64,000 nucleotides of DNA, taken from assembly GCA_028865345.1 (NCBI GenBank), contig JAGWKL010000001.1:63296-127295 (forward strand), in the 5' to 3' direction. The DNA is from Candidatus Omnitrophota bacterium (GTDB taxonomy: Bacteria; Omnitrophota; Gorgyraeia; Zapsychrales; Fredricksoniimonadaceae). Shown here in pieces: positions 1-64,000 of the stretch. The notes below the pieces were generated by a model. It was not told where the DNA came from. It made no database searches and was given only the letters and a program-made list of their open reading frames with translations. How positions within the stretch are numbered: position 1 is the stretch's first letter; every line of letters starts with the position of its first letter. The translations under genes and the position numbers were made by a program.

Positions 1-574
1 CTTCCGCGAAACCATAATCGATATCCGCGCGCAAGGTCTGTAAAGGGACCTTGCCTTCATGGTATTTCTCGGTCCGCGCCATTTCCGCCCCGCCTAAACG
101 GCCGGCGCAGCGGATCTTGATCCCCTTGGCGCCTGCGGCGCGGGACTGTTCAATGGAACGCTTCATCGCCCTGCGGAAAGCCACGCGTTTTTCCAGTTGG
201 AAAGCCACGGTCTGGGCCACCAGCTGGGCATCAAGATTCGGATTTTTGATTTCCTGGATATCCACCACAATCTTGTCCATGTCCTTTTTGGTGATGTCCT
301 TAAGCTCGGCGCGCAGGCGGTCGATGTCAGCCCCGCGGCGGCCGATGATGACACCGGGACGCGCGGTATGGATGCGCACCCTGACCTGTTCCGCCAGGCG
401 CTCGATCACGATCATGGAAACGGCGGCCTGCTCAAATTTTTCACGGATATATTTGCGGATCCTGAAGTCCTGCCTGATATTGCCGGAATAATCCTGGCGC
501 TGGGCAAACCAGATGCTGCGCCAGTTTTTGGTGTACCCAAGTCTTAAGGCTAACGGATGAACTTTTTGACCCAC
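1..574 (-). CDS. rpsC: 30S ribosomal protein S3, partial (runs off left edge of window)
   Basis: Minus-strand translation from GTG at 572-574 gives VGQKVHPLALRLG..., the canonical S3 N-terminus. Position directly downstream of rplV in the S10 operon order. Confidence 0.8.
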   Translation of the reverse strand, partial: MGQKVHPLALRLGYTKNWRSIWFAQRQDYSGNIRQDFRIRKYIREKFEQAAVSMIVIERLAEQVRVRIHTARPGVIIGRRGADIDRLRAELKDITKKDMDKIVVDIQEIKNPNLDAQLVAQTVAFQLEKRVAFRRAMKRSIEQSRAAGAKGIKIRCAGRLGGAEMARTEKYHEGKVPLQTLRADIDYGFAE

Positions 575-586
575 AGTTTTATTCTC

Positions 587-922
587 CTATTTGGTTTTTA
601 CGTCCAATTCAACGGTTAAATGTGTTGTCCGGCGCAAAATCGGGGTGGCGCGGCCGAATGAAGCGGCCCGGAAACGTTTCCATGCCCCGCCATGGTTGGC
701 GGTGATGGTCTTGATGAAAAGCTGCTCTTCGCTCAAACCTTTTTGCTTGGCGTTGTTCACCGCGGAATCAAGCACCTTTTTGACCAGATCGCCGGCACCC
801 TTGTCGATCTGGGACAACAGGGCCTTGCTCGTCGGCACGTCCTTGCCGCGGATGGCATCGCAGACCTGTCGCATCTTCATTGACGAAACCCTTAAATATT
901 TCCCTCTGGCGATCGCTATCAT
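587..922 (-). CDS. rplV: 50S ribosomal protein L22
   Basis: 111-aa ORF with L22-like sequence, sited between S19 and S3. Confidence 0.9.
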   Translation of the reverse strand: MIAIARGKYLRVSSMKMRQVCDAIRGKDVPTSKALLSQIDKGAGDLVKKVLDSAVNNAKQKGLSEEQLFIKTITANHGGAWKRFRAASFGRATPILRRTTHLTVELDVKTK

Positions 923-938
923 AATTTTTTCCTATGGG

Positions 939-1226
939 TTACTTCTTCTGCATGGCTTTCTTGGCCTTGACGCCGCCATGGGCTTTAAAAGTACGGGTCG
1001 CCACAAAATCCCCCAATTTCATACCCACCATGTTCTCGGTGACGAACACCGGCACGTGTTTGCGGCCGTCATGCACGGCAAATGTATACCCCACGAAGTT
1101 GGGAATGATCGTGGAACGGCGCGACCAGGTCTTGATCGGCTGGCGCTGGCCCGAGGCCACGACCTTGTCAAACCTGCGCGATAATGATTCTTCGACGTAA
1201 GCACCTTTTTTAACTGATCTTGACAT
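939..1226 (-). CDS. rpsS: 30S ribosomal protein S19
   Basis: 95-aa ORF with S19 hallmark ...[23 protein letters not shown]... and operon position. Confidence 0.95.
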
Positions 1227-1333
1227 CTATTGACCTCTTATGTTGTCCTTTTTAAAATTGCCTTTCACTTCAATCACTTCCCGCAATGACGCTACGGCAC
1301 GATGACCAGGAAAGTATCCACTAAAGCCTATTG

Positions 1334-2173
1334 TTACTTCTGTCTCCTTTTAACGATCATATGATTGGAATATTTACGGCGGTGCCGGGTCTTGGCGCCC
1401 TTGGTCGGTTTGCCCCACGGGGTGACCGGATGAGGGTTGCCCTGCGGCGCTTTGCCTTCGCCGCCGCCGTGCGGATGGTCGACAGGGTTCATGACAACGC
1501 CGCGCGACTGCGGACGGCGGCCCAGCCAGCGGCTGCGCCCGGCCTTACCGATCGACACTGTTTCATTCTCCACGTTGCTCAATTGCCCGATGGTGGCCCG
1601 GCAATCGATGGACACCTTGCGCACTTCGCTGGAAGGCAGGCGCAGATGAGCGATATTGCCTTCCTTGGCGATGAGTTGCGCGGATGTCCCTGCGGAACGC
1701 GCCAATTGTCCGCCGTTGCCCGGCTTTAATTCGATATTATGCACGCCCGTACCCAAGGGGATCTTGCGCAGCGGCAGGCAGTTGCCCGCCATCATGTCCA
1801 CGTCGCTGTTATTGGTACTGACGACCGTATGGCCGACGCGCAGGTCAACAGGCGCCAAAATATATGCTTTGCTTTTATCGCTTTTGTACTGGATCAGGGC
1901 AATGCGGCAGGTGCGGTTGGGATCATATTCGATGCCGATGACTTCGGCGGGATCATCAAAACGGGTGCGCTTAAAATCAATGAGACGGTACATGCGCTTA
2001 TGCCCTGCCCCGCGGTGGCGTGAGGTGATGCGGCCATAGGAATTACGCCCGCCGGAACTCTTCAAAGGCGTAAGCAAAGATTTTTCCGGCTTCCCCTTGG
2101 TCAGTTCGCTGTAATCCGGCAGGGCCGCATGGCGCACGCCGTTGGTATATGGTCTGAAACGTTTAATTCCCAT
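1334..2173 (-). CDS. rplB: 50S ribosomal protein L2
   Basis: 279-aa ORF containing the L2 signature ...[12 protein letters not shown]... Confidence 0.95.
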
Positions 2174-2451
2174 TAGACACCTTCTATTTTCTGTCCCTCT
2201 TTCAGAGAGACGATGGCTTTTTTCCAGCCTGCCGTATATCCGGCCTTATAACGCACGCGCTTGAGCTTGCCCGGCACATGGGTGGTATTCACCGAATCAA
2301 CCTTGACCTTATAAATTTCTTCGACGGCGCGCTTGACGTCGATCTTGGTGGCGTTGGTCGCCACACGGAACAGATACTGGCCTTGGGGCTCTAAAGCGGT
2401 GCCTTTTTCAGTCCGTACCAGCGCTTTGACGACGTCGTAACAAGTAATCAT
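2173..2451 (-). CDS. rplW: 50S ribosomal protein L23
   Basis: 92-aa ORF, L23-like, between L4 and L2. Confidence 0.9.
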
Positions 2452-3071
2452 AGGATTCTCTTTAATAAAGTTGTTAACGCTTCCTTGGTCAGCAGAACAT
2501 CCTTATTGTTCATGATGTCCGACGCATTCGCGTCCAAAGCGCGCACCACGGTCAGCCGCGGAATGTTGCGGGAGGCGCGCAAGGTCTTTTCATCGGCACC
2601 ATCGAGCACGGCCAGCGTACGGCCCTCGAGGTTCAACACCCGCAGGATGGCGGCAAAATCTTTTGTTTTGCCTGAAGGGACCGCCAAACCGTCAATGCAC
2701 CATAAATGGTTGCCCACAAACTTGGCGTTCAGGCTTTCGCGCAAAGCGCCCGCCTTGGCCTTCCTGGAAATGGTATAACCGAAATCGCGCGGATGCGGTC
2801 CGAAAATGATACCGCCCTTTTTCCATAACGGGGAACGGCTGGACCCCTGACGGGAACGGCCGGTGCCTTTCTGGGCCCACGGCTTTTTACCGCCGCCGGA
2901 GACGTCCTTGCGGGTCTTGGTGGAAGCCGTGCCGGCGCGACGGTTGGCGTTGTACATGACCACGGCCTGGTGGATCACCGCACCGTTGACGGCCACACCG
3001 AATTTCCCGTCGGGCAGATCGATCTTCGCCGCTTTTTTCCCTTGAGTGTCAACCACATTCAATTCTGGCAT
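2448..3071 (-). CDS. rplD: 50S ribosomal protein L4
   Basis: 207-aa ORF, L4-like, operon position. Confidence 0.9.
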   Translation of the reverse strand: MPELNVVDTQGKKAAKIDLPDGKFGVAVNGAVIHQAVVMYNANRRAGTASTKTRKDVSGGGKKPWAQKGTGRSRQGSSRSPLWKKGGIIFGPHPRDFGYTISRKAKAGALRESLNAKFVGNHLWCIDGLAVPSGKTKDFAAILRVLNLEGRTLAVLDGADEKTLRASRNIPRLTVVRALDANASDIMNNKDVLLTKEALTTLLKRIL

Positions 3072-3082
3072 AAATAGTCCTG

Positions 3083-3802
3083 TTATTTCTTGGCCGAAGC
3101 TTTGGCACCGGCAGCCGCCTTGCTTTGTTTCATCGGGTTGCGTTTCACCGCGGCCGTTTCCTTCTTTTCATCCAGCGAACGGAAAGCCTTCTTCTTCGAT
3201 TTATTAATAAGCACCATTCCGTTCTTGTGGCCGGGAACGGCGCCCTTGACGAGGATCAAATTATTGTCGGCATCGACACGCATGACGCGCAGCGACTGCA
3301 CCGTCACGGTCTCCATACCCATGTGCCCCGGCATGTGCTGCCCCTTATAAACACGGGAAGGGTCGGAACTCGAACCGATGGAACCCACCCGGCGATGATG
3401 CATGGAACCATGCGCGGCAGGGCCGCCGTTCCAATTCCACCGGACCATGCCGCCCTGAAAACCTTTGCCGATGGAGGTCCCGGTCACGTCCACGAAATCG
3501 CCGGCCTTGAACAGGTCCGCTTTGAGCACCTCGCCGACCTTATAATCCTTATTATCGGCGGACTCAAACTCCTTGATGTGCCTCAAAGAGCCCTGGCCTA
3601 TTTTCTTAAAAAACCCCAAGACCGGTTTTCGCAGCCTGGTCTCTTTGACGGGCTCGTAGCCTAAAACAACCTTCTTGGGGTTGTCTTTCAAACCCAATAC
3701 CGTGCAAGGGCCCGCTTCGACGACGGTGACAGGCGTGATATTGCCTTCGTTGTCGAAAATCTGGGTCATGCCTATCTTTTTACCCATTATTCCTCTAATC
3801 AT
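3083..3802 (-). CDS. rplC: 50S ribosomal protein L3 with C-terminal Lys/Ala-rich tail
   Basis: N-terminus MGKKIGMTQIFDNEG... is typical L3. The protein is ~239 aa and ends in a basic KAAAGAKASAKK tail. Confidence 0.9.
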   Translation of the reverse strand: MIRGIMGKKIGMTQIFDNEGNITPVTVVEAGPCTVLGLKDNPKKVVLGYEPVKETRLRKPVLGFFKKIGQGSLRHIKEFESADNKDYKVGEVLKADLFKAGDFVDVTGTSIGKGFQGGMVRWNWNGGPAAHGSMHHRRVGSIGSSSDPSRVYKGQHMPGHMGMETVTVQSLRVMRVDADNNLILVKGAVPGHKNGMVLINKSKKKAFRSLDEKKETAAVKRNPMKQSKAAAGAKASAKK

Positions 3803-3916
3803 CTATATCCCACCTTCCCTACAAAGCTAAATTTCAATATTGTATTAGTGGCAGTTGTAAAGTGAGCGAGCGGCAATAAATTTTCTTATCACTCCACCAC
3901 TTTACCACTTGATCAC

Positions 3917-4218
3917 TTACTGCTTTATCTCGACGTCCACTCCGGCCGGCAAATTCAATTTGCGCAGGGCCTCCACGGTCTTCGACGTGGGATTGACCAG
4001 GTCGATCAGCCGCTTATGGGTCGCCAGTTGGAACTGCTCGCGAGATTTTTTATCGATCACCGGTGAACGCAGGACCGTGTACAGTTCCTTCTTGGTCGGC
4101 AGCGGCACCGGACCCAAAATCTGGGCGCCGGTACGGATGGCCGTATCCACGATCTCCTGGGTGCTTTGGTCGATCAACCGGTGGTCGAACGCTTTAAGTT
4201 TTATACGTATTTTTTGCA

Positions 4219-4219
<1 letters not shown>
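3917..4219 (-). CDS. rpsJ: 30S ribosomal protein S10
   Basis: Internal start [13 protein letters not shown]... within the 145-aa track ORF gives the canonical ~100-aa S10. ATG at 4217-4219 overlaps the tuf stop by 1 nt. Confidence 0.9.
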
Positions 4220-5415
<1,196 letters not shown>

Positions 5416-5558
5416 GACTCTGCCCTCCGTTGATTTGAATGCCTATCGAATTTTTAGTATAAGGCTTTCTCTCCCCGCCCTTAACCTCGCAGGGATCCAT
5501 CATTAAATTTCAATCCAAAATTACGCTATTCTCTATCTCAAAGGTACAGGGTATTTCG

Positions 5559-7664
5559 TCAGCTGACCTTAGCGACGAAATCCTGACGGGCGCCGATGAT
5601 CTTCTCGGCGATACTGTTGGGAACCTGCGCATAAAACGAAGGTTCCATAGAGAATGATGCACGCCCCTGCGTGAGGGACCGCAGCGCATTCGCGTAGCCA
5701 AACATTTCAGCCAAGGGCGCATCGACAAGGGCGGTCTTCAGTTTCCCGCGGTTGCCGGTTTCCTTGATCTGAGCACGACGTTTCATCAGATCACCGGTGA
5801 CATTGCCCCAGTGCTCATCAGAACATTCAACTTCCAACTTCATGATCGGTTCCATAAACACGGAACCCGCCTTACGGAAGGCATCCTTTATAGCATATTT
5901 TGCCGCCAATTGGAAGGAAATTTCATCAGAGTCCACATCATGATAAGATCCATCCACCAGGGTCGCCACGAAGTCCGTGACCGGATATCCCGCAAGTATA
6001 CCATTTTGCGAGCCCATTTCAATGCCTTCTTTGCAGGGCTTGATGAATTCACGGGGAATGGCGCCCCCCTTGATCTTATCGACGAACACAAATCCCGTGC
6101 CGGGCTCACCGGGCTCGACGTCGATAACCACGTGCCCGTACTTGCCGCGGCCGCCGGACTGCTGGATGTATTTTCCGACGACGCCGGTGACTTTCTTGGT
6201 GATGGCTTCCTTGTAGGCGACTTCCGGCCGGCCGACGTTGCATTCCAGATTGTTCTCGCGCTTCATGCGGTCGACGATGATGTCCAGGTGCAGCTCGCCC
6301 ATCCCGGAGATAATGGTCTGGGAGGTCTCCTGGTCAAATTTAACGCGCAACGACGGGTCTTCATCCAAAAATTTACGCAGCACCACGCCCATCTTGTCCT
6401 GGTCGGCCTTGGTTTTGGGCTCAATGGCCAGGGAAACCACGGCTTCCGGCGGCTTTAGGCCTTCCAGCACCACGGGCTTGTCTTCCAAACAAAGCGTATC
6501 GCCCGACTTGCTTTCTTTCAGGCCGACAAATGCAACGATCTCGCCGGCGGAAGCCGAAGAGATGATCTCCTGCTTGTTGGAGTGCATGATCACCATCTTG
6601 GAGATCTTTTCATTTTTGCCGTTGGAAGAATTCAAATAATTCTGCCCCGGAAGGAAACGGCCGGAATAAACACGGGTGAAGAAAATTTTGCCGACATAGG
6701 GATCGGAAGCGATCTTGAACACCAGCCCTACAGGAGCGGCGGCGGGATCGGCTTTTAAATCAATGCGTTCTTCCTTATTATCAGGATTGTAGCCCTTCAT
6801 GGGGGGAATGTCCAAAGGCGAAGGCAGGAAATCGATAACGGCATCCAAGAGCATCTGCACCCCCCTGTTTTTCTTGGAGGTGCCCGTCAAAACGGGTATG
6901 AATTTACAGGCGATGACGGTGCGGCGGATGGCCTTCATCAGCTGTTCTTTGGTGGGCATCTTGCCTTCGATAAAAAGTTCCATCATTTCATCGTCGACTT
7001 CAGCCAGGCGTTCGATCAGGGTATGGCGATATGCGCCTAAACGTTCCTTGAATTCTTCGGGGACGGGCAGGCGGTCAAATTCCATACCGTCTATGTCCTT
7101 ATATTGGATATACTGCTCGTTAACGATGTCAACCAGGCCTTTAAAATTATCCTCGGCCCCGTCGTTGAACACGACGGCGGCCGCATTGGCGCCGAAACGG
7201 TCATGCATCTCGCCGATGACGCGGTCAAAATTGGCGCCCAGGCGGTCTATCTTATTGATAAACGCGATGCGCGGGACATGGTATTTGTCCGCCTGGCGGT
7301 ATACGGTCTCGGTCTGCGGCTGGACGCCTGAACAGGCGCACAGCACGATAACGGCGCCGTCCAAAACTTTCAGCGAACGCTCGACCTCGATGGTAAAGTC
7401 CACGTGGCCGGGCGTGTCGATGATATTGACGCGGTGGTCCCTCCAAAAACAGGTGGTGGCGGCCGCCGTGATGGTGATCCCGCGCTCCTGCTCCTGGGGC
7501 ATCCAGTCCATGGTGGTGTTGCCGTCATCGATATCGCCCATTTTATGAATGGTGCCGGTATAGTACAAAATACGCTCGGTCGTCGTGGTTTTTCCCGCGT
7601 CGATGTGGGCGATGATACCGATATTGCGAAACATATTTAAAGGGACTGTATTAGCGGAGGCCAT
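5559..7664 (-). CDS. fusA: Elongation factor G
   Basis: 701 aa with NIGIIAHIDAGKTTTTERIL. Confidence 0.97.
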   Translation of the reverse strand: MASANTVPLNMFRNIGIIAHIDAGKTTTTERILYYTGTIHKMGDIDDGNTTMDWMPQEQERGITITAAATTCFWRDHRVNIIDTPGHVDFTIEVERSLKVLDGAVIVLCACSGVQPQTETVYRQADKYHVPRIAFINKIDRLGANFDRVIGEMHDRFGANAAAVVFNDGAEDNFKGLVDIVNEQYIQYKDIDGMEFDRLPVPEEFKERLGAYRHTLIERLAEVDDEMMELFIEGKMPTKEQLMKAIRRTVIACKFIPVLTGTSKKNRGVQMLLDAVIDFLPSPLDIPPMKGYNPDNKEERIDLKADPAAAPVGLVFKIASDPYVGKIFFTRVYSGRFLPGQNYLNSSNGKNEKISKMVIMHSNKQEIISSASAGEIVAFVGLKESKSGDTLCLEDKPVVLEGLKPPEAVVSLAIEPKTKADQDKMGVVLRKFLDEDPSLRVKFDQETSQTIISGMGELHLDIIVDRMKRENNLECNVGRPEVAYKEAITKKVTGVVGKYIQQSGGRGKYGHVVIDVEPGEPGTGFVFVDKIKGGAIPREFIKPCKEGIEMGSQNGILAGYPVTDFVATLVDGSYHDVDSDEISFQLAAKYAIKDAFRKAGSVFMEPIMKLEVECSDEHWGNVTGDLMKRRAQIKETGNRGKLKTALVDAPLAEMFGYANALRSLTQGRASFSMEPSFYAQVPNSIAEKIIGARQDFVAKVS

Positions 7665-7673
7665 AGGATTTTG

Positions 7674-8144
7674 TTACCATCTCAGGTGGCTGAAAGCACG
7701 GTTGGCTTCGGCCATTTTGTGGGTTTCATCGCGTTTCTTGATGGCGGGGCCTTCGGACTTGTATGCGGCGACCAGTTCTTCCGCTAATTTGATGTCCATA
7801 GGTTTGCCTTTTTTGTTGCGGGCATAATCGCGGATCCAGCGCATGGCCAGAGACACGCCGCGCGCGGGTACGACATCCGTCGGGACTTGATAGGTGGCCC
7901 CCCCGACACGGCGGCTTTTGACCTCCAGGCGAGGGCGCACATTGTCCACGGCCTTGGTCAAGGCCTTGACAGGGCTTTCTTCCTGGGTCTTTTCCTTCAA
8001 AATGTCCAGGGCGTTGTAAACGATATTTTCAGCGATGGTCTTTTTGCCGTCCACCATCAGGATGGCAATGAACCTGGAAACCAGGTCGCTGTTGTATTTG
8101 GGATCGCCCATCACTGTTCTTTTTTCCGCTCTACGTCTTCTCAT
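7674..8144 (-). CDS. rpsG: 30S ribosomal protein S7
   Basis: 156-aa S7-like ORF in the str operon position. Confidence 0.95.
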   Translation of the reverse strand: MRRRRAEKRTVMGDPKYNSDLVSRFIAILMVDGKKTIAENIVYNALDILKEKTQEESPVKALTKAVDNVRPRLEVKSRRVGGATYQVPTDVVPARGVSLAMRWIRDYARNKKGKPMDIKLAEELVAAYKSEGPAIKKRDETHKMAEANRAFSHLRW

Positions 8145-8149
8145 GGATT

Positions 8150-8527
8150 CTATTTACCTTTAGCTCTTTTGGCCCCGTATTTGGAACGGGATTTTTTACG
8201 ATCAGCCACTCCCGATGTGTCAAGCGTGCCACGCACGATGTGATAACGCACGCCCGGCAGGTCCTTGACGCGCCCGCCCCGCACCAGGACGATCGAGTGT
8301 TCCTGTAAATTGTGCCCTTCACCCGGTATGTACGAGGTGACTTCGACCTTGTTCGAAAGGCGCACGCGCGCAATCTTACGCAGCGCCGAGTTAGGCTTCT
8401 TGGGCGTCATGGTCTTGACCTGCAGGCACACCCCGCGGCGCTGCGGGCACGATGTCAGCGCCGGAGACTTGCTGCGTTTGGTCTTAAGCAGCCTGCGGTG
8501 CCTGATCAACTGCGATATCGTCGGCAT
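8150..8527 (-). CDS. rpsL: 30S ribosomal protein S12
   Basis: [12 protein letters not shown]...[10 protein letters not shown]...; its start overlaps the rpoC 3' end by 44 nt. Confidence 0.95.
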
Positions 8528-11500
8528 GTTTCTCCATCTCCACTTCGTTATATTCCTTCATCCCCGTCCCTGCCGGGATCAAATGCCCGACAATGACGTT
8601 CTCTTTTAACCCGCGCAAAAGGTCAACTTTACCAGATGCGGCGGCCTCTGTCAAGACCCTTGTTGTTTCCTGGAAGCTCGCGGCGGAAATGAAACTTTCC
8701 GTCGTCAAAGACACCTTGGTGATGCCCAAGAGCAACGGGGTCGCCTGAGCGGGCTTGCCCTTCTTCTTCATGACCGCCTCATTGGCCCGCTTGAAGGACA
8801 AACGGTCGACCTGATCACCGACTAGAAAATCGGTGTCGCCCGCATCATCGATGCGCACTTTTTTGAGCATCTGGGCGATGATGATCTCGATGTGCTTGTC
8901 GTTGATGCGCACACCCTGCAGACGGTAGACTTCCTGGACCTCGTTTAATAAATATTCCTGCAGGGCCTTGTCCCCGCAGACGCGCAAAATGTCCTGGGGA
9001 ACGACCGGCCCGTCGGTCAGCTGCTGGCCGGCGAACACGTGGTCCCCCTTGTACACGTTGGGGTGCTTGCCGTGGGGTATCGTGTATTCCTTGACGATGC
9101 CGGTGGCGCTTCTGACGATGATGGTGCGCAGGCCTTTTTTATCTTCGCCGAATTCACACGTCCCGTCGATCTCGGCGATCACCGCCGGGTCCTTGGGACG
9201 GCGGGCCTCAAAAAGCTCGGCCACGCGCGGCAGACCGCCGGTGATGTCGCGGGTCTTGGATGCCCCGCGCGGGATCTTGGCGATGAGCTCGCCGGCCGCG
9301 ATATTGTCCTTGTCATTGACGAGGATGTGCGCGCCCGTGGGGATCGAATAGATCCCCGCGATCTCGCCCTTGGCGTCGGTGATGATGATCTGCGGGTGGT
9401 ATTCCTGCTTATGCTCGACAACCACGCGCTCGACGACCCCGGTCACGGGATTTTCCTCGCGCTGGTAGGTGGTGCCTTCGATCAAATCTTCAAATGAAAC
9501 CTTGCCGTGGGCCTCGGTGATGATGGGAATGGTGTACGGGTCCCAGGTGGCCACGACCGTCCCCTTGGTCACCGCCGCTCCGTCGGCAAAAGACAGGGCC
9601 GTGCCCTGCGGCAGCAAATGACGCTCGAATTCGCGGCCGTATTCGTTGTTGATGCTGATACTGCCGTTACGGTTGAGGACAATGAATTCCTTGCCGCGGG
9701 CGACCACGCGCAACGTATGATATTTAAGCACGCCGTCCTGCTTGACCTTGATAAAGGACTGTTCGATGGTACGTGAGGCCGTACCGCCGATGTGGAAGGT
9801 CCTCATGGTCAGCTGGGTGCCGGGCTCGCCGATGCTTTGCGCGGCGATGGTCCCGACCGCCTCCCCGATTTCCACGATACGGTGGGTGCCCAGGTTGCGG
9901 CCGTAACATTTGACGCAAACGCCGACGCCCGCCTCGCAGGTCAGCACCGAGCGGATACGCACCTTTTCAATGCCCAGCTGCTCGATCAAATCCGCTTTTT
10001 CTTCCGTGATCTCTTCGCCGGCGGAAACCACCTGCTGGTCGGTGACCACGTCCAAAATATTGTCCAGCGCCACCCGGCCCACGATGCGCTCCTTCAGGGA
10101 GACCACCAGCTCATCACCTTCGGTGATGGCGGCGACCGTAATGCCGTTGACCGTGCCGCAATCCACCAAATTGACGACCATTTCCTGGGCCACGTCCACG
10201 AGACGGCGGGTCAAATACCCGGCGTCCGCGGTCTTAAGCGCGGTATCGGCCAACCCCTTGCGCGCGCCGTGGGTGGAGATGAAATATTCCAACACCGTCA
10301 GTCCTTCGCGGAAAGAGGCCGTGATGGGGCTTTCGATGATCTCACCCGAGGGCTTGGCCATCAAGCCCCGCATCCCGGAAAGCTGGCGGATCTGCAGCTT
10401 GGAACCGCGCGCCCCGGAATCGGCCATGATATAAACGGGATTAAACTGGTCCATTTTCTTGAACACCAAATCGGAAAGGGTTTCCGTCGTGTGGGTCCAG
10501 ATATCGATGACCTTGTTGTACCGTTCGCGGCCGGTGATGATCCCCTTGCGGTATTGGTCGTCGACCTTGGCCACTTCGCTTTTGGCGCTGGTGATGATCT
10601 TGGGCTTGTCCTCCGGGATCGTCAAATCCGACATGGCGATGGAAATGCCGGCTTCGGTGGCCCTCATGAACCCCAAGGTCTTCACATCGTCGAGTAATTT
10701 GACGGTGCGGTGATGGCCGAACCGTTTATAACAATCCGCAATGACGGAGCCGATACGCTTCTTGTCCAGCAGGTCGTTGACGAACCCGTAATCTTCAGGC
10801 AGCACTTCATTGAAAAACACGCGCCCGACGGTGGTTTCGATGATCCTGGAAACGGCGGCCGGCGCCGGCGCTTCTTTTTTCGCGCCCTTTTCCTTTTCCT
10901 GCGGCTGGATGACCATGGAAGGCTTTTCCTGGCCCCAGACGTTTTGGGTCAGGCGCAATTTGATACGGGCATGCAGATCCACATAGCCGTCGGTATACGC
11001 CACCTTGACCTCATCGATGGAACCGAACAAATGGCCCTCCCCGCTCGTGCCGGGACGCTCCTTGGTCAGGTAATAAAGGCCAAGGACGATGTCCTGCGTC
11101 GGGGAAACAATGGGGCGGCCGTCGGCCGGAGAGAACAGATTGTTCACGGACAACAATTGCAGGCGGCATTCGATCTGGGCCTCCAACGACAGCGGCACGT
11201 GAACGGCCATCTGGTCGCCGTCGAAGTCAGCGTTAAAGGCGGTACAGACCAACGGGTGCAGCTTGATGGCCTTGCCTTCGATCAACACCGGCTGAAAAGC
11301 CTGGATGGACAAACGGTGCAGCGTCGGGGCACGGTTGAGCATCACCGGATGGTCCTGGATGACTTCATCCAAAATGTCCCAGACCTCGATCTTGGCGCGC
11401 TCCACCATCCTCTTAGCGCCCTTGATGGTATGCACAAAACCTTTTTCACGCAATTTGCGGATGATGAAAGGCTCGAACAATTCCAGCGCCATTTTCTTAG

Positions 11501-12584
11501 GCAGACCGCACTGGTGCAATTTCATTTCGGGCCCGACCACGATGACGGAACGGCCGGAATAATCAACGCGTTTGCCCAAAAGGTTCATGCGGAAACGCCC
11601 CTGCTTGCCCTTGAGCATATCGGACAAAGACTTCAAAGGACGGTTGCCTGACCCCAACACCGGACGGCCATGGCGGCCGTTGTCCAGAAGCGCATCCACA
11701 GCCTCCTGCAACATGCGCTTTTCGTTGCGGATGATGATTTCCGGAGCATTGAGATCAATGAGCTTCTTCAAACGGTTGTTGCGGTTGATGACGCGACGGT
11801 ACAAATCATTAAGGTCAGACGTGGCGAAACGCCCACCTTCAAGGGGCACCAACGGACGCAAATCCGGAGGGATGACCGGCAGCACGTCCAACACCATCCA
11901 CGCGGGGTTGTTGCCCGAAGCGCGGAAATCCTCGACGATCTTCAGGGTCTTGGCCAGTTTCTTGAAATTGGTGCCGTTGGGATTGGCTTCGCTTAAGTCT
12001 TTGCGCAATTTTTTGCACAAGGCGGCCATGTCCAGTTCATTGAGCATTTCGCGCACGGCATCGGCGCCGATCTTGGCTTTAAAAGCGCCGCCGTGCTTGA
12101 CCACCGCCTCCTGGTACTCATCCTCGGAAAGGAACTGTTTTCTCTTTAAAGGCGATGTGCCGGGATCAATGATCACGTATTCTTCGTAGTAAATCAATTT
12201 TTCCAGATCGCGCAGGGAAACCTGCAGCATGGCGGCCAAACGGGAAGGCACCGCCTTGTAAAACCAGATATGCGTCACCGGGCAGGCGAGGTCGATATGG
12301 CCCATGCGCTCGCGGCGCACCGACGATCGGGTGACCAAAACGCCGCAACGGTCGCAGGTGATGCCCTTGAATTTGATGCCTTTATATTTGCCGCAGTTGC
12401 ATTCCCAGTCCCTCATGGGGCCGAAGATCTTCTCGCAGAAGAGCCCGTCCTTTTCCGGTTTCAGGGTGCGGTAATTGAGCGTCTCCGCCTTTTTGACCGG
12501 CCCCTTGGACCAGGACATGATCACGTCTGGAGAAGCGATACGGATGGTGATGCGGTCTTGTTTCGTAATATCGACTTTGCTCAT
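8484..12584 (-). CDS. rpoC: DNA-directed RNA polymerase subunit beta prime
   Basis: 1366 aa with Zn-finger CNCGKYKG...C and the [12 protein letters not shown] catalytic motif. Confidence 0.97.
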
Positions 12585-15500
12585 TTAATCTCCGTGGGTT
12601 CTTCTTGGGTTTCCGGGACTTGCGGCGCTGAGCCTTCCGCTTTTTCCATACGGATGTCCAGGCAAAGCCCCTGCAATTCTTTCACCAAAACGTTGAACGA
12701 TTCCGGGATCCCGGGCGAAAGCGCCTGTTCCCCCTTGACGATCGCCTCATAGATGCGGCTCCTGCCCGTCACGTCGTCGGACTTAACGGTGAGCATCTCC
12801 TGCAGGGTGAAGGCGGCGCCGTAAGCTTCCAGGGCCCAGACTTCCATTTCTCCGAAACGCTGGCCGCCGAAATGGGCCTTTCCGCCCAGCGGCTGCTGGG
12901 TGACCAGGGAATACGGCCCGATGGAACGGGCATGGATCTTCTCGTCCACCAGGTGGTTGAGCTTAAGCATATAAATATAGCCGACCGTGACCTTTTGCTC
13001 AAAAGGCTGGCCTGAATGCCCGTCGAAAACAACGGCCTTGCCGTCCTCGGGAAGGTTGGCCTGCTTCAACAGTCCGCGGATCTCCTGCTCGGTGGCCCCG
13101 TTGAAAACAGGGGTCTCGCAATGGAACCCTAAAACTTTCGCGGCCCAGCCCAAATGCGTTTCCAGAAGCTGGCCCACGTTCATACGCGAAGGCACCCCCA
13201 GCGGGTTGAGGATGACGTCCACGGAACGGCCGTCTTCCAAAAAGGGCATGTCCTCTTCCGGAACGATACGGGAGACTATACCCTTGTTGCCGTGGCGGCC
13301 CGCCATCTTATCGCCGACCTGCAGCTTGCGTTTGGTGGCCACATAAACAACGACACGCTTCAAAACACCGGCCGGAAGCTCATCGCCCCGCCGGATACGG
13401 TCGGTTTCCAGGGTCTCATCCTCGCTCAATTCGGCCAGCTTGTCCGCATAGAAAACCATGATCTCGCGCGCTTCCGAGCCTTCTTCAAGGTCATCCATGG
13501 TCAGTTTGCCGACGCGCTTCTTGTCGATCCCCAAAGACTTGGCGAGCTTCTCGTCCTTTTCCCGGTTGATGATCTCAATCTCCTGGAGATAGTATTCCTT
13601 GATCTTGTTGATGGCCTGGGTTTCCTTGGCCTTGTCCTGTTTGGACTTGCGGCCGCGCTCATTGCGCTGGAAAACTTCCACATTGACCACAAAGCCTTCG
13701 ATGCCCGGCGGCAGCGTCAAAGAGGTGTCGCGGACATCCGCGGCCTTTTCACCGAAGATGGCGCGCAGCAGGCGCTCCTCGGGAGAAAGTTCCTTTTCGC
13801 TTTTGGGCGTGACCTTGCCGACCAGGATGTCGGTGGCCTTGACCTCGGCACCCACCCGCACGATGCCCTCCTCGGTCAAGTCCTTCAGGGACTCTTCAGC
13901 GACGTTGGGGATGTCGCGGGTGATCTCTTCGTTGCCCAGGCGTGTCTCGCGGCATTCGCATTCAAAACGTTCGATATGGATCGAGGTAAACACGTCTTCG
14001 CGCACAATGCGCTCATTGATCAAAATGGCGTCCTCAAAGTTATAACCGCGCCAGGGCATGAACGCAACCAGTACGTTGCGGCCCAGGGCCAAACGCCCTT
14101 CCTGGGTGCCGATGCCGTCCGCGATGGTCTGGCCGGCCTCCACCTTCTGGCCCGGCTTGACCAGCGGCCGCTGGTGCACGCAGGTATTGGCATTGGAACG
14201 CTGAAAATTCTTCAAGGGATAGGATGTTTTGCCGATGACGATCTCGCGGCCGTCAACCTTGCTGACCGTGCCGCCTTCCTGGGCGAGGACCACAACCCCG
14301 GAGTCACGGGCCACTTTTTCTTCCATGCCTGTTCCCACCAGGGGCACTTCCGGGATCATGAGCGGCACCGACTGGCGCTGCATGTTGGAACCCATCAGCG
14401 CGCGGTTGGCGTCGTCGTGCTCCAAAAACGGGATCAGGGCCGCGGCGACGCTGACCAGCTGTTTGGGGGAAACGTCCATGTACTCGACCTTTTCCGGCTT
14501 GACCCTGGGGAAATCCCCTTTGTAACGGCAGGAGACCAGGCTTTCCGTAAATTTGCCATGCTCATCCACCGGCGAGTTGGCCTGGGCGATGTATTTGTTC
14601 TGGTCCACGTCCGCGGTCAGGAACTCATATTTCTTGGAAACTTTGCCGTCGACAACTTTGCGGTACGGCGTTTCGATAAAGCCCAGCTCGTTGACGCGGG
14701 CACAGGTCGTCAAAGAGGCGATGAGGCCGATGTTCGGGCCTTCAGGTGTTTCAATGGGGCACACGCGGCCGTAATGGGTCGGGTGCACGTCGCGCACTTC
14801 GAAACCGGCGCGCTCGCGGCTCAAACCGCCGGGACCCAGGGCCGACATGCGGCGCTTGTGGGTCATTTCGGACAAAGGGTTGACCTGGTCCATGAATTGC
14901 GACAGCTGGCTGCGGGCAAAGAAATCCTGGATCTGGTTGGAGAACAAACGCGAGTTGATCAAATGATGCACGGTCAGGTTCTCAAAAGAGCTCATGACCA
15001 CCAAACGCTCCTTGATGGAACGCTCCAGGCGGGCGAGCCCGATGCGCACCTGGTTCTGGACCAATTCACCGACGGACTTGATGCGGCGGTTGCCCAAATG
15101 GTCGATATCGTCGCATTCGCCGGTGCCTTCACGCAGGGCGACCAGATATTTGATCACCGACACGACGGTCTCGATGTCCAGCACACGGTTGTCCATGGAC
15201 ACATTGGTGGCAAGCTTGCGGTTGACGATGTGCCGGCCGACCTTGGAAAGATCGTAGCGTTTGGGGTCAAAAAACAGCCGGAAGAACAGGGTTTCCGCCA
15301 CTTCCACGGTCGCAGGCTCGGTCGGACGCATTTTTCTGTAGAAATCCAGCAGGGCCTCTTCCTTGTTTGTCGTGTGGTCCTTCTCGAGGGTGTTTTTCAA
15401 CTTGTCAAACACATCGCCCAGCATTTTCTGCATGTCTTCCGACGACGAAAGGCCCATGATACGCAAAATCTGGCTGGCCGGGAAATTGCGGCGGCGGTCC

Positions 15501-16081
15501 ACGTAGGCGATCAGCACGTCGTTTAAGTCGTACTTGATCTCAAACCATGCGCCGCGGGAAGGGATCACGCGGCCGTAATAAATGCTTTTTCCCGTCGGAT
15601 GGGTCTCTTCTTCGAATGAGACGCCCGGCGGACGCTGGATCTGGGAAACCACCACACGCTCATCGCCGTTGATGATGAAGGTGCCGGTATCGGTCATGAG
15701 CGGGAAATCGCCGAAATAAACTTCCTGCTCTTTAATATCAACAGGGGTGATCAGCCGTAATTTGACTTTTAAGGGAGCGGCATAGGTCATGCCCCGGCGC
15801 TGGCACTCGTAGCGGGAATATTTTTCCTTGCCAATATTATAACCGATGTACTCCAGGCGGATCTGCGCATCATAGCTTTCCAGGGGAAACACCTCGCGGA
15901 AAACCTCTTCCAGACCCTGGTCCTTGCGCTTGTCCATCAGCATGTGCCGCTGCAGGAATTCTTCATAGGAGAGGGTTTGGATGTCAAGCAGCTTGGGCAG
16001 TTCGAAATTGTCCTGGAATTTACTAAAATCCTTGATTTTTAGCTTTTCCATAAGGTCCTTTTGGCTTGAAAATAAGAGCAA
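12581..16081 (-). CDS. rpoB: DNA-directed RNA polymerase subunit beta
   Basis: 1166 aa with rpoB-conserved blocks. ATGA overlap with rpoC. Confidence 0.97.
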
Positions 16082-16144
16082 GACGAGGCAGTCCCTCTCT
16101 AAGAAGGATTGCCTTGTCTTGAAACTTGGGGCTGTTGAGCCGTC

Positions 16145-16552
16145 TTACTTGAGTTCAACTTTACCGCCCGCAGCTTCGATCTTTTTCTTGAGATCTTCAG
16201 CTTCGGCTTTGGGAACAGCTTCCTTGATGGTTTTGGGAGCTGACTCGACCAAGGTCTTGGCTTCAGCCAACCCTAAGTTGGTCACCGCGCGCACTTCCTT
16301 GATAACGCCGATCTTCTTGGCAGGATCAACTTCCTTTAAAATGACGTCAAAGGACGTTTTCTCCTCGGCGGGAGCGGCAGCTGCGGCACCACCACCAGCG
16401 GCGGCAACGGCCACAGGGGCCGCGGCGGAAATACCGAGACGGCTTTCCATGGCTTTGACCAGTTCGGCCAATTCCAGGACAGTCAAGCTGGTGACTTCCT
16501 TGTAGATCCCCTCAAGTTTGGGGGCCAATTCTTTAACGGCTGTTTCGGACAT
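16145..16552 (-). CDS. rplL: 50S ribosomal protein L7/L12
   Basis: 135 aa with an Ala-rich hinge and the typical C-terminal domain. Confidence 0.95.
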
Positions 16553-16568
16553 CGAACTTCCTCCCTTT

Positions 16569-17081
16569 TTAACTTTTCTGTTTTAAAATGGACATCAAAT
16601 CACGGGTCTTGCCGTTCAACGCACCGGCAAAACGGCTCACGGGCGCCGCCATAAGGCCTAACAATGTGGCCAGCAGCACCTCACGGGGCGGCAGATCGGA
16701 AAGTGTTTTGATCTGGTCTTCCGTCAATACGGCTCCGTCGAGCATTCCGCCGCGGACCACAAACCCTTCACAGTCCTTGGCGAACTTGACAAGGACCTTG
16801 GAAACTTCACAGGCATCCGCATCGCTTAAGATCAGGGCCATCTGGCCTTCAACGCGGTTGGCCAGGTCTTCGCATTTGGCTTCCTTCAGGGCAATGCGCG
16901 CCACCGACGATTTGGAAACCAGAACTTCAGCTTTCTTGCGCTTCAGGTCCTTGCGCAAAACATTCATTTTGGCGGAAGAAACGCCGCGGTAAGAAACCAC
17001 AAAGGTGCTGGACCTCTGCGCCACGCCTTCCTTGACGGAAGCGGCCATTTTTTGACGGAAAAGCGTCCCGACTTTCATCAT
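16569..17081 (-). CDS. rplJ: 50S ribosomal protein L10
   Basis: 170 aa, L10-like, between L1 and L7/L12. Confidence 0.9.
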
Positions 17082-17761
17082 ATCGCCACCTTCACTCCCG
17101 GTCCCATGGACGTTGCCAGGGCCAGACTCTTGATCAAATTGCCTTTGACCGCCGCGGGTTTGGCATGGTTGACCGCTTCAATGACCTGCTGGGCGTTTTC
17201 CACCAGCTTGTTTTCATCAAAGGACCTCTTGCCGATCCCTAAATGGATGCCCCCCTGCTTGTCGGACTTGAATTCGACGCGGCCGGCCTTGACTTCCTTG
17301 ATGGCGCGCTCCACATCCGCGGTCACGGTCCCGGCTTTGGGCGTCGGCATAAGCCCGCGCGGCCCCAAGAGCTTGCCTAATTTACTTAAGTCACGCATCA
17401 TGTCAGGGGTTGCCACCACAACATCAAAATCCATAAAACCACCGTTGACTTTCTCAATAAGGTCATTGTCACCCACAAAATCTGCGCCCGCTGCCTGGGC
17501 CTTGGAGGCGGCCTCGCCTTTGCAGAAGGCGGCCACGCGTACTTTTTTGCCGATGCCATGGGGAAGCACGACGGTGCCGCGCACGCCCTGGTCCGAGGCT
17601 TTCAAATCCAAATTTAAGTTAAAATGCAGTTCGACGGTCTCATCAAATTTGACCTTGGGGGCCTTGCTCAGGCGGTTGATCGCCTCCTGCAAAGTCAGGG
17701 GCTTTTCAATCGTGCCAATGGCTTTTTGGGCTTCCTTCATTCTTTTACTTAAACGGGACAT
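17078..17761 (-). CDS. rplA: 50S ribosomal protein L1
   Basis: Internal start MSRLSKRMKEAQ... gives a ~227-aa L1. The track ORF N-terminal extension is an alternative-start artefact. Confidence 0.9.
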   Translation of the reverse strand: MSRLSKRMKEAQKAIGTIEKPLTLQEAINRLSKAPKVKFDETVELHFNLNLDLKASDQGVRGTVVLPHGIGKKVRVAAFCKGEAASKAQAAGADFVGDNDLIEKVNGGFMDFDVVVATPDMMRDLSKLGKLLGPRGLMPTPKAGTVTADVERAIKEVKAGRVEFKSDKQGGIHLGIGKRSFDENKLVENAQQVIEAVNHAKPAAVKGNLIKSLALATSMGPGVKVAI

Positions 17762-17765
17762 ATGA

Positions 17766-18191
17766 TTATCCTTTGACCTCAATGCCCATGGAACGGGCCG
17801 TACCCTTGACCGTGGCGATGGCCTCGGACATGTCAATGGTATTTAAATCATCCATTTTCATTTTGGCGATCTCCTCGACCTGCTTGAGCGTCAAGGATCC
17901 TATCACTTCCTTGCCCGCCGTGCCTGAAGCCTTGGCCAGTTTGGCGCTCTTTTTGATCAACGCCGACGTCGGGGGCGTTTTGATGACGAAATCGAACGAT
18001 TTGTCCTTGTAAACCGTGATGACGACCGGCAAAGGCAGCGGATCCTTGCCCTTGGTCTTGTCATTAAAGGACTTGCAAAACATCATGATGTTGACGCCAT
18101 GCTGGCCCAATGCAGGACCGACCGGCGGGGCCGGGTTCGCTTGGCCCGCGGGAACGTACAATCTGATCTGTGCAACAGCCTCTTTAGCCAT
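17766..18191 (-). CDS. rplK: 50S ribosomal protein L11
   Basis: 141 aa beginning [34 protein letters not shown]. Confidence 0.95.
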
Positions 18192-18251
18192 AACAACTCT
18201 CTGATAGCGGTTTACGAAAGCTGCCGGTGAGGGCAGTCGGGCGCCATCCTC

Positions 18252-18776
18252 CTATATTTTTTCAACCTGCCAATATTCGAGCTCCACGAGTGTCGAACGA
18301 CCGAAAATAGAGACACTGACCTTTAATTTGCCGCGATCCGGATAAACTTCCATGACCGAACCGTTAAAATTCGCGAAAGGCCCCTGCGAAATACGAATGG
18401 CCTCACCCACCTCAAAAACGACCTTGGGCGAAGGCTTGGACTCGGTTTCCTGCGTCCTCTTAAGGATGTTGTCCACCTCGGTCTCGGTCAACGGCTGCGG
18501 CTGGCGGCCGGGGCCGATGAAGCCTGTGATCCCGGGCGTTGTCTTGACCAAATACCAGCTTTCCTTGGTCATCTCCATCTTAACGAGCAGATAGCCCGGA
18601 AAAAACTTGCGGCTGGTAATCCTCTTTTTGCCGCCGCGCACCTCGGAAACCTGTTCCGTGGGAACAACGACTTCCTCAATATATTTCTTCAATTCCGTCG
18701 TGGCAATACGGCTTTCGAGCCCCGCTCTTGCGCGCTCTTCGGCCCCTGTCTGCGTGTGAACTACATACCATTTCAT
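18252..18776 (-). CDS. nusG: Transcription termination/antitermination factor NusG
   Basis: 174 aa beginning MKWYVVHTQTGAEERA, with a KOW domain at the C-terminus. Confidence 0.9.
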   Translation of the reverse strand: MKWYVVHTQTGAEERARAGLESRIATTELKKYIEEVVVPTEQVSEVRGGKKRITSRKFFPGYLLVKMEMTKESWYLVKTTPGITGFIGPGRQPQPLTETEVDNILKRTQETESKPSPKVVFEVGEAIRISQGPFANFNGSVMEVYPDRGKLKVSVSIFGRSTLVELEYWQVEKI

Positions 18777-18778
18777 AG

Positions 18779-18928
18779 TTATTTAATTATGAGTGTAACG
18801 CCTCTGGAAAAAATGACGTCTGCAACCGCTATCAACAGCCCCAATAAAAATGAACTAAAAATTACGATCAGGGTCGAATCCACAAGTTCCCGGCGGGTAC
18901 ACCAGGAAACTTTTTTCATCTCCGCCAT
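18779..18928 (-). CDS. secE: Preprotein translocase subunit SecE (short form). The start is uncertain because the upstream part of the track ORF overlaps tRNA-Trp.
   Basis: Single hydrophobic helix IVIFSSFLLGLLIAVADVIFS immediately upstream of nusG. ATG at 18926-18928. Confidence 0.55.
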   Translation of the reverse strand: MAEMKKVSWCTRRELVDSTLIVIFSSFLLGLLIAVADVIFSRGVTLIIK

Positions 18929-18989
18929 AACTTCACTGAAAAACTTTTGAATGCTTTGGACCAAGATCCTTACTCCGCAATTATTAAAA

Positions 18990-19063
18990 CAGGCCTGGCA
19001 GGAGTCGAACCTGCAACGCACGGTTTTGGAGACCGTCGCTCTACCAATTGGAGCTACAGGCCT
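18990..19063 (-). tRNA. tRNA-Trp (anticodon CCA)
   Basis: Cloverleaf read by eye: acceptor AGGCCTG/CAGGCCT, anticodon loop CTCCAAA, T-loop GGTTCGACTCC. Confidence 0.8.
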
Positions 19064-19123
19064 AATATTCCCTATTGCTTCGGCATCTGAGCCCGCGGCT
19101 TAAGGCCGTGCTATTGCTGTTGT

Positions 19124-19276
19124 TTATTTTTTCGTCTCTTTGTGCGGCGTGTATTTGCGACAAAAAGCACAAAATTTCTTAAACTCCAGGCGTTCCGGAT
19201 TTTGTTTTTTATCCTTGGTGCTGTTGTAATTGATGCGATTGCACTCGGTGCATTGAAAATGAATTGTCTCGCGCAT
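19124..19276 (-). CDS. rpmG: 50S ribosomal protein L33
   Basis: Internal start MRETIHFQCTECNRINYNSTKDKK...CAFCRKYTPHKETKK, a Zn-ribbon L33 of ~50 aa. Confidence 0.85.
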   Translation of the reverse strand: MRETIHFQCTECNRINYNSTKDKKQNPERLEFKKFCAFCRKYTPHKETKK

Positions 19277-19354
19277 ATTTATTTTATCCTTGCGCTCCCC
19301 CGTCGGCTTAGGCACTGTCCCGCCGGAGTCACAGAAGAGAATTATTTTTAAAGA

Positions 19355-19427
19355 AGCCCTCGAGCGGGATTGAACCGCTGGCCTCGTCCTTACCAAGGAC
19401 GTGCTCTACCAACTGAGCTACAAGGGC
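19355..19427 (-). tRNA. tRNA-Thr (anticodon GGT)
   Basis: Cloverleaf read by eye: acceptor GCCCTTG/CGAGGGC, D-arm GCTCAGTTGGTAGAGC, anticodon loop TTGGTAA, T-loop GGTTCAATCC. Confidence 0.8.
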
Positions 19428-19531
19428 ATGAGACTTTGCCGCCCCGCAGCAGTTCACCCATCCTAAATGGGCGAAATAATGAACCACGAGTATATCCGGC
19501 AGATATTATATTGTCAAGAATATTTTTTGGT

Positions 19532-20734
19532 TTACAGGAGCCTTAAGAAGCGCCGCTTGCCGATCTTCAATACCCCGGCCGCGGGCGCCCAGTTTTCGTC
19601 GCTGACCGCCCCGCCTTCATGCGTAACAGCGCCTTCCTTGATAAGCCTTCTGGCCTCGTTCTTGGTGGCCACTATTTTCGTAACTGCCAAAATATCAATA
19701 ATTTTGTCACCTGAAGAAATTTTATACTCTGGGATATCGGCTGGCACCTGGTGCTGGCTGAATTGTTTCTCAAAATGTTCCCTTGCCTGAGTTCCTGCAC
19801 TGGGAGAAGACGTGGAGGCTCTAAGATTAAGGACTCGGGGAATCACAGTGACATCTTGATTTGAAGAATAAAACGTATCAACAATTATTTGAGCCAACTG
19901 CTTTTTGGCTTCCATGGGGTGCATTTTCTTGACTTCGTCCAGGTCCGCCTCGGTCAGGATTTCATAATAACGCAACATGAGCTCATCGCTGATCGACATC
20001 ACCTTACCGAAAATGTCATTGGGCGCCTCATTGATGCCGATGTAATTACCCAGGGACTTACTCATTTTATTGACCCCGTCGGTGCCTTCCAGCAAAGGCG
20101 TCATCAGCACCACCTGCGGTTTCTGTCCATGGGCTTCCTGCAGCTGGCGTCCCATGAGTAGATTGAATTTCTGGTCAGTGCCGCCCAACTCCACGTCGGC
20201 TTTGAGAAACACGGAATCGTAACCCTGAAGAAGCGGATAAATGAATTCCAGCAGGCTGATCTCTTTGCCGGACTCAAAACGTTTTTTGAAATCCGCCCGG
20301 GCCAGCATCTGCGCTACGGTCAGATGGGCGGACAATTCCATCAAATCTTGAGGCGTTAATTTATTCAGCCAATGACTGTTAAAAACAACCTTGGTTTTTT
20401 GGGGATCGAGGATCTTAAAAACCTGGGCTTTGTAGGTGACGGCATTCTTTTCGATCTCCGCCATGGACATCTTCTTGCGCAACTCATTGCGCCCCGTAGG
20501 ATCACCCACTTGCGCGGTAAAATCCCCAATAAGAAAAAAGACCTGATGTCCCAGGTCCTGGAATTGTTTAAGTTTACGCAATAAAACAGTATGGCCTAAA
20601 TGGATGTCCGGAGCTGTAGGGTCAAAACCGGCCTTGATGACCAGAGGCCTGCCTTCTTTAAGCTTGGACTCAAGGTCTCCGATGATCTCTGTGGCACCGC
20701 GGCTGAGTCTCTTGAGGGCTTCCTGTTGTGTCAT
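19532..20734 (-). CDS. tyrS: Tyrosine--tRNA ligase
   Basis: Class I HIGH motif (HLGH) and KMSKS, plus a C-terminal S4-like domain. 400 aa. Confidence 0.9.
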
Positions 20735-20803
20735 ATTAAGGAAGTAAGGAAAAAAGCAACAGGCACGACTTTCTTTTAAAGAAAATCGTGCCTGTCACTA
20801 TTT

Positions 20804-22348
20804 TTATAATCTCGCGCTGACGCCGATCTTCATGCCTTCGACATCAACTTTGATGATCTTGACCTGGAGCTTGTCTCCCGGCTTCAAAGCATTGGCCTGG
20901 TTTTTGTCAATTTCCGAGGAATAGACCAGGGCCTCGATATCATCCGCCAATTTCACGAAAACGCCGAAATTGGAATTCATGATGACTGACGCATCGACGA
21001 CGGAACCGACCGGGAATTTCTCGGCGATGGTGCTCCACGGATTGGGCTGCATCTGCTTTAAACCCAGGGTGATCTTCCGGGCTTCGGCATCGACGCCCAG
21101 AACCATGACCTCAAGCCCCTCTCCCTTTTGCACCACTTCCTGGGGATGATTGATCTTTCTGGTCCACGACATGTCGGAAACGTGGATCATGCCTTCCAGT
21201 CCGTTCTCCAGTTCCACAAAAGCGCCATAATCGGTAAACCCGCGGATGACGCCCTTGGCCGGAGAACCCGCCTTAAACTTAGCCGCAGCGGAATTCCACG
21301 GATTTTCTTCCAATTGCTTCATGCTCAGGGAAATGCGCTTGGCATCCTTGTCCACATGAATGACCGCAACTTCGATGATGTCCCCCAATTTAAACATCTC
21401 CTGGGGATTGACCATTTTTTTCTGCCAGGTGATCTCGGAAGAATGCAGAAGCCCTTCGATGCCCTTGTCGATCTCTACAAAAACACCGTAAGGCATGATA
21501 TTGACGATCTTGCCCTTGATGCGGGTCCCCGGCGGGAATTTGGCCGCGGATTCATCCCAGGGGTTGGAAGTGATCTGCTTGAGGCCCAAAGAGACCTTGG
21601 AGTTGTCCTTGTCAAAATCCAGGACCAGCACCTCGACCTTCTGTCCGACGGAAACAATTTCGGAAGGATGGTTGATGCGGCTCCAGCTCATATCGGTGAT
21701 ATGCAGCAGGCCGTCCACCCCGCCCAAATCGATAAAAGCGCCGAAATCCGTAATGCCTTTGACCGTGCCGCGGCGCTTCTGGCCTTTTTTAAGTTCGGCC
21801 CAAAGCTTCTCGCGCACCTCTTCCCTTTCCTTCTGCACCATTTCCCGGCGCGAAAGGATGAGGTTACGGCGCTGCTTGTTCATTTTGGCCACGACAAACT
21901 TGTACGTATGTGTCGTGATGTCATGGTTGGAGAGCCCCTTGAACGCGGAGAGAGACATCGGCAAAAACGCCTCGATGCCGAAAACATCGACGATGTAGCC
22001 GCCTTTGACCGCGCGCACCACACGGCCTTCCAGGACGTCGCCTTCGTTGATATCATCGGAAATCTTCTGCCATCCTTTGAGCCGCTCGGCCTTGGCAAAG
22101 GACAGGATCAACCGGCCGTTGTCGTCCTCGATGTTCTCGATCAGGACCTCGAGCTGCTGGCCCACGGCCAACTGGGACGGGTCACGGAACTCCTCGATAG
22201 GGACAAAGCCTTCGGATTTAAACCCGATGTCCACGATGACCTCCTTGGGAGTGATCGCGGCGATGACCCCTTTTGAAACTTCGCCTTCCTTAATATCCTT
22301 CAAGGTGCTGGCGTACAACTCTTCCATTACTGATTTTTCTGAACTCAT
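20804..22348 (-). CDS. rpsA: 30S ribosomal protein S1
   Basis: Repeated S1 domains. Probable start MSSEKSVMEELYAS with an AAGGA-like RBS upstream. Confidence 0.9.
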   Translation of the reverse strand: MSSEKSVMEELYASTLKDIKEGEVSKGVIAAITPKEVIVDIGFKSEGFVPIEEFRDPSQLAVGQQLEVLIENIEDDNGRLILSFAKAERLKGWQKISDDINEGDVLEGRVVRAVKGGYIVDVFGIEAFLPMSLSAFKGLSNHDITTHTYKFVVAKMNKQRRNLILSRREMVQKEREEVREKLWAELKKGQKRRGTVKGITDFGAFIDLGGVDGLLHITDMSWSRINHPSEIVSVGQKVEVLVLDFDKDNSKVSLGLKQITSNPWDESAAKFPPGTRIKGKIVNIMPYGVFVEIDKGIEGLLHSSEITWQKKMVNPQEMFKLGDIIEVAVIHVDKDAKRISLSMKQLEENPWNSAAAKFKAGSPAKGVIRGFTDYGAFVELENGLEGMIHVSDMSWTRKINHPQEVVQKGEGLEVMVLGVDAEARKITLGLKQMQPNPWSTIAEKFPVGSVVDASVIMNSNFGVFVKLADDIEALVYSSEIDKNQANALKPGDKLQVKIIKVDVEGMKIGVSARL

Positions 22349-22448
22349 TGACTTGAATCCTTCTTTCTTCATAGGAATTCTTTGCGATGAACTGCGCCGC
22401 AAAGTTTGGTCATTATGCCAAAAAGGGCCTAAATGTCAACTGAAATCT

Positions 22449-23027
22449 TTACGCTAAGGCGTAAATTTTATCCAGGATGCGCTGGGAGGCCTCTTCGTAA
22501 GAGGGGGCATCTTTGACGTAAAACGGTTCGCCGAAGATCGCGAAGACGCGGCCGCGTTTGAGGGATTTGGTGCCCGGCGCCATGACCTTGTCCGTGCCCT
22601 TGACGTAAACAGGCACGATAGGCACCCCGGATTTCATGGCTAAAAATCCAACGCCTGCTTGGGCTTTGGATGGAGCGTTGCCGATGCGCCGAGTGCCTTC
22701 CACAAAGATCAGTATCACGCGCCCCATTTTCAGGCGCTTGAGCGCTTCCCTCATGGCACCGAAATCCGCTTCCCCCCTTTTGACCGGAAAGGACCCCAAC
22801 CGCGTGAGGATAAATCCCAACACGCCTTTGAACAATTCTATCTTGGCCATAAAATTCAGGCGCCGGACCGAAGATATCCCCAAAAGCACAGGGTCCAGGT
22901 TGCTGATGTGATTACTGGCCAGGATAAAGGCGCCCTGGCGCGGGATTTTTTGCGTTTGAAAGGCGGTAAATGGAAAATAAAACCAGCTGACGACCTTGGT
23001 TAGGAAGTAAACGATGTAGTAGATCAT
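22449..23027 (-). CDS. plsC: 1-acyl-sn-glycerol-3-phosphate acyltransferase
   Basis: Acyltransferase HX4D motif NHISNLD and a FVEGTR block. Confidence 0.8.
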   Translation of the reverse strand: MIYYIVYFLTKVVSWFYFPFTAFQTQKIPRQGAFILASNHISNLDPVLLGISSVRRLNFMAKIELFKGVLGFILTRLGSFPVKRGEADFGAMREALKRLKMGRVILIFVEGTRRIGNAPSKAQAGVGFLAMKSGVPIVPVYVKGTDKVMAPGTKSLKRGRVFAIFGEPFYVKDAPSYEEASQRILDKIYALA

Positions 23028-24451
23028 AAAAATGACTTGGGGTCTACCTGTTGCCGGCCGAATTCCAGGATGTCCTTGGACCTCTTGAGACTCTTGGCCT
23101 CCGCATAAATGCGCACCAGCGGCTCAGTGCCGGAGGGGCGGAACATCAGCCAGTCCTCGTTCTCACAGATGAGCTTGACCCCGTCGAAGTCCTTGACCTC
23201 AACGACCTTCTTGCCTAAAACCGAAGAAATCGTTTTCAGTTTATTCAAATCAACCTTTTTGGCATCCATGGCATAATCCAGCCGCGTGTAATAATACCGG
23301 CCGAATTCTTTTTCCATGTCATCAACCAGCTGTTTAAAATTCTTCTTGTTGTAAACCATCATCTCCAAAAGCAGCAGGCCCGACAAGGTGCCGTCGCGTT
23401 CCGGTATATAACCGGGAAGTCCCATGCCGCCGGCCTCTTCCCCGCCGGCCACGATTTTTTCAGAGACCATCAAATCCGAAATATACTTAAAGCCCACCGG
23501 CGTCTCATAAAGCTTGCGGCCCAATTTTTGGGCAATGTGATCAAGCATGGTGGTGCCGCACAAGGTCTTGACGATACCGCCTTGCACATGGCGGTTGCGC
23601 ACCAAATGCAGGATCAAAAGCCCCAAAATTTTCTGGGGTGACACAAATTCACCGCCGGGCATTACGGCGGCAATGCGGTCGGCGTCCCCGTCCAGCACGT
23701 GGCCGAAATCAAATTTCTCGTTTTTCATGCGTCCCATCATCACCTGCAGGCATTCAGGAATGGGCTCCGGCTTGCTGCCGTCAAAAGAGGGGTTGACGTC
23801 CTCGCGCATAAGAGTGAGCTTAATGTCCGTTCCCTTTAAAATCCGGCGCATCAGGTCCCGGCCGCTGCCGTGCATGATATCGCTTAAGACCTTGTATTTT
23901 GCGGTCTTCATTTTCCTGAGATTGATATACCCGCGCAAAAATTTGACATATGCCGCTTTAAAATCATGCACCACGATCAATCCCTGATCAACGGCTTCGC
24001 TTAAGCCCAAACGCTTGAACGGCGTCTGGCCCAAATATCCCTCGATGGCATTGGTAATGTCCTTGGAAGCAGCGCCGCCTTGGGAGGTCTTGATCTTGAT
24101 GCCGTTGAATTTGGCCGGGTTGTGCGAGGCCGTGATCATGATGCCGCAAACGTTCTTAAAGCCCACCACCCCGAAACTCAGCGCCGGCGTGGGCAGGGAG
24201 GTGTCGGAGAGCCAGGTCTTGATGCCGTTGGCCGCGAAAACCTCTGCCACGGCTTGCGCGTATTCCGCGGACAAAAAACGGTTGTCGTAACCCACCGAGG
24301 CGCTTTTCATCGCAAACTGGGAATTGTTTTTATTGACCCAATCCGCCGCGGCCTGGGCCACGATGCGGACATTTTCAAAAGTAAAGGTATCTGAAATCAC
24401 GGCACGCCAGCCGTCGGTGCCGAATTTGATCTGTGTTTTGATGTCGCTCAT
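23024..24451 (-). CDS. Phosphohexomutase (phosphomannomutase/phosphoglucomutase family)
   Basis: Active-site TASHNP motif and the four-domain PGM/PMM architecture. 475 aa. Confidence 0.8.
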   Translation of the reverse strand: MSDIKTQIKFGTDGWRAVISDTFTFENVRIVAQAAADWVNKNNSQFAMKSASVGYDNRFLSAEYAQAVAEVFAANGIKTWLSDTSLPTPALSFGVVGFKNVCGIMITASHNPAKFNGIKIKTSQGGAASKDITNAIEGYLGQTPFKRLGLSEAVDQGLIVVHDFKAAYVKFLRGYINLRKMKTAKYKVLSDIMHGSGRDLMRRILKGTDIKLTLMREDVNPSFDGSKPEPIPECLQVMMGRMKNEKFDFGHVLDGDADRIAAVMPGGEFVSPQKILGLLILHLVRNRHVQGGIVKTLCGTTMLDHIAQKLGRKLYETPVGFKYISDLMVSEKIVAGGEEAGGMGLPGYIPERDGTLSGLLLLEMMVYNKKNFKQLVDDMEKEFGRYYYTRLDYAMDAKKVDLNKLKTISSVLGKKVVEVKDFDGVKLICENEDWLMFRPSGTEPLVRIYAEAKSLKRSKDILEFGRQQVDPKSFL

Positions 24452-25041
24452 GCGGTCCTCTCCTGTCTTTGATCGTATAAACGATAACGTTTAATATAAC
24501 GGATGACTGCCTTGGGCGTCAAATACCAAAGGGACCGTTTGGTTTTGAGCCGTTGACGCAAATCGCTGGAAGAAATGTCGACCGCGGGCATATTGATCTT
24601 GCGGTACGGCCATCGCTTGGGGTATTCCTTGTCAAAGCCCGGACGGTTGAGGATCACAAGCTTTGCCAGTTTCAAAATGCCTTCCGGGTCCTTCCAACGG
24701 TGAAAGGTCCTTAAATTGTCCGCGCCCATCAATAAATAAAATTGGGACCGGGGATATAGGGCTTTTAATTCCTTTAGGGTGTCGATGGTGTAGGATATCT
24801 TCCCCCGCCGCAGTTCCCCGTCGTACAACTTAAACGCCTTGTTGCCTTTGATGGCCTCCTTGACCATGACCAGACGCCTGGAGGCATCGGGCAGGGGATG
24901 ATGCGCCTTGAACGGCGAGCAAAACGCGGGCACAAAGAAAACAGCGTCGAGTTTCAAGGCCTCGACAGCGCTTTGGGCCATCAATAAATGGCCGAAGTGG
25001 ATGGGATCAAAACTGCCGCCTAAAACACCGACACGCTTCAT
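24448..25041 (-). CDS. nadD: Nicotinate-nucleotide adenylyltransferase
   Basis: GGSFDPIHFGHL nucleotidyltransferase motif. 197 aa. Confidence 0.85.
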   Translation of the reverse strand: MKRVGVLGGSFDPIHFGHLLMAQSAVEALKLDAVFFVPAFCSPFKAHHPLPDASRRLVMVKEAIKGNKAFKLYDGELRRGKISYTIDTLKELKALYPRSQFYLLMGADNLRTFHRWKDPEGILKLAKLVILNRPGFDKEYPKRWPYRKINMPAVDISSSDLRQRLKTKRSLWYLTPKAVIRYIKRYRLYDQRQERTA

Positions 25042-26297
25042 GTACGAATCTGCCCGTTTCCGTAAATTTCGTATTTATAACTGGTCAGGCCTTCCAGGGC
25101 CATGGGCCCGCGCACGTGCAGCTTGTCCGTGCTGATGCCCACCTCCGCCCCGAAACCAAACTCAAACCCGTCGGTAAAACGGGTGGAGGCATTGGCATAA
25201 ACACAGGCGGAATCGACTTCATTCAAGAATTTCTGCGCTTCCTTCTTGTCCTTGGTCACAATGGTGTCCGAATGGCCGGACCCATAGGTGTTGATGTGCT
25301 CGATGGCCTCATCACAATTTTTAACGACCCGTACGGAGAGGATCAGGTCAAGATATTCCGTGCGCCAGTCTTCTTTTGTTGCATTTTTCACATGGCCCTT
25401 AACAATGGCGCGCACGGCCGCATCCCCCCTGATCTCACAGCCGGCGCCCTGCAAATCTCTGACGATCTCCGGCAAAAACCGGCGGGCCACAGCGCGGTCC
25501 ACCAGCAGGGTTTCCATGGCATTGCACACGCCGGGCTTTTGGGTCTTGGCGTTCATGGTGATCGTATGCGCCATTTTCAAGTCCGCCTTGCTGCTGACAT
25601 AGACATGGCAGACGCCCTTAAAGTGCTTAATAACGGGGATGTTGGAATTGTCCGCCACAAAACGGATCAGCTCTTCCCCGCCGCGCGGCACGATCACGTC
25701 CAAATACTCGTCGAGTTTCAAAAGCTCGTGCACCGCAAAGCGGTCCGTGGACTCGATCAACTGTAAGGCATCCAAAGGGATCCTGGTCTTCTTGAGAACG
25801 CTTTGAAGGACCTTAAAGATGGCCATGTTGGAAAAAATGGCTTCCTTACCGCCTTTGAGGATGGCAGCGTTCCCGGATTTCAGGCACAGCGCGGCGCAGT
25901 CCGCCGTGACGTTAGGCCGGGACTCATAAATGATACCCACAACGCCCAAAGGCACGCGGACCTTTTTGATCACCAGGCCGTTGGGCCGCTTGATGGTTTC
26001 AAGCAATTCGCCGACAGGATCTTTAAGTTTGGCGGTTTCGCGCAAACCCTCAGCCATGGCCGCGATGCGGTTGGGATTAAGCGTCAGGCGGTCGACCAGC
26101 GCCTTGGAGTAACCGGCTTTGGATGCCGCGGCCAAATCCCTGGCGTTTTCCTTCATCAAATACGCCTGCCGGGCTTGCAGAGCATCGGCCATATTCAACA
26201 GTGCCTGGTTTTTGTCCTTGGCGCCCACCAGCGCCATCTGATAAGAGGCCTTTTTAGCTTTTTTTGCTATTCCCAAAATGTTTGCGGATAAATTCAT
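25038..26297 (-). CDS. proA: Gamma-glutamyl phosphate reductase
   Basis: 419-aa aldehyde dehydrogenase-family protein adjacent to proB. It overlaps the proB 3' end by 44 nt. Confidence 0.9.
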   Translation of the reverse strand: MNLSANILGIAKKAKKASYQMALVGAKDKNQALLNMADALQARQAYLMKENARDLAAASKAGYSKALVDRLTLNPNRIAAMAEGLRETAKLKDPVGELLETIKRPNGLVIKKVRVPLGVVGIIYESRPNVTADCAALCLKSGNAAILKGGKEAIFSNMAIFKVLQSVLKKTRIPLDALQLIESTDRFAVHELLKLDEYLDVIVPRGGEELIRFVADNSNIPVIKHFKGVCHVYVSSKADLKMAHTITMNAKTQKPGVCNAMETLLVDRAVARRFLPEIVRDLQGAGCEIRGDAAVRAIVKGHVKNATKEDWRTEYLDLILSVRVVKNCDEAIEHINTYGSGHSDTIVTKDKKEAQKFLNEVDSACVYANASTRFTDGFEFGFGAEVGISTDKLHVRGPMALEGLTSYKYEIYGNGQIRT

Positions 26298-27102
26298 GTT
26301 CCGAATCCCCGTCTAAGATTTGCGCGTTCTTTTCAATAAAATAGGTGCCGATCTTTTTGCCGGCCACCAATTCCACAAGCACGTCCTTGATATTCCCGGC
26401 GGTGATAATGCAGGGAATGCGCGCCTGGGTGGCGATCTTGACCGCCTCGATTTTGGCCTTCATGCCGCCGCGGGCCATGTGCGCGTTCTTGGTGCCGCCG
26501 GCCACCTCATCGATTTCAGCCGTGATCTCCTTGATCTCTTGGTAGACCTTTTTATTGCCGTCGTACACGCCTTCCACATCCGAGAGAATGACCAGCAGGT
26601 CCGCGTGCAGGAAGCTGGCCACCAGGGCCGAAAGCTTGTCGTTATCGCCGAATTTGATTTCTTCCGTAGAGGTGGTGTCATTCTCATTAATAATGGGCAC
26701 CACGCCTTGTTTCAAAATGGCCTCCAGCGTATGGCGCGCGTTTAAAAAGCGGCTGTGGTCATCGAAGTCATCCCAAGTCAGGAGCACTTGGGCGCATTTA
26801 AGCCCCACCTTGTCCAACAAATCGCTGTAGAGGCGCATGAGCGCGGCCTGGCCGATGGCAGCGCGGGCCTGCAATTGGGCCAGATCCGTGGAGCGCTTGG
26901 ATTCGCCAAGCTCGCCCATGCCAAGCGCAATGGCGCCCGAGGAGACCAGGACCACTTCTATCCCCTTGCTGCGCAAGTCGCCGATTTGCAGGGCCAAAGA
27001 CAGAAGGTCCCTGGTCTTCGGCCTCATATTGCCGTCGGCAATCTGGCTCGATCCCAGCTTCACCACCACCCTTTTAATAGGTCTCTGAAATGTGCGTGTC
27101 AT
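26254..27102 (-). CDS. proB: Glutamate 5-kinase (no PUA domain)
   Basis: Amino-acid kinase fold with VVKLGSS... Begins MTRTFQRPIKR. 282 aa. Confidence 0.85.
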   Translation of the reverse strand: MTRTFQRPIKRVVVKLGSSQIADGNMRPKTRDLLSLALQIGDLRSKGIEVVLVSSGAIALGMGELGESKRSTDLAQLQARAAIGQAALMRLYSDLLDKVGLKCAQVLLTWDDFDDHSRFLNARHTLEAILKQGVVPIINENDTTSTEEIKFGDNDKLSALVASFLHADLLVILSDVEGVYDGNKKVYQEIKEITAEIDEVAGGTKNAHMARGGMKAKIEAVKIATQARIPCIITAGNIKDVLVELVAGKKIGTYFIEKNAQILDGDSEHEFIRKHFGNSKKS

Positions 27103-27114
27103 ATCCCCTTCTCA

Positions 27115-27159
27115 ATGTCATTCCCGCTTCAACTTATGTCATTCCCGCGAAAGCGGGAA
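27115..27159. promoter_or_regulatory. Direct repeat ATGTCATTCCCGC x2 (27115-27127 and 27136-27148, 21-bp spacing) plus hairpin TTCCCGC-GAAA-GCGGGAA, located 13-55 nt upstream of the proB start
   Basis: Seen directly in the sequence. It lies in a ~300-nt non-coding leader (27103-27406) of the proBA-nadD operon. Confidence 0.35.
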
Positions 27160-27406
27160 TCCAGTTCCCTTGGCTTCGCCTTTAAAAGTCATTTTTTCAA
27201 CCTCGCTGGCGGGTCCTGTCTCGGGCTTGCTGTTGCCGTACTCCTCTTAGCGAATGGCAACCCTATCAGCGGCCAGTAAGCTGGTTTCCCTATAATAGAT
27301 GACTTGAGCGCTTGCCGTCCGCTCGGCAACATCAATCCCTCGCCACCCGCCTCATGGCAGCTAAAATCAACAGCATCGCTCAAAGAACAAATTTATATGT
27401 TTACGG

Positions 27407-27817
27407 CTACTTCTTCTCCAAATTCAACATCCACTTCGTCCCGAATTGATCTGTCAGCATGGCGAAACGCTGCGCAAAGAAGGTTTCGCCGAGCGGCATG
27501 AAAATCTCGCCCTTGTCGCTTAATGCCTTATAAAGCCTCTCTATCTCCTCCAGGTTTTCGCAATCAACGCTAATATGAAACCCGTTGCCGCGGGTCACGG
27601 GCATGCCGGGCCGCGTGTCCGAGGCCATCAGTACAAAATTCTTGTGCGTGATGCGCGCGTGGATTACCCAATCCTTGTACTTTGAGTCCATATTGCCACA
27701 GCCGGGAGCCTGGGCATAGCTCATCATGGAAAATTCGCCTCCGAAACTTTGCTTGTAAAACTCCATGGCTTGGCGGCAATTGCCTTCAAAGATCAAATAC
27801 GCATTCATGCTTTTCAT
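27407..27817 (-). CDS. VOC-superfamily protein (PhnB/3-demethylubiquinone-9 methyltransferase-domain-like, glyoxalase fold)
   Basis: 136 aa beginning MNAYLIFEGNCRQAMEFYKQSFGGE... ending ...FGTKWML, a typical PhnB-like pattern. Confidence 0.7.
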   Translation of the reverse strand: MKSMNAYLIFEGNCRQAMEFYKQSFGGEFSMMSYAQAPGCGNMDSKYKDWVIHARITHKNFVLMASDTRPGMPVTRGNGFHISVDCENLEEIERLYKALSDKGEIFMPLGETFFAQRFAMLTDQFGTKWMLNLEKK

Positions 27818-27826
27818 GAAGCCCCC

Positions 27827-28294
27827 TTAACGCACGTACGTCAAAATCACCGTAATAAGATAAAAATTCAACAAATAAAACACCGCATTAATGGCAAAGA
27901 GCTTCCAGGGTTTTGATTCCCAGGCAATGCTGCTGAGCAATAAGGGCACCACAAAACCCGCCCAGACGATCAACGCAGGCCCGAAAATGCATACCGGTTT
28001 ATACACGCCCATGATATACGCCAGGGCAAAGACAGTCAGGCATGTTCCCACAAACGTGAGCAGCAAGGATTTGGCAGGCGGTTTCTTGCCCTTGCAGCAG
28101 TCTTCAGGGACCTTCATGCCGTTTAAGGCCGCCCACGTCCGGCCGAACAGCGGTCCGTACCAAATCGCCCCAAAAACGAAGCTGGCAATAACGGCAATCA
28201 ATAAACCCAAATTGCTTTCATGTGTGATCGGACACATAATCTCTCCTATGTTAAATAGTTCCCCAGAGCAGCTATCTATTGACCTCAACCACAA
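27827..28294 (-). CDS. DUF1761-family small membrane protein
   Basis: Four predicted TM helices. The N-terminal AVIASFVFGAIWYGPLFGRTW resembles DUF1761. Confidence 0.5.
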   Translation of the reverse strand: MWLRSIDSCSGELFNIGEIMCPITHESNLGLLIAVIASFVFGAIWYGPLFGRTWAALNGMKVPEDCCKGKKPPAKSLLLTFVGTCLTVFALAYIMGVYKPVCIFGPALIVWAGFVVPLLLSSIAWESKPWKLFAINAVFYLLNFYLITVILTYVR

Positions 28295-28604
28295 CCGCCG
28301 TGCCGTAGCACAAGACTTCGGTGACGCCTTCCATCAATTCGGTTGATTCATAATGCACGCCGATGACCGCATTGGCCCCGAGAGATGCCGCATGCTGGAG
28401 CATCATGTCATAGGCTTCCTTCCTGGTCTTTTCGCACAGATCAGACAACAGGGTAATATTTCCGCCCAGGATGGACTGTAAACTCGCCCCGAAAGTGCCG
28501 AAAATGGAACGCGAACGCACCAGTATCCCCCGCACCACCCCTAAACTTCTGACCGTTCTGTACCCGTCTAACGTAAACGCCGTTGTGGCCATGGATTCGT
28601 TCAT
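28272..28604 (-). CDS. YbjQ/UPF0145 family protein
   Basis: 110 aa with a YbjQ-like pattern: GIVRG...GANAVIG...GTAVV. Confidence 0.7.
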   Translation of the reverse strand: MNESMATTAFTLDGYRTVRSLGVVRGILVRSRSIFGTFGASLQSILGGNITLLSDLCEKTRKEAYDMMLQHAASLGANAVIGVHYESTELMEGVTEVLCYGTAVVVEVNR

Positions 28605-28690
28605 AAGATTTCTCCCATGATAAATAAGTGTTAATTATACAATAACCCGTATTATTTTGCTTGATTTTATTTGGCGGGGCTTGGTCCGAC

Positions 28691-29656
28691 TTATAACAAC
28701 AGCCGGATCACGGCCAAAAGCTCCTGAAGGCCTTCTTTTTCCAGTGCGGAAATGGGGATGATATCGCGGGTGACCTTGCGTTTAAACCGCGTCAAATTTT
28801 TCTTGGATTCCGGCAAATCCATCTTGTTGGCCACCAGCACCCTGTGCTTCTGCAAAAGATCTTCGCTGTACAAATCCAGCTCTTCGCAGATCTTATAATA
28901 ATCGTCGACGGGGTCGCGGCCTTCGGCGCCGGACATGTCGATCACATGCACCAGGATCTTGGTGCGCTCGGCATGCTTGAGGAATTGGTGCCCCAGGCCT
29001 TTGCCTTCATGCGCACCCTCGATGAGGCCCGGCAAATCCGCCATCACGAAATTTTTGGACGGGTCATCCTCGTCTTTGACGATGCCAAGCACCGGCGCCT
29101 TGGTGGTGAACGGATAGTTCGCGATCTTGGACTTGACCTTGGACACCGCGCAGATCAGCGTCGATTTGCCGACGTTGGGAAATCCCACCAGCCCCACATC
29201 CGCGATGATCTTCAGTTCCAGGCGTATGGTGCGCACTTCACCGGCCACAGGAGGCACCACGGTGCGGTTATGGTTGTTGCCCCGTCCGCCTTCCCCGCCC
29301 TTGGCTACGATCACGTTGTCCCCGTCCACCTTTAAATCGCGGATCAACAACTCCGTATCGTAGTCCCAAAGGATCGTGCCCACGGGCACACGCAAAATGC
29401 AGTCCTCGCCCCTTTTGCCGGTCTTGTTGTTGCTGCTGGCATGGCCGCCGCTGCGGGCCACATAATGCTGCCTGAAGCGGTAATCCAAAAGGGTCTGCAG
29501 GTTGCGGTCCGCCACAAAGACCACGTTGCCGCCGCGGCCGCCGTCGCCGCCGTCGGGGATGGGATACCGCGTGTACTTGTCCTGATAGTGGCTTTCGCAG
29601 CCTTTGCCGCCGTTGCCGGCCTGCACCTGGATGCGCGCCTGATCAACAAATGCCAT
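28691..29656 (-). CDS. obg: GTPase Obg
   Basis: Gly-rich Obg fold domain FVDQARIQVQAGNGGKG...GGDGGRGG followed by a G domain GFPNVGKST. Start taken at MAFVDQ. Confidence 0.9.
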   Translation of the reverse strand: MAFVDQARIQVQAGNGGKGCESHYQDKYTRYPIPDGGDGGRGGNVVFVADRNLQTLLDYRFRQHYVARSGGHASSNNKTGKRGEDCILRVPVGTILWDYDTELLIRDLKVDGDNVIVAKGGEGGRGNNHNRTVVPPVAGEVRTIRLELKIIADVGLVGFPNVGKSTLICAVSKVKSKIANYPFTTKAPVLGIVKDEDDPSKNFVMADLPGLIEGAHEGKGLGHQFLKHAERTKILVHVIDMSGAEGRDPVDDYYKICEELDLYSEDLLQKHRVLVANKMDLPESKKNLTRFKRKVTRDIIPISALEKEGLQELLAVIRLLL

Positions 29657-29712
29657 AAATAACAAAAAGGGGACACTTTTTTAAGTGTCCCCTTTTTCTC
29701 CCAATCAAATAA

Positions 29713-30024
29713 TTAAACACTAATTTTCGCAATTTTAACGGTCGTCAAATCCTGGCGATGGCCATGGGTGCGCGCGGAATCCTTGCGCTTGCGGTACTTA
29801 AAGGCAACCACTTTAGGCGCGCGTGTCTGGCCGACGATCTCGGCCTGCACCTGGACGTCCTTCAAATACGGCCGGCCTAACTTAACGTCCTTCCCGTCGG
29901 AATAAAGCAGGACCTTGTCCAGAACGATGCTCTGGCCCTTTTCAAAATCCAGGCGGTTGGCCTGGATACAATCGCCTTCGCTGACTTTAAACTGACTGTT
30001 GCCCACTTGGACTACTGCAAACAT
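29713..30024 (-). CDS. rplU: 50S ribosomal protein L21
   Basis: 103 aa beginning MFAVVQVGNSQFKVSEGD. Confidence 0.9.
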   Translation of the reverse strand: MFAVVQVGNSQFKVSEGDCIQANRLDFEKGQSIVLDKVLLYSDGKDVKLGRPYLKDVQVQAEIVGQTRAPKVVAFKYRKRKDSARTHGHRQDLTTVKIAKISV

Positions 30025-30120
30025 AAAAACCCCCTTCTAACGTTTTCAGGAAGTCGGTATTATACAAGGAATAACTGTTTAGTCAAAATGTTTCTATGTA
30101 CCGCTCTGCCGCTTTACCGC

Positions 30121-31503
30121 TTAATTGATCTTAACCTTCCCCCGTCCTTCGCAATACGGGCAGCTGTGAAACTCCAAAGACTCGATGGTCTTGCCCGTAC
30201 GCGCCCGGGTCATTTCCACCAGGCCTAATTGGGAAATACGGTTGACCTCGGTCTTGGCATGGTCCTTGGTCAAACCATCCCGCAGGGCGTTGAGGACCTT
30301 GCGCTTGTGGTCTTCGCGGTTCATGTCGATAAAGTCGATGACAATGATGCCGCCCAAGTCCCTTAAACGCAGCTGCCGGGCGATCTCGGGCGCCGCCTCC
30401 ATATTGACCGCGAAGGCCGCGTCCTCCGGCGTTCCCCTGCCCTTGAAACGGCCGCTGTTGACGTCCACGACCGTCACCCCCTCGGTGGGTTCAATGACCA
30501 CATACGCCCCGGACTTCAAATACACCTTGGCCTCGTAGATCTTGTCCAGCTCGCGGGTCACGTTCTTGGCATCGAAGAGGCCCTGCGGCCCCGGGTGGTA
30601 TTTGATTTTCTCCAGGACCTCCGGCCCGATCAAATTCTGCGCGAACTTGCGCATTTTGCCGAACTCTTCCCTGGAATCGATCGTCACATGCTCGACGTCG
30701 TCCTTCAAAAGGTCGCGGATCACCCTCCAGATGAGGGACCCCTCCTCGTAAATAAGGGCCGGCGGCTCTTTGCGTTTGGACAGCTCGCGGATCTCCTGCC
30801 ATTTATTGACCAGGAACCTGGAATCGCGCAAAATTTCTTTTTCGCCCTGTTCCATGGAAGCGGTACGGATGATGAAACCGCCGGTCCTGACAAAATTAAA
30901 CGACTTGAGTATGTCCCGCAGGCGGCTTCGCTCCTCGGGCTTGTCGATCTTTTTGGAAATGCCGCTGTGCTTGTCCACCGGCATGTACACCACGAAACGT
31001 CCGGCCAGGCTGATATGCGTGGTGAGCCTTGCTCCCTTGGTGCCGAAGGGGTCCTTGACCACCTGGACTAAGACCTCCTGGTCCTTCTTTAAGGGCAGTT
31101 CATTCTTTTCCTTCTGGGCATGCCGGCCGCCGCCGTTGCCCTTCTGCTGGCGGGCCGGGGGTTGCCCCGCCTCAGGCGGGACCTCGGATGAGGCCGCGGG
31201 TTTTGGAAAGATCATGTTGAGGATCTTTTGGGGCGTGGTCGGCTCGTGCTCGATTTTCTCGATGTCCTGCAAAAACGGATTGTCGGCGTCGGTCAAATAC
31301 AAAAAGCCGTTTTTCTCCTGGCCGATGTTGACGAAAGCGCCGTTGATCGACGGCAGGATGGACTCCACCCTGCCCTTGTAAATGTTGCCGAGCATGGATT
31401 GGTGGCGGTCAAGCTCGATATAAAAATCATCCAGCTTGCCGTCGCCCAAGACAGCCACGCGCCTCTCGCCCTGGGCGACTTGGATCAAAATCTCTTTAGA
31501 CAC
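30121..31503 (-). CDS. rng: Ribonuclease G/E family endoribonuclease
   Basis: N-terminal S1 domain plus an RNase E/G catalytic core. 460 aa. Confidence 0.8.
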   Translation of the reverse strand: MSKEILIQVAQGERRVAVLGDGKLDDFYIELDRHQSMLGNIYKGRVESILPSINGAFVNIGQEKNGFLYLTDADNPFLQDIEKIEHEPTTPQKILNMIFPKPAASSEVPPEAGQPPARQQKGNGGGRHAQKEKNELPLKKDQEVLVQVVKDPFGTKGARLTTHISLAGRFVVYMPVDKHSGISKKIDKPEERSRLRDILKSFNFVRTGGFIIRTASMEQGEKEILRDSRFLVNKWQEIRELSKRKEPPALIYEEGSLIWRVIRDLLKDDVEHVTIDSREEFGKMRKFAQNLIGPEVLEKIKYHPGPQGLFDAKNVTRELDKIYEAKVYLKSGAYVVIEPTEGVTVVDVNSGRFKGRGTPEDAAFAVNMEAAPEIARQLRLRDLGGIIVIDFIDMNREDHKRKVLNALRDGLTKDHAKTEVNRISQLGLVEMTRARTGKTIESLEFHSCPYCEGRGKVKIN

Positions 31504-31599
31504 AGTTCCTCTCCTCCTGTAATGTGTTAAAAACGTTGTTTATAAACACAGGATGGGCCTACTCCCCGGACTCGGGGAACCCGCCCCCACATTGAGGGG

Positions 31600-33015
31600 C
31601 TATGGAGTTGCACTGGCTGCAGAAGAACTCTTGCCTGGCGTGATGATGTGCGGCGTCAGGAAAATGATCACTTCTTTCCTGGTCTTCACCGGGTTGGTGT
31701 TCTTAAATAACCACCCCAGCAAGGGGATGTCCCCCAATAAGGGGATCTTGTTGGTGGTAGTCACCAACTGGTCTGTAATCATGCCCCCGATGACTAAAGT
31801 TTGGCCGTCCTTGATCATCACATTGGTCTCGACCTCTTGATTGCTCGTCTCAGGGAATGGATTGTTCTGAACGGTAATCGTTTGCTGAAGCGTCGAGATC
31901 TGCGGATGCAAATCCAATGTAATAAATCCTGCGTTGTTCACATGCGGTGTCACCTCAAAATTAACACCAATAGGTAATGGGGTAAAACCTGTTACTTGTT
32001 CCTGCCCCGTACTCGAATTAAAAGAATAGTTCGGTACCGGATATTCCAGGCCGATGTTGATCTTGGCCTTTTGGTTGTCCAGCGTCACGATACGCGGGTT
32101 GGAAAGGATTTTGGTCGTGGTACGGGTGCTCAAATATTGCAGGGTCGCCTGAAGCTGGCTGGCATTGATGGTGCCGTACGTAAAGGAACCTGCCGTCGGC
32201 GTCGTGGCCAACGAAGTGCTGGTGGCAGGGAACAGCGCATTACCGGAGCCGCTCGAAGGGACAAAACCTTTCCATGGTTTGTTCGAAAAAGGAAAATACG
32301 TCGGCACGGACCCGCCTGAAATGGTGCTCGTAAAGCCGTTGGTCCAGTCGATCCCCAGGTTCTCGTTATCGCTCAGGTCGGTTTCAACGATCTTGGTTTC
32401 GATCGACACCTCCGGGGTTACCGTGTCAATGGATTTGATGACGCCCCCGATGAGCTCCAAATTACTTTCCAGGTCGCGCACGATGATGGAATTGGTCCGC
32501 GTGTCGTAATTGATGAATCCCCTCCTGCTGACCAGTTTATCGATGATCTTAAGCACGTCCTCGGCTTTGGCATAGTTGAGCGTATAGGTCCTGGACACCA
32601 ACGGCTCCTGGGCCTGCAGAACGGCGGCATTCTCGCGGTATTTCTTCAGATTATCAATGCTCATCACGGTGATGATGTTGCCCTTGCGGTCAAAACCGTA
32701 CCCGTAGGTGGAAAGGATCACATTCAGCGCCCTTTCCCACGGCACGTCCTTGAGTTCGATGTTGACGACCCCGGTCACATCCGGGGCGGCCACGATGTTC
32801 ACCCCGCTTTTAAAGGCCAGCACCTTCAATACGTTCCTGATATCCGCGTCCTGGAAATCCAGGCTGACCAGCCCCCCCTCGGGCGAAAGATCGGCCTGGG
32901 CTGTCCCATGCACGGCGGCAACAGCGGCGGCCGCGGGCCCGTCGGCCCAAATCTTTTGGCCCCAGGTTACGGCCGTCATCAACAGGGTCAGGATAAAAAT
33001 GGCCTTGAACATCAC
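31600..33015 (-). CDS. pilQ: Type IV pilus secretin PilQ
   Basis: Signal peptide, N0/N1 domains, and a C-terminal secretin domain ending ...VIIFLTPHIITP. Confidence 0.85.
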   Translation of the reverse strand: MMFKAIFILTLLMTAVTWGQKIWADGPAAAAVAAVHGTAQADLSPEGGLVSLDFQDADIRNVLKVLAFKSGVNIVAAPDVTGVVNIELKDVPWERALNVILSTYGYGFDRKGNIITVMSIDNLKKYRENAAVLQAQEPLVSRTYTLNYAKAEDVLKIIDKLVSRRGFINYDTRTNSIIVRDLESNLELIGGVIKSIDTVTPEVSIETKIVETDLSDNENLGIDWTNGFTSTISGGSVPTYFPFSNKPWKGFVPSSGSGNALFPATSTSLATTPTAGSFTYGTINASQLQATLQYLSTRTTTKILSNPRIVTLDNQKAKINIGLEYPVPNYSFNSSTGQEQVTGFTPLPIGVNFEVTPHVNNAGFITLDLHPQISTLQQTITVQNNPFPETSNQEVETNVMIKDGQTLVIGGMITDQLVTTTNKIPLLGDIPLLGWLFKNTNPVKTRKEVIIFLTPHIITPGKSSSAASATP

Positions 33016-33356
33016 GTTCCTCCGTTTTTAATTTTCAAAACAAATCTCCGAGGTCCCTTTGAAAACTCCACCTGGTCAAAACTGATGGCCATGACCGTAT
33101 AGGGCCCAAGCTGATCGCCGATCCTGACGACCCTGCCGTTGACGATGGCCATATTGTTCCCGGAGGCGTCCGTCACGATCCCTTCCAGGACCAGGTCATT
33201 CACCGATAAATCTTCATCGTAGGTGACCACCATGCCGGCCGAAGACACTAAAGGTACAAAAGGATCCCGCTTACCGTGATCATCATACACGAAATTCTGT
33301 TGGGCATATACTGAATTCGCTGATAAAAATAGGAACGCCAGGATCAATAGTCTCAT
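33012..33356 (-). CDS. pilP: PilP-like pilus assembly lipoprotein/periplasmic protein
   Basis: Signal peptide, an RDPFVPL motif, a small beta domain, and operon position. Confidence 0.55.
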   Translation of the reverse strand: MRLLILAFLFLSANSVYAQQNFVYDDHGKRDPFVPLVSSAGMVVTYDEDLSVNDLVLEGIVTDASGNNMAIVNGRVVRIGDQLGPYTVMAISFDQVEFSKGPRRFVLKIKNGGT

Positions 33357-33976
33357 AGCTTTTGGGACACCGCCCTGTCCGCCAGAATCAGGTCAATGGT
33401 CAGGGAAAACTCATGGACACGGGGGTCGCTGCCTTCATTTTGAATAATGAAATCCTTGATGATAAAAAAGAGGTTGTCATTTTCCAGCCTGCTCAGGAAA
33501 CGCCCGAAGTTATGGTACCCGCAACGGGCCTTGACCAGGACAGGCAAGGTATAATACTGGGCGCCGGCGGCTTTTGCCAGAGCTTTCTTGCCGTCCCATT
33601 CAGGGTCCAGCTGGTCGATGGCCACCCCGTATTCGTTGGCCACATTGGAAATGGTCCCCAAAATGGCGGAAACGTCCATGGTCGTGCGCACCTTGTCGCT
33701 GAGGGCCGTAAACCGGCCCCGGGTGGCGGCGAGGTCCTTTTTAAGCAGGCCGATCCGAGCATAATCGCTCAAAACCTGCCGGATATTTTCGGAAGTGTCC
33801 TTGATCTGGCTGTTCGTATTGCCTATGGCGCCAAGCTGGGGCATGGCCACAAAGACCGCATCCAACAAAACGATCAGGATGACCGCGACGATCAGCGCCC
33901 CGTAACGGGTCTGCTCGCTTTGCTTATTGAAAGACTCAATGAGGCCTTTAACGTTTTTTATGTTGTTCATGCCCAT
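33353..33976 (-). CDS. pilO: Type IV pilus assembly protein PilO
   Basis: Single TM, coiled coil, and a PilO-like periplasmic domain. Start approximate. Confidence 0.7.
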   Translation of the reverse strand: MGMNNIKNVKGLIESFNKQSEQTRYGALIVAVILIVLLDAVFVAMPQLGAIGNTNSQIKDTSENIRQVLSDYARIGLLKKDLAATRGRFTALSDKVRTTMDVSAILGTISNVANEYGVAIDQLDPEWDGKKALAKAAGAQYYTLPVLVKARCGYHNFGRFLSRLENDNLFFIIKDFIIQNEGSDPRVHEFSLTIDLILADRAVSQKL

Positions 33977-34556
33977 CTTCCAGATTTGCAACGATGGAAA
34001 AATTCGTAACCTCGACGGAATTATCCCGGCTTCCCTGGATGGTATCATTCTCAAGGGAAGAAAACCCCTTCATAAAATTTTTGTCCTTTTTCAGGGAGGA
34101 CACGAACAGGCTGACGGTATTGATCTCATTGCGGGTTTTGGAAACGACGCTGCCCTCAATGGTCAAGCCCGCTTTGTCCAGCGTCATTTTCCTGATCCAC
34201 AGCCCCCGGGGCAGCGCGTCGCTGACGGCATTGAATTTAGGCGCCCAAAGCAGCGATCTATCGACCGTCACGCCGGAAATTGCGCTGATCTTCTTTTTCA
34301 GATCCGCGGTCTCCTTGTGAACGGCGTCCACGGCGGTTTTCTGAAGCGCAATCCTGCGCCACTGTGCATCATAAAAAGACAGCCGCCCCATCCCCGCCAG
34401 CCAGACCGCCCCCAAAAGAAGGTGAACCCCAAGCAAAAGGACAACCACCCCGCCGCCGACGCCCAAAAGCACATCCCTGGGGATGTTGACCGCCCAGGCG
34501 TCCGCCGCCTTGCCGCTTTTTCTTGCCCCTTCCGGAATCAGATTAATGTCAATCAT
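33948..34556 (-). CDS. pilN: Type IV pilus assembly protein PilN
   Basis: MIDINLIPE... N-terminus, single TM, PilN/FimA-like. Confidence 0.75.
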   Translation of the reverse strand: MIDINLIPEGARKSGKAADAWAVNIPRDVLLGVGGGVVVLLLGVHLLLGAVWLAGMGRLSFYDAQWRRIALQKTAVDAVHKETADLKKKISAISGVTVDRSLLWAPKFNAVSDALPRGLWIRKMTLDKAGLTIEGSVVSKTRNEINTVSLFVSSLKKDKNFMKGFSSLENDTIQGSRDNSVEVTNFSIVANLEDGHEQHKKR

Positions 34557-35604
34557 TTGAAAGCCCCAATCCCACGGCCACTCCAAACTGTGCGGCATGG
34601 GCCCGGATGTCGCCCTCCAGGGCCGCCCCTGAAGGCAGGCCGCCCAACGGGTCCCAGATCTTCACCGGCAGCCCCAGGCCTTTTTCAAACACGCCTTCAA
34701 TGCCGCCCAGCGCAGACCCGCCCCCGGCCAGGAAAAGCTCATTGACGCGGGCGTGTTTCTCGGTCGTAAAATAATCGAGGGACAGGCGTATTTCGCTGAT
34801 CAAATTACTGATCGGCACCTCGCAGGCGTCCATGATCTGGGCCAATTTATCCTCCGGCCGGCGCTTGAGCGCCTCTGCCGCTGCGGCATCCAGGCCCAGG
34901 GCATTGGCGATCTTTTGGGTCAACTGGCTGCTGCCGATGAAAACGTCTCTCGTAAAACGCAGCGTTCCGTCCTTAAAGATCATGAGGCTGGCGGCCGACG
35001 CGCCCATGTCCAGCAGGGCCCGGGCGCCGCCCGACGGCGTTGACGCCGGCCCCAGGCGGCCGAACGCGTTGGCGGCCGCAATGGGATTAAGCGTCACGCG
35101 GTTTAATTCCAGGCCCGCTTCTTTAAACAATCTCAACCGTTCGTCCACCATCTCTTTCTTGACCGCGGAGAGCAGAACCGGCATTTTTTTGTCATTGCCT
35201 TCAGGGTCGAGAATGGTGCAATCCGTGTAAATGCTTTTAGGGTCAAAAGGGAAATATTTGTCCAATTCATAGACATAAGATTTTCTCAAGTCTTCCAGGG
35301 ACATGCGGGGAAGGTCGATAAAGCGCATCAGGGTCCCTTTGCCGGATACCGACGAGACCAGAAGCTGGTTGCTCCAATGCAGGCGTTCGACGGCCTTTTT
35401 TAAGGCTGCCGGCGCCCCCTGGGCCTCCAGAGTCTCGACGGCCCAATGGCGTATTTCACTCCCCCCGCCGGCCGCCGGGCCCAATTCCACCGCTTTGACG
35501 GCGGAGGCGCCGATATCAATGCCGATGACTGCAACAGCTGGAGGTTGGGGGATCAAACGATTGACGAACAAAAGATACTGCTCAAATAACTTCTTAAAAT
35601 CCAT
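34549..35604 (-). CDS. pilM: Type IV pilus assembly ATPase-fold protein PilM
   Basis: Actin-like/FtsA fold with VIGIDIGASAVK... 351 aa. Confidence 0.85.
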   Translation of the reverse strand: MDFKKLFEQYLLFVNRLIPQPPAVAVIGIDIGASAVKAVELGPAAGGGSEIRHWAVETLEAQGAPAALKKAVERLHWSNQLLVSSVSGKGTLMRFIDLPRMSLEDLRKSYVYELDKYFPFDPKSIYTDCTILDPEGNDKKMPVLLSAVKKEMVDERLRLFKEAGLELNRVTLNPIAAANAFGRLGPASTPSGGARALLDMGASAASLMIFKDGTLRFTRDVFIGSSQLTQKIANALGLDAAAAEALKRRPEDKLAQIMDACEVPISNLISEIRLSLDYFTTEKHARVNELFLAGGGSALGGIEGVFEKGLGLPVKIWDPLGGLPSGAALEGDIRAHAAQFGVAVGLGLSND

Positions 35605-35752
35605 GTAAATATTTTAACAGATTCCAAAAATGAAAATAGCATTATTCAAATTTTTTTGCCTTGAAACCGGTTTAAAATCCGTTGTAAAGTCCCCGTGAAG
35701 CGGCTTGCGCGCCCGGCCATCTTCAGTTATACTTTGTATACAGATAAAATCC
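35605..35752. promoter_or_regulatory. AT-rich divergent promoter region between pilM (minus) and the Flp-like Cys-rich protein gene (plus)
   Basis: 148-nt AT-rich spacer between divergent start codons. It marks the boundary between the all-minus core block and the accessory locus. Confidence 0.4.
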
Positions 35753-36859
35753 ATGCGTAAAAACGGCCAATCCATCATCGAGTATATCTTGATTGCAATC
35801 CTGGTGATTTTAGCGATTGCATTTATGGGCACCTATGTGCTGCGTTCGGTCAACGCCCATTTCAAAATGTGGGACGAGGGCGTCCGGGATTCCGCCGAAG
35901 AGATCATCAACCAGGCCCCGATCGCCGATGTGCCTAATATTTCATTGAACTGCTCGTGCTCGCAGACCGTGGGGACCTGCGGAAGCAGCACGCCCGGCTC
36001 GCAATGCGCCGCCAATGAGAAAATAATAACCTGGAACTGCAATCCCCAGGGATGCAACGGCGCGCAGGGAAACAGCACCTGCGAACTTGACCCCAGCTGC
36101 TGTAATACGCCTGCACCCCAGGGCTGCGGCAACCATCCTCTTCCTTTCGTTCCTGCGACCAAAGGATATATAGGGACCCCGATGCCATGCCCGACAGGGC
36201 TTTCAGGCACATGTTACCAGGGGCTTGGATCCGGCAGTCCCTGCTATTACGGCCAGCAAACCTACGGCTATGCCTGTGGTTCCAATACCAGCCAGGTCTG
36301 TGTCCCGGACAATTCCTGCCCGAACCCCACATGCACGGGATTTATTCTCTTTTCGAATTCTACCACCTATTGCCCGGGCGCCACCAGCGGCCTGCTTCAA
36401 GACACGCCGAACTACTATGTGGGCAACAATTCTTCGGCTTGTTCAGGCTCTGGAAATTGCGAATTGTATTGTAATGCGCCCTATTCCGTCACCCCGGCGA
36501 ATCCGACCAATCCGACGGAAGCTTCCTGCTCCATGGAATTCAACGTAGCGGCCTCCTGTTGCGGTCCTGATGGTTATGACCCTTCATGCCAGTACAGCAC
36601 CAATAATACAAGCAACCCCACCTGTGCCAATGGCGGATGCTCATGTTGGGCATCCGGCAGCCATCAGATCACTAACAACGAAAGTTTTTCAGTCTGCCTT
36701 GACCCAACCACCAAGCTCTCTTCCGTCTATGCCCTGCCGGTCGGGTCTACGGCGACCAATACCTACAAGAGCCCTGCGTTATCCCCCACCGACGGCGGAT
36801 GCGGAGACCCGGGCCTGCCTTCCCAGACATGCAGCATCTCTGTTAATTTCGGATCGTGA
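35753..36859 (+). CDS. Cysteine-rich (~31 Cys) Ser/Thr/Asn/Gly-rich protein with a Flp-type class III (prepilin) signal peptide
   Basis: N-terminus MRKNGQSIIEYILIAILVILAIAF carries a G/xxxxEY Flp-pilin processing motif with Glu at +5. About ten N-x-S/T sequons. No match to an ordinary pilin length. Confidence 0.6.
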   Translation: MRKNGQSIIEYILIAILVILAIAFMGTYVLRSVNAHFKMWDEGVRDSAEEIINQAPIADVPNISLNCSCSQTVGTCGSSTPGSQCAANEKIITWNCNPQGCNGAQGNSTCELDPSCCNTPAPQGCGNHPLPFVPATKGYIGTPMPCPTGLSGTCYQGLGSGSPCYYGQQTYGYACGSNTSQVCVPDNSCPNPTCTGFILFSNSTTYCPGATSGLLQDTPNYYVGNNSSACSGSGNCELYCNAPYSVTPANPTNPTEASCSMEFNVAASCCGPDGYDPSCQYSTNNTSNPTCANGGCSCWASGSHQITNNESFSVCLDPTTKLSSVYALPVGSTATNTYKSPALSPTDGGCGDPGLPSQTCSISVNFGS

Positions 36860-37920
36860 TGGAGCCCATGAAACACCCCCTTGTCGCCGGCGTTGACGAT
36901 CTTTCATTAGACCAAAGGAAGTTTGATCCATCCCCCCTGGACATCGAACGCATCTGCCGCTTCTTTGGTTTGGGAAAACTCAGGCACTTCGAAAAAGAAA
37001 AAAACATCGTGGTTTCCCATTCCAATTTTTTCGCCTTTGTCCGCACAAACCAGGGGGGCTACGCGCTGAAATTCTACCCGCCGCAGGCGGCCCGGGGCAT
37101 CAGCGTTGAATATGCCCTCAACCGCCTCCTGACCGGGCATCGTTTTGCCACACCTTTAATGCACGCGGGAAAAGACGGCCGTGCCTGGGTTTGCGGCTGC
37201 GGCCGTCTGGCAGCCTGTTATTCTTATATCGACGCAGCGCCGGCATGGCAAAAGATCGGGCAAAAAAAGACCATCCGCGCCATCAATGCCTCGATGTTGT
37301 TGCTGAAGCGTATTTTATCCGCCGCCGGAGAGTCCCTTCCGGTGCAAAAACAGAAAACCTTCGGCGCACAGACCCATGACCTCCTGCGCCTTTCCCGCGA
37401 CCTGCGGCCTTATGACCAACAAGAAACGATCGAGGCCTGCCTCCTGGCGGCCTGCCGCGCCTATCAGCGGCATGAAGGGCTGTTTGTCCGCCGGAGGCTC
37501 CATAACAACGCGGGTTTGACCAACTTTCTCGTCGACAGAAAAACCGTTTACACCCTTGACCTGGGCCACGTGCGGGAAGATTACGCCATAAGCGATCTGG
37601 CCGGCATGGTCATTTCCTGCGTTTTCTTTGACACGCCGCCCCAAACAATCCGGGCCATCATTGAAGACTATTTTGCCCAACATCAAATGACACAGGACAG
37701 CAGCGCGGCCCTTGCCGTACTTGTCCAGACCGGGCTTATCAAAGAATATCTGAAAAACATCCAACGGGAAAAATCACTTGGATCTTCCCTGTATCCGCCC
37801 GGACTTCTGGAAGCCTACAGGTCTCTGCTCGCCGAACGCAAGAAATCCATCAGGACTGTTTTAAAGAAAGGGCTTCTGAAAGGGACGGGGCGCCGGGGAC
37901 GGGAAACAGCGCTGATTTGA
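36859..37920 (+). CDS. Protein kinase-like fold phosphotransferase (APH/ChoK/HSK-II-like)
   Basis: Catalytic-loop-like HNNAGLTNFLVD and a DLG (DFG-like) motif. Start ATG overlaps the upstream stop (TGATG), indicating coupling. Confidence 0.5.
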   Translation: MEPMKHPLVAGVDDLSLDQRKFDPSPLDIERICRFFGLGKLRHFEKEKNIVVSHSNFFAFVRTNQGGYALKFYPPQAARGISVEYALNRLLTGHRFATPLMHAGKDGRAWVCGCGRLAACYSYIDAAPAWQKIGQKKTIRAINASMLLLKRILSAAGESLPVQKQKTFGAQTHDLLRLSRDLRPYDQQETIEACLLAACRAYQRHEGLFVRRRLHNNAGLTNFLVDRKTVYTLDLGHVREDYAISDLAGMVISCVFFDTPPQTIRAIIEDYFAQHQMTQDSSAALAVLVQTGLIKEYLKNIQREKSLGSSLYPPGLLEAYRSLLAERKKSIRTVLKKGLLKGTGRRGRETALI

Positions 37921-38959
37921 GTGTCGAGCGGATCATGGTTGTCATGGGGACTTCCGATAAATAGCTGGGGCACCGGCTGCAGGGAACATCGCTGCCGGGC
38001 TTGATCAATCCCAGCACAGTCATTTTCATGTCCAGGTATCGCTTGCTTTTCATGACCGCTTCAAGCCCGTCCTGGAACACATTGCCCGTATCCCCGAAAT
38101 AATTGGCGCAGCATCCGGTCATTTTCCCGTCCCAGTTGATTTGCGGGGCGGTCCACAACTGATAGCAGGACAAATACAGCGACAGGCCGTATTGATCGCT
38201 GTATTCCTGCCTTGTGGCGCTGTTGGACCCGCTCAGGTAACGGATCAATGCCTTGTTTTTGACCGGCGCATACTCCGTCCTTGAATTGAGCTTGATCTTG
38301 AAGACCATCTTCAGTTCCCGCGCCAAGGTCATGGCCTTCAGCACCACATGTTCATTATGCGCAAACGGGATGAATTGCCACTCCAGTTCAGGCAGGGCGC
38401 TGTCATATTTTTCTTTATAAAAGTTAAGGGTTTTGATGTTGTTGATGACCTGCGTGAAACTCCCCCCCACCCGGTATTTCGCATAGCTCTCTTCATCCCC
38501 TCCGTCGATGGCGACGTTGAGGTAACGGAAACGGTATTTGACCAGGTCTTCGCACATCGCAGGGCTTACCCTGTTGAAATTCACGCCCGAACGGGCGGTC
38601 AGGGTGACCCCTTGCTCGCAGGCGTCCTTGATGATGGCCCCCAGCTCCGGGTTAAGGAATATCTCGCCTGAATGGGACAATTCTATGGTTTTGACCGACG
38701 GGTTGGCGCGGATGAAAGCCGCAAAGTCCTTGGCGCGCAAATATCCCCATCCCAGCACCCCGTTCCTTTTTTCCGGACGGGTGTGGGGGTCGCACACAGG
38801 ACAGGCCAATTGGCAGGCGCTGCAGGCGCTCAATCGGACAAAGGTAGGCGGAACATAGCTTAACAGGTCGGCTTTCGTGATCATCTGATTAAAGTGTAAA
38901 CCATAACGGCGCCCCTGTAAAGCGGCTTTGCTAAAGACGCTTGAAATGGTAAAAACCAT
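37850..38959 (-). CDS. Radical SAM protein (start approximate)
   Basis: CQLACPVC (CX3CX2C) motif plus a C-terminal Cys cluster. The track ORF N-terminal extension overlaps the upstream gene and was discarded. Confidence 0.7.
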   Translation of the reverse strand: MVFTISSVFSKAALQGRRYGLHFNQMITKADLLSYVPPTFVRLSACSACQLACPVCDPHTRPEKRNGVLGWGYLRAKDFAAFIRANPSVKTIELSHSGEIFLNPELGAIIKDACEQGVTLTARSGVNFNRVSPAMCEDLVKYRFRYLNVAIDGGDEESYAKYRVGGSFTQVINNIKTLNFYKEKYDSALPELEWQFIPFAHNEHVVLKAMTLARELKMVFKIKLNSRTEYAPVKNKALIRYLSGSNSATRQEYSDQYGLSLYLSCYQLWTAPQINWDGKMTGCCANYFGDTGNVFQDGLEAVMKSKRYLDMKMTVLGLIKPGSDVPCSRCPSYLSEVPMTTMIRSTLKSALFPVPGAPSLSEALSLKQS

Positions 38960-40403
38960 TTCCCCCGTTTGAAACTTTATAATCCTGAAAGAACCCTTTG
39001 AGTTGAATTCTGGGAGGCAGCTGGATCCCGGAAGGCGGTTGAATTCCGTCAGGCATTTGGTTTTTGTAGACCAAAAATACCGCGTGCACCCGCGGTTTAA
39101 GGAGACCGTTTTGGGCCAGGAACTCCGCCGGGTTTGTCCCCTCCCGTATATTAATGACCCTGCGCGTATCCCCCCTATAATAGTAGCTGAAATCCTGAGG
39201 ATCGGCATAGGACACAATGAGATCGTTGGGACCTGCCGCCCGCATTAATTCTTTTGCGGTCGAGCGCCAGTCCTGCTGGGGAAAGCGGGCGATTCCGGTG
39301 AAATACAAATAAATATTAAAAATGGCGATCATAAGCATCGCCGCCAGCATCACGCTGCGCAAGGGGCCGGAGACGGCGCCCAACCGGCTGCTGATCATCA
39401 GGATAAGCGGCACCTGCAAAAATCCGACATACCGCGCCTCAAGATAAACGTGGACACAGGTATAATCGAACAGAAAATAGGCCAGAAGCGCCACGGCAGC
39501 CCATAAAAAGACGGCCCGGTCATCGGCTCTCCGGGGACTATCAACCAGGAAAAACACCAGCAAAAAGACATATAAAAAACAATTGATCTCCCAGAGCCCC
39601 AGGTGGAAAGAATATTGGGCCCAATTTTCATGCGTCCAAATTTCCAGGCCGCTGCCTATGATGAAGAAAAAAGAGCTTAAAGCAAAATGCAGGTAATCAA
39701 AGGCGGCCGTGGGGCGGATCAGCCCCCAGGTTTCTTTGGGGGAACACAAAAAAAGGACCACCCACGGAATACAAAAACCAAGTATGATGAGCTGCCCGGT
39801 GAACCATGGCCTGCGCCTGGCCCCGGTCAATATAAAAATGATGTTTTGCGCCGCCAGAAACAAAAACCCCGAATACATCGTATAGCAGCATAATATGGAT
39901 GTTGCGATATACCATCGATGCGGGGCCTTCCCCTGATTCCTGAGGAAACGGAAAAAGAACAAAAACGATAACGCCTCCAGCAGCCAGAAGGACGCGTACA
40001 TCTTGGCGTACTGGGCATAATGGACGGCAAACGGCGAGAAAGCCAGCAGCGCCGCGGCGATAAGCCCGGCATTTTTATTAAAAAGTTCCTTGCCCAGTTT
40101 ATAAATGACAATGATGGTCAGGCCGGAAAAAAGCGCCGAAGGAAACCTCAGCGCCCATTCGCTCGTGCCGAAAAGGCGCGTCCATAAATGGAGAAACGCA
40201 TAATAAAGCGGCGGAAACGAGGAAGCTTTCAGCAGGACTACGGTCTCCCAAAAAGAATGATTGATCCTCACCGCGGTGGTCAGCTCATCATCGCCCAGGC
40301 TGGGCGCCCCCAGATGATAAAACCGGAGCGCAAGCCCCGCGGTCAGCAGGGCCGCCATGACCCAAAAATCCCCCGGCATCTTCAAAAACCGCCGTTGCAG
40401 CAT
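38931..40403 (-). CDS. GT-C fold glycosyltransferase, family 39/83-like (PMT_2 / ArnT-like) membrane protein
   Basis: More than 10 TM helices. A first-loop DE motif (GDDELTT) and an FPPLYY block are typical of PMT/ArnT-type lipid-sugar-dependent transferases. Confidence 0.8.
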   Translation of the reverse strand: MLQRRFLKMPGDFWVMAALLTAGLALRFYHLGAPSLGDDELTTAVRINHSFWETVVLLKASSFPPLYYAFLHLWTRLFGTSEWALRFPSALFSGLTIIVIYKLGKELFNKNAGLIAAALLAFSPFAVHYAQYAKMYASFWLLEALSFLFFFRFLRNQGKAPHRWYIATSILCCYTMYSGFLFLAAQNIIFILTGARRRPWFTGQLIILGFCIPWVVLFLCSPKETWGLIRPTAAFDYLHFALSSFFFIIGSGLEIWTHENWAQYSFHLGLWEINCFLYVFLLVFFLVDSPRRADDRAVFLWAAVALLAYFLFDYTCVHVYLEARYVGFLQVPLILMISSRLGAVSGPLRSVMLAAMLMIAIFNIYLYFTGIARFPQQDWRSTAKELMRAAGPNDLIVSYADPQDFSYYYRGDTRRVINIREGTNPAEFLAQNGLLKPRVHAVFLVYKNQMPDGIQPPSGIQLPPRIQLKGFFQDYKVSNGGNGFYHFKRL

Positions 40404-40412
40404 GTCGCCTTT

Positions 40413-41135
40413 CTAATGAAACCTCAACTCCGATACAAAACGGCCCGGATCGATCTTCTTCATAAGCCCCTTCTCCTGTCTCATGGACAACAGAAGAAAG
40501 ACATCCCTGGCCAGCCGGTTGAGCCTTCCCATAAAATGGTAGTGCGTTTTCCCGAATTTTCTTTTCCGGCAGGCGATGTCGACCTCGCAAAGATTGATCT
40601 TTTTTTCCCTGGCCAGCAAAGGCAAAAACCGGAACGCCTCGCCCCTGTCTTTGATATCATTGACGATCTTGGACCGGTAGGCCCTGAAGGAGGAATTGAT
40701 ATCATAATACCCCAACCCGAACAACAGGCAGATCAGCCTCTTGGTGATCTTGCGCCTTTCTTTCTTGCCATTCACCACGTCGTAACCCATGTTGATTTTT
40801 TCCACCAGTTTCAAAATGTCCTGCGGGTCATGTTGGAGATCGCCGTCCATGGTGATGATCACCTCCGAACGGACAAAATTCATCCCGACCAAAAGCCCCA
40901 TGGTCTGGCCGAAATTCTTTTTAAGTTTGACCACATTGACGGACTTGTCCCGCTGGTGGATGGCGCATAACTCCCCATAAGAGTTGTCTTTGCTGCCGTC
41001 TTCCACGAAGATGATTTCATATCCCCCCCGCAGCGATTTCAGGCTGTCTTTCAGGCGCTCATAAAGGATGCCTATGTTCTGCTCTTCGTTGTTGACAGGA
41101 ATGACGATGGACAAATCCATGGCTTTTTGCGTCAC
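40413..41135 (-). CDS. GT2 polyprenyl-phosphate sugar synthase-like glycosyltransferase (DPM1/ArnC/GtrB-like)
   Basis: LSIVIPVNNEE...FVEDGSKD...MDGDLQHDP, the DXD-type GT-A motifs of Dpm1-like enzymes. Confidence 0.8.
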   Translation of the reverse strand: MTQKAMDLSIVIPVNNEEQNIGILYERLKDSLKSLRGGYEIIFVEDGSKDNSYGELCAIHQRDKSVNVVKLKKNFGQTMGLLVGMNFVRSEVIITMDGDLQHDPQDILKLVEKINMGYDVVNGKKERRKITKRLICLLFGLGYYDINSSFRAYRSKIVNDIKDRGEAFRFLPLLAREKKINLCEVDIACRKRKFGKTHYHFMGRLNRLARDVFLLLSMRQEKGLMKKIDPGRFVSELRFH

Positions 41136-42001
41136 AACTGCCCGTAGCTCGACAGCGAGATGCCGTATTGCTTGAACACTCCCCGGGCCCCCAAACAGCG
41201 CAATACCTCCATCTCCCGTTGTCTCGCGGCATTAATATAATATTTCTGCCGGTTAAGCACAGGGTCTTGCCATTCCTCATCGATATAGCCGGGATGGCAC
41301 ATCAATTCCGTGGTCCCCTTTTTTAAACCGGACAATACCCTTATGCAGCCTTCCAGCGTCATACGTCCTGTGACGGACGCCCCGTAAAAATAGTCCGGGG
41401 ACTTGACATGATAGGTCTCCAGCATCCGCCGGTTGATCATGGAGCAACAGGACAACAACAGCGCCGTGTAGGATTGCTTTTTAAATACCCTCCCCAGGCC
41501 GGCTCTTTGCCCCAGATAAGGAATTTCATTGATGCTGCGTATTTTTAAAATGCCGTATTCCCCGGCGATTGTCAAGAGGACTTTAAACAAAGGACTGAGG
41601 ATGTGGACATGCTTTTCACTGTCTAAATGCGTGATCCGGACCCCCCGGGAGAGGGCCTTTTCAATTTGGGCCCTGCATTCAACGGCAAATTCCTCCAAAC
41701 ACCTTTTGCCCGTATAACACAGCGCGGCCAGACGGTTGACATTCCCGTGGAAAAATCCCCCCTCGCAAAGGCTGCCGACGCCTTCGACGGGAGAAACAGG
41801 CCTGCCCCGCAGCACATTGATGTGAAGACCGACCCCCAAACCCGGATTGTCCCTGATTGATCTGACGGCGTCCTCAAAACCGGGCATATTCACCATCAAT
41901 GACGCGCTGGTCAATACGCCGCTGTTAAACAACTCTATTATTCCCTTATTAATGCCGCGGCTGAGGCCGAAATCGTCGGCATTGATAATGAGCTTCTTCA
42001 T
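41132..42001 (-). CDS. YdjC/ChbG-family carbohydrate deacetylase
   Basis: N-terminus MKKLIINADDFG, a YdjC hallmark. Internal start chosen. Confidence 0.8.
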   Translation of the reverse strand: MKKLIINADDFGLSRGINKGIIELFNSGVLTSASLMVNMPGFEDAVRSIRDNPGLGVGLHINVLRGRPVSPVEGVGSLCEGGFFHGNVNRLAALCYTGKRCLEEFAVECRAQIEKALSRGVRITHLDSEKHVHILSPLFKVLLTIAGEYGILKIRSINEIPYLGQRAGLGRVFKKQSYTALLLSCCSMINRRMLETYHVKSPDYFYGASVTGRMTLEGCIRVLSGLKKGTTELMCHPGYIDEEWQDPVLNRQKYYINAARQREMEVLRCLGARGVFKQYGISLSSYGQL

Positions 42002-42723
42002 AAACGGCTTTTTACTTTTCGGCGGCCATAGGTTGTTATCAACATACGCCGCATGACGGCAGGGACCTGGATCTCGCTTTTGAAGGTCCGGTGCGGGATG
42101 CCCCGTGCAATGGCCAATGCACGCAAAAGTTTCTTGTCTTTCTTCAAGGCCGCGGGCACCTCCTGCGCCAATGCCAGCATGGCTTCTGATAAGAACGGGA
42201 AAATAAATTTGCACCCGTGAACCTCGGCCACGCGCAAATGAAGGGCCTTTTGCCGCCTGGCGTCCTGTAGGCGCTCCTTAAGCCTTTGCGGCCTTACTTG
42301 CAAAGCCTCATTACCAAACCACTGATCAGAACCCATGCCTGAAATCAACACGTTCCCCGCAGTCTTGGGATCGTATTTCTTGAGGGCCGCATACACGACC
42401 CCCAGGTCCAGGTCCGCCATAGGCTGCTCCGTCAAAGCGGCAAGCCCCCCAAAAGCGGACAAGAATTCCGCAGGTTTCACATGAAGGATGCAATGTTTGA
42501 TCCCTGCCTGCCGGGCGGACTCAGCGGCCCCGGCAACGGTGAGAGGGTTAAAATCGTCAAATTGCACCGTCACCGCCGTCACTTGGGCGCCGCAGCGCCG
42601 GGCCATCAACGCCATCAGCATGGAATCGAACCCGCCGCTGAACATGATCGCCCGGCGGGTGCCGGCCATCTTTCCCATGGCCGACTCCAGTGTCCGCTCC
42701 ACCAAAAAAGGAAGATCCCTCAT
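41998..42723 (-). CDS. PP-loop superfamily ATP pyrophosphatase (asparagine synthetase C-domain / QueC / LarE-like)
   Basis: A SGGFDS PP-loop close to the N-terminus. No C-terminal Cys cluster, so probably not QueC proper. Confidence 0.6.
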   Translation of the reverse strand: MRDLPFLVERTLESAMGKMAGTRRAIMFSGGFDSMLMALMARRCGAQVTAVTVQFDDFNPLTVAGAAESARQAGIKHCILHVKPAEFLSAFGGLAALTEQPMADLDLGVVYAALKKYDPKTAGNVLISGMGSDQWFGNEALQVRPQRLKERLQDARRQKALHLRVAEVHGCKFIFPFLSEAMLALAQEVPAALKKDKKLLRALAIARGIPHRTFKSEIQVPAVMRRMLITTYGRRKVKSRL

Positions 42724-43697
42724 GCCTTCACGGCCCTGTTGTATATTTCCATTTTCTCGCCGACCATCTTATTGCGGGCCGTCCAGCGGCAATTAATGCA
42801 CTCATGATAGTTTCTAAAGGGGGCTTCCCCCTTTAGGGCCGAATTACGCGTACGCGTATACAGTTCCGATTGCCAGATGTCTTTGAATGATGACTTAAAC
42901 ACATTGCCCATCGATGAGCGGTGCGTAAAAATACAAATATTCACATCGCCATTAAGGCGTATCGCGCTGAAAAACCATCCGGTATAACACGCAGGCCATT
43001 CTCCTTCCAACTCGGTTTTCTCCACCTGGTCGGGCAATATCATATGACGGTTATGGTCGCTGGGCTGAAATCCTTTGATCTGGACCTTGTCCGCTCCGAG
43101 CTTGCGGACCAGGGCCTGCGTCCTTGGCAAACTGGCTTCATTTAAACGGTTTAAAACGAAAACCACTTCAATGCAAAAATTCGGGTTGAATTGCGGCCTG
43201 AGCCTGGCCAGTTCCCTTATATTTCTTATGACCTTCATAAAAAGGTCTTTGCCCACCAAGGCGCGGTAACTTTCCCGGTCCGCTTCCCCCAGATTGATCA
43301 CAATGCGGTCTGCCCGCAAAATATCGCGGCAGCGTTCGATGGGGAACGTTGCGTTCGAATACACAGTGACCGAAAAGGACCGTTCAAGATGGCATAAAAG
43401 GTCATAAAAGCGGGGATGGAATATCGGGTCCCCCACGCCGGAAAGGTGGATCTTGTCAACCTGGAGATCGGCGCAGTCCTGCACCAATCTCTCGATCAAA
43501 TCATACGGGAGATGGTTCTTGCCCGAAGGGCGGATGGCGCTGCCCGGGCCGTAATACCAGCAATACTGGCATTCGAGATTGCACAGGTCCGTCAACTGTA
43601 ACTGGACGGTGGCGGGGCCGATCAGGGCGCAGCCGGATTCAATGCTTTTAAGGCGCAGGAACAATCTTCTCTGTCGCTCACGCAGGTCCAGGATCAT
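42720..43697 (-). CDS. Radical SAM protein
   Basis: CNLECQYCWYY (CX3CX2C followed by aromatics). ATGA overlaps on both sides. Confidence 0.8.
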   Translation of the reverse strand: MILDLRERQRRLFLRLKSIESGCALIGPATVQLQLTDLCNLECQYCWYYGPGSAIRPSGKNHLPYDLIERLVQDCADLQVDKIHLSGVGDPIFHPRFYDLLCHLERSFSVTVYSNATFPIERCRDILRADRIVINLGEADRESYRALVGKDLFMKVIRNIRELARLRPQFNPNFCIEVVFVLNRLNEASLPRTQALVRKLGADKVQIKGFQPSDHNRHMILPDQVEKTELEGEWPACYTGWFFSAIRLNGDVNICIFTHRSSMGNVFKSSFKDIWQSELYTRTRNSALKGEAPFRNYHECINCRWTARNKMVGEKMEIYNRAVKA

Positions 43698-44839
43698 ACG
43701 CCCCCGGCCGCCGCACGGCGGACTTTCTCATCCAGCATTTTATTGATCGGCACATAACTGCAGTACCTGCATTCCTTCCATTTGGATGAGCAGGTATGTA
43801 TGCCCCGGGCCGCTTCCTTAAGCGTATCGTGCAGAAAATCATTATCGAACCAGATGTCTTTGAACCGCCGTTCGTTGACATTGCCCGCCACACAGACCCC
43901 GACGTTGTCACAGGGCGCCACCACCCGCCCTTTCTCGTCGATATTGGCATAGAACCATCCCACATGGCAATGGATGCTGCCGCCGGTCGTATCATAAAAC
44001 AACAGGCGGTCATTGTGCATCGGCGAACGCGACAGGGAATCGACGTTTCTCAATACCTGCCCGCTTTGAAGAATGTGGTGCAGGTGTTTAAGGTCGTGCC
44101 TGAAGCCGTACGGGGTCCGCAGAGCTTCGTCGACGGTATGGAATAAAGACGCCAGTCCCTCCTGGGAAAAAACCAGGTCCTTCATCTCCTGGGTCGCCTT
44201 AAAAAAACGGACGACGACCTTGTCTATCCGGCGCTGATGGGCCATGTTCAAAAAGGCGCCCAATTCCTGATAATTGTGGTCATAGACGACGAATGACAGC
44301 ACGATCTGGGGTTTGCCGCGTTTGGAGCGCATGGCCAAAAGCAAGTCCAGGTTATGCAGCACGCGTTCCATGGAGGTGTGCTTGCCATGGACGCGTTTGA
44401 ACGATTCTTCGGTCATGGCGGAAAAATTCACGGTCAGCTGGTCGGCAAAACACAGGCCCGGCAGATGGTCCGCCGCAAAGCCCAGATGGCTGTAGGCGAT
44501 AAGCCGCATGCCCAGCTCTTTGACCTTGCAGAAAGCCCTCTCCCAATACGGATAAAGCGTGACTTCTCCGCCCTCAAAATTGATCTCGTCGACGCCGATC
44601 TCCCGGCAGTCTTCCAGCACCCCTTCGAGCACCTCATAATCCAGCAATTTCCTTTGCGGCTGGTCTTTGACCAGAGGAGAAAAATACCAGCAGAACTCGC
44701 ATTTGTAGTTGCAGGAATTGATGATGTGGATGTTGACGGACTTGGGGCCGATCAACGGCTTGCCGAGGATGGAACTCCTGATGCGCAAGGCGTCCCTGAC
44801 CCCGGTATCTGTGATGCTTGACATGCGGCTCTCAGCCAT
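43694..44839 (-). CDS. Radical SAM protein with C-terminal Cys-rich (SPASM-like) region
   Basis: CNYKCEFCWYF, plus a C-terminal ...CHVGW...PCDNVGVC...CSSKWKECRYC. It is a tandem paralog of 42720-43697. Confidence 0.8.
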   Translation of the reverse strand: MAESRMSSITDTGVRDALRIRSSILGKPLIGPKSVNIHIINSCNYKCEFCWYFSPLVKDQPQRKLLDYEVLEGVLEDCREIGVDEINFEGGEVTLYPYWERAFCKVKELGMRLIAYSHLGFAADHLPGLCFADQLTVNFSAMTEESFKRVHGKHTSMERVLHNLDLLLAMRSKRGKPQIVLSFVVYDHNYQELGAFLNMAHQRRIDKVVVRFFKATQEMKDLVFSQEGLASLFHTVDEALRTPYGFRHDLKHLHHILQSGQVLRNVDSLSRSPMHNDRLLFYDTTGGSIHCHVGWFYANIDEKGRVVAPCDNVGVCVAGNVNERRFKDIWFDNDFLHDTLKEAARGIHTCSSKWKECRYCSYVPINKMLDEKVRRAAAGGV

Positions 44840-45593
44840 GCCCCTGCCTCTTTTTGGATCCTGATAAAATTTCAGAAAACAACATGACCCTCCAGCCTTT
44901 CTTTGCTTTTAATGCCGCGACATAATCCAAAAAACGTATCAATTCCCTGCGCCGCAGCGCTCCCCTGAAGTCCTCATGGTGCGTCAATACGCCGGACAAT
45001 GCCTGGCGGTCGACCTGCCTGGTCAGGCCGGCCAACACCTGCGCGGCCCGGCAAATGCTCTTGCGGCCCTGATCGTAGCGGGTGAAGGAAATCAAGGCCG
45101 GTATTTCGATCCATGCCCTTCTCCTCCCCGGCCGCCTGCTCCCGGCCGAAAAGATCTTGAAGCCCTCCCCGGAAAGCGCTTGCAACGTACGTTCATCATA
45201 CCCGTGATACGGCGGCACGAAAGCCGGCGTAAAAAGATCGCCGAAGGCCCGCCGCATGCTTTCCAGGCCCCGCCTGATGTCTTCCCGCTGATTTTTTAAA
45301 GAACGCCCGGGCCCGAATTCAAATTTCGTGCCGGCATCGACGCTGTGATTGTCATGCGCCCATCCGTGCTGGACAATGTCCAGCATGAAGGGTGTTTTCT
45401 CCTTGGCGCGGCGCAAAAATCCCACCAGCCCCCGGTCCATCCTGCCCGGGATGACCGCATGCACGACCGGAATGCCCCTATCCATGGCTGAATCAAAAAA
45501 GTAACGGAATTCGTCATCCAGCCTCCACACATCATCATTACGAATAAAAAGCCGTGCACTCATTATATAATCAAGTATACTATTTTCTACCAA
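44832..45593 (-). CDS. CE4-family polysaccharide deacetylase-like protein (NodB fold)
   Basis: IRNDDV (DD motif) and HGWAH (HxxxH). Confidence 0.55.
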   Translation of the reverse strand: MVENSILDYIMSARLFIRNDDVWRLDDEFRYFFDSAMDRGIPVVHAVIPGRMDRGLVGFLRRAKEKTPFMLDIVQHGWAHDNHSVDAGTKFEFGPGRSLKNQREDIRRGLESMRRAFGDLFTPAFVPPYHGYDERTLQALSGEGFKIFSAGSRRPGRRRAWIEIPALISFTRYDQGRKSICRAAQVLAGLTRQVDRQALSGVLTHHEDFRGALRRRELIRFLDYVAALKAKKGWRVMLFSEILSGSKKRQGHG

Positions 45594-45596
45594 ACA

Positions 45597-46787
45597 ATGC
45601 GCGTCTTATTCCACTACACCCACAAGCAAACCCTCGGGCACACCACCCGCAGCATCTCTTTTGTAACAGCGCTTTGCCGCCTTAAAGCCGATGTCCTCGT
45701 ATTGCAAGGGGGCCTTGTGCAGCCTTTTGTCCGTTTCCCCTCCGGCTGCCGGGTCATGGATATCCCTTTTCCTTTTGACGCACGCACCAGTTTTCAGGCC
45801 CACGCTGTCCCTGTATCCGCAAGCCGACGCGCTCAATTTATCCTCAAAGCGGCCGCTGAATTCTGCCCTGATGTTTTCATCACCGAATTTTTCCCTTTCG
45901 GCAGATCGTCCTATTTGCCGGAACTGCTGCCTCTGTTGCGCTACCTGCGTAAAAAAGGTACCCGTATCATGGCCAGCATCGGATATCCTTTGATCATCGA
46001 CCTGGATCGTTTCAGCGACCCGAAATTCGCCGCCCTGCAAAAAGCCGTATTTGCTTTCTACGACAACTTTCTCATCCATACGCCGCAAGAGCTTGAAACC
46101 CCGTATATCCAAAAAACCATCCCCTCCGAGCCCCTGGCCCGTTCCTATGCCGCACTGATGAAGGACCTGAAGGCCCGGATCGACTATACCGGCTATATCT
46201 TCCCGGAAAAAATCATCACCGGCGATTCCTTGCGGCCGAATTCCACCGCCCCTTCCATCGTCGTCAGCCGCGGGGGCGGCGCCGTGTATCCGAAACTCAT
46301 GACCACCGCCATCGAAGCCCAGCGTCTCCTCGGGGGCGTCCATACGGTGATCGCCTGCGGTCCGGCCACGACCGCGGCGGAAAAAGCCTTGTTCACCTCC
46401 TGCCTCGATCCCCAGGACAACGGCCGGGTGGTCCTTTCGGACCTTCTGGCGGACCTTGACGACCATCTGCGCACGGCAAGGGTTTCGGTGAGCCTGTGCG
46501 GCTACAATACCTGCGTCCAATTGATGCGTTACGGGACGCCCTCGGTGATCGTCCCCTATCACAACACACTTGCCTCCAACCCGACCAATGACCAGATGGC
46601 CCGCTCCCGGTTGCTTGCCGAACGCTTCTCTGGTATCATCCTTGATTACGATACGATGACGCCGCAAAGTTTGTCCGACGCTATCAAAGAACAAATGTCC
46701 AAACCCCGCCCTGCGCCCGCCCCCCGGGACTGGTTCAACGGGGCTGAAACGGCAGCGCGTCTTGTGCTTGAAGGTAGGGCAAATTAA
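45597..46787 (+). CDS. GT-B fold glycosyltransferase (GT1/GT28-like), paralog A
   Basis: Two-Rossmann pattern and the shared block FITEFFP. It is a paralog of 61504-62721. The antisense 362-aa track ORF inside it was rejected. Confidence 0.6.
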   Translation: MRVLFHYTHKQTLGHTTRSISFVTALCRLKADVLVLQGGLVQPFVRFPSGCRVMDIPFPFDARTSFQAHAVPVSASRRAQFILKAAAEFCPDVFITEFFPFGRSSYLPELLPLLRYLRKKGTRIMASIGYPLIIDLDRFSDPKFAALQKAVFAFYDNFLIHTPQELETPYIQKTIPSEPLARSYAALMKDLKARIDYTGYIFPEKIITGDSLRPNSTAPSIVVSRGGGAVYPKLMTTAIEAQRLLGGVHTVIACGPATTAAEKALFTSCLDPQDNGRVVLSDLLADLDDHLRTARVSVSLCGYNTCVQLMRYGTPSVIVPYHNTLASNPTNDQMARSRLLAERFSGIILDYDTMTPQSLSDAIKEQMSKPRPAPAPRDWFNGAETAARLVLEGRAN

Positions 46788-47751
46788 ATTTCTTCAAAAA
46801 CCCATGATAGGCAAAGCACCCGGGGCAATGGCCCTGGGCCGCATCTTCCGCATGCCGTTGACGGACCAGATCCAGTTCCTGCGGCAATTGTCCCTGATCT
46901 CCCAGTTTCCCGGCAGGCTCCATGTAGAGGCAAGGAAAAACATTCCGGCGCGAATTAATGAAAAGGGATTTGGCCGGGGTTTCGCAGGCGCGGATGCATT
47001 TGCGGCCGCCGGCCAAAAGCACCATCATGGCCTTGACCAGGCGGTTGTCAACCCCCGCGTAATTGTCCTTTAACATGGCCTCCACCTGTCCGCGGACATC
47101 TTCAACCATGGCAGGCGTCAGGGAGGCCAGTTGGCCTGCCTGCGGCATCTCGTGGCGGTGATAGTAATCATCGACGCCGGATTCCATGATCTTGGGTGAA
47201 AACCGCGCTTTAAAGCGCCGCGCCATACGGTAAACATCGCCTAACTCGGCGTAATTCAGGCGGTTGATGGTGAATTTAAATTCCAGGATGATGTCCTTGC
47301 CGAAATGGGCGGCCAGCCACTCGATGGTTTTTAAGGATTTCCCAAAAGCCCCCGGCCCCCGCAGGCGGTCATGCACCTCTTGTCTTCCGTCGATGCTGAT
47401 CCCCATGTGCATCCCGCTCAAATCCTTGCCGTAGGCGGTCATCACGCGGCGTACGCCTTCGAAATACGCCGCGTTGCTGTAAACGCCGAAGCCCGAAATC
47501 TGGCCGCGTTGGCGGAAGAACGACATCGCTTTCAATACGCGCCCGCAATTCCTGTTGAGAAAGGGTTCTCCTCCGGTGATGGACACAAAATAAACCTCAT
47601 AACGCGCAAGCAATTGGCGCATCATGCGCACGACCAATGACGAGGACATCTCATGGCGGTCTTTTTCCGCCCATATCCCGCAGTGCTGGCAATGGAGCTG
47701 GCAGTGATTGGTGATTTCGATGGTTATATCGTTAAGCAGAGGTTTTTTCAT
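46735..47751 (-). CDS. Radical SAM protein with SPASM-like C-terminus
   Basis: CQLHCQHC, plus a C-terminal ...FPCLY...GHCPGCFAYHG. Confidence 0.8.
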   Translation of the reverse strand: MKKPLLNDITIEITNHCQLHCQHCGIWAEKDRHEMSSSLVVRMMRQLLARYEVYFVSITGGEPFLNRNCGRVLKAMSFFRQRGQISGFGVYSNAAYFEGVRRVMTAYGKDLSGMHMGISIDGRQEVHDRLRGPGAFGKSLKTIEWLAAHFGKDIILEFKFTINRLNYAELGDVYRMARRFKARFSPKIMESGVDDYYHRHEMPQAGQLASLTPAMVEDVRGQVEAMLKDNYAGVDNRLVKAMMVLLAGGRKCIRACETPAKSLFINSRRNVFPCLYMEPAGKLGDQGQLPQELDLVRQRHAEDAAQGHCPGCFAYHGFLKKFNLPYLQAQDALPFQPR

Positions 47752-48850
47752 GTTCTACAAAAGACCTGCTGGTTTCAATGACCTGCCGGGCCTTGTCCTC
47801 GCTCATGAATGAATACAAAGGAAGATGCAGGGCCGAGGCCGCATACCACGCGCTGACCGGAAAGCCCTCCTGCTGATTTCCCTTAAATACCGCCATGCGA
47901 TGCAGCGGTATGTACGCCCGCTGGGCCATGATGCCCCGGCTTTCCAGGAAATTAAAAAACTCGTCCCTGCAATCGCAGCACACCACGAAATTCTGCGCCA
48001 CGCTTTGGGTTTGCGGGGCGTCTTTGAAGATCGTCAGTCCCTCGATTGTGCCGATCTGCCGCTCATATAAGGCCTTGATCTTATGGCGGGAGGCAATGAT
48101 CTCTTTCAGGCGGGAAAATTTGACCCTCAGGGCCACCAGGTCCATCAGGGACATAGGCGCAAACCGCTGCCCCAGCTTGACAAGCTCACCGGTGTCACGC
48201 CAGTCTTCCATCCAGCGCCGGATGCGGTTGAGTTTGGAGGCGTCAGCCGTGATCATGCCCCCTCCGCCGCCGCAGGACGAGAGGGGTTTGTAGTAAGAAA
48301 AGGAGAATACGGCCATATCACCGAAGGAACCCAGCATGCGGCCTTTGTACCTGGAGCTTTCCGCCTGGCACACGTCTTCGATAAAAACGATGTTCTTCTC
48401 CCGGCAAAATTTTCCGATCCGCTCTACGTCGCACGGCCGGCCGAACATATGGGCGGCAATGACCGCCCTGGTCTTCTTGGTCACGGCCGCTTCCACGAGA
48501 CCCGGGTCCAACTGAAGGTCTTCGGCGCGCGCATCCACGGCCACCGGTGTGGCCCCGCAATAACAAACGGCCAGCGCCACGGCCTGGTAGGTCAAATCAG
48601 GGACAATCACCTCGTCGCCGGGCCCCACCCCGCAGGCCAGCAGGGCCATTTTCAAGGCATCGCTCCCGGAGTTGACGGCCAGCGCATGCTTGACCCCGAT
48701 ATACCGCGCAAATTCATTTTCAAAATCTTGCACCATGGGCTTGATATCATTCAGCCCGCTCATGGCTTTAAGGGCACGGTCCATTTCAGCCGCATACTCG
48801 CGGCTCAAGGCCTGCTCCACCAAAAGACTTTCATATCTTACGGCTGCCAT
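47732..48850 (-). CDS. DegT/DnrJ/EryC1/StrS-family PLP-dependent sugar aminotransferase
   Basis: NSGSDAL block and an SFSYYKPL lysine (PLP) block typical of the DegT family. Confidence 0.85.
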   Translation of the reverse strand: MAAVRYESLLVEQALSREYAAEMDRALKAMSGLNDIKPMVQDFENEFARYIGVKHALAVNSGSDALKMALLACGVGPGDEVIVPDLTYQAVALAVCYCGATPVAVDARAEDLQLDPGLVEAAVTKKTRAVIAAHMFGRPCDVERIGKFCREKNIVFIEDVCQAESSRYKGRMLGSFGDMAVFSFSYYKPLSSCGGGGGMITADASKLNRIRRWMEDWRDTGELVKLGQRFAPMSLMDLVALRVKFSRLKEIIASRHKIKALYERQIGTIEGLTIFKDAPQTQSVAQNFVVCCDCRDEFFNFLESRGIMAQRAYIPLHRMAVFKGNQQEGFPVSAWYAASALHLPLYSFMSEDKARQVIETSRSFVEHEKTSA

Positions 48851-49857
48851 GCAGTTGCCCCCATGATCTTATGATCAATGGCCTCGATTTGTTCGCACAG
48901 ATCGATATAAGCCCGCACCCTCTCTTCATAGCGGCGGCCCGGCGGGGTCTTGACCGCCTGCAGGGCATTGAAATTGCTGATGCTGCGGTAACTGCAGTTG
49001 GGATGGCCGGCCAGATGCTCTTGCAGCGCCTTAAAATAAGGCCCGGCCTGCGCCAGGGGCTCTCCCGACGGCCCTTGGCTGAAATCCATCAGATAAAGGC
49101 ACTCGCGCACCTCCTCGGGAAAGGACAAAAGCAGCCAATTGGCCAGCACCTTGCCGCTGGGCACGGACAGCAGGTCCCAGGCCCCGCGGGAAGGCTCGCT
49201 GTATCCGCGGCCGATCAAACCATGCCTGCCCTCTTTCAACTCCCAGGCGCAGGCCCGGCGGTATTGGTCTAAAAAAACGCCGGCCGCTGCTTTGTCCCAG
49301 ACTTCCAGAAAAGCCGGGTGCACTTCAATGGATTTCAGGCCCATGGCCGCCAAATATTTTAAGTTATCAAACAATTTGGCCGCGCCTGAAGGGTGCACCA
49401 CCATGGTGGTGGTATACGGCCCCTGGGAACGCAGGACCAGATTGACGCCCCGCACGATGTCCGCGTAATAATAAGGGCCTATCCCCGGCCGGTTGCGCTG
49501 GGTGGTGGTTTCATCTCCGTCGATACCGACCTCCAGATTGACCCCGTGGGTCAGGAAAAATTCCATCAGCTCCTCATTGAGCAGGGTGGCATTGGTCTGG
49601 ACGGACATATACCGGTTCAGGCCCTGGCCGGAGATCTCCGCAATCATTTCTTTAAGCCGTGCGGCATCCATCAAAGGCTCTCCCCCGGAGAAAACAAATT
49701 CCATCGGGGCCATCGGACGGACGAACTTAAGGATATTCTCGAATGTTTTTAAAGCGATGACCTGGCTTTGGGTCCGGTATTTATAGAAGCAATACCCGCA
49801 CCCCAGATTGCAGCGGTCGGTGAAGAAGAGCCAAACATGGTTGATCTTTTTGATCAT
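48838..49857 (-). CDS. Radical SAM protein
   Basis: CNLGCGYCFYKY. Internal start MIKKINHVWLFFTDRC gives an ATGA overlap with the upstream gene. Confidence 0.8.
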   Translation of the reverse strand: MIKKINHVWLFFTDRCNLGCGYCFYKYRTQSQVIALKTFENILKFVRPMAPMEFVFSGGEPLMDAARLKEMIAEISGQGLNRYMSVQTNATLLNEELMEFFLTHGVNLEVGIDGDETTTQRNRPGIGPYYYADIVRGVNLVLRSQGPYTTTMVVHPSGAAKLFDNLKYLAAMGLKSIEVHPAFLEVWDKAAAGVFLDQYRRACAWELKEGRHGLIGRGYSEPSRGAWDLLSVPSGKVLANWLLLSFPEEVRECLYLMDFSQGPSGEPLAQAGPYFKALQEHLAGHPNCSYRSISNFNALQAVKTPPGRRYEERVRAYIDLCEQIEAIDHKIMGATAWQP

Positions 49858-50897
49858 GTTCCGTATTTTTTGACCCCCAGGGTCAGGTGGGTCCTTGTCA
49901 AGAACCGCAGGATATCGTTGATGGCCCATGTGTTCATATATTGAGTGCCCATCATGGAGTTCATCAGTTCAAAATTATGGCAGACAAATTCGCGGTAAGG
50001 CAGTTTGGCGTGCTCCCGGTGCACTTTCTCGTGTGCCGTCCGGTAAAAGGCCAGCACCTCAGGCCTGAAACGGCCGACGTCATCCCAGATATTGAATTCC
50101 ATCCGTTTGTTTTCCGGAAGGCAAAGAAAAGGGTCTCCCCCCAAAAGATATCCCGGCGGATGCAGGCTTAAGTCCATGTACCCGGGAGCGATCCATTCAT
50201 TGTCCTCATTGGCATACATGGTCCTGCGCAGTTCGGGCCTGCGCGCCAATTTCAGATAATTTGTTTTAAAAAGCGCCACGGTTTCCGGCGTCCAGGGCAT
50301 GAACGCCGCCGGAGTGACATCCACATGGGGGATGCCCATTTCCCTGAGAAAATCCAGGCCCTGTTCCATGTGATCGACTTCTTGAGGGTGCACCGTCATC
50401 GTCGAACCGCAGCCGATGCCGGCCTGAACACAGGCACGGATGGTTTCCGTCAATTTCTTGAAGGACGCCGGTTTTAAGCCGCAGCGGTGGCGCAGGGTGG
50501 CCTCGGAAGCCCCGTCGATGCCGAACTCCAGGGTGACGCCCAGCCGGCGCAGTTCAATGATCGAATCGCGGTCTATCAACAGTCCGTTGGTCTGGATATG
50601 CAGGGAGGTGTCCTTGAAGCGCCCGTGGGCCTCATTCAAGATCCTAAAAAGGTTCTCCTTGGCCAAAAACGCCTCCCCGCCGGAAAAAATCAATGTGGAC
50701 GGGGCGCCTGTTTCCTTTTCGAACAACAGAAAAAGTTTTTCCACGGCGTCCAATGATATTTCCCGGCCGTGCATGTGCCGAAAGAAGCAATAATCGCAAT
50801 GCAGGTTGCAGCGTTCGGTCACATAGATCCAGGTGTAATGGACCTTGAATTTACTGTGCTTTTGTTCTGGCGTCGATAAAGTACCTGATTTTTCCAT
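49854..50897 (-). CDS. Radical SAM protein
   Basis: CNLHCDYCFFRH. It is a tandem paralog of 48838-49857. Confidence 0.8.
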   Translation of the reverse strand: MEKSGTLSTPEQKHSKFKVHYTWIYVTERCNLHCDYCFFRHMHGREISLDAVEKLFLLFEKETGAPSTLIFSGGEAFLAKENLFRILNEAHGRFKDTSLHIQTNGLLIDRDSIIELRRLGVTLEFGIDGASEATLRHRCGLKPASFKKLTETIRACVQAGIGCGSTMTVHPQEVDHMEQGLDFLREMGIPHVDVTPAAFMPWTPETVALFKTNYLKLARRPELRRTMYANEDNEWIAPGYMDLSLHPPGYLLGGDPFLCLPENKRMEFNIWDDVGRFRPEVLAFYRTAHEKVHREHAKLPYREFVCHNFELMNSMMGTQYMNTWAINDILRFLTRTHLTLGVKKYGT

Positions 50898-52011
50898 TCA
50901 AGGTCCTCGGGAGGGTCCCTTCATGTTTTCTGAGTTCAACGCAATTGTCCAATCCCAGCGCTTTGACGACAACCTGGCACACGGACGGCTTGATGCGGTC
51001 GGCCGCCACGTTAATAATAAGTTTATCATAATATTGAAGCCGGTGCTTATCAATGAGAAAGAAGAAACACGGGGTTCCCAAACAATTGTTGACGGTACGG
51101 ATGAGGGCTTCTTTGTCCACCACCACACCGTTGACAAGCAAGCTCTCCTGCGTCCTTCCCAACACCTTGATCGCCAACGCGCCGCGCCGGTCCAAAAGCT
51201 CGACACGGTCGCCCAAACGGTAGCGGACAAAGGGCATGCTGGTGTTGTTGAGGTCCGTCACCAACAAATCGCCGGTTCCCGTTGGTGACGCCTCACCGGG
51301 CTGCGCCAGTACCTCCAGCAAAAGCCCTTGGGCAAAGACCCTCATAGAGTCATCGCCGGCCTTGAGGGCGAGGGCCAACCCTGAAATTTCCATGGCCCCG
51401 TAGTGGTCGTGGATGCTTACTCCCCCCATCTTTTCCATCCGCCGCCGGTAGTCCGGCCATAAAGGCTCGCCGTTGACCAGGCAGCGCCGGATAGAATGCC
51501 GGCGGCCCAATACCGAAAACAGGTCAAACAACTGGTTGGTATACGCGTTGACAACCGCGGGTTTCAAAAGCCTGACGAGACGGGCCGCTTCGTGAACTTT
51601 CTCCGGGCTGCTGATAGGGCCAAGCGGAATGACGCCCGCGCCAGCCGCCTTAAAAGCCGTCTCCATCATGCGCCCGCCGCTGTTTAGTTCATAAGAACAT
51701 AAATTCAGGCACAGCACCCCCGGCTTGATGCCGGCATGGCGGTACATCATGACCAAACGGCCCAAATGGGCCTCATACGCCTGCCGGGAATGGGCTATGA
51801 TCATCCTCGAGGAAGTGGACCCTGAGGTGGCCGTGATATTAAAGGCATGCCGCAAACCCCCGGAGGCGTACGCCTTGATATCTTCCCTGCTTGTGACGGG
51901 AAGCTGTTGAAAATCCCGCCACGAACGCAAAACACGGCGGCGTCCCGGGGAGGGAAAACTTTTGAGCAACTGCGAAACTTGTTTTAACGCCTGCGCATTA
52001 AACATCATCAA
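50851..52011 (-). CDS. Adenylate-forming enzyme, phenylacetate-CoA ligase / coenzyme F390 synthetase (CapK)-like
   Basis: ATSGSTSSRMII matches the ANL superfamily motif A1 (T/S-S/G-G-S/T-T-G). The ~386-aa size fits the PaaK family. Confidence 0.6.
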   Translation of the reverse strand: MMMFNAQALKQVSQLLKSFPSPGRRRVLRSWRDFQQLPVTSREDIKAYASGGLRHAFNITATSGSTSSRMIIAHSRQAYEAHLGRLVMMYRHAGIKPGVLCLNLCSYELNSGGRMMETAFKAAGAGVIPLGPISSPEKVHEAARLVRLLKPAVVNAYTNQLFDLFSVLGRRHSIRRCLVNGEPLWPDYRRRMEKMGGVSIHDHYGAMEISGLALALKAGDDSMRVFAQGLLLEVLAQPGEASPTGTGDLLVTDLNNTSMPFVRYRLGDRVELLDRRGALAIKVLGRTQESLLVNGVVVDKEALIRTVNNCLGTPCFFFLIDKHRLQYYDKLIINVAADRIKPSVCQVVVKALGLDNCVELRKHEGTLPRTLNGKIRYFIDARTKAQ

Positions 52012-52052
52012 GCCCCTGCCCTCCCGGCCCGGCGCAACCGGTTTTCATATGA

Positions 52053-53129
52053 TCATGACAAGCCTTGAGAATTCCTGTCCTTGCCATGCGCCGTCAGCGG
52101 AGCCTCCGTGGCTTTGCACAATAAACAAGGGCGCCAATAGTTCTTGGAAATATCCATGACAGGGCTGAAATCTTCTTTCCCGGAAATGATCTCATCAAAG
52201 CTTTGTGATAATAAATTACCGAAAAAAAACGGGTCCTGATCAATGGGCAGGCCGTTGACGGCGCGGAAGGGATTATAACAGCCGTAACAATCCCCGTTGC
52301 CGTCGATAAACAACACGTATTTATGCACCCCGCAGGTGTAACAACAACCGGCATCTGTGCCGCGGCCCTCTGAAAAAGGCCTCAACCTCTCCAGAAGCTT
52401 CTCGGTCTTCTTTATAAAATCCTGCAGGTTCGTACAATCCCATAAGTCTTTACGGCGGCTGTTGAGTTTTGCCAGCAGTAAGACCTTGTGCAGCCCTTCA
52501 TAATCGAATCCAAGGTGCTTGGGGGTCTTGATATAATTGTGCACATGCTGATAAGAAACATATAATTTCCTGCCCCCTAATTCGGCAGCGAGCAAACGAT
52601 TGACCTCCTGGGGGAATGTAAATGCGTCTTTCAATGATTGTGCCGTAACGACATAATTGGTCCGCAGGGTTATGCCCAGGCCGTTTTCCAGAATGCCGCG
52701 AAGGACGTTTTTGACCGATCCGATGCAGCGGTCAAAAGAAAATCCCGGCGAGGGTTGGTGGATCCTGGCCAGGCCCTCCTGGTCCACGGCGTTCAAATTG
52801 ATTGTCAACGTCCGTATAAAGGGCAGGACCTCGAGAATGGCCTTGTCATTAAGGGCATTGGACAACAGCTCGATCTTATAACCAAGCTCATGGGCCATGG
52901 CCACCACCTTGGTGAATGCCGGGTTCAAAGTCGGTTCACCCCTGCCGCCTATTTCCAGCACCCGGAATCCATGCGCGTAAGCCGACAAGAGGACATCGTT
53001 CCAGCGCTGCAAGCTCATGGAATCTTTATCGCTTAAGGGATGCTCTTCTTTGACATAGCCATACATGCAAAATGTGCAGTGATATTGGCAGCCATCGTAA
53101 AGCGAGACGAGCAATCTTTTATCTTCCAT
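52053..53129 (-). CDS. Radical SAM protein with SPASM-like C-terminus
   Basis: CQYHCTFCMYGY, plus a C-terminal AGCCYTCGVHKY...GDCYGCYNPF. Confidence 0.8.
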   Translation of the reverse strand: MEDKRLLVSLYDGCQYHCTFCMYGYVKEEHPLSDKDSMSLQRWNDVLLSAYAHGFRVLEIGGRGEPTLNPAFTKVVAMAHELGYKIELLSNALNDKAILEVLPFIRTLTINLNAVDQEGLARIHQPSPGFSFDRCIGSVKNVLRGILENGLGITLRTNYVVTAQSLKDAFTFPQEVNRLLAAELGGRKLYVSYQHVHNYIKTPKHLGFDYEGLHKVLLLAKLNSRRKDLWDCTNLQDFIKKTEKLLERLRPFSEGRGTDAGCCYTCGVHKYVLFIDGNGDCYGCYNPFRAVNGLPIDQDPFFFGNLLSQSFDEIISGKEDFSPVMDISKNYWRPCLLCKATEAPLTAHGKDRNSQGLS

Positions 53130-54312
53130 ACGCCGCCTCCTGCCTTTTGTCACCGTAAAAAACAAGCCCCTCGTCCTCAAAGAAAGATTGCCGGGTGAAC
53201 CATCCCTTGCGCAATCCTTCGCGATAAAGCGCCGTACCGGGCAATATCACAAGCCGGTTGGTGGATACTTTGACGTCCGGGCCCAATTCCTTAAGCGCCG
53301 ACAATGTTAAATTCCGGTCCTGCTCAGTTTCTCCGGGGTTATCGACCGTAATCATGACCTCCACCTTCAGGCCGGCTTCTTGGGACCAACGCACGGCATT
53401 CAATATGTCCTGCCGGCTGTACCTTTTCCCGAGGCGATGCAAGACCGCGGGAGAAGCAGATTCTACTCCAAAGTAAATCTCCCGGCAAGCGGAACGTCCC
53501 ATTAAGAAAAGCATTTTCTTGTTCACTGAGCTCACACAAGCCGAACAGGCCCAGAAAAACTGTCCTTTGATCCGGCGCATCCCCGCGCATATGGCCGTAA
53601 GACGTTTCTGATCCGCCGCAAAATCTTCATCCAACAATTCGATCTCCCCGGCCTGATTATTCTCCACGAGATCCCTGACCTCATCCAACACATTGGCCAC
53701 GCTGCGATACCGCAATCCCCCTCCCCAATGGACGTTACGGTCGCAAAATACGCAATGATGCTGGCACCCGCGGGCGGTCATGAGAAATGCACGGGGATGC
53801 CCCTGGTTATAAAAATAAGGGCCGATAAAAGGGATCTCATCCAAATTAGGGAAAGAATGTTTTACGGTATGGATGATCGTTCCCTCGTGCCTATAAGATA
53901 TGTTGGGGACCGTTTTTAACGGTGAACGCCCTTCTAATACGGCGGGAATTACGAATTCCGGATCATCCTTGACCACGATGTCCGCCAGCCCGCTTAAAAG
54001 GATCTCGTCGGAGAACACGGAAGCAAAGGGGCCGAAAGCAATGATAAGACGGGGAGGTTTCGGCAATCGGCGGGCATTTTCCATATGGAGAAAAGCGTTC
54101 GCCTTATTCCCAAAGAATATCGCGTAGCAGCAGACCTCGGCTGGGCCCTCCCGGCGGGGAGAATCTTTCCCATTCTTTGCCGCCAAGTTCACGCATCGGG
54201 CATCCCATCCCTTTTGGAGAAGCGCCAGGAATACGCCTCCAAAGCTATACCGGTCTAAAGGGGGGCAACCGCAGGCCGGCCGCGCATAATCCGCGAAGAT
54301 GACTTCGATCAA
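53119..54312 (-). CDS. Class B-like radical SAM protein (N-terminal B12-binding-type domain + radical SAM)
   Basis: A ~190-aa Rossmann-like N-terminal domain followed by ARGCQHHCVFCD. Confidence 0.7.
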   Translation of the reverse strand: MIEVIFADYARPACGCPPLDRYSFGGVFLALLQKGWDARCVNLAAKNGKDSPRREGPAEVCCYAIFFGNKANAFLHMENARRLPKPPRLIIAFGPFASVFSDEILLSGLADIVVKDDPEFVIPAVLEGRSPLKTVPNISYRHEGTIIHTVKHSFPNLDEIPFIGPYFYNQGHPRAFLMTARGCQHHCVFCDRNVHWGGGLRYRSVANVLDEVRDLVENNQAGEIELLDEDFAADQKRLTAICAGMRRIKGQFFWACSACVSSVNKKMLFLMGRSACREIYFGVESASPAVLHRLGKRYSRQDILNAVRWSQEAGLKVEVMITVDNPGETEQDRNLTLSALKELGPDVKVSTNRLVILPGTALYREGLRKGWFTRQSFFEDEGLVFYGDKRQEAAYGR

Positions 54313-54440
54313 AGGATCTCCTTTTCTTCTTTAGCACCTTTTGGGGCAAATCCAAGGCCGGCGCATCTAGGCCTATTGCCGCCCTAATAAAGCATACTAT
54401 AAGCTGCGTTCCTTTGCCGTACTTTGTCTCGCCGCAAACG

Positions 54441-55322
54441 TCACGCCCCTGCCTTCCTGGCCTTGCGCAAGATCAGATCCAATGCCGGAGTTTTAAGGCC
54501 CTGACGCCTGGCCTGGCGCACAAGCGCCCCTGTTATGTAATCAAGTTCCGTCGGCCGGCCTGCCCGCCTATCCTCGAACAAGGTCCCGCGGTGAGCGATC
54601 CCCTTCAAATCACCCTGGCGCACCCTCTTTATTATTTTCAAAGGATCAAAAGCCAGGCGGACCCTTAAAGCACGGGCTACGGCCTTGCCTTCTTCGACAG
54701 CCTGACGCACCGATTTCCAGACGCAAGCATCTGTCCTTAAAACATCATATCCCCTGCCTTCGATCACAGGCAACGGGTTCATCACCGCGCTGAAGATCAA
54801 CTTGGCCCAGGTGATCCTTGAAGATCGGGACACCAAAGAAGCCTTTAAACCGGCATCGGACAAGAGGCGGCAAAACCAGCCGGCCGCTTGTTTGTGCCGG
54901 TCGCATGCCAAAAAGAACCTTCCCTGATAATGAAAAACCGGCTTGCCTTTCACATTACCGACGGCGGAAGTGGTCACTCCCCGCACCAAAGCCGCTTCGG
55001 GCAGTCCATGGGCGATCCGGGGAAGGTCCAGAAGCCCATTTTGCAAGAAGAGCACCCGCCGGGCAGCCCCTATGATTTTCAACCCGGCCAGCGCCCGCGC
55101 GGCGTCATAGCATTTCGTTGCCACGATAACCCCGTCGAACGATCTTCCCCTGAGGCCGGCAGGGTCATGAAAAACCGGCACCTTGACCCTGGCCCGGGGA
55201 CAAGGGTCGAGGACCGTCACCGACGCGCAAGGCCCGAGGCGAAGGGCAAGGGCCCCTCCCAATGCCCCGCATCCGACGATCAACAACTGCCGTCTTTGCC
55301 CTGTGCGTCTAAACGATTGCAA
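54441..55322 (-). CDS. 2-dehydropantoate 2-reductase (PanE/ApbA)-family NAD(P)-dependent oxidoreductase
   Basis: N-terminal LLIVGCGALGGALALRLG dinucleotide-binding motif and a PanE-like length of 293 aa. Confidence 0.65.
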   Translation of the reverse strand: MQSFRRTGQRRQLLIVGCGALGGALALRLGPCASVTVLDPCPRARVKVPVFHDPAGLRGRSFDGVIVATKCYDAARALAGLKIIGAARRVLFLQNGLLDLPRIAHGLPEAALVRGVTTSAVGNVKGKPVFHYQGRFFLACDRHKQAAGWFCRLLSDAGLKASLVSRSSRITWAKLIFSAVMNPLPVIEGRGYDVLRTDACVWKSVRQAVEEGKAVARALRVRLAFDPLKIIKRVRQGDLKGIAHRGTLFEDRRAGRPTELDYITGALVRQARRQGLKTPALDLILRKARKAGA

Positions 55323-55334
55323 AAGCAGACTCCT

Positions 55335-56720
55335 TCAAACTCCTGCCATGGACAGGACACTGCTGTTCAATTGTTCCAATGTCCGGCTTTTCAATATCAA
55401 TTTGGTCAAATCCCCTCCCTGATAGCGCAGCAGCCGGTCATAATCTCTGATGACTTTCTGCTGCGGCCTGGATTTGAGAAAAGTCACCAACTGCTGCATC
55501 AGGGCAAGGCTGTCCTCCGCTTCCGTCATGTACCAAAAATCAAAGAAAGGTTCGCGCAAACACACCTGCAGGATATCGCGCATCAACGCCGGGCTTATCT
55601 CCATCTGGGAGGGAAGGAAATTCATAATGAACATAAAGGGGACAATATAATTAGCTGCCGCAGGGGATCTATGGCGCCTGTTGAACAGTATCTGCCAGCC
55701 GATATTCGGTTCAACACCCTCTATGGCCCCCACCCGAAGCACCACTTCGAGGTTACGGCGCAGGGCCGAAGGGGTTTCCCCCCGTATCCCCATCATAAAA
55801 GAAAGATGGATTTCCGTTTCTTTCCGGCGGTACTTCAGGAATTCCGCCAGTCTTTTGGGGGAGTTTTCCCCCTTGCGGATCCGCCTTAACAGGGACAAAT
55901 CCACATGCTCCACGCCGAAGAAAATCGTCCGGCATCCTGCCGCGGTCATCCGGCCATAAATATCGGGGTCGATATCGTCCAACCTGGTCTTGCAGCGCCA
56001 GGTCACGCCGGGGTTTTCCCGTTGCAGCCGCGCCAGGAAATCTTCGGTAAAGGGCCTGTCCGAAATAAAATTGGGTTCGCAGAATTCAAAATAAGTTTTT
56101 CCGCTCTTTTCGGCAAAACGCATCCACCGCAGGACCCTGTCCGGTGAATGTCTGGTTATCGCCGGGGAACCTTCAAAAGGCAGGCGGTTGTAACAAAAAG
56201 AACAGTTGGCCCAGCAGCCGAAGGTCAGGTATTCCCAAAAACGGTAATGCTCGTACCCGTATCGCTTGAGCGACGCCCCAAGACCTTCAAAGAAAGCGTC
56301 CTCGGTCAGCCGGGGATTCCCGATATGCCGGAGAATATATTCGTCGATATTCAACGGGCTGAAAACAATGTTGTCCCTTTGGATCAACGAGGTTTCATAC
56401 AAAGAAAAATAAGGAGAACAAATAATGATCTTTTTATCCTTTAACAAAGGCAGATAAAGGTAGAGAAAGATGAGGGACTCGATCTTGGGATAATTATTAT
56501 GGCAAGCCATGGAAACAAGGACGGTGTCTTCCTTGATGCCGGACAGCACATGCATCAACGATGAACGAAAATCAGGGTCCGGGGAACGTTCGATATCATA
56601 AAATCCGTAAGGGTGGCCCAATGCATCAAGGAGGCTCAGGGCCTTCATCAGCCCAACCGGCAAGAGTTCATGATGTTTGGGAATGATCTGAAGGATCGCA
56701 AGCGAACGGCCTTTCTTCAT
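55335..56720 (-). CDS. Radical SAM protein with large N-terminal domain (class B/B12-binding-like candidate)
   Basis: A ~200-aa N-terminal domain followed by GCWANCSFCYNRL (CX3CX2C). Confidence 0.65.
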   Translation of the reverse strand: MKKGRSLAILQIIPKHHELLPVGLMKALSLLDALGHPYGFYDIERSPDPDFRSSLMHVLSGIKEDTVLVSMACHNNYPKIESLIFLYLYLPLLKDKKIIICSPYFSLYETSLIQRDNIVFSPLNIDEYILRHIGNPRLTEDAFFEGLGASLKRYGYEHYRFWEYLTFGCWANCSFCYNRLPFEGSPAITRHSPDRVLRWMRFAEKSGKTYFEFCEPNFISDRPFTEDFLARLQRENPGVTWRCKTRLDDIDPDIYGRMTAAGCRTIFFGVEHVDLSLLRRIRKGENSPKRLAEFLKYRRKETEIHLSFMMGIRGETPSALRRNLEVVLRVGAIEGVEPNIGWQILFNRRHRSPAAANYIVPFMFIMNFLPSQMEISPALMRDILQVCLREPFFDFWYMTEAEDSLALMQQLVTFLKSRPQQKVIRDYDRLLRYQGGDLTKLILKSRTLEQLNSSVLSMAGV

Positions 56721-57595
56721 CGCGCCCTCCTGGTTTTTTCAAGTACAAGGTAACCGCTGTCAGACTCTCCTAAATCAACTTTTAAACCCAACGGGCGCGC
56801 CTGCTGAGCAAGCACGCGGCCGGGAGAAACCCCGCCGCCCATAAAATCATTCCCCGGGTCAAGATAACCGATGATCCGCCCCCCCGGACGTAACAGACCC
56901 GCCATTCCTGCCAGCTTTGCCCGATAGTACTCCAGAGGTTCCTGCCAAAAAATATCCGACAAATAAATCACATCCAATGATCTTTTTCTAAAATAATCCG
57001 GGCTGTCAAATATGTCCATTTGAGCAAACCTCAAAGATCCAAGCCGCGCGCGCACTCTGGCTACAAACGACGGGTCTTTTTTCCAAAACGGTCCGGATTC
57101 CGGGTTTAGAACCATTTCACCCGCAGTAATGAACGAATACTTTTCAGCCAGTCCGGCGGGGGGAAGGATCCTTTCCCCTGTGGCCTTATTGTACAAATAC
57201 ATCTGCTGCAAGTGCCGGAAATTCCTTTTGATCGCTGTGATTTGACCGTGATGCGCCCGGTGCAATTGCTCAAAAGAAGGCATCATATTGTTTTGTTTTA
57301 TAAAAAAGGCCTTGGCAGCGAGCACAAAAAGTTGGGCACAATTAAGATCCACCGCCCACAAAGTCCCTTTCCTGCACCCGGCGCCGAGCATCGTCAATGC
57401 CTGATCGCCGCCGCCGCAGCAGGCCAAAATGTTCGGGCAATCTCCGGCGGCGGTGATCAGCGCCGCAAGCCTGGGGAGAGGTTCGGTAGAATCGAAATAC
57501 CGGACAAAACCCCCGTAACGCTTTAACGTGCTGTTGATCCCCTGAGGCTTGATCACAGCGTTCCTTTTCATCATCAAAGACGGCCCCTCCTTCAA
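56717..57595 (-). CDS. DUF3419/BtaA-like SAM-binding protein (possible 3-amino-3-carboxypropyl or methyl transferase)
   Basis: ILACCGGGDQALTMLGAG...VDLNCAQLFVLAAK resembles the DUF3419 signature (I.SaGdN.L...aVDlNpaQ). Confidence 0.45.
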   Translation of the reverse strand: MKEGPSLMMKRNAVIKPQGINSTLKRYGGFVRYFDSTEPLPRLAALITAAGDCPNILACCGGGDQALTMLGAGCRKGTLWAVDLNCAQLFVLAAKAFFIKQNNMMPSFEQLHRAHHGQITAIKRNFRHLQQMYLYNKATGERILPPAGLAEKYSFITAGEMVLNPESGPFWKKDPSFVARVRARLGSLRFAQMDIFDSPDYFRKRSLDVIYLSDIFWQEPLEYYRAKLAGMAGLLRPGGRIIGYLDPGNDFMGGGVSPGRVLAQQARPLGLKVDLGESDSGYLVLEKTRRAR

Positions 57596-57620
57596 AAAAA
57601 GATCCCCGGGAAACCCTCCC

Positions 57621-59333
57621 TCATTTTTTCTTCAGGCAAAAATATTGTCCGAAAACATCTGTATTCTGAAACATTTTTAAAAACACGACAATGTTGCGTT
57701 TGGCCTGCGTGGAGAGGCCGGAAGTCCTTTGGGCAAGCCTCGTGAGTTCCTGGCCGGATAAAATTTTTCCGCTCAATTGTTCAAAGAAGCGGATCGACAG
57801 CGGGTCCTTGACCGTAAGCGTAAGGCCCTTGCGGCTGGAGCCTAATTTAAGTTCCCCGGCAACGCAGACGCATTGGTCCGGATGAAAATAATACAGGCGG
57901 TCTTCTCCGGAAGGCACCTGTCCCTTCAATTCGATGAACCGTACGATTTTCCAGAAATAGGCCCTGTCCTTGTTGGTTCTTAATTTCAGCTCGGCCAAGC
58001 GGTATAAATCTGAAAAAGAAAGCTTTTTGTCCACAACATGTTGTTCAAAGACCTGCCGCACCTTGGCGTCGGCGATGCGGACCAAGCGCCCTAAGGAACC
58101 TTTGCTCACATAATAAATTTTGTTGGCCTTCTTGAGACGGTCGGCGGCGCTTATGCCGCGGGGCAAAAAAGTATCCTCGCTTTCCTGTTGAAGATGCTTG
58201 GCCCTTTCCGTGATGGGGGAAGGCTTGAAATGCCTGGAAAACCCGCCCCGTAAAATCGTCCGGTTGATCCTTTCATTGACACCTTTATTAAACACGCTTC
58301 CGGAATACCAGGTGCCTATCCCCTCGACCAGCGTGTTGATCAGCGCATTGCAGTTTCTGTCATACCATTGGTGGTCGAATTGACCTTTGTTTTTATTAAG
58401 ATTATCGGCAACGGTGAGCGCTTCCAGCATGGCCACCCCTGAACCGGCCGAATAGACGGGATCGGCAAAACAACAGGCGTCTCCAATGAGGATCCAATTG
58501 GCACCAGTGCATTGCCGGCTGCGCCTGGAATAATTAGGGCGGCAATGGACCTCTTTCATATAAGGCGCAATGGCCCTGCCGGGGTTTCGGGCAATGGACG
58601 TCAGCCGCCAACAGGCGGCAGCATGCTTTCCGGTGTATTCAAAAAGCTCTTTCTCGGACAGAGGTTCGCCCCGATGCAGAAGACCCATGCTTAAAATTGA
58701 ACTGCGGTAAATAGGGATTTGCCATATCCAACTGTCCGCGGCGATCTTATTGATCACCGTCCAATTGGCCCAAGAGTCAGCCTCCCGGTTTAAACTGTCT
58801 ATGGCCCAATAACTCCATTGCGCCTTCATGCCTGCAAACTGGTCGACAGGCGTCACCAGGTTGAGCTTATTGGCGAGGACCATGGCCGGACCGGAACAGT
58901 CCAAAATATATTTTGTAAACCGGTATGTGTTGTGGTCCGTCTTAACGGTGTTCTTTGCCAAATCAATATCAAGAATGGTTTCCTGGCGGATATCGACGGA
59001 GAGTTCCTTGGCAAGCAGTTCTTCAATTTCCCGGCGCTCACAATGAAAGGCAAACGACCTGCCCAATGCCGTAGGAAAATGGCTCGCATACCGGCCATGG
59101 TAGGAATCACAGAAAATCGTCCCCAGCTTTCTGGTGAAGCTTTTCATCTTCACGATTTTAGGGATCAGGCTGATCAAGCCGGGGTCTTCATTGATGAGAG
59201 TAGGAACATGCGATTCCCCTATTTTGTATTGGAAAGGTTTTTTGTCGATGAGGATGGTCTTGCCCAGCAGCTTGTATTTCAAGCCGATCCCGGCAAACCC
59301 GGCGCCTATGATCAGATAATCGCATGTCACCAT
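57621..59333 (-). CDS. Flavin-dependent halogenase (tryptophan-halogenase family) with ~180-aa C-terminal extension
   Basis: GAGFAG FAD motif, K-IGES lysine block, WIWQIP (WxWxIP) and FADPVYSAGSG. Start chosen at MVTCDYLIIGAG. Confidence 0.7.
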   Translation of the reverse strand: MVTCDYLIIGAGFAGIGLKYKLLGKTILIDKKPFQYKIGESHVPTLINEDPGLISLIPKIVKMKSFTRKLGTIFCDSYHGRYASHFPTALGRSFAFHCERREIEELLAKELSVDIRQETILDIDLAKNTVKTDHNTYRFTKYILDCSGPAMVLANKLNLVTPVDQFAGMKAQWSYWAIDSLNREADSWANWTVINKIAADSWIWQIPIYRSSILSMGLLHRGEPLSEKELFEYTGKHAAACWRLTSIARNPGRAIAPYMKEVHCRPNYSRRSRQCTGANWILIGDACCFADPVYSAGSGVAMLEALTVADNLNKNKGQFDHQWYDRNCNALINTLVEGIGTWYSGSVFNKGVNERINRTILRGGFSRHFKPSPITERAKHLQQESEDTFLPRGISAADRLKKANKIYYVSKGSLGRLVRIADAKVRQVFEQHVVDKKLSFSDLYRLAELKLRTNKDRAYFWKIVRFIELKGQVPSGEDRLYYFHPDQCVCVAGELKLGSSRKGLTLTVKDPLSIRFFEQLSGKILSGQELTRLAQRTSGLSTQAKRNIVVFLKMFQNTDVFGQYFCLKKK

Positions 59334-59387
59334 ACATTTGCCTCCTGTAACTGTGGACGGTTTAAGGCCTGAAGCTGCCCGGAACAT

Positions 59388-59583
59388 CGACGACCAAAGA
59401 TCTCAGCACGGGCCGGCAAAAAATGGATCACCCCGAGATACGCTTATGAATGGCGTTGAGTTCCTTGTATTTTATTGGGCCTTGACGGAGATATCAAGAA
59501 AAACCCGCCATTTCCCACGGACTGCCGGCAGCCGCACTTTTGAAAGAACCTTATTCACAAATATGCCCTTTTAAATTAGACTA
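59388..59583. promoter_or_regulatory. Divergent intergenic region between halogenase operon (minus) and prepilin peptidase gene (plus)
   Basis: 196-nt spacer between divergent starts. It is the likely promoter region for the long minus-strand operon 59333 to 52053. Confidence 0.35.
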
Positions 59584-60483
59584 ATGGCCATGACCGCTTT
59601 GGGGGTGATCATCCTGTGTGTCGGTGTATTAACCACGTTTACCGATCTTAAGAACAAAAAAATATATAATCTCCACTTGGGCCTTGGCGCCCTCATGGGC
59701 CTGCTGGCCGTGGCCTACACAGCTCTCAAAGGCCAGGAACACGTGCTTTTTCATCTTGTCGACGGCGCGGTTGCTTTTGGCGTCGGGTTTCTCCTGCACC
59801 GCTCTTCACTTTGGAAAGGCGGCGACGCCAAACTCTTTGCGCTCTATGCGTTTCTGATGCCGCCGCCGGAATTCAAACTGATCATCTTTCCGCAAGTGAC
59901 GGATCTGTTCGCCTGTTCCTTCATTGCAGGCACCATCCTGCTCATACCTCTTCTTATTAAAAATATTATCATAAATCGCGGGACAATTGCAACCCAGGCC
60001 TTTTCCCCGGCCAAAAGGCGCGGCCTCGGGTCGGCCATGGGGACCTTGATTTTCTATTCCTGGGCGCTGTTTCCCATCTATTACCTGGCCCGGCTTACGA
60101 ACCCCGTGGTCATTCTGTTTATCCTTTATTGCTTCTTCAATTGGGGCTATTCCACCAGGGAAATCAAGAAAGATGAAGTGGCGGCGCACAGAAAAAGATT
60201 TTATCTTGAGCTGTTGATCGTATTTTTGGTCGGGTTTCTCAGCCGCCTTTGGCTGGCGCCGGATTCCCTTGATGGGCCCTCCCTTTTACGCTATGGTCTT
60301 ATGATCGTATTTTCCTGCACCGTGTCTGTCTGCATCCACACCGTCCTGGAGCATGTCAAAGAATACCGTGACCGGGTGCCGTTTGCGCCGTTGCTATTTC
60401 TGGGATGCCTGCTGAGTTATACGCCTTTTTTGACATATCTGACGCGCCTGTTGGTCCGGTGGAACATCTTTTTCTACCGCTGA
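59584..60483 (+). CDS. A24-family type IV prepilin peptidase (TadV/CpaA/FlaK-like, no N-methyltransferase domain evident)
   Basis: Polytopic membrane protein with a GGDAKLFA second catalytic Asp motif and an Asp in the first cytoplasmic loop (FTDLKN). Confidence 0.75.
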   Translation: MAMTALGVIILCVGVLTTFTDLKNKKIYNLHLGLGALMGLLAVAYTALKGQEHVLFHLVDGAVAFGVGFLLHRSSLWKGGDAKLFALYAFLMPPPEFKLIIFPQVTDLFACSFIAGTILLIPLLIKNIIINRGTIATQAFSPAKRRGLGSAMGTLIFYSWALFPIYYLARLTNPVVILFILYCFFNWGYSTREIKKDEVAAHRKRFYLELLIVFLVGFLSRLWLAPDSLDGPSLLRYGLMIVFSCTVSVCIHTVLEHVKEYRDRVPFAPLLFLGCLLSYTPFLTYLTRLLVRWNIFFYR

Positions 60484-60524
60484 AGAAAGTTAGCAAAAAC
60501 GGCAAACCGTGTTATTATTAAAAT

Positions 60525-61556
60525 ATGGACCGATTTTCATCCCTTCCCCTGCAGCGGCCTTCGGTGCCGTTGGAGATCATCGTCGAGATCACCGGCCGGT
60601 GCCGGCAGGTCTGCCCTTACTGCACCGGCCCGCGGATACCGGATGTGCCTTTCAAAGATATCAAAGCCGCCCTTGATGAGGCCGCGGGGCTTGGCGTCAG
60701 GGCCATCCGCATTACCGGCGGGGAACCTACCCTGCATCCTGATATCCGCCAAATCCTGACGTACACCAAGGCCAAAAAATTTGACATCATCCTGAACACA
60801 TCCGCCGACAATATCAGCGCGGCCCTGATGAAAACCATCATCGCTACCGTCGACGTTGCGCATGTCTCATTACAAGGCTACGATGAGAAAAACAATGCTT
60901 CCTACACCCGTTCCAAGGTCCCTTTCCTGGATAAAATCAAGAATATCTTTCTTTTAAAAGCTTATCTGCCGACCCTGTGGATCGCCACCGTCATAACGCC
61001 GGCCAAACCGTTAAAGCCCTTTATTCCCATTATTAAAAAGATCCACCCCGCCGCCTGGCTCCTGCAGCGCCCCATCAGTGAGTCCAATGAAGATTTGAAA
61101 AAAATGGACATTCCGTATTACCGTGCCCTTGCGCTTGAGATCATGAAACTCCGCAAAGAAAGGATCAACGCCTTTATTTCCAATCCGATTCCCCTGTGCG
61201 TCGCGGGGAACCTGGATATAGGTCAACAGGTGTTCCTGGGCGCCAAATTAGACGAGGGCCATTTACGCATCGTGCGCAGCGCCAAAGGGTATTTCAAGCC
61301 AAACTACTTTTTAGAGACCAATTTAGGCCGCACCCTTCAGGCTGCGTGGCAGCATCCTTTTTTAAACGACCTCAACCGCACCGACTATCTGCCGGACGAC
61401 TGCCAACGCTGCCCTCTGCTTGAAACCTGCCGGGGAGGCAGCCGTTCCATGGCCCTGCGCACCCACGGCACACCCCTGGCCGCGGATCCTCTCTTCGATG
61501 CCTCTACGGCCCGAAGAGCCCTGTCAAAGTACGATCCAAAACCTCAGCGCCTGTAA
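60525..61556 (+). CDS. Radical SAM protein with SPASM-like C-terminus
   Basis: GRCRQVCPYCTG and a C-terminal DDCQRCPLLETCRGG. Confidence 0.8.
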   Translation: MDRFSSLPLQRPSVPLEIIVEITGRCRQVCPYCTGPRIPDVPFKDIKAALDEAAGLGVRAIRITGGEPTLHPDIRQILTYTKAKKFDIILNTSADNISAALMKTIIATVDVAHVSLQGYDEKNNASYTRSKVPFLDKIKNIFLLKAYLPTLWIATVITPAKPLKPFIPIIKKIHPAAWLLQRPISESNEDLKKMDIPYYRALALEIMKLRKERINAFISNPIPLCVAGNLDIGQQVFLGAKLDEGHLRIVRSAKGYFKPNYFLETNLGRTLQAAWQHPFLNDLNRTDYLPDDCQRCPLLETCRGGSRSMALRTHGTPLAADPLFDASTARRALSKYDPKPQRL

Positions 61557-62721
61557 ACCACTCCTGCGGGACTGAAACATTGTTTTGAGACCGGCGTGCC
61601 GTTTCCCGGATCGCCGCAGCCAGCCCGTCCGCCGTTAAATGATCAATGGATAAAATCCTGGCGCCGATCGTCTCTTGAAGCATGAGCGCCCTTGCGGGCT
61701 GTTCACGGATCGACTGCCGTCCATACCCCTCAAAAGGAACAAGCACCGACTTCTTTTTGTATTTAAGCAGCATGACCGAGGTATGGTATGACGCCAGGGA
61801 AACGCAAACATCGCTGCTTTTGACCAGCCCTTCATAATCGCCCGCGGAGCGCAACAGCACCAGGTTTTTGATTTTCTTCTGACCCATCAGCGTGTTGAAG
61901 AAATACCATTCTTCAGAGGAAGTGGACGGCCCTGCCACCACGGTCACATAGTATTCTTTTCCCAGAAGATCACTGGCGCGGATGGCTTGGGCGATCACCT
62001 TAGGGTAGACCGCCCCGCCTCCCCGGAGTACGGCTACCCGGCAGGCCCCGGGAGCAGCAGGCGGTTTGGGACGATTCGTATCTTCGTCGTCCAGCGCCAC
62101 CTGGCTCTGGGGCAAAAGATATCCCGCAAATTTGGTTTTGGCAGCATGCCTGTCAAAGAATTCCAGATACCTTTGTTTCTCCTGCGGCCGCGAGAACAAG
62201 CCGGCCACGAACTCTTTTTCCTGCGGCGGCGAGAATATAAGGACCTGCTGATACAAGCGCAATATTTTCTGACGCCAGCCGTCATCCGTACCCGTCAATA
62301 AAGGGTAACCTGCCACGGCCCACAAGGGTGTGCCCTGGGCGGACATTTTAATCAGGGATGGGATCAGTTCATGGCGGCATTCGTGGCTTCCTATGGGGAA
62401 AAATTCCGTTATAAAAAAATCCGGGTTCTCACGGGCGACCAAATCCATGCAAGCCCGGGTCCGTTGTTCGGTCTGCTCCTGCATAGGGAAAGCCGGTTCT
62501 TTCAAGAAAGGCCTTTCCGTCGGAGCTTGAGGCAGCGGATAGACCTTGCCTATCCGGTTTATCATGGCCCTGGTCTGGACGGCCCCCGTCTGGATAAAGA
62601 AAACGTCCCCGTCAGGGGACCTTTTTTTGACGGCCTGCGCAACCGCGATGGCGCGGGAGGTGTGGCCGAAACATTCATAATGGGTAAAATAGAGACCCGT
62701 CTTGCGGGGGGAGGCTTTCAT
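61504..62721 (-). CDS. GT-B fold glycosyltransferase (GT1/GT28-like), paralog B
   Basis: It shares FTHYECFGHTSRAIA / FITEFFP / RGGGAVYPK blocks with 45597-46787. Confidence 0.6.
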   Translation of the reverse strand: MKASPRKTGLYFTHYECFGHTSRAIAVAQAVKKRSPDGDVFFIQTGAVQTRAMINRIGKVYPLPQAPTERPFLKEPAFPMQEQTEQRTRACMDLVARENPDFFITEFFPIGSHECRHELIPSLIKMSAQGTPLWAVAGYPLLTGTDDGWRQKILRLYQQVLIFSPPQEKEFVAGLFSRPQEKQRYLEFFDRHAAKTKFAGYLLPQSQVALDDEDTNRPKPPAAPGACRVAVLRGGGAVYPKVIAQAIRASDLLGKEYYVTVVAGPSTSSEEWYFFNTLMGQKKIKNLVLLRSAGDYEGLVKSSDVCVSLASYHTSVMLLKYKKKSVLVPFEGYGRQSIREQPARALMLQETIGARILSIDHLTADGLAAAIRETARRSQNNVSVPQEWFTGAEVLDRTLTGLFGP

Positions 62722-62787
62722 AACCGGTTTGAGGGGGCCGTATTAGGCATGGTCTTAAGAGCAGACCTTAGGAATTGAGGAAAAACT

Positions 62788-63576
62788 CTACTGACCGGGT
62801 ATGGGAGATCCAGCGCCGGGTGCATTGCATGCATCACGCATTTCGCTGTTGACAATGTCCGAACAACTGCCCGTCCCTTGGGCAACCCCAAACCAGGTAT
62901 AAAAATCTTTTGATTCCTGTTCAGGGGTCCGTACGTCTGCGAGGATACGGCATCCGGACAGCGCCCTATACCAGTTAAAATTCCAATTAGGCCCATAGGG
63001 CCCGACATAATCTTTGATATATTCTTCACAGGAGGAGGCTGAACCCTTTAAAGCCAAAACATATGCTATCTCCGCCACGGTATCACCTTCATCGTCTTTA
63101 GAAAAATCCGGGACATGCGTAAAAAATGCCTGCCTTGTGCCGGCACCGGGGGAATTGAGGACAGGGCATATCAGCGAAGCCAGCTCTTCCTGCGTCTTGA
63201 GCGGATATTGACTAATTTGACTGTAGAAGCACTCGGTGGGTTCCTTGCCTGTATTGCCTTGACAGGCAGTGTAAGCGCAAATCCATCGACGGATGCCTTT
63301 GGCCTTGCTTAAACAGCCTTCATCCCCCCCGCAGAGGGATAAGCCGCCCTTCGCCGCCTGAAACGCATTAAAATGCAATTGCTCCATGAGGGCCTGCCTG
63401 GGATCAACCGTCGCCGCAGGTATAGAATCGAGATCAATGGCGGGAGACATCGGGGGCTGGCTCTGGTTATCGGCGTTTTGTTGGGCCCCGGCAACACCTA
63501 CCCCGCCGGCGGCCAAAGACAGCAGCATAAAAAGGGCAAGGCCCCTTAACCTAATATGAAGTATGTGTCGTAACAT
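62788..63576 (-). CDS. Secreted cysteine-rich hypothetical protein
   Basis: N-terminal signal peptide MLRHILHIRLRGLALFMLLSLAAGGVGVAGAQQ and more than 12 Cys. Confidence 0.4.
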   Translation of the reverse strand: MLRHILHIRLRGLALFMLLSLAAGGVGVAGAQQNADNQSQPPMSPAIDLDSIPAATVDPRQALMEQLHFNAFQAAKGGLSLCGGDEGCLSKAKGIRRWICAYTACQGNTGKEPTECFYSQISQYPLKTQEELASLICPVLNSPGAGTRQAFFTHVPDFSKDDEGDTVAEIAYVLALKGSASSCEEYIKDYVGPYGPNWNFNWYRALSGCRILADVRTPEQESKDFYTWFGVAQGTGSCSDIVNSEMRDACNAPGAGSPIPGQ

Positions 63577-63820
63577 TGGAATGGTTGATGCAATTGCCCG
63601 ATGTACTCAGCGCATTCGTGTGGGTGGCCGTATTCTGCGCGGATGTGATATCCGTCATCGCCCCTGCCACGCCCAATGCCGCCACCGTAGACAAGCCGAC
63701 CTTTAAAATGGTTTCCTTGCTGACAAAGCCGTCCTCATCTTTCATCAATTCACCGAGAGACTTGGTCAGCGCCGCGGTCTTGTGAACGGCTTTACTTTTA
63801 TTTTTGGTTTTCTTGTTCAT
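63551..63820 (-). CDS. Small hypothetical protein (89 aa), Lys-rich N-terminus, Thr/His/Asn/Ser-rich C-terminus
   Basis: ORF only. It overlaps neighbours at both ends. Possible precursor-like peptide; see findings. Confidence 0.3.
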   Translation of the reverse strand: MNKKTKNKSKAVHKTAALTKSLGELMKDEDGFVSKETILKVGLSTVAALGVAGAMTDITSAQNTATHTNALSTSGNCINHSNVTTHTSY

Positions 63821-64000
63821 CGCCGACTCCTTGTGTCCAACGTTGGAAGACCTCTACATACTTTTTATCGCCCAGTAAATAAGAAAAAACCGTCCTGAAC
63901 TGGTGGGTCAACACATGCTGCAGGCGCGAATCCCCCTTAGGGACCACGTTTTTCTCCATTGCGTAATTCACCACAGGATCAACCCCCATCCACGGACTGT

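Follow-up and report, generated by a model that had tools for sequence, protein, structure and literature searches.

The closest described relatives of the protein analysed here are homoserine-kinase-II/CotS-like proteins of the APH/ChoK fold, such as ThrB2 (PDB 2PPQ) and CotS/YtaA (PDB 2Q83), which belong to the branch covered by Pfam PF01636 and share only 13–15% identity with it. In this Pfam family the Brenner motif, HxDxxxxN, contains a catalytic Asp. Replacement of the catalytic Asp by Asn is a classic inactivating change, and it is found in HER3 and in the JH2 domain of JAK2, both of which are ATP-binding pseudokinases. To our knowledge, repurposed kinase folds and pseudoenzymes are well documented among Hanks-type kinases, whereas very few are on record for the bacterial APH/ChoK small-molecule-kinase fold. 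The pseudokinase reviews consulted likewise deal with Hanks-type kinases (see PMC4718504 and PMC7586955). An engineered version of the exchange, D189N, is present in the viomycin kinase of PDB 8i80.

Two other kinds of system need to be kept in mind, one for peptides and one for pili. The lanthipeptide enzymes LanKC and LanL have three domains: an N-terminal lyase, a central Hanks-type kinase, and a C-terminal LanC-like cyclase. In Pseudomonas aeruginosa, group IV pilin is arabinosylated by the GT-C enzyme TfpW, as part of a pilin glycosylation island; we know of no such island that includes a kinase-fold protein or an array of some ten radical SAM enzymes. Class V lanthipeptide and thioamitide systems have LanY, LanD, and a short leader-core precursor. 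Their kinase, LanK (LxmK/RosK), retains and needs its catalytic Asp (Asp221 in LxmK; PMC12291118), whereas the LanX-type kinase-fold cyclases (LanX/RosX/TvaE) have kept none of the catalytic, Mg, or ATP residues (PMC12291118).

Our locus comes from Omnitrophota, uncultured bacteria whose surface appendages are thought to mediate host attachment (PMC10066038). The main survey of the phylum describes neither this gene cluster, nor a kinase, nor a Cys-rich pilin of this kind. The window, that is, the whole stretch of DNA analysed, comprises 64,000 nucleotides of contig JAGWKL010000001.1; its features are collected in Table 1, and the loci with which it was compared carry L numbers.

Table 1. Features of the window that bear on the kinase-fold gene (positions in the window)
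Feature	Position	Strand	Basis
pilQ (secretin), 114-aa ORF, pilO, pilN, pilM; divergent from the Cys-rich gene	31600..35604	-	Pfam Secretin, PilO, PilN, PilM_2
Cys-rich pilin-like protein, 368 aa; N-terminus MRKNG/QSIIEY, then hydrophobic helix (Flp-type class III signal)	35753..36859	+	
TGATG stop/start overlap, Cys-rich gene to kinase-fold gene	36857..36861	+	read from sequence
Kinase-fold ORF, 353 aa, "HxN" family; cytoplasmic, no signal peptide	36859..37920	+	
S53-H54-S-N56, P-loop equivalent (beta1-beta2 loop), with family-specific His	37015..37026	+	loop position from the model's secondary structure
K71, beta3 ATP-binding lysine (ALKFYP)	37069..37071	+	
E84, alphaC Glu	37108-37110	+	
Catalytic loop H215-N-N217-A-G-L-T-N222, Brenner motif HxDxxxxN with N in place of D	37501..37524	+	
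D234-L-G-H237, Mg-binding Asp (DFG equivalent) and family-specific invariant His at DFG+3	37558..37569	+	
Radical SAM/SPASM gene, convergent; overlaps the kinase-fold 3' end by 71 nt	37850..39217	-	Pfam Radical_SAM, SPASM
GT-C (PMT_2), GT2 (ArnC-like polyprenyl-phosphate glycosyltransferase), YdjC/HpnK-like deacetylase	38931..42214	-	
Conserved core: PP-loop (Asn-synthase-like), two radical SAM/SPASM, DUF2334, GT28-like (+), radical SAM, DegT aminotransferase	41998..48850	mixed	
A24 prepilin-peptidase-like membrane protein, far end of the radical-SAM cluster	59584..60483	+	Pfam Peptidase_A24

We regard the kinase-fold gene as real because it has 70 homologs at 42–60% identity; a tblastn search of the window did not find a second copy. 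Its ATG (36859–36861) has one base in common with the TGA of the upstream ORF (36857–36859), and the alternative GTG start at 36856 is unlikely. Same-strand closeness of the two genes is kept in 23 distinct loci, with gaps of −1 to +80 nt and a single one of +139 nt, but the overlapping stop and start occur only in the window and in L023; the 25-nt overlap in L027 depends on a predicted TTG start. Conservation therefore extends to co-transcription but not to strict translational coupling. On the plus strand, no promoter-like or terminator-like site was seen between the two genes. The original prediction had taken the TGATG junction as a sign of translational coupling to a Cys-rich Flp-like gene: the junction can be read directly and the operon holds, but coupling in the strict sense does not extend to the family.

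As had been described, the upstream product is Cys-rich and Flp-like: Cys makes up about 8% of it, 15 Cys columns are invariant and 3 more nearly so, and the Flp-type N-terminus is conserved. It is far larger than typical Flp pilins. Its beginning has the look of a Flp/type IV prepilin class III signal of the sort cut by A24 peptidases, namely a short basic leader, G/XXXXEY, and a hydrophobic helix; MRKNG/QSIIEYILIAILVILAIAF is conserved in 12 homologs, and the pattern MxKxGQSIIEY plus hydrophobic helix is kept among the Cys-rich homologs. The AF2 model of the protein is poor (pLDDT 53), and only the long N-terminal helix, residues 8–54, is credible. The prepilin-type signal and the conserved Cys columns suggest a disulfide-bonded extracytoplasmic domain. 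The gene stands directly upstream of the kinase-fold gene at about 23 of 31 loci (23 distinct). It is missing there from the other 8, which include L004, L011, L012, L014, L034, and L035, and from all distant family members examined. In the loci without it and in those of the distant clade, no small Flp-like ORF (G-x4-EY plus a hydrophobic run) was found.

A Ser/Thr kinase next to a Ser/Thr/Cys-rich precursor had been likened to class III/IV lanthipeptide logic. In the form nearest to a known system, this idea makes the kinase-fold protein a Ser/Thr protein kinase that would act on the Cys-rich protein before export, followed either by elimination and Cys addition (nearest to class V LanK) or by nothing beyond plain phospho-modification of a pilin. 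We consider it very unlikely. Insertion of prepilin-type proteins into the membrane is co-translational, so the Ser/Thr/Cys-rich domain is not expected within reach of a cytoplasmic kinase. The partner has 368 aa, a prepilin-type signal, and conserved Cys columns in place of a short leader-core precursor, and the catalytic Asp that LanK requires is absent. The 8 loci and the distant members without the Cys-rich gene have nonetheless kept their radical-SAM/sugar genes. Pfam scans of the region from 23 to 63.6 kb, which covered plausible ORFs of 180 aa or more, found no LanY/HopA1-like lyase and no LanC-like or LanD-like gene, which agrees with the earlier remark that no lyase or cyclase is evident; a flavin decarboxylase or a short precursor peptide was not found among the neighbouring ORFs either. 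LanKC or LanL itself is rejected on architecture, the protein being a single stand-alone APH-type domain. With the wrong type of kinase, no lyase or cyclase, and a prepilin-like partner, the class III/IV lanthipeptide comparison finds no support.

Assignment to the fold is straightforward. PF01636 (APH) matches at 38.4 bits against a gathering cutoff of 23.2 (E 1.6e-9), over profile positions 15–230 of 239, and the protein has the bilobal kinase fold of the APH/ChoK group. Among NCBIfam models the sole match is CotS (E 0.0015; 17.5 bits, cutoff 172.7). A single-sequence phmmer search of the PDB gave no match, and a profile search found only YtaA, a weak match that served only to relate residues between the two proteins. 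An identity as homoserine kinase type II (thrB_alt) was considered and rejected: TIGR00938 and NF003558 do not match at E ≤ 0.01; only the distant outgroups score there, below the cutoff.

A fold search lists APH(9), APH(3'), Mph, and AmiN among the structural matches, and the DegT, radical SAM, GT, and deacetylase genes nearby loosely recall aminocyclitol pathways; both would suit an aminoglycoside or macrolide phosphotransferase that confers antibiotic resistance or self-resistance. This we judge extremely unlikely and have rejected, since no curated NCBIfam APH or Mph resistance model matches, the catalytic Asp is absent, and the family is not mobile but phylum-specific, with a syntenic place next to housekeeping and pilus genes.

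The peptide HNNAGLTNFLVD, residues 215–226 (nt 37501–37536), begins with the catalytic loop. Three independent alignments put Asn217 at the position of the catalytic Asp: the profile alignment with Bacillus subtilis YtaA, in which "CHQDYGTGN" lies opposite "LHNNASLTN"; the HSK-II-like outgroups, which have H-x-D in 15 of 16 cases; and tandem paralogs in other genomes, with HND, HYD, or HSD in the loop. Across 135 family sequences, position 217 is Asn in 119 (88%), Asp in 10, and another residue in 6. The residues that would serve as ATP and Mg ligands in PF01636, that is, the beta3 Lys, the alphaC Glu, the catalytic-loop Asn, and the DFG-type Asp, are 99–100% conserved (K71 in 133/133 sequences, E84 in 131/133, N222 in 134/135, and D234 in 136/136). 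Two further residues set the family apart: H54 (131/133) and H237 (134/136) occur in none of the 16 outgroups, 9 of which have Asp at the latter position. Compared with the ThrB2/YtaA branch, then, Asn replaces the catalytic Asp, the P-loop "GxxN" has become "SHSN", and the Asp at DFG+3 is an invariant His.

The active site is thus remodelled and not decayed, because H54 and H237 are specific to the family while K71, E84, N222, and D234 are conserved at about 99–100%. From the alignment and the secondary structure, both His residues would lie near the gamma-phosphate or acceptor site. The original prediction fared well on these points: the APH/ChoK-like layout is supported by the PF01636 score, the Asn in the H-x-D loop and the downstream DLG are located at N217 and D234, the alignment it proposed for the catalytic base puts Asn217 at that very position, and "atypical kinase or pseudokinase" describes the protein fairly given the exchange.

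Whether such a site is still catalytic is a separate matter. A true pseudokinase would hold ATP as a structural or allosteric ligand, without catalysis, and would serve the neighbouring radical SAM/SPASM enzymes, or a canonical HxD paralog where one exists, as a scaffold or as a subunit that regulates them or holds the substrate. Pseudokinases lack at least one canonical catalytic residue, here the catalytic Asp, and HER3 and JAK2 JH2 show this one exchange in their catalytic loops, with Lys, Asn, and DFG-Asp kept. Those, however, are Hanks-type eukaryotic domains that act by dimerisation or allostery, whereas the HxN protein has a bacterial small-molecule-kinase-type fold and extra invariant His residues. 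We find a pseudokinase somewhat unlikely. In most loci, no HxD paralog lies within 10 kb. Conservation of the other four catalytic or Mg/ATP residues stays at about 99–100% even with members at 27% identity, and the site has gained two invariant His residues, so it looks like a selected catalytic centre and not like one under relaxed constraint. LanX-type proteins, in contrast, lost all these residues, and the HxN family lacks the Asp only. Extra tandem copies in L001 and L002 (HND or HYD) nest inside the HNN clade in neighbour-joining trees, whose bootstrap values are mostly <50, so that the direction and dating of the N/D changes are insecure; these copies suggest that the site is still compatible with a canonical Asp.

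The kinase fold might instead have been repurposed for other chemistry, for example nucleotidyl (AMP) transfer as in SelO or phosphorylation of a non-hydroxyl acceptor, with His237 and His54 as new catalytic residues or metal ligands. SelO-type enzymes use ATP without a catalytic Asp and thereby offer a precedent; three active-site changes that occur together (P-loop G to SH, HxD to HxN, DFxD to DLxH) while the Mg/ATP ligands are kept would also fit. Nevertheless, the fold search indicates no special similarity to SelO or SidJ, and the N-to-D switches in paralogs suggest that the canonical geometry is intact. On balance, we think this quite unlikely.

More can be learned from the neighbours. 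Almost all loci have a radical SAM/SPASM gene immediately next to the kinase-fold gene; the two share a strand in L002, L003, L009, L011, L013, L016, L037, and L045. At nearly every locus with enough DNA, the kinase-fold gene adjoins genes for an Asn-synthase-like PP-loop amidotransferase, radical SAM/SPASM, DUF2334, GT28, and DegT proteins, and the gene order of the conserved core is repeated downstream in most of them. The same radical-SAM/sugar context surrounds the six loci named above that have no Cys-rich gene, as well as the distant members L046–L050 (27–32% identity). Across the wider family, the constant partners are therefore the radical-SAM/sugar genes and not the Cys-rich gene. We found nothing in the literature on DUF2334 combined with radical SAM, and the cluster showed no nucleotidyltransferase for which a sugar-1-phosphate would be the substrate. 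Radical-SAM/sugar clusters beside pilus genes have nothing to do with threonine synthesis or spore coats, the settings of ThrB2 and CotS. The layout resembles that of pilin glycosylation islands, in which a pilin gene also adjoins a GT-C glycosyltransferase and sugar-precursor genes beside pilus assembly genes, a likeness of gene layout from which the window departs in its large Cys-rich Flp-type pilin.

Most likely, then, the kinase-fold protein is an ATP-binding non-canonical phosphotransferase or a pseudokinase that works in a cytoplasmic glycan or small-molecule pathway serving a pilin-like protein. Our best explanation is narrower and tentative as a whole. The kinase-fold protein would be a Mg-ATP-binding non-canonical transferase in a radical-SAM/sugar pathway that serves a prepilin-type protein, and it belongs to a side branch of the homoserine-kinase-II/CotS group that is confined to Omnitrophota. 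This small family forms 39 clusters at 50% identity, all of them from Omnitrophota-type MAGs. The account builds on what was shown: the kinase fold, which active-site residues occur and how well they are kept, the arrangement of the operon, and a gene neighbourhood that recurs between loci. The cytoplasmic protein would still bind Mg-ATP, given that conservation extends to Asn222, Asp234, and the Lys71–Glu84 pair. Its acceptor site would have been rebuilt around Asn217, His54 in the P-loop, and His237 at DFG+3, the roles proposed for the two His residues being read from sequence. Transfer from ATP would be non-canonical and probably slow or base-independent; given the Asp-to-Asn change, phosphate transfer may be absent altogether. 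The neighbouring multi-radical-SAM/PP-loop/deacetylase/glycosyltransferase pathway would supply the acceptor, an intermediate of the small-molecule, sugar, or aminocyclitol type; the glycan genes of this pathway in the window encode the ArnC-like GT2, the PMT_2 GT-C, and the YdjC/HpnK-like deacetylase. The product of that pathway would serve a prepilin-type protein, in the window presumably the co-transcribed Cys-rich one.

A bolder version has HxN as a new catalytic class within the APH fold, with His237 and/or His54 in place of the Asp, or with nucleotidyl transfer or a non-hydroxyl acceptor, performing the ATP-using step of an undescribed phylum-wide pathway that modifies a giant Cys-rich Flp-type pilin. 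This is unlikely. If true, some ten radical SAM enzymes and a PP-loop enzyme would work in this pathway alongside deacetylases, transferases of the GT-B and GT-C types, and an A24 peptidase dedicated to it, and the outcome would be elaborate pilin modification in ultra-small, possibly host-dependent Omnitrophota. A clean family-wide Asp-to-Asn exchange, accompanied by two invariant His residues and conserved Mg/ATP ligands, with occasional paralogs that seem to have regained the Asp, makes the HxN/HxD set a natural series on what the "catalytic base" contributes in the APH/ChoK fold. The HxN protein also marks a cluster that is unusually rich in radical SAM genes and linked both to prepilin-type processing and to a giant Flp-like protein rich in Cys. 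Knowing what this cluster makes might bring to light a new type of pilus or of surface decoration.

The link to prepilins can be followed beyond the 23 distinct loci with the Cys-rich gene upstream. The pilMNOPQ genes lie alongside, in a divergent arrangement that recurs in L002, L005, L018, L022, and L023, and an A24 prepilin-peptidase-like gene is often part of HxN-family clusters, with its subfamily represented in the window, L014, L046, L047, and L049. The homologs beside family members in L046 and L049 are full length, at 25–32% identity, and have the GDAKLF motif in common; the one in L047 aligns over its N-terminal ~100 residues only, and L014 holds a further phmmer match.

Judged from its sequence, the kinase-fold protein encoded in the window belongs to a previously uncharacterised subfamily, restricted to Omnitrophota, in which a known fold carries a remodelled active site. 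The assignment to the kinase fold is sound: Pfam APH (PF01636) gives the 353-aa protein 38.4 bits, above the cutoff of 23.2; the protein's only NCBIfam match, to CotS, is sub-threshold, and a single-sequence search of the PDB returned no match. The fold match list comprises homoserine kinase type II (2PPQ, 24.6), the Bacillus subtilis YtaA/CotI-type protein (2Q83, 24.0), spectinomycin kinase APH(9) (23.4), N-acetylhexosamine 1-kinase (23.2), E. coli YihE (20.3), and aminopropanol, amicoumacin and choline kinases (~19-22). That the protein is itself an antibiotic kinase, as the presence of APH(9) in this list might bring to mind, is very improbable.

The gene forms a bicistronic unit with the gene directly upstream, which encodes a Cys-rich, Flp/pilin-like protein. 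Sigma-70-like sites occur only 5' of the Cys-rich gene, and no promoter-like or terminator-like site was found on the + strand between the two genes. In the public annotation of this MAG (Candidatus Omnitrophica, KGJ09_00585), the Cys-rich protein begins with MRKNGQ and is 368 aa long. At its 3' end, the kinase-fold gene overlaps a convergent radical SAM/SPASM gene by 71 nt; the final ~16 residues of the kinase-fold protein are unconserved and of low confidence in the model.

Coordinates of the features in the window and in homologous loci of other genomes (L numbers)
Feature	Position	Strand	Remark
pilM-pilN-pilO-(114-aa ORF)-pilQ	31600-35604	-	divergent from bicistronic unit
Cys-rich gene	35753 (ATG, more plausible start) or 35705 (TTG) to 36859	+	ORF reading
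TGA stop of Cys-rich gene	36857-36859	+	one base shared with next ATG
ATG of kinase-fold gene	36859-36861	+	
Kinase-fold gene	36859-37920	+	ORF reading, 353 aa
Convergent 3' overlap	37850-37920		kinase-fold gene (+), radical SAM/SPASM gene (-)
Radical-SAM cluster	37850-62721		
A24 prepilin-peptidase-like gene	59584-60483	+	
A24 prepilin-peptidase-like gene	L046:4580-5473		
A24 prepilin-peptidase-like gene	L047:8600-9487		
A24 prepilin-peptidase-like gene	L049:5373-6224	-	
Tandem kinase-fold paralogs	L001:8001-11096		two or three copies per array
Tandem kinase-fold paralogs	L002:8001-10159		two or three copies per array
Tandem Cys-rich genes	L002:5207-6241; L002:6445-7986		344 and 513 aa; contig shared with L007
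Cys-rich homolog	L001:6311-7957		548 aa

Residues 215-222 of the kinase-fold protein read H-N-N-A-G-L-T-N and are followed by D234-L-G-H237. The family profile places LHNNASLTN opposite CHQDYGTGN of YtaA, and TLDLSH..DYalsDL opposite VIDLDT..DLpirDL. The closest outgroups, 16 proteins of ~310 aa that score as HSK-II/CotS-like, have H-x-D in this column in all but one case, and the extra tandem paralogs of other genomes have HND, HND and HYD in precisely the corresponding position. From these three alignments, N217 falls where the Brenner motif HxDxxxxN has its catalytic Asp. The original prediction of an atypical kinase or pseudokinase, with Asn for the catalytic Asp and a TGATG junction to the Cys-rich Flp-like gene in one operon, holds on every one of these points.

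Conservation of active-site positions among 137 distinct family sequences (counts approximate, some genes being doubled as database protein and ORF) and 16 outgroups
Position	Role	Family	Outgroups
217	catalytic-Asp position	N 119, D 10, other 6	D 15, E 1
K71	beta3 ATP-binding Lys	133/133	K 11, R 5
E84	alphaC Glu	131/133	E 12
N222	catalytic-loop Asn	134/135	N 15
D234	Mg-binding Asp (DFG equivalent)	136/136	D 16
H54	P-loop His, beta1-beta2 loop (family SHSN, outgroups GxxN)	131/133	none
H237	His three residues past the Mg-binding Asp (DFG+3)	134/136	none; D in 9

Alignment and model secondary structure would place H54 and H237 in loops flanking the gamma-phosphate/acceptor site. With the Mg and ATP ligands fully retained, the "base" lost and two invariant histidines gained, the combination argues for an active site that is selected and working, altered in type and not a relic. 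A kinase fold repurposed for different chemistry is an unlikely explanation of such a site. The identical single Asp-to-Asn change with ATP binding kept is familiar from the eukaryotic pseudokinases HER3 and JAK2 JH2; our literature search found no account of it in the APH/ChoK fold. A pure ATP-binding pseudokinase, serving as scaffold or regulator and possibly as partner of HxD paralogs where these are present, is possible, if doubtful.

The family is compact and isolated. A word-index search returned 70 relatives that are 42-60% identical, many of them labelled Candidatus Omnitrophota, and a profile search run exhaustively over 1.84 billion cluster representatives gave only 39 clusters at E <= 1e-30, below which scores drop sharply to the ~40-60 bits of HSK-II-like proteins. 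Among GTDB species representatives, all 11 matches are Omnitrophota MAGs or MAGs labelled Planctomycetales. Deeper members, at 27-32% identity to the window protein, keep both histidines and have HSN, HTN, HAN or HCN; of two divergent proteins, P0114 retains HGD without either histidine and P0116 has HAD. In the tandem arrays, the first copy, adjoining the Cys-rich gene, is HNN and the later copies are HND, HND and HYD; second copies elsewhere carry HNC (L004) or HCN (L006/L033). Neighbour-joining trees nest the HxD tandem copies within the HNN crown group, with the HYD copy of L002 sister to the HNN copy of that locus, which suggests recent duplication followed by an Asn-to-Asp change, bootstrap values being low and the direction of change insecure.

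Of the 51 loci collected, 23 distinct ones have a Cys-rich homolog directly 5' of the kinase-fold gene in the same orientation, with gaps of -1 to +80 nt (median ~15 nt) and one of +139 nt, at L020, where the Cys-rich ORF is apparently frameshifted and has an ambiguous base. Stop and start overlap in the window and L023 only; a 25-nt overlap at L027 depends on a predicted TTG start. The Cys-rich gene is missing from this position in L004, L011, L014, L028, L034 and L035; L032 and L036 probably lack it there too. Nearly every locus with enough DNA has a conserved 3' set: a PP-loop Asn-synthase-like gene, two to three radical SAM/SPASM genes (one of which often comes next after the kinase-fold gene, in the same orientation), DUF2334, a GT28-like glycosyltransferase, a further radical SAM gene and a DegT aminotransferase.

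This set is also kept in loci without the Cys-rich gene, and distant members (L046-L050) sit in the same type of cluster. L046 has radical SAM/SPASM genes on both sides of the kinase-fold gene and then an A24-like peptidase; in L047 the kinase-fold gene precedes radical SAM/SPASM and Peptidase_A24 genes. Two GT28 genes flank it in L048, with seven radical SAM genes, DegT, DUF2334 and a U32 peptidase-family protein. The HGD member's locus (L049) contains radical SAM genes, DegT and an A24-like peptidase, and that of the HAD member (L050) ten radical SAM genes, U32, two GT28, DegT, DUF2334 and an Asn-synthase-like gene. The genes that consistently accompany the family are therefore those of radical-SAM/sugar type. 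Peptidase_U32 genes occur in the distant-clade clusters L048 and L050. That family includes O2-independent hydroxylases such as UbiU/UbiV, and its presence with B12-binding radical SAM genes may point to hydroxylation and methylation steps carried out anaerobically in the pathway.

The window cluster is exceptionally rich in radical SAM genes, with eleven Radical_SAM ORFs, four of which have a SPASM domain. It also holds sugar-type genes (PMT_2 GT-C, ArnC-like GT2, a YdjC/HpnK-like deacetylase and two GT28-like genes), a PP-loop Asn-synthase-like protein, DUF2334, DegT, an AMP-binding-like protein, a PanE-like reductase and an FAD/Trp-halogenase-like protein, and is bracketed by pilMNOPQ and an A24 prepilin-peptidase-like gene. 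The A24-like membrane proteins (~285-300 aa) share a GDAKLF motif; the window, L046 and L049 copies are homologous over their full length at 25-32% identity, the L047 copy aligns only over its N-terminal ~100 residues, and L014 has a further match. This subfamily is cluster-specific and co-occurs with the kinase-fold family even in distant clades without the Cys-rich pilin gene. The link to prepilin-type proteins is seen for the cluster as a whole, in its dedicated A24 peptidase, the adjoining pil genes and, in the HNN subclade, the Cys-rich gene.

The reading we consider most likely, and hold tentatively, is that the kinase-fold protein is cytoplasmic, binds Mg-ATP and would act as a non-canonical transferase on an intermediate of the adjoining radical-SAM/PP-loop/deacetylase/glycosyltransferase pathway. 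Its acceptor may not need the Asp, or His237 or His54 may be used instead, and the pathway product would end on, or be required by, a prepilin-type protein. The gene marks a cluster that is unusually rich in radical SAM genes and linked to prepilin processing; should the altered site prove catalytic, or the cluster build a new pilin modification, its significance rises substantially.

The speculative class III/IV lanthipeptide logic first proposed for the gene pair fails on architecture: LanKC and LanL combine lyase, Hanks-type kinase and LanC-like cyclase domains in one protein, and the window protein is a single APH-type domain. Class V is formally the closer analogue: a stand-alone APH-fold kinase, LanK, acts with a HopA1-like lyase, LanY, and the AviCys cyclase LanX/RosX/TvaE has a kinase fold in which every catalytic, Mg and ATP residue is lost (PMC12291118). 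Compared with LanK and LanX, our family lacks the Asp only and has no lyase or decarboxylase partner, and its neighbour, a 368-aa prepilin-like protein, is not a leader-core peptide.

Twelve homologs of this neighbour share a near-invariant N-terminus, MNKxGQSIIEYxLIAILVILGIVFMGPYVLRSVNAHFKLWDEG, which agrees with a class III signal of Flp type (G/XXXXEY, then a hydrophobic helix). Beyond it lies a fast-evolving region with 15 invariant and three nearly invariant Cys columns, and neither Pfam nor NCBIfam gave a family match. A poor AF2 model (pLDDT 53) has one long helix (residues 8-54) and then beta strands, as in type IV pilins. Prepilin-type proteins enter the membrane co-translationally through SRP/Sec, and such Cys columns are typical of disulfide-bonded extracytoplasmic domains. 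Both features probably apply here, and they speak against a cytoplasmic kinase having the Cys/Ser/Thr-rich domain as its substrate. There are known cases of radical-SAM modification in the cytoplasm ahead of export, such as the QhpC/QhpD system, which leave room for a protein kinase acting on the Cys-rich protein; we rate this original idea as quite unlikely.

Further variation is seen among the Cys-rich homologs. The tandem pair of L002 is nearly identical over the N-terminal ~130 aa and differs in the C-terminal regions, which suggests that the exposed domain is diversifying. In P0082 (539 aa), a large insertion relative to the other aligned sequences represents a Hint/intein-type domain (PF05203), and in the L001 homolog a long Gly-rich insertion (Pfam Gly_rich_2) separates the conserved Cys-rich N- and C-terminal parts.

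Follow-up and report, generated by a model that had tools for sequence, protein, structure and literature searches.

A membrane glycosyltransferase and a lipid-carrier sugar synthase inside a conserved, radical-SAM-rich type IV pilus island of Omnitrophota

Neighboring genes of an uncultured Candidatus Omnitrophota bacterium (contig JAGWKL010000001.1) encode a GT2 enzyme of the polyprenyl-phosphate sugar synthase type and a membrane glycosyltransferase of the GT-C fold, which raises the question of what sugar this pair would handle and which acceptor would receive it. All positions refer to the window, i.e., the whole stretch of 64,000 nucleotides that was analyzed. The initial annotation had proposed a lipid-linked sugar module at 38931-45593, and the genes named for it are all located there on the minus strand, with the DegT gene nearby. 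Its grouping of GT2, GT-C and deacetylase genes is retained, but it missed that the module is embedded in a pilus/Hxs-like island in which 11 radical SAM genes are found. The GT2-GT-C module is part of this island of about 28 kb (about 35.7-64 kb of the window), and the functional unit extends far beyond 38931-45593. The module is a known kind of system in a new variant; the novelty lies more in the island around it.

Extent and setting of the island

The pilMNOPQ genes flank one end of the island, and genes for an A24 prepilin peptidase and an 89-aa Hxs-like peptide the opposite end:

31600-35604, minus: pilM-pilN-pilO-(pilP)-pilQ-like pilus assembly and secretin genes (PilM_2 E 8e-36, PilO, Secretin E 6e-49)
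35753-36859, plus: Flp-like protein of the prepilin type, carrying a class III signal and a large Cys/Ser/Thr/Asn-rich domain
36856-37920, plus: APH-fold phosphotransferase-like protein (PF01636 E 1.6e-9)
59584-60483, plus: A24 prepilin peptidase, TadV/FlaK type (PF01478, 28.9 bits, cut-off 26.5)
62788-63576, minus: secreted Cys-rich protein of 262 aa (41-48% identity in L008 and L016-L018)
63551-63820, minus: Hxs-like/Flp-like peptide of 89 aa (KDEDG|FVSKE..., C-terminal H/N/C/Y motif)
63801-64000, minus: HxsB-like radical SAM gene, of which the window includes only the 3' end

In relatives (loci designated by L numbers), pilB/pilC continue beyond the peptide/A24 border, and bracketing from both sides (pilMNOPQ; peptide, A24 and, in relatives, pilB/pilB/pilC) is found in the window and in contig JBGGHH010000253.1. 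The pilMNOPQ-type flank is also present in L001, L020 and L025, and the combination of APH-like, Flp-like and pilM genes recurs in L020 and L025. The Flp-like stop and the APH-like start overlap, and the APH-like gene is kept with the module in L001, L009, L019, L020 and L025.

Over about 21 kb the genes lie on one strand and overlap or abut; promoter and terminator scans of the window gave chance-level results and did not delimit operons. The neighborhood recurs in MAGs that share only 40-80% protein identity, and its genes stay together through rearrangements; the module genes show 56-84% identity between MAGs. In at least 12 loci of other MAGs and metagenomes, GT-C orthologues (38-63% identity) adjoin homologues of module genes, which argues that the arrangement did not arise by chance. 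Named members of the gene families all belong to the same phylum, and the island has so far been met only in Omnitrophota-type MAGs.

The glycosyltransferase pair and its accompanying sugar enzymes

The proposed delivery genes and the enzymes with a likely role in amino sugar chemistry are the following:

38931-40403, minus: GT-C fold membrane glycosyltransferase (PMT_2, PF13231 E 5.9e-19)
40413-41135, minus: soluble GT2, polyprenyl-phosphate sugar synthase type (Glycos_transf_2 E 1.5e-23)
41132-42001, minus: YdjC-family carbohydrate deacetylase (PF04794 E 1.3e-61, 209 bits)
41998-42723, minus: asparagine-synthase-like PP-loop ATP pyrophosphatase (PF00733 E 1e-15)
44832-45593, minus: DUF2334 protein, CE4-like deacetylase superfamily (PF10096 E 1.7e-12)
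47732-48850, minus: DegT/DnrJ/EryC1 sugar aminotransferase (PF01041 E 4e-81)

The placement of the GT2 in the polyprenyl-phosphate glycosyltransferase group is confirmed. ArnC is its top NCBIfam match (120 bits), and among solved structures ArnC (9hwj, E 1.3e-29) ranks before GtrB (5ekp, E 7.7e-25) and DPMS (5mlz, E 5.6e-15). The protein contains the motif MDGDLQHDP, has no TM segment and lacks the membrane hairpin present in ArnC and GtrB. Its postulated coupling with the GT-C is borne out by most related loci long enough to show the pair, where both genes are adjacent or within a few genes (L001, L002, L004, L007, L009, L010, L019, L020, L021, L025, L045, L046). The group membership of the GT2 and its position next to the GT-C thus fit a periplasmic transfer of a lipid-carrier sugar. 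In L045 the GT2, YdjC, MT and GT-C genes are grouped at another position of the island than in the window, which is indicative of movement as a unit. The GT-C, GT2 and AsnS genes of L010 abut the A24 peptidase gene, and in L008 the peptide, the Cys-rich protein, the GT28-like transferase b, one radical SAM enzyme, a LAB_N protein and two GT-C proteins are encoded contiguously. The GT-C orthologue of L002/L006 belongs to a polysaccharide cluster that includes Wzm/Wzt, GT4/GT2 genes and a gene for a LAB_N protein; no pilus genes were found within 10 kb.

The GT-C protein adopts the GT-C_A fold and harbors an invariant E40 and a nearly invariant D39, both where the helix after TM1 begins. Its best Foldseek match is ArnT, with an identity of only 13-14% in the structure alignments; no ArnT model of NCBIfam was matched, and the family profile retrieved no ArnT sequence from the PDB. 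Matches to PF02366/PMT_4TMC and a MIR domain are likewise absent. A grouping with ArnT orthologues from genomes without the Cys-rich Flp-like protein, which the initial annotation regarded as contrary evidence, was not seen, and the Flp-like gene is present in module-type loci wherever the flank is visible.

For YdjC, alignment fixed the real start at 42001 (MKKLIINADDFG) within an ORF of 41132-42214, because the 72 codons upstream overlap the next gene and are missing from the orthologue. The best NCBIfam matches are HpnK (170 bits, below the cut-off of 232.6) and ChbG (151 bits), and the DDFG and H-x-D-S-x-x-H-x-H motifs align to 7vi8, a solved ChbG-type deacetylase. In the window and in L001 the GT2, YdjC and GT-C genes are contiguous, in L045 nearly so; these three are the only related clusters with YdjC, which is missing from most of the orthologous ones. 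The DUF2334 gene, in contrast, is kept across relatives and present in eight related GT-C loci, and this protein rather than YdjC is the ArnD-like element; with 22.9 bits on Polysacc_deac_1 (cut-off 23.1), its previous designation as CE4 is valid at the superfamily level only. N-deacylation on the carrier is still a reasonable reading, but the precedent for YdjC is better sought in NaxD/LgmC than in ArnD (PMC11279074, PMC4993483); NaxD is a YdjC enzyme whose substrate is carrier-linked HexNAc (PMC11279074).

The PP-loop protein, which falls short of its orthologues at both termini, retains the SGGFDS motif and has no glutaminase domain. The top NCBIfam matches of the DegT protein (LegC, PseC, ArnB-type) are all below their cut-offs. 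The window encodes no formyltransferase, ArnA-like decarboxylase, LAB_N-type small membrane protein or flippase. The reported absence of early Arn-like genes is therefore correct for the window, but Ugd-like and SDR decarboxylase-like genes in L025 supply these "missing" steps in a relative.

Candidate acceptors and radical SAM enzymes

The suggested Flp-like acceptor candidate proved to be a real gene product. Its ORF opens with TTG at 35705, and ATG at 35753 is the probable start. The N-terminus MRKNG|QSIIEYILIAILVILAIAFMG shows a class III signal (G|QSIIEY) followed by a strongly hydrophobic helix (19-residue hydropathy 2.83), and the protein contains 31 Cys, 78 Ser+Thr and 10 N-x-S/T. Flp_Fap matches are sub-threshold (E 9e-4 and 3e-4 for the L001 and L025 orthologues, E 0.029 for the N-terminus in the window). 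The Flp-like protein is encoded beside the module in three to four genomes, i.e., in all those with a visible flank; it adjoins the module in L001 and L020, and L025 has an orthologue.

The 89-aa peptide has at least 190 homologues (62-84% identity), all named ones from Omnitrophica, with invariant H, N and C and a C-terminal Tyr. It shows no match in Pfam and a weak one to HxsA3 (23.7 bits, cut-off 65). The gene for the Cys-rich 262-aa protein, without match in Pfam and NCBIfam, is always located immediately downstream. The HxsB-like 3' end is 74% identical to residues 405-472 of an L016 protein that reaches 360 bits on HxsB TIGR03978 (cut-off 370), and HxsD and this near-threshold HxsB orthologue precede the peptide in relatives. 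The A24 peptidase has no methyltransferase domain, and its motifs TFTDLxNKKIYN and LWxGGDAKLF are invariant across four orthologues. The island further encodes radical SAM enzymes together with a PaaK-like ligase and two GT28-like transferases:

37850-38920, minus: rSAM1, radical SAM/SPASM
42720-43697, minus: rSAM2, radical SAM/SPASM (63-70% identity in L001, L004, L025, L045)
43694-44839, minus: rSAM3, radical SAM/SPASM (58-78% identity in at least eight related loci)
45597-46787, plus: GT28-like glycosyltransferase a, MurG C-terminal domain type (PF04101 E 1.2e-8)
46735-47751, minus: rSAM4, radical SAM (66-76% identity in relatives)
48838-50897, minus: paralogous radical SAM enzymes rSAM5 (48838-49929) and rSAM6 (49854-50897)
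50851-52011, minus: PaaK/F390-synthetase-like adenylate-forming ligase (NCBIfam, below cut-off)
52053-57595, minus: rSAM7 (SPASM), HpnJ-like B12-type radical SAM enzyme, ApbA/PanE-like reductase, second B12-type radical SAM enzyme and methyltransferase-like protein (orthologues in L016, L017, L045)
57621-59387, minus: FAD-dependent halogenase/monooxygenase-like protein (Trp_halogenase E 4.6e-5)
60525-61556, plus: rSAM10, radical SAM (best NCBIfam match PqqE, 68 bits)
61504-62721, minus: GT28-like glycosyltransferase b (weak PF04101 match)

The listed ORF of rSAM1, whose 336-aa orthologue in L001 shows 79% identity, runs to 39217 and would overlap the GT-C gene. GT28a, divergent from the DUF2334 gene, keeps its inverted orientation at 63-74% identity in L001, L004, L007, L009, L019, L021, L025 and L045. 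GT28b (54-63% identity in L008, L016, L017, L018 and L045) lies downstream of the peptide and Cys-rich genes, with one extra gene between in L017 and L045. The rSAM6 family has about 100 members, all named ones from Omnitrophica/ota; CxxxCxxC is its sole invariant motif, SPASM cysteines are missing, an N-terminal recognition (RRE) domain was not detected and the fold search gave generic matches. The PaaK-like ligase scores 68 bits on a DVU_1553-type ligase and 61 bits on PaaK, both below cut-off, and the FAD enzyme 62 bits on CmlS, with weak matches to QhpG, LodB and GoxB. The B12-type enzyme at 53119-54312 matches HpnJ best (102 bits). rSAM10 always accompanies the A24 peptidase (62-78% identity in L016-L018 and L045).

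Proposed pathway, known systems and alternatives

We propose that 38931-45593 may be the delivery core of a lipid-carrier glycosylation within the pilus-locus island, with Flp-like proteins as the likeliest acceptors, and give this reading a probability of about one half. It builds on family assignments, conserved motifs and conserved synteny, from which we infer the identity of the sugar, the order of steps, the roles of the radical SAM enzymes and the acceptor. At the cytoplasmic face, the soluble ArnC/GtrB-type GT2 would charge polyprenyl phosphate with a sugar taken from a nucleotide donor; this would probably be an N-acylated amino sugar. YdjC would then remove the N-acyl group on the carrier, a step that the conserved DUF2334/CE4-like enzyme might perform in relatives without YdjC. 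Tailoring of the sugar, or of its precursor, could fall to the DegT enzyme, the PP-loop amide ligase, the PaaK-like ligase, the GT28-like transferase and the radical SAM enzymes. Once flipped, the sugar would be passed by the PMT_2 GT-C to a periplasmic acceptor. The most likely acceptors would be the Cys/Ser/Thr/Asn-rich protein (35753-36859) and/or the tail of the Hxs-like peptide (63551-63820), both predicted to be anchored in the inner membrane with periplasmic C-termini before processing and assembly by the A24 peptidase and PilBCMNOPQ. That radical SAM chemistry is tied to sugars in this neighborhood is suggested by the fusion of GT2, B12-type radical SAM and GT4 domains in the divergent L046 and by the Ugd/SDR genes of L025; the substrates of the radical SAM enzymes could, however, be peptides rather than sugars.

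A functional parallel is TfpW of Pseudomonas aeruginosa, a GT-C that arabinosylates pilin in the periplasm with a polyprenyl-phosphate sugar made in the cytoplasm (bioRxiv 10.1101/2020.04.19.049825). The likeness, set by description, extends to genes encoded with the pilin and to a GtrA-like small membrane partner in some hosts, whose place is taken by a LAB_N protein in L008 and L002; the pilins investigated here are Flp-like instead of T4a, and the sugar pathway is unrelated to DprE1/E2. With the Arn pathway (Ugd, ArnA, ArnB, ArnC, ArnD, ArnE/F, ArnT) the island shares an ArnB-like DegT, the GT2, a CE4-like deacylase (DUF2334 in the place of ArnD) and the GT-C, and L025 adds Ugd-like and SDR decarboxylase-like genes. 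It differs by the absence of formyltransferase, ArnA and ArnE/F, by NCBIfam Arn scores far below all cut-offs, and by extra PP-loop, PaaK-like, GT28-like and numerous radical SAM enzymes. Unlike the protein O-mannosylation systems Ppm1/Pmt of actinobacteria and Dpm1/PMT of eukaryotes, and unlike Pgf of Streptococcus mutans, the GT-C has neither PF02366/PMT_4TMC nor MIR, and the deacetylases and the aminotransferase imply an amino sugar instead of mannose. The hopanoid genes HpnI/HpnK/HpnJ also combine a GT2, a YdjC deacetylase (HpnK being the best NCBIfam match) and a B12-type radical SAM enzyme in one locus, but none of the scores reaches its equivalog cut-off, the GT2 resembles ArnC and not HpnI, a GT-C is present, and the window contains no squalene-hopene cyclase or other hpn genes.

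The same three-part set as in the module modifies lipid A with galactosamine or glucosamine in Francisella (Flm/NaxD) and Bordetella (LgmA/LgmC/LgmB): an ArnC-like GT2 forms undecaprenyl-phosphate HexNAc, a YdjC-superfamily enzyme converts it to HexN on the carrier, and periplasmic transfer is carried out by an ArnT-like GT-C (PMC11279074, PMC4993483). It is possible, if rather unlikely, that the trio makes a polyprenyl-phosphate hexosamine for lipid A phosphates, LPS core or another periplasmic polysaccharide, in parallel to FlmF2/NaxD/FlmK, LgmA/C/B, ArnC/D/T and the Rhizobium Rgt enzymes, and that the pilus-island position reflects co-regulated surface structures with no shared substrate. 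This composition, the ArnT match in Foldseek, ArnC as closest relative of the GT2, the Wzm/Wzt setting in L002/L006 and the Arn-like logic of L025 speak for an envelope glycan. The composition, the ArnT match and the Wzm/Wzt setting also count against pilin glycosylation, as does the restriction of YdjC to three clusters. Against an envelope glycan, the GT-C matches no ArnT model, most orthologous clusters do without YdjC, and in all judgeable loci except L002/L006 and L046 the GT-C is located in the radical SAM/pilus island and not near lpx or O-antigen genes. A further difference from the lipid A systems is a GT2 without the C-terminal membrane hairpin seen in ArnC (FlmF2 and LgmA were outside this comparison). 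The missing flippase in the window and the hairpin-free GT2 also weigh against the proposed pathway, as do the sub-threshold Flp assignment and the lack of a Pfam match for the 89-aa peptide.

Improbable in our view is an Hxs-type RiPP factory, in which the 89-aa peptide is the substrate of most enzymes (SPASM radical SAM proteins, PP-loop ligase, PaaK-like ligase, FAD enzyme), the glycosyltransferases act on a peptide-derived product or cofactor, as MftF glycosylates mycofactocin, and the lipid-carrier route is minor or serves export. HxsD and HxsB-like genes upstream of the peptide, its invariant residues, the weak peptide-maturase matches of several radical SAM enzymes and the weak QhpG/LodB likeness of the FAD enzyme agree with such a factory. 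So does the antiphage system HxsD-HxsB-HxsC-HxsA, in which radical SAM enzymes mature a periplasmic protein (Nat Commun 2026, PMC13128918); common to both are HxsD-like and HxsB-like genes ahead of a small, periplasm-bound protein with His-x-Ser/Asn/Thr motifs. However, 99.7% of the HXS systems described are from Pseudomonadota (PMC13128918), whereas the present locus, from Omnitrophota, has another gene order without adjacent HxsC, a Flp-like substrate without peptidoglycan-binding domain, and ties to pilus and glycosylation genes. The periplasmic-site GT-C, ArnC-type GT2, YdjC, DUF2334, DegT, Ugd/SDR and the GT-radical SAM fusion are carbohydrate-pathway signatures, and rSAM6 lacks SPASM cysteines and a detectable RRE. 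Independent pathways that are mere neighbors in a compact genome are the least probable explanation. The uninformative promoter and terminator scans would be compatible with it, and GT2 and YdjC, at about 29% identity or undetectable in L045, are far less conserved than the radical SAM genes, which suggests different evolutionary histories. The recurrence of the rearranged yet coherent neighborhood, the long one-strand gene run and the confinement to one phylum argue against it.

The preferred reading is that unusual Flp-like pilins are probably decorated with a tailored amino sugar in this Omnitrophota bacterium, and the finding places a membrane glycosyltransferase and a lipid-carrier sugar synthase inside a conserved, radical-SAM-rich type IV pilus island.

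Composition of the lipid-linked sugar module

The genes between 38931 and 45593 are tightly packed and all located on the minus strand. The initial annotation had interpreted them, with a DegT gene nearby, as an Arn/Ppm-Pmt-like lipid-linked sugar module, and all genes named there were confirmed by Pfam and NCBIfam:

38931-40403, minus strand: GT-C, a 490-aa PMT_2 membrane protein (PF13231, E 5.9e-19, 69.3 bits, cut-off 26.1)
40413-41135, minus strand: GT2, a 240-aa family-2 glycosyltransferase (best NCBIfam matches ArnC, 120 bits, and PgfS, 106 bits)
41132-42214, minus strand: ORF of the YdjC protein, true start at 42001 (PF04794, 209 bits, cut-off 29.7)
41998-42723, minus strand: PP-loop enzyme with an Asn_synthase C-terminal domain, without glutaminase domain (Pfam)
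42720-43697 and 43694-44839, minus strand: radical SAM/SPASM pair (Pfam)
44832-45593, minus strand: DUF2334 protein (PF10096, 47.8 bits, cut-off 26)
47732-48850, minus strand: DegT aminotransferase (Pfam/NCBIfam)

The two radical SAM/SPASM genes and the Asn-synthase-like gene represent the extra enzymes that had been noticed in the module, and the supposed absence of an ArnA formyltransferase/decarboxylase and an ArnE/F flippase holds for all genes between 30 and 64 kb. None of the module proteins attains an NCBIfam equivalog cut-off, and hence none is regarded as the orthologue of a named enzyme.

Judged by its sequence, GT2 is of the polyprenyl-phosphate glycosyltransferase type. Its catalytic domain aligns end to end with the solved ArnC (E 1.3e-29), GtrB (E 7.7e-25) and DPMS (E 5.6e-15), and the DxD-type motif DGDLQHDP can be read from the sequence. 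The ArnC score is below the cut-off of the equivalog NF007986 (529 bits), and the matches that follow ArnC and PgfS (PpgS, AglJ, other GT2 families) are far weaker. In contrast to ArnC and GtrB with their C-terminal membrane hairpin, GT2 is predicted to be soluble: a C-terminal transmembrane hairpin of this type was not found, and the maximum 19-residue hydropathy of 1.22 reveals no hydrophobic segment. The aligned region extends to residue 213 of 240 in GT2 and to residue 225 of 322 in ArnC, and the C-terminus of GT2 falls where the membrane hairpins of ArnC, GtrB and DPMS begin.

The PF13231 domain of GT-C is present in all 31 close orthologues. Pfam searches at E<=0.01 returned an additional weak match to STT3 and none to PF02366 (PMT) or PMT_4TMC, NCBIfam contains no matching ArnT family at E<=0.001, and a profile of 22 orthologues retrieved no ArnT from the PDB sequences at E<=1; its sole output, V-ATPase subunit e, was rejected as spurious. 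The AF2 model (pLDDT 79, pTM 0.81) consists of a multi-helix membrane domain and a small C-terminal alpha/beta domain, the latter instead of a MIR domain. A Foldseek search of this model against the PDB placed ArnT on top (E 2.7e-8, TM 0.59), followed by STT3 subunits, DPY19 and ALG12, with Pmt4 at rank 22. The combination of an ArnT-first fold with the lack of ArnT and PMT matches in the sequence identifies GT-C as a GT-C_A enzyme of the PMT_2 family. Its former designation as “GT39-like” is unproven; the suggested HMM assignment to either GT39 or GT83 recovered PMT_2, and neither PMT nor ArnT at the sequence level. Within the acidic motif L-x-D-D-E, E40 is invariant and D39 at least 90% conserved in the orthologue alignment. 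Both residues open a helix (38-47) that follows helix 11-28 in the model, and this position just past the first helix fits a GT-C catalytic loop in the first extracytoplasmic loop, which would face the periplasm.

The YdjC gene is located between GT2 and the remaining module genes. Its start was placed at 42001 (MKKLIINADDFG) on the basis of the orthologue alignment, so that it overlaps the 3' end of the PP-loop gene by four bases; the 360-aa ORF was discarded as gene model because its N-terminal part overlaps the neighboring gene and is missing from the orthologue. The metal/catalytic motifs DDFG and HLDSEKHVH align with the solved structure 7vi8. The best NCBIfam names are HpnK (170.3 bits, below the TIGR03473 cut-off of 232.6) and ChbG (151 bits), but a hopanoid HpnIJK reading was rejected, since GT2 is ArnC-like, all scores are under the cut-off and a GT-C is present. 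The DUF2334 protein lies just under the threshold of the CE4 family Polysacc_deac_1 (PF01522; 22.9 versus 23.1 bits). The postulated deacylation of an aminosugar on its carrier is consistent with this pair of deacetylase-superfamily proteins, but ArnD had been invoked as the precedent, and for the YdjC step NaxD and LgmC, YdjC-superfamily enzymes that free the amine on a carrier-linked sugar (PMC11279074, PMC4993483), would by analogy be closer. The PP-loop protein is shorter than its orthologues in the related loci L001 and L004 and may represent a shortened or decaying copy; about 55 N-terminal and about 25 C-terminal residues are absent, although its SGGFDS motif is intact.

The surrounding island and its conservation in Omnitrophota

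The core logic of the initial annotation proved to be sound, but the module is not a whole unit; it is one arm of a larger, conserved and phylum-restricted island with a putative role in pilus modification. The minus-strand run reaches upstream to position 59387 and adds four radical SAM genes and, besides these, two of the B12 type, of which one is HpnJ-like. It also encodes a PaaK-like ligase of the adenylate-forming type, a reductase similar to ApbA/PanE, a methyltransferase-like protein and an FAD-dependent protein that resembles halogenases/monooxygenases. On the plus strand, a gene for a GT28-like transferase (GT28a, 45597-46787) interrupts the run, and this conserved gene was preferred to the minus-strand ORF 45606-46694. 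Past 59387 follow an A24 prepilin peptidase and a radical SAM gene, both on the plus strand, a second GT28-like gene (GT28b), a secreted Cys-rich protein, an 89-aa peptide and, at the window edge, the 3' end of an HxsB-like radical SAM gene. The other flank comprises an APH-fold kinase-like gene, a 368/384-aa Flp-like protein and pilMNOPQ-like genes. The radical SAM gene downstream of GT-C (rSAM1) has a real extent of about 37850-38920; the 455-codon ORF was dismissed, as its N-terminal part overlaps the neighbor and is absent from the orthologues.

Only 3 bp separate the back-to-back start codons of DUF2334 (45593, minus strand) and GT28a (45597, plus strand), so that each promoter must be located inside the other gene. 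This inverted arrangement is kept in eight related loci, and the 3' end of GT28a overlaps the radical SAM gene rSAM4 by 53 bp. A search of GT28a against PDB sequences returned no match. The 588-aa FAD-dependent protein (57621-59387, minus strand) has its best match to the halogenase CmlS (62 bits) and weaker ones to QhpG, LodB and GoxB, which mature protein cofactors. Hydroxylation or halogenation of an aromatic residue in one of the pilin-like proteins would be a possible function.

Altogether 11 radical SAM genes are found in about 26 kb (37850-64000), including four of the SPASM type, two of the B12 type and one HxsB-like fragment, an unusually high density for a locus that is not annotated as RiPP. 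For rSAM6 (49854-50897), PDB sequence and AF2/Foldseek searches gave generic anSME/CteB/viperin-type matches that do not separate peptide from sugar substrates. PADLOC revealed nothing beyond generic viperin-like radical SAM similarity and accordingly lends no support to a known defense system. A promoter and terminator scan of 35-47 kb remained at chance level, and tRNA and Rfam scans recovered two housekeeping tRNAs near 19 kb and no more. The rest of the window is of housekeeping nature (RNase G, L21, Obg, proBA, S1, TyrRS, the two tRNAs and a probable rpoBC/EF region).

The GT-C protein is identical to P0001, encoded on a 305,912-bp contig of a Candidatus Omnitrophica MAG, although an exact-sequence look-up returned no entry. 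About 31 proteins are closely related to it (32-54% identity, E<1e-50), followed by a steep fall to generic PMT_2 proteins. About 100 relatives of rSAM6 and at least 190 of the 89-aa peptide (62-84% identity) were found, and all named ones belong to Omnitrophica/ota and Omnitrophica, respectively. A tblastn comparison of the window proteins with loci fetched around GT-C orthologues revealed a conserved core with 56-84% identity that consists of the PaaK-like ligase, rSAM6, rSAM5, DegT, rSAM4, the inverted GT28a, DUF2334, rSAM3, rSAM2 and the PP-loop enzyme, and carries GT2 and one or two GT-C genes (L001, L004/L005, L007, L009, L019-L025, L027, L045). GT2 and GT-C adjoin or are at most a few genes apart in most loci that are long enough to judge, even in L046 with the most divergent GT-C orthologue. 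Besides the window, only L001 and L045 contain YdjC. Within the island of L045, GT2, YdjC, a methyltransferase and GT-C follow one another in this order at another position, which is indicative of a GT2-YdjC-GT-C trio that moves as a unit. The clear contextual exception is a single MAG (L002/L003/L006), in which GT2, a small LAB_N membrane protein and GT-C reside in a Wzm/Wzt polysaccharide cluster.

Two relatives contain additional genes. Between GT-C and the APH/Flp-like genes, L025 (11286-18005) encodes two SDR epimerase/dehydratases, a UDP-glucose/GDP-mannose (Ugd-like) dehydrogenase, a second GT2 and an arylsulfotransferase. The Ugd and SDR genes were seen in this relative only and not in the window; their predicted products would provide the initial reactions, missing from the window, of an amino-pentose or uronate route of the Arn type. 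In L046 (4976-9190), a 1404-aa fusion of GT2, B12-binding radical SAM and GT4 domains adjoins the GT2/GT-C pair and two genes of the PF01663 phosphodiesterase family. As a Rosetta-stone sign, it hints that the B12-type radical SAM enzymes of the neighborhood act on glycans.

Pilus locus, candidate acceptors and the Hxs-like peptide

On contig JBGGHH010000253.1, L017 and L001 jointly reproduce the layout of the window, with the order pilB, pilB, pilC, HxsD-like, HxsB-like, peptide, Cys-rich protein, GT28b and rSAM/A24, followed by the radical SAM genes, the module, APH, the Flp-like protein and pilMNOPQ. The APH/Flp-like/pilM flank is also found beside the module in L020 and L025. L008 has an uninterrupted series of genes for the peptide, the Cys-rich protein, GT28b, a radical SAM enzyme, LAB_N and two GT-C proteins directly downstream of PilB-like ATPases, and in L010, a 3-kb contig of the same MAG, GT-C, GT2 and the PP-loop gene abut the A24 peptidase. 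L008 ends with the N-terminal half of a second GT-C (11528-12138) and L010 starts with a C-terminal half (1-919), and both contigs probably join through this split gene; the result would be a compact whole system (peptide, Cys-rich protein, GT28b, rSAM, LAB_N, GT-C, GT-C, GT2, PP-loop, A24). The A24 prepilin peptidase is above the Pfam threshold, and its two aspartate motifs TFTDLxNKKIYN and LWxGGDAKLF are kept in four orthologues.

Two island proteins have pilin-like features:

35705-36859, plus strand: ORF of the Flp-like protein, probable start ATG 35753
63551-63820, minus strand: 89-aa Hxs-like/Flp-like peptide

The S/T/N-rich, Cys-rich Flp-like protein that had been put forward as an acceptor is real. 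Its N-terminus MRKNG|QSIIEYILIAILVILAIAFMG, conserved in L001 and L020, represents a Flp-type G|xxxxEY class III signal as judged by eye against the known consensus, and the following helix (hydropathy 2.83) is the most hydrophobic segment among the island proteins examined. Its short basic leader, the cleavage signal, the hydrophobic helix and the A24 peptidase nearby correspond to a Flp-type prepilin. Pfam Flp_Fap (PF04964) scores remain under the cut-off of 32.2 bits in the window (14.6 bits, E 0.029), L001 (19.4 bits, E 9e-4) and L025 (20.8 bits, E 3e-4). The domain of about 330 aa contains 31 Cys, 78 Ser+Thr, 32 Asn and 10 N-x-S/T sequons and is a plausible candidate acceptor. The APH-fold kinase-like gene (36856-37920, plus strand), whose start overlaps the Flp-like stop by four bases, is kept with the module in five relatives.

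The core of the 89-aa peptide, KDEDG|FVSKETILKVGLST.AALG, is almost invariant and resembles the leader of Caulobacter PilA (FLKDESG|ATAIEY). The conserved tail H..N...C..H-N-[VI]-[ST]..H-[TS]-S-Y ends with a C-terminal Tyr, and no Pfam match, including Flp_Fap, was obtained. The C-terminal parts of both the Flp-like protein and the peptide would lie in the periplasm, the side that a GT-C active site would face. Relatives carry HxsD-like and near-threshold HxsB-like radical SAM genes ahead of the peptide; of the latter, only the last 68 codons are left in the window (63801-64000, minus strand). L018 (10001-16142) harbors two copies of the peptide gene with an A24 peptidase gene and a DDE transposase in between, and the second copy has its own HxsD-like/HxsB-like pair. 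A 262-aa Cys-rich secreted protein without family match (62788-63576, minus strand) is encoded directly downstream of the peptide in the window, L008, L016, L017 and L018 (41-48% identity).

The canonical HXS system comprises HxsA, HxsB, HxsC and HxsD in the gene order D-B-C-A and matures a periplasmic effector (PMC13128918). It was described for phage defense in Pseudomonadota/Proteobacteria (PMC13128918), whereas the peptide locus belongs to Omnitrophica and is, by its gene content, a putative Hxs-type system with a Flp-like substrate outside Pseudomonadota.

Proposed maturation route and alternatives

A GT2 of the polyprenyl-phosphate type, a GT-C whose acidic motif is intact, two proteins of the deacetylase superfamilies and a sugar aminotransferase are all encoded in the island, and their linkage to one another and to the pilus locus is conserved. 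In the proposed route, GT2 would put an N-acylated amino sugar on the lipid carrier, whose amine may then be freed by YdjC, as in NaxD/LgmC, or by DUF2334, as in ArnD. The sugar could be tailored by DegT, the PP-loop ligase, the PaaK-like ligase, GT28a and some of the radical SAM enzymes. The L025 Ugd/SDR genes, which would complete an Arn-like logic, and the L046 fusion are hints that the early and radical SAM steps are carbohydrate chemistry. The product would be translocated by a flippase, none of which is encoded in the window; LAB_N adjoins GT-C in L008 and L002, and a tblastn search of the window with LAB_N and a 122-aa neighbor from the relatives found neither. GT-C would finally move the sugar to the Flp-like proteins ahead of A24 cleavage and assembly. 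A precedent is TfpW, a GT-C enzyme for which pilins are the acceptors and a lipid-linked sugar is the donor (bioRxiv 10.1101/2020.04.19.049825).

The main alternative is that lipid A, LPS or another envelope glycan serves as acceptor, in accordance with the Flm/Lgm-like composition of the trio, the ArnT Foldseek match of GT-C and the Wzm/Wzt context of L002. The island might also be centered on the peptide, with an Hxs-type RiPP factory in which glycosylation is a side step. The HxsB-like and HxsD-like genes of the relatives, the invariant peptide tail and the periplasmic effector matured by HXS (PMC13128918) argue for it, but canonical features are missed: all HXS scores are below their cut-offs (HxsB-like 360/370 bits, HxsD 28.9/50, peptide versus HxsA3 23.7/65), and no HxsC is adjacent in the loci with peptide, HxsB-like and HxsD-like genes. 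Pure coincidence of the neighborhood is unlikely, because the linkage recurs, rearranged yet retained.

The most far-reaching reading, to which we assign a tentative probability of roughly 0.3, regards the whole island from 35.7 to 64 kb as a factory devoted to maturing the subunits of a type IV filament that is specific to Omnitrophota. Hxs-type and other radical SAM enzymes would act first on the Flp-like pilins. An Arn/NaxD-like lipid-carrier route would then glycosylate them in the periplasm, with the amino sugar itself being tailored by radical SAM enzymes.

The novelty lies in the surrounding island more than in the module, which is itself a variant of a known system type. For glycobiology, the locus provides a clade of GT-C enzymes whose sequences are neither those of ArnT nor of PMT, a soluble synthase of the ArnC type and candidate anaerobic (radical SAM) sugar-tailoring steps, and the Hxs-type maturation logic, newly described as phage defense in Proteobacteria, is extended to another substrate and phylum. 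Omnitrophota are uncultured and ultra-small; a predatory or host-dependent lifestyle is assumed for many of them, and their attachment has been proposed to involve type IV pili (PMC10066038). Their phylum-restricted island joins pilus assembly genes, two odd Flp-like subunits, lipid-carrier amino-sugar transfer and 11 radical SAM enzymes, and points to a surface fiber with a chemistry unlike that of any characterized pilus. If the maturation factory is real, this fiber would be among the most heavily modified pilus fibers proposed so far and might bear a C-terminal motif of peptide origin (H..N..C..H.N.T.H.SY) that binds metal or is redox-active.

Follow-up and report, generated by a model that had tools for sequence, protein, structure and literature searches.

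In the genome of this Candidatus Omnitrophota bacterium, an accessory locus (the cassette) of ~29 kb runs from roughly 36.9 kb of the window to its end and ~1.9 kb beyond; the window is the whole 64,000-nucleotide stretch of DNA that was analyzed, all coordinates refer to it, and genes lie on the minus strand unless marked (+). Most adjacent genes of the locus overlap by 4–47 nt, and its middle is formed by the radical SAM (rSAM) genes flagged in a preliminary description. The window holds 10 rSAM genes and the 3′ end of an eleventh (63798–64000), and 10 such genes per ~24 kb is, in our judgment, a density well over the genomic norm. The seven genes originally listed are all real, each quoted motif sitting in a genuine ORF with a Pfam Radical_SAM match: R1 (37850–38884; CQLACPVC), R2 (42720–43697; CNLECQYCWYY), R3 (43694–44839; CNYKCEFCWYF), R4 (46735–47751; CQLHCQHCGIW), R5 (48838–49857; CNLGCGYCFYKY), R6 (49854–50897; CNLHCDYCFFRH) and R7 (52053–53129; CQYHCTFCMYGY). 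The interval assigned to them, 42720–53129, contains six of the motifs, but the CQLACPVC gene lies outside it. The remaining genes are R8 (53119–54312), R9 (55335–56720) and R10 (60525–61556, +).

These enzymes had been regarded as a paralogous family arising by lineage-specific expansion and united by a cluster motif. The two tandem pairs (42720/43694 and 48838/49854) are genuine, but in an all-vs-all BLASTP comparison only they are related beyond the superfamily level, R2 and R3 as distant paralogues with 24% identity (E 2e-27), R5 and R6 as paralogues with 29% (E 9e-31). R1–R6 have counterparts ~40–84% identical in other Omnitrophota loci, and R2–R7 each have their own counterpart, at 25–36% identity, in a distant “Planctomycetia” MAG locus. 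Moreover, CxxxCx(aromatic)C is the signature of the whole rSAM superfamily, and sharing it is no evidence of recent common origin. The rSAM genes are instead a fixed set of different enzymes, interspersed with sugar-modifying genes.

The enzymes differ in domain composition and in their nearest relatives. SPASM-like tails, attributed to several of the seven, were recovered by Pfam in R1, R2, R3 and R7 only; R4 has a twitch/SPASM-like C-terminus with a twitch-like Cys set in place of a Pfam SPASM match, and in R5 and R6 Pfam found no auxiliary-cluster domain. R2 is of the twitch type, with four conserved auxiliary Cys residues (C237, C255, C300 and C303); its AF2 model (pLDDT 92.8) is closest in fold to BlsE (TM 0.63/0.63), and its sequence profile is nearest to MoaA and the BtrN twitch domain. 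The top PDB sequence match of R4 is SkfB, and the top NCBIfam match of both R5 and R6 is PapB. R8 has the architecture of the B12-binding class, with HpnJ and PhpK as top matches far under cutoffs, the sole strong PDB match of R9 is the apramycin diol dehydratase AprD4, and the top match of R10 is PqqE, far under cutoff. A search for PqqD-like recognition elements at the N-termini had been suggested; in R1–R7 no PqqD match was found and there is no N-terminal room for one, the CxxxCxxC motif beginning at residues 14–43.

The preliminary description had taken assignment to sugar or cofactor pathways, with no peptide-recognition domain and no conservation with Cys-rich substrates, as the finding that would speak against peptide maturation, and in part this is what the locus contains: R1–R7 are interleaved with, and translationally coupled to, genes for a DegT aminotransferase, two GT28-like enzymes, deacetylases, and a GT-C accompanied by an ArnC-like GT2. 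The GT-C membrane glycosyltransferase (38931–40403; PMT_2, weakly like ArnT, Agl23 and STT3) stands beside a GT2 family glycosyltransferase (40413–41135) whose top match, ArnC (NF007986, E 9e-35, under cutoff), is of the polyprenyl-phosphate sugar synthase type. There follow an HpnK-like, YdjC-family carbohydrate deacetylase (41132–42001; TIGR03473, 171 bits vs a cutoff of 233) and an Asn synthase/QueC-like PP-loop ATPase (41998–42723), a putative amidotransferase or ligase whose gene adjoins R2 in all Omnitrophota loci examined. A DUF2334/polysaccharide-deacetylase-like protein (44832–45593; Pfam) is a conserved core partner across all comparison tiers, and GT28a (45597–46787, +), a GT-B glycosyltransferase with a GT28 C-terminal domain, is antisense to the surrounding gene string. 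The DegT/DnrJ/EryC1-family PLP aminotransferase (47732–48850), which resembles LegC, PseC, WecE and ArnB, overlaps R4 and R5; a PaaK/DVU_1553-like adenylate-forming ligase (50851–52011) is 47% identical to its counterpart in locus L009 of the comparison; and a PanE/ApbA-family NAD(P)H ketoreductase (54441–55322) adjoins R9. Farther along are a weakly methyltransferase-like protein (56717–57595), an FAD-dependent enzyme (57621–59387) with weak likeness to the halogenase CmlS and to the protein-modifying QhpG and LodB, a prepilin-type aspartyl peptidase of the A24 family that bears a GGDAKLF motif (59584–60483, +) and the second GT28-like GT-B glycosyltransferase, GT28b (61504–62721). At the opposite end, an APH-family kinase-like protein (36856–37920, +; PF01636, E 1.6e-9), encoded with a 4-nt overlap with a Cys-rich gene, accompanies the cassette in L006 (3 copies), L060, L007, L009, L113, L097 and L101 and is absent from the cassette-free locus L062.

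Near the end of the window, two genes upstream of GT28b, lies a gene overlooked in the preliminary description, which encodes an exported, HxsA3-like protein of 89 aa (63551–63820; E 3.8e-15 vs an HMM of 8 related peptides). Its N-terminus is K-rich, its leader, SLGELMKDEDG followed by FVSKETILKVGLSTVAALG, is near-invariant, and its C-terminal core is C-x2-H-T-N-[VI]-T-T-H-[TS]-S-Y (C-x2-H-T-N-V-T-T-H-T-S-Y in the window). The protein has 190 homologues, with 62–84% identity among the 120 of them listed, and the combination of a near-invariant leader with an invariant C-terminal core that they share is a precursor-like architecture. The AF2 model is poor (pLDDT 55); the sequence motifs, together with the association with the A24 peptidase, suggest that the protein may be pilin-like. 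Immediately downstream is a gene for a secreted Cys-containing protein (62788–63576; longest ORF 262 aa, called as 246 aa), which in L146 occurs once per HxsA3-like copy. Directly upstream are two neighboring genes, for an HxsB-like rSAM/SPASM maturase (the eleventh rSAM gene; 470 aa in full, 360.8 bits vs the TIGR03978 cutoff of 370) and an HxsD-like protein (28.7 bits vs a cutoff of 50, with a weak precomputed Pfam HxsD match); the latter gene and the remainder of the former lie on the same contig just past the window end. Since this HxsB-like/HxsD-like module precedes a conserved precursor-like protein, a multi-enzyme series acting on a single ribosomal product, as first proposed, is plausible, although not with the Cys-rich protein as its substrate.

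A comparative scan seeded with GT28a yielded 80 metagenomic loci, among which 31 distant loci, each of at least 9 kb, were compared for cassette genes. These were present in 16 of the 31, and an HxsA-like ORF was in view in 11 of the 16 vs none of the 15 loci without cassette genes; most of the other five are cut by a stretch or contig edge on the relevant side. The minimal conserved set consists of HxsA4, GT28, R4, DUF2334, R10 and DegT, with R10 as a conserved core partner of the HxsA3/4-like genes. In seven loci a GT28-like gene lies ~0.3–1.1 kb past the HxsA-like reading frame, the first assigned one following after ~0.27–0.44 kb in L111, L114, L125, L127 and L130 and after ~1.1 kb in L094 and L096. 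The A24 gene adjoins R10 in six distant loci (L009, L113, L097, L111, L105 and L107), five of which have an HxsA3-type peptide in view. One distant locus encodes a true HxsB, which at 385.8 bits exceeds the cutoff of 370; among the peptides of the distant loci, one type surpasses the HxsA4 cutoff (85 vs 55 bits). In the other Omnitrophota loci, the view from GT28a stops short of the small gene ~17 kb away, and the linkage of the two is seen in L143, L146 and apparent same-contig matches, at least eight contigs, paired by their equal lengths, appearing to hold R2-family and HxsA3-like proteins together.

Collectively, this gene content, and the homologies, conserved synteny and co-occurrence directly established for it, suggest that the locus is an enlarged relative of His-Xaa-Ser (HXS) systems devoted to peptide-plus-sugar maturation, with the HxsA3-like protein as its substrate, a reading to which we give about an even chance; the assignment of the 89-aa protein as a substrate is probable. 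HXS, not the ranthipeptides or sactipeptides to which the cassette had been likened, is the closest named system. In HXS, HxsA is matured by HxsB, HxsC and HxsD and afterwards undergoes N-terminal processing and export (PMC13128918). Several observations count against the HXS reading: the 89-aa protein scores 23.7 bits against NCBIfam HxsA3 (NF038309), under the cutoff of 65; its H-x-S/T/N motifs are degenerate only; and no protein of the locus reaches the HxsC cutoff, R6 showing a weak likeness (51.9 vs 267.9 bits).

An enlarged HXS-type locus for peptide-plus-sugar maturation has not been described before, and from its genes we infer the substrates and their chemistry, the sequence of the steps and a biological role as follows. 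The HxsD-like/HxsB-like pair and some other rSAM enzymes (candidates R4, R5, R6 and R10) would act in the cytoplasm on the 89-aa ribosomal substrate, targeting the conserved His/Thr/Ser/Asn residues of its C-terminal core. Gene adjacency suggests that the peptide may be glycosylated, in which case a HexNAc-type sugar would be put on by a GT28-type glycosyltransferase and its amine exposed by the DUF2334 or YdjC deacetylase. The twitch-type and AprD4-like rSAM enzymes (R1–R3, R9 and R8), with the DegT aminotransferase and PanE-like reductase, could then tailor the sugar without O2, by oxidation and transamination, deoxygenation and methylation, and acyl or amide groups may come from the PaaK-like and AsnB-like ATP-dependent enzymes. 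On export, the dedicated A24 peptidase would cleave at the invariant G↓FVSKE site and so release the long Lys-rich leader; on the periplasmic side, a lipid-linked sugar may be contributed by the ArnC-like GT2 and the GT-C. The predicted end product is a glycopeptide of the envelope or pilus.

Alternatively, the locus may be a self-contained anaerobic sugar pathway, the HxsD/HxsB/HxsA3 module being a neighbor with a separate function. The rSAM enzymes would then tailor an aminosugar or pseudo-oligosaccharide, and the product would be either an aminoglycoside-like metabolite that is secreted or a surface glycan delivered via polyprenyl-phosphate and the GT-C, which might decorate the adjacent pilin or lipid A, for example. 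Consistent with this are the DegT gene between R4 and R5, the two GT28-like enzymes and two deacetylases, the Arn-type logic of an ArnC-like GT2 beside a GT-C, the AprD4-like R9 followed by a ketoreductase, the likeness of R2 to BlsE, MoaA and BtrN, the APH-family kinase, and the extra UDP-sugar dehydrogenase and epimerase genes in L059; glycosylation genes are also frequent neighbors of bacterial pilin genes. However, the GT28/R4/R10/DegT core co-occurs with HxsA3/4-like genes in very distant loci, no such genes were found beside GT28a relatives lacking the core, and a GT28-like gene closely follows the HxsA-like frame in the seven loci noted above. Furthermore, nothing in the locus was identified as a cyclitol synthase, a nucleotidyltransferase, a flippase or an exporter, and the GT2/YdjC/GT-C module differs from locus to locus. 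We consider a pathway confined to sugars rather unlikely.

Decidedly less probable is a patchwork with no single product, in which unrelated operons (an HXS-type defense module, a polysaccharide cluster and orphan rSAM genes) gathered at a hotspot inside a pilus locus. Such an origin would fit the Y1 transposase that the cassette-free L062 carries at the equivalent position, the DDE transposase and duplicated modules of L146, and the differences in content between loci, only some of which have additional copies of R1/R2, arylsulfotransferases or GT-C genes, but core gene order and overlapping frames are preserved across Omnitrophota, the same gene combination recurs at 25–47% identity in other lineages, and GC content is uniform between cassette and flanking core genes.

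The preliminary description, its observations confirmed and its interpretation supported in part, was right as to the kind of process, in that an HxsB-like/HxsD-like module points to RiPP-type maturation, but wrong as to the substrate and family. The Cys-rich gene it named exists (35753–36859, +; 32 Cys in its longest ORF, of 384 aa), but it encodes a pilin-like protein of 368 aa whose N-terminus (MRKNG↓QSIIEY...) is of the prepilin type. Ranthipeptide- or sactipeptide-type rSAM/SPASM maturases, each adding thioether crosslinks to this protein, are most improbable: the gene adjoins the cassette in the window and in L006, L060, L061, L069, L083 and one JGI locus, and PapB, SkfB, QhpG and LodB are among the matches of the enzymes, but the protein is 368 aa long and has a prepilin-type signal, its Cys positions show the kind of conservation seen in a disulfide-rich exported domain, R5 and R6 lack SPASM domains, recognition elements have neither room nor matches, and the peptide-maturase HMM scores of these rSAM enzymes are all far under cutoffs. 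A domain crosslinked in the cytoplasm, moreover, is not translocatable by Sec. The protein was also rejected as an rSAM substrate from its distribution, since in L062 the pilin lies beside pilMNOPQ without the cassette, whereas L009, L113, L097 and others carry the cassette with no pilin in view, as do related cassettes of other lineages. The Cys-rich protein thus goes with the type IV pilus locus that flanks the cassette, outside the cassette core; its family was found in Omnitrophota only (12 matches), with a highly conserved N-terminal 60 aa and ~16 invariant or nearly invariant Cys residues.

The gene content, homology, synteny and co-occurrence described here best support an interpretation in which the flagged radical SAM (rSAM) enzymes are part of an enlarged HXS-type maturation locus, the final substrate of which would be a small HxsA3-like protein. 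All ten of the proteins considered (10/10 in the window) combine a CxxxCxxC motif with a match to the Pfam Radical_SAM domain (PF04055, E 5.5e-7 to 3.3e-23) and belong to the rSAM superfamily: R1 (37850-38884), R2 (42720-43697), R3 (43694-44839), R4 (46735-47751), R5 (48838-49857), R6 (49854-50897), R7 (52053-53129), R8 (53119-54312) and R9 (55335-56720) on the minus strand, and R10 (60525-61556) on the plus strand. The preliminary description had regarded seven of them, R1-R7, as a paralogous expansion with a shared cluster motif. All seven motifs that it quoted are present, that of R1 (CQLACPVC) falling beyond the interval to which the family was assigned, and CxxxCx(aromatic)C is the signature motif of the superfamily as a whole. 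The expansion itself is not borne out by all-vs-all BLASTP, in which kinship past the superfamily level is found only in the two tandem pairs, R2/R3 (24% identity, E 2e-27) and R5/R6 (29% identity, E 9e-31). Counterparts of R1-R6 are ~40-84% identical in other Omnitrophota loci, and those of R2-R7 are 25-36% identical in L009, a MAG labelled Planctomycetia. From this tandem-pair-only kinship and these enzyme-by-enzyme counterparts, the rSAM set is to be read, on sequence comparison, as an old, fixed series of unlike enzymes; the sole lineage-specific change in copy number noticed is the presence of additional R1/R2-type genes in some loci (L006 and L060).

The C-terminal SPASM-like tails attributed to several of these enzymes were confirmed for some and not for others. 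PF13186 matches R1, R2, R3 and R7 only, and R5 and R6 are without any such domain. In the C-terminal Cys-rich domain of such enzymes, twitch denotes one auxiliary Fe-S cluster and SPASM two, and each rSAM enzyme was aligned with its own counterparts from other loci to judge the auxiliary Cys residues. R2 retains four of these, consistent with a twitch domain; in R4 a twitch-like set is conserved (C256/C274/C309/C312), yet Pfam gives no match; and a conserved auxiliary Cys cluster is absent from R5 and R6. Five of the seven listed enzymes can thus be assigned to the SPASM/twitch subgroup and two cannot. Curated NCBIfam cutoffs were reached by none of the ten rSAM proteins.

The small HxsA3-like protein is an 89-aa ORF (63551-63820, minus strand) that is matched by an HMM of eight HxsA3/4-like peptides (E 3.8e-15) and scores 23.7 bits against the curated HxsA3 model (NF038309, cutoff 65); its His motifs are H-T-N, H-S-N and H-T-S. 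It has 190 homologues, all from Omnitrophota wherever the source is named, with identities of 62-84% among the matches listed (120 of 190). A 30-residue leader core, SLGELMKDEDGFVSKETILKVGLSTVAALG, is nearly invariant in the family, and the C-terminal core, C-x2-H-T-N-[VI]-T-T-H-[TS]-S-Y, has invariant C, H, N, H, S and Y residues. The profile yields only 78 matches in 1.84 billion cluster representatives, and the family is therefore rare. A 4220-aa repeat adhesin (P0211) with 33 profile "matches" was rejected on inspection as a compositional false positive (repeat ...TSDDGFYTINNAGVITITALGAASAV...). Within the invariant core, residues 80-89 of the small protein hold a conserved N-[VI]-T, that is, an N-x-T sequon, and the GT-C transferase encoded at 38931-40403 has weak similarity to STT3, so that N-glycosylation of the small peptide is conceivable.

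The surroundings of this gene resemble those of an HXS module. Past the window end, the contig encodes T2SSE (two copies), T2SSF and a coiled-coil protein, then an HxsD-like and an HxsB-like protein; the HxsB-like gene is followed by the HxsA3-like gene, a secreted Cys-containing protein (262-aa ORF) and the GT28-like transferase GT28b (61504-62721, minus strand), and beyond GT28b lie R10 and an A24 peptidase (59584-60483, plus strand) on the opposite strand, and then the long gene string holding the flagged interval. The HxsB-like protein (470 aa; 8611-10023 of L143, the same contig past the window end) matches TIGR03978 over its full length with 360.8 bits (cutoff 370), only the last ~200 nt of its gene lying inside the window. 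The HxsD-like protein (L143:8177-8599) reaches 28.7 bits with TIGR03976 (cutoff 50); a precomputed PF27806 match was labelled "weak", and our own Pfam scan returned none. The best score for HxsC (TIGR03977) among the rSAM proteins is that of R6 (51.9 bits, cutoff 267.9), and the next gene after that for the HxsB-like protein encodes the small protein itself, not HxsC.

The classical HXS system, HxsABCD, is an antiphage defence of Pseudomonadota, the phylum that holds 99.7% of classical systems; its function was shown experimentally in E. coli, and it blocks phage DNA entry (PMC13128918). Maturation of HxsA requires all of HxsB, HxsC and HxsD, and the protein is N-terminally processed, exported and modified by +8 Da in its SHRSS motif (PMC13128918). 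The Omnitrophota locus resembles this system in that HxsD-like and HxsB-like (rSAM/SPASM) genes lie immediately upstream of the gene for a small exported protein whose C-terminus carries His-x-Ser/Thr motifs; here too the substrate is expected to be N-terminally processed and exported, and related loci in other lineages hold true HxsB and HxsA4 above the curated cutoffs. It differs in its host, in the absence of an HxsC orthologue and in its putative substrate, which has 89 aa and a degenerate core. Its additions are some ten more rSAM enzymes, two GT28-like transferases, a DegT aminotransferase, deacetylases, ligases, a kinase, a GT2/GT-C pair and the A24 peptidase. NCBIfam contains variant models, HxsA2, HxsA3, HxsA4 and HxsC4. 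Classical HXS is published and the HxsA3 and HxsA4 models exist, whereas a search of the literature found no published description of HxsA3/HxsA4 systems, of the enlarged architecture or of the Omnitrophota cluster.

Distant loci link the flagged genes with such peptides. Metagenome contigs scanned with an alignment of orthologues of GT28a, the other GT28-like transferase (45597-46787, plus strand), gave 80 loci, which were annotated by BLAST with the window proteins; a profile scan with an R2 alignment was swamped by the generic motif CNLxCxYC, its useful loci being only L008 and L009. The GT28a relatives fall into tiers, with identities of 59% or more in Omnitrophota and 23-35% in distant loci, or 28-35% in those distant loci that bear cassette genes (the cassette being the ~29-kb accessory locus that runs from ~36.9 kb to the window end and ~1.9 kb beyond). 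The distant core has the A24 peptidase, R10 and DUF2334 genes on one strand and DegT, GT28, R5 and GT28 genes on the other, together with R4, R3, the APH kinase, two R2-type genes, R7, the PaaK-like ligase and R6. Clustering of the unassigned ORFs of these loci revealed a family of ~90-100-aa proteins with a Lys-rich N-terminus, a ...KDE(S/D)G|F(V)(S/T)KE... motif, a hydrophobic stretch and C-terminal His-x-Ser repeats ending in Ser-Tyr, which NCBIfam calls HxsA4 (85 bits, cutoff 55) or near-threshold HxsA3. One such locus, L113, encodes a true HxsB (385.8 bits, cutoff 370). Cassette genes occur in 16 of the 31 distant loci of at least 9 kb. Of these 16, 11 show an HxsA-like ORF in view; none of the 15 with just a GT28a relative does. 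A GT28-like gene lies ~0.3-1.1 kb after the HxsA-like reading frame in seven loci. The A24 peptidase adjoins R10 in six distant loci, with an HxsA3-type peptide in view in five of them, and no A24 peptidase was seen in HxsA4-type loci. The 262-aa secreted protein of the window contig has no detectable homology to the secreted protein encoded after the peptide in distant loci. A protein of L009 (14262-15302) with counterparts in L101 and L113 has a weak Peptidase_U32 match and ends in a C-terminal region with the motif CDMKCEGCDYC; among the members of the U32 family are O2-independent hydroxylases.

Substrates, chemistry, biological role and glycosylation of the peptide are our inference from this content: some of the rSAM enzymes would act on the peptide and others on a sugar attached to it, and the A24 peptidase would remove the leader of the HxsA3-like protein. 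Type IV pilin-like proteins with a class III signal are characterized by a basic leader ending in Gly, a Glu at +5, a hydrophobic helix and a cognate A24 peptidase. In the HxsA3-like protein, G|FVSKE is invariant and precedes a 20-residue segment of moderate hydrophobicity, and the A24 peptidase encoded in the window has a GGDAKLF motif. Neither this protein nor the Cys-rich protein discussed below has a Pfam pilin match, and AF2 modelled the small protein with low confidence.

The chief rival is an anaerobic sugar or glycan pathway that stands on its own, with the HXS-type module as no more than a neighbour. The rSAM genes are interleaved with genes for carbohydrate-type enzymes, most neighbours overlapping by 4-47 nt. 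These partners include a DegT/LegC/PseC/ArnB-like aminotransferase between R4 and R5, two GT28-like GT-B transferases, DUF2334-like and YdjC (HpnK-like) deacetylases, an ArnC-like GT2 adjoining a PMT_2/GT-C transferase, a PaaK-like ligase, an AsnB/QueC-like PP-loop enzyme, a PanE-like reductase directly after R9 and an APH-family kinase (36856-37920, plus strand). The AF2 model of R2 (pLDDT 92.8) has BlsE as its top fold match, with full-length coverage and a TM score of 0.63 in both directions, followed by SkfB, SuiB, MoaA, DesII, viperin, anSME and BtrN; the search identifies a compact twitch architecture only, in which peptide-acting and sugar-acting enzymes are not separable. The R2 family profile matches MoaA and the twitch domain of BtrN, and R2 has the size and fold of small-molecule twitch enzymes. 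The sugar-tailoring rSAM enzymes compared are those of blasticidin S (BlsE), butirosin (BtrN) and apramycin (AprD4) biosynthesis, and DesII. The substrates of BtrN, AprD4 and BlsE are sugars or cyclitols, BtrN oxidizing 2-deoxy-scyllo-inosamine (PMC13598754). A DegT aminotransferase flanked by rSAM genes recalls the oxidation-then-transamination logic of BtrN. The only strong PDB sequence match of R9 is the apramycin diol dehydratase AprD4 (E 2.5e-12), and R9 followed by a ketoreductase recalls the AprD4/AprD3 pairing. However, identities to the nucleoside and aminoglycoside rSAM enzymes are 12-20% and the family HMM scores are far under the cutoffs: R9 scores 48.6 bits against AprD4 (NF033070, cutoff 500), and R7 and R10 score 16.7 and 22.9 bits against BlsE (cutoff 400). 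Single-sequence PDB searches with R2, R4 and R6 gave superfamily-level matches only, and those with GT28a and the APH-like protein gave none. No cyclitol synthase or nucleoside-pathway gene was found at the locus, and we know of no sugar pathway with so many rSAM enzymes.

Convergent 3' overlaps join the APH kinase and R1 (71 nt, 37850-37920), GT28a and R4 (53 nt, 46735-46787), and R10 and GT28b (53 nt, 61504-61556), with GT28a lying antisense inside the long minus-strand gene string, and this arrangement is kept in all five other Omnitrophota loci inspected (L001, L006, L059, L060 and L061). In the JGI locus of P0051, an Omnitrophota cassette, three arylsulfotransferase-family genes lie beside R2/AsnB genes and APH kinases, which hints at sulfation in some lineages.

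A second rival is the thioether model of the preliminary description, in which the rSAM enzymes, acting as ranthipeptide- or sactipeptide-type maturases, crosslink an adjacent Cys-rich precursor. These maturases (AlbA, SkfB, CteB and PapB) and anSME have in common with the present enzymes an rSAM core with SPASM or twitch auxiliary clusters, and PapB and SkfB are among the best weak matches of R4, R5 and R6, at 70-83 bits against cutoffs of 340 or more. In contrast to that type, R5 and R6 are without SPASM, no peptide-maturase family cutoff (PapB, CteB/SCIFF, AlbA, SkfB and similar) is exceeded, the best score being that of R5 against PapB (83 bits, cutoff 340), and an N-terminal RiPP recognition element (RRE) would find no room in R1-R7, because the CxxxCxxC motif begins at residues 14-43 in these enzymes and in R10. 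No PqqD-like match (PF05402, E < 0.01) was obtained in any scanned cluster protein with Pfam, which can miss RREs; within the enlarged HXS-type locus, the HxsD-like protein beyond the window may take the RRE role. No short Cys-rich precursor was found in gene gaps, the 37.8-59.4 kb region having no free intergenic gaps and its Cys-rich ORFs all overlapping real genes. The supposed precursor is itself a pilin-like protein of 368 aa (35753-36859) with the N-terminus MRKNG|QSIIEY followed by a hydrophobic helix (20 hydrophobic residues). As it would be exported as a prepilin, judging from what is known of Sec export, a role for it as a crosslinked rSAM substrate is improbable, and the thioether model is unlikely as well.

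The Cys-rich family was found in Omnitrophota only. Conservation is high over its first 60 residues, and the remainder evolves fast, with ~16 Cys invariant or nearly so; judged by eye, the alignment has no convincing pattern of conserved N-x-S/T sequons. The gene lies between pilMNOPQ and the cassette, and in L062, another locus, the same pilin occurs with pilMNOPQ, T2SSE/T2SSF and the coiled-coil protein without the cassette or the APH gene, a Y1 transposase lying at the junction that joins the pilin to the remainder. We conclude that the Cys-rich protein is a member of a type IV pilus locus interrupted by the cassette, the cassette-free L062 indicating that the ~29-kb cassette is an insertion/deletion polymorphism within that locus. 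No pilin-like or Cys-rich ORFs were found in L009, L007 or L059. P0088 (L062:4006-5625) is a Cys-rich pilin-like relative with a C-terminal Hint (intein-like) domain. Positions 1-31500 of the window encode core housekeeping functions (L2, EF-Tu, EF-G, rpoC, rpoB, tRNA-Trp, tRNA-Thr, TyrRS, S1, phosphoglucomutase, Obg and RNase G) and resemble the cassette in GC content; the locus is thus chromosomal and not compositionally foreign-looking.

Arn-type and HpnI/HpnK/HpnJ-type modules also invite comparison, since an ArnC-like GT2, a YdjC (HpnK-like) deacetylase and a GT-C transferase stand side by side here too, and HpnJ is the best match of the B12-class enzyme R8; in contrast to those modules, all scores are under the family cutoffs and the GT2/YdjC/GT-C module varies between related loci, with no hopanoid or lipid A genes present. 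Hopanoid (HpnIJK), ladderane-type lipid and aminoglycoside readings were rejected, with scores far under the family cutoffs and pathway-defining genes missing.

If the enlarged HXS-type interpretation holds, this would be, to our knowledge, the most rSAM-rich single-substrate maturation locus. It would join RiPP-type peptide chemistry to anaerobic radical sugar tailoring, fields that are usually apart, would extend HXS defence far past the Pseudomonadota, with glycosyltransferases and a prepilin peptidase, and would make an 89-aa peptide with an invariant core a testable substrate for some ten enzymes. Radical tailoring of a peptide-borne sugar, if confirmed, would be considerably more novel. 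Omnitrophota are an uncultured phylum in which host-dependent lifestyles are suspected, and the locus bears on their cell surface, where pilus and envelope decorations probably matter for attachment and phage resistance. A bolder and, in our judgement, rather doubtful proposal is that the HxsA3/4-type products form a new ribosomal-product class, in which a small prepilin-like peptide, modified by up to eleven rSAM enzymes and bearing an aminosugar tailored on the peptide by oxygen-independent radical chemistry, would be cut by a dedicated A24 peptidase; ultra-small Omnitrophota would display it at the envelope or in a type IV pilus, where it would serve as a mini-pilin, as a defence effector or in both roles. 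Another Omnitrophota MAG (L146:10001-19171) has a pair of HxsA3-like genes, and after each comes a homologue of the 262-aa protein; pilus assembly genes and the A24 peptidase flank one of the copies, and a DDE transposase separates this peptidase from the HxsD/HxsB-like genes.
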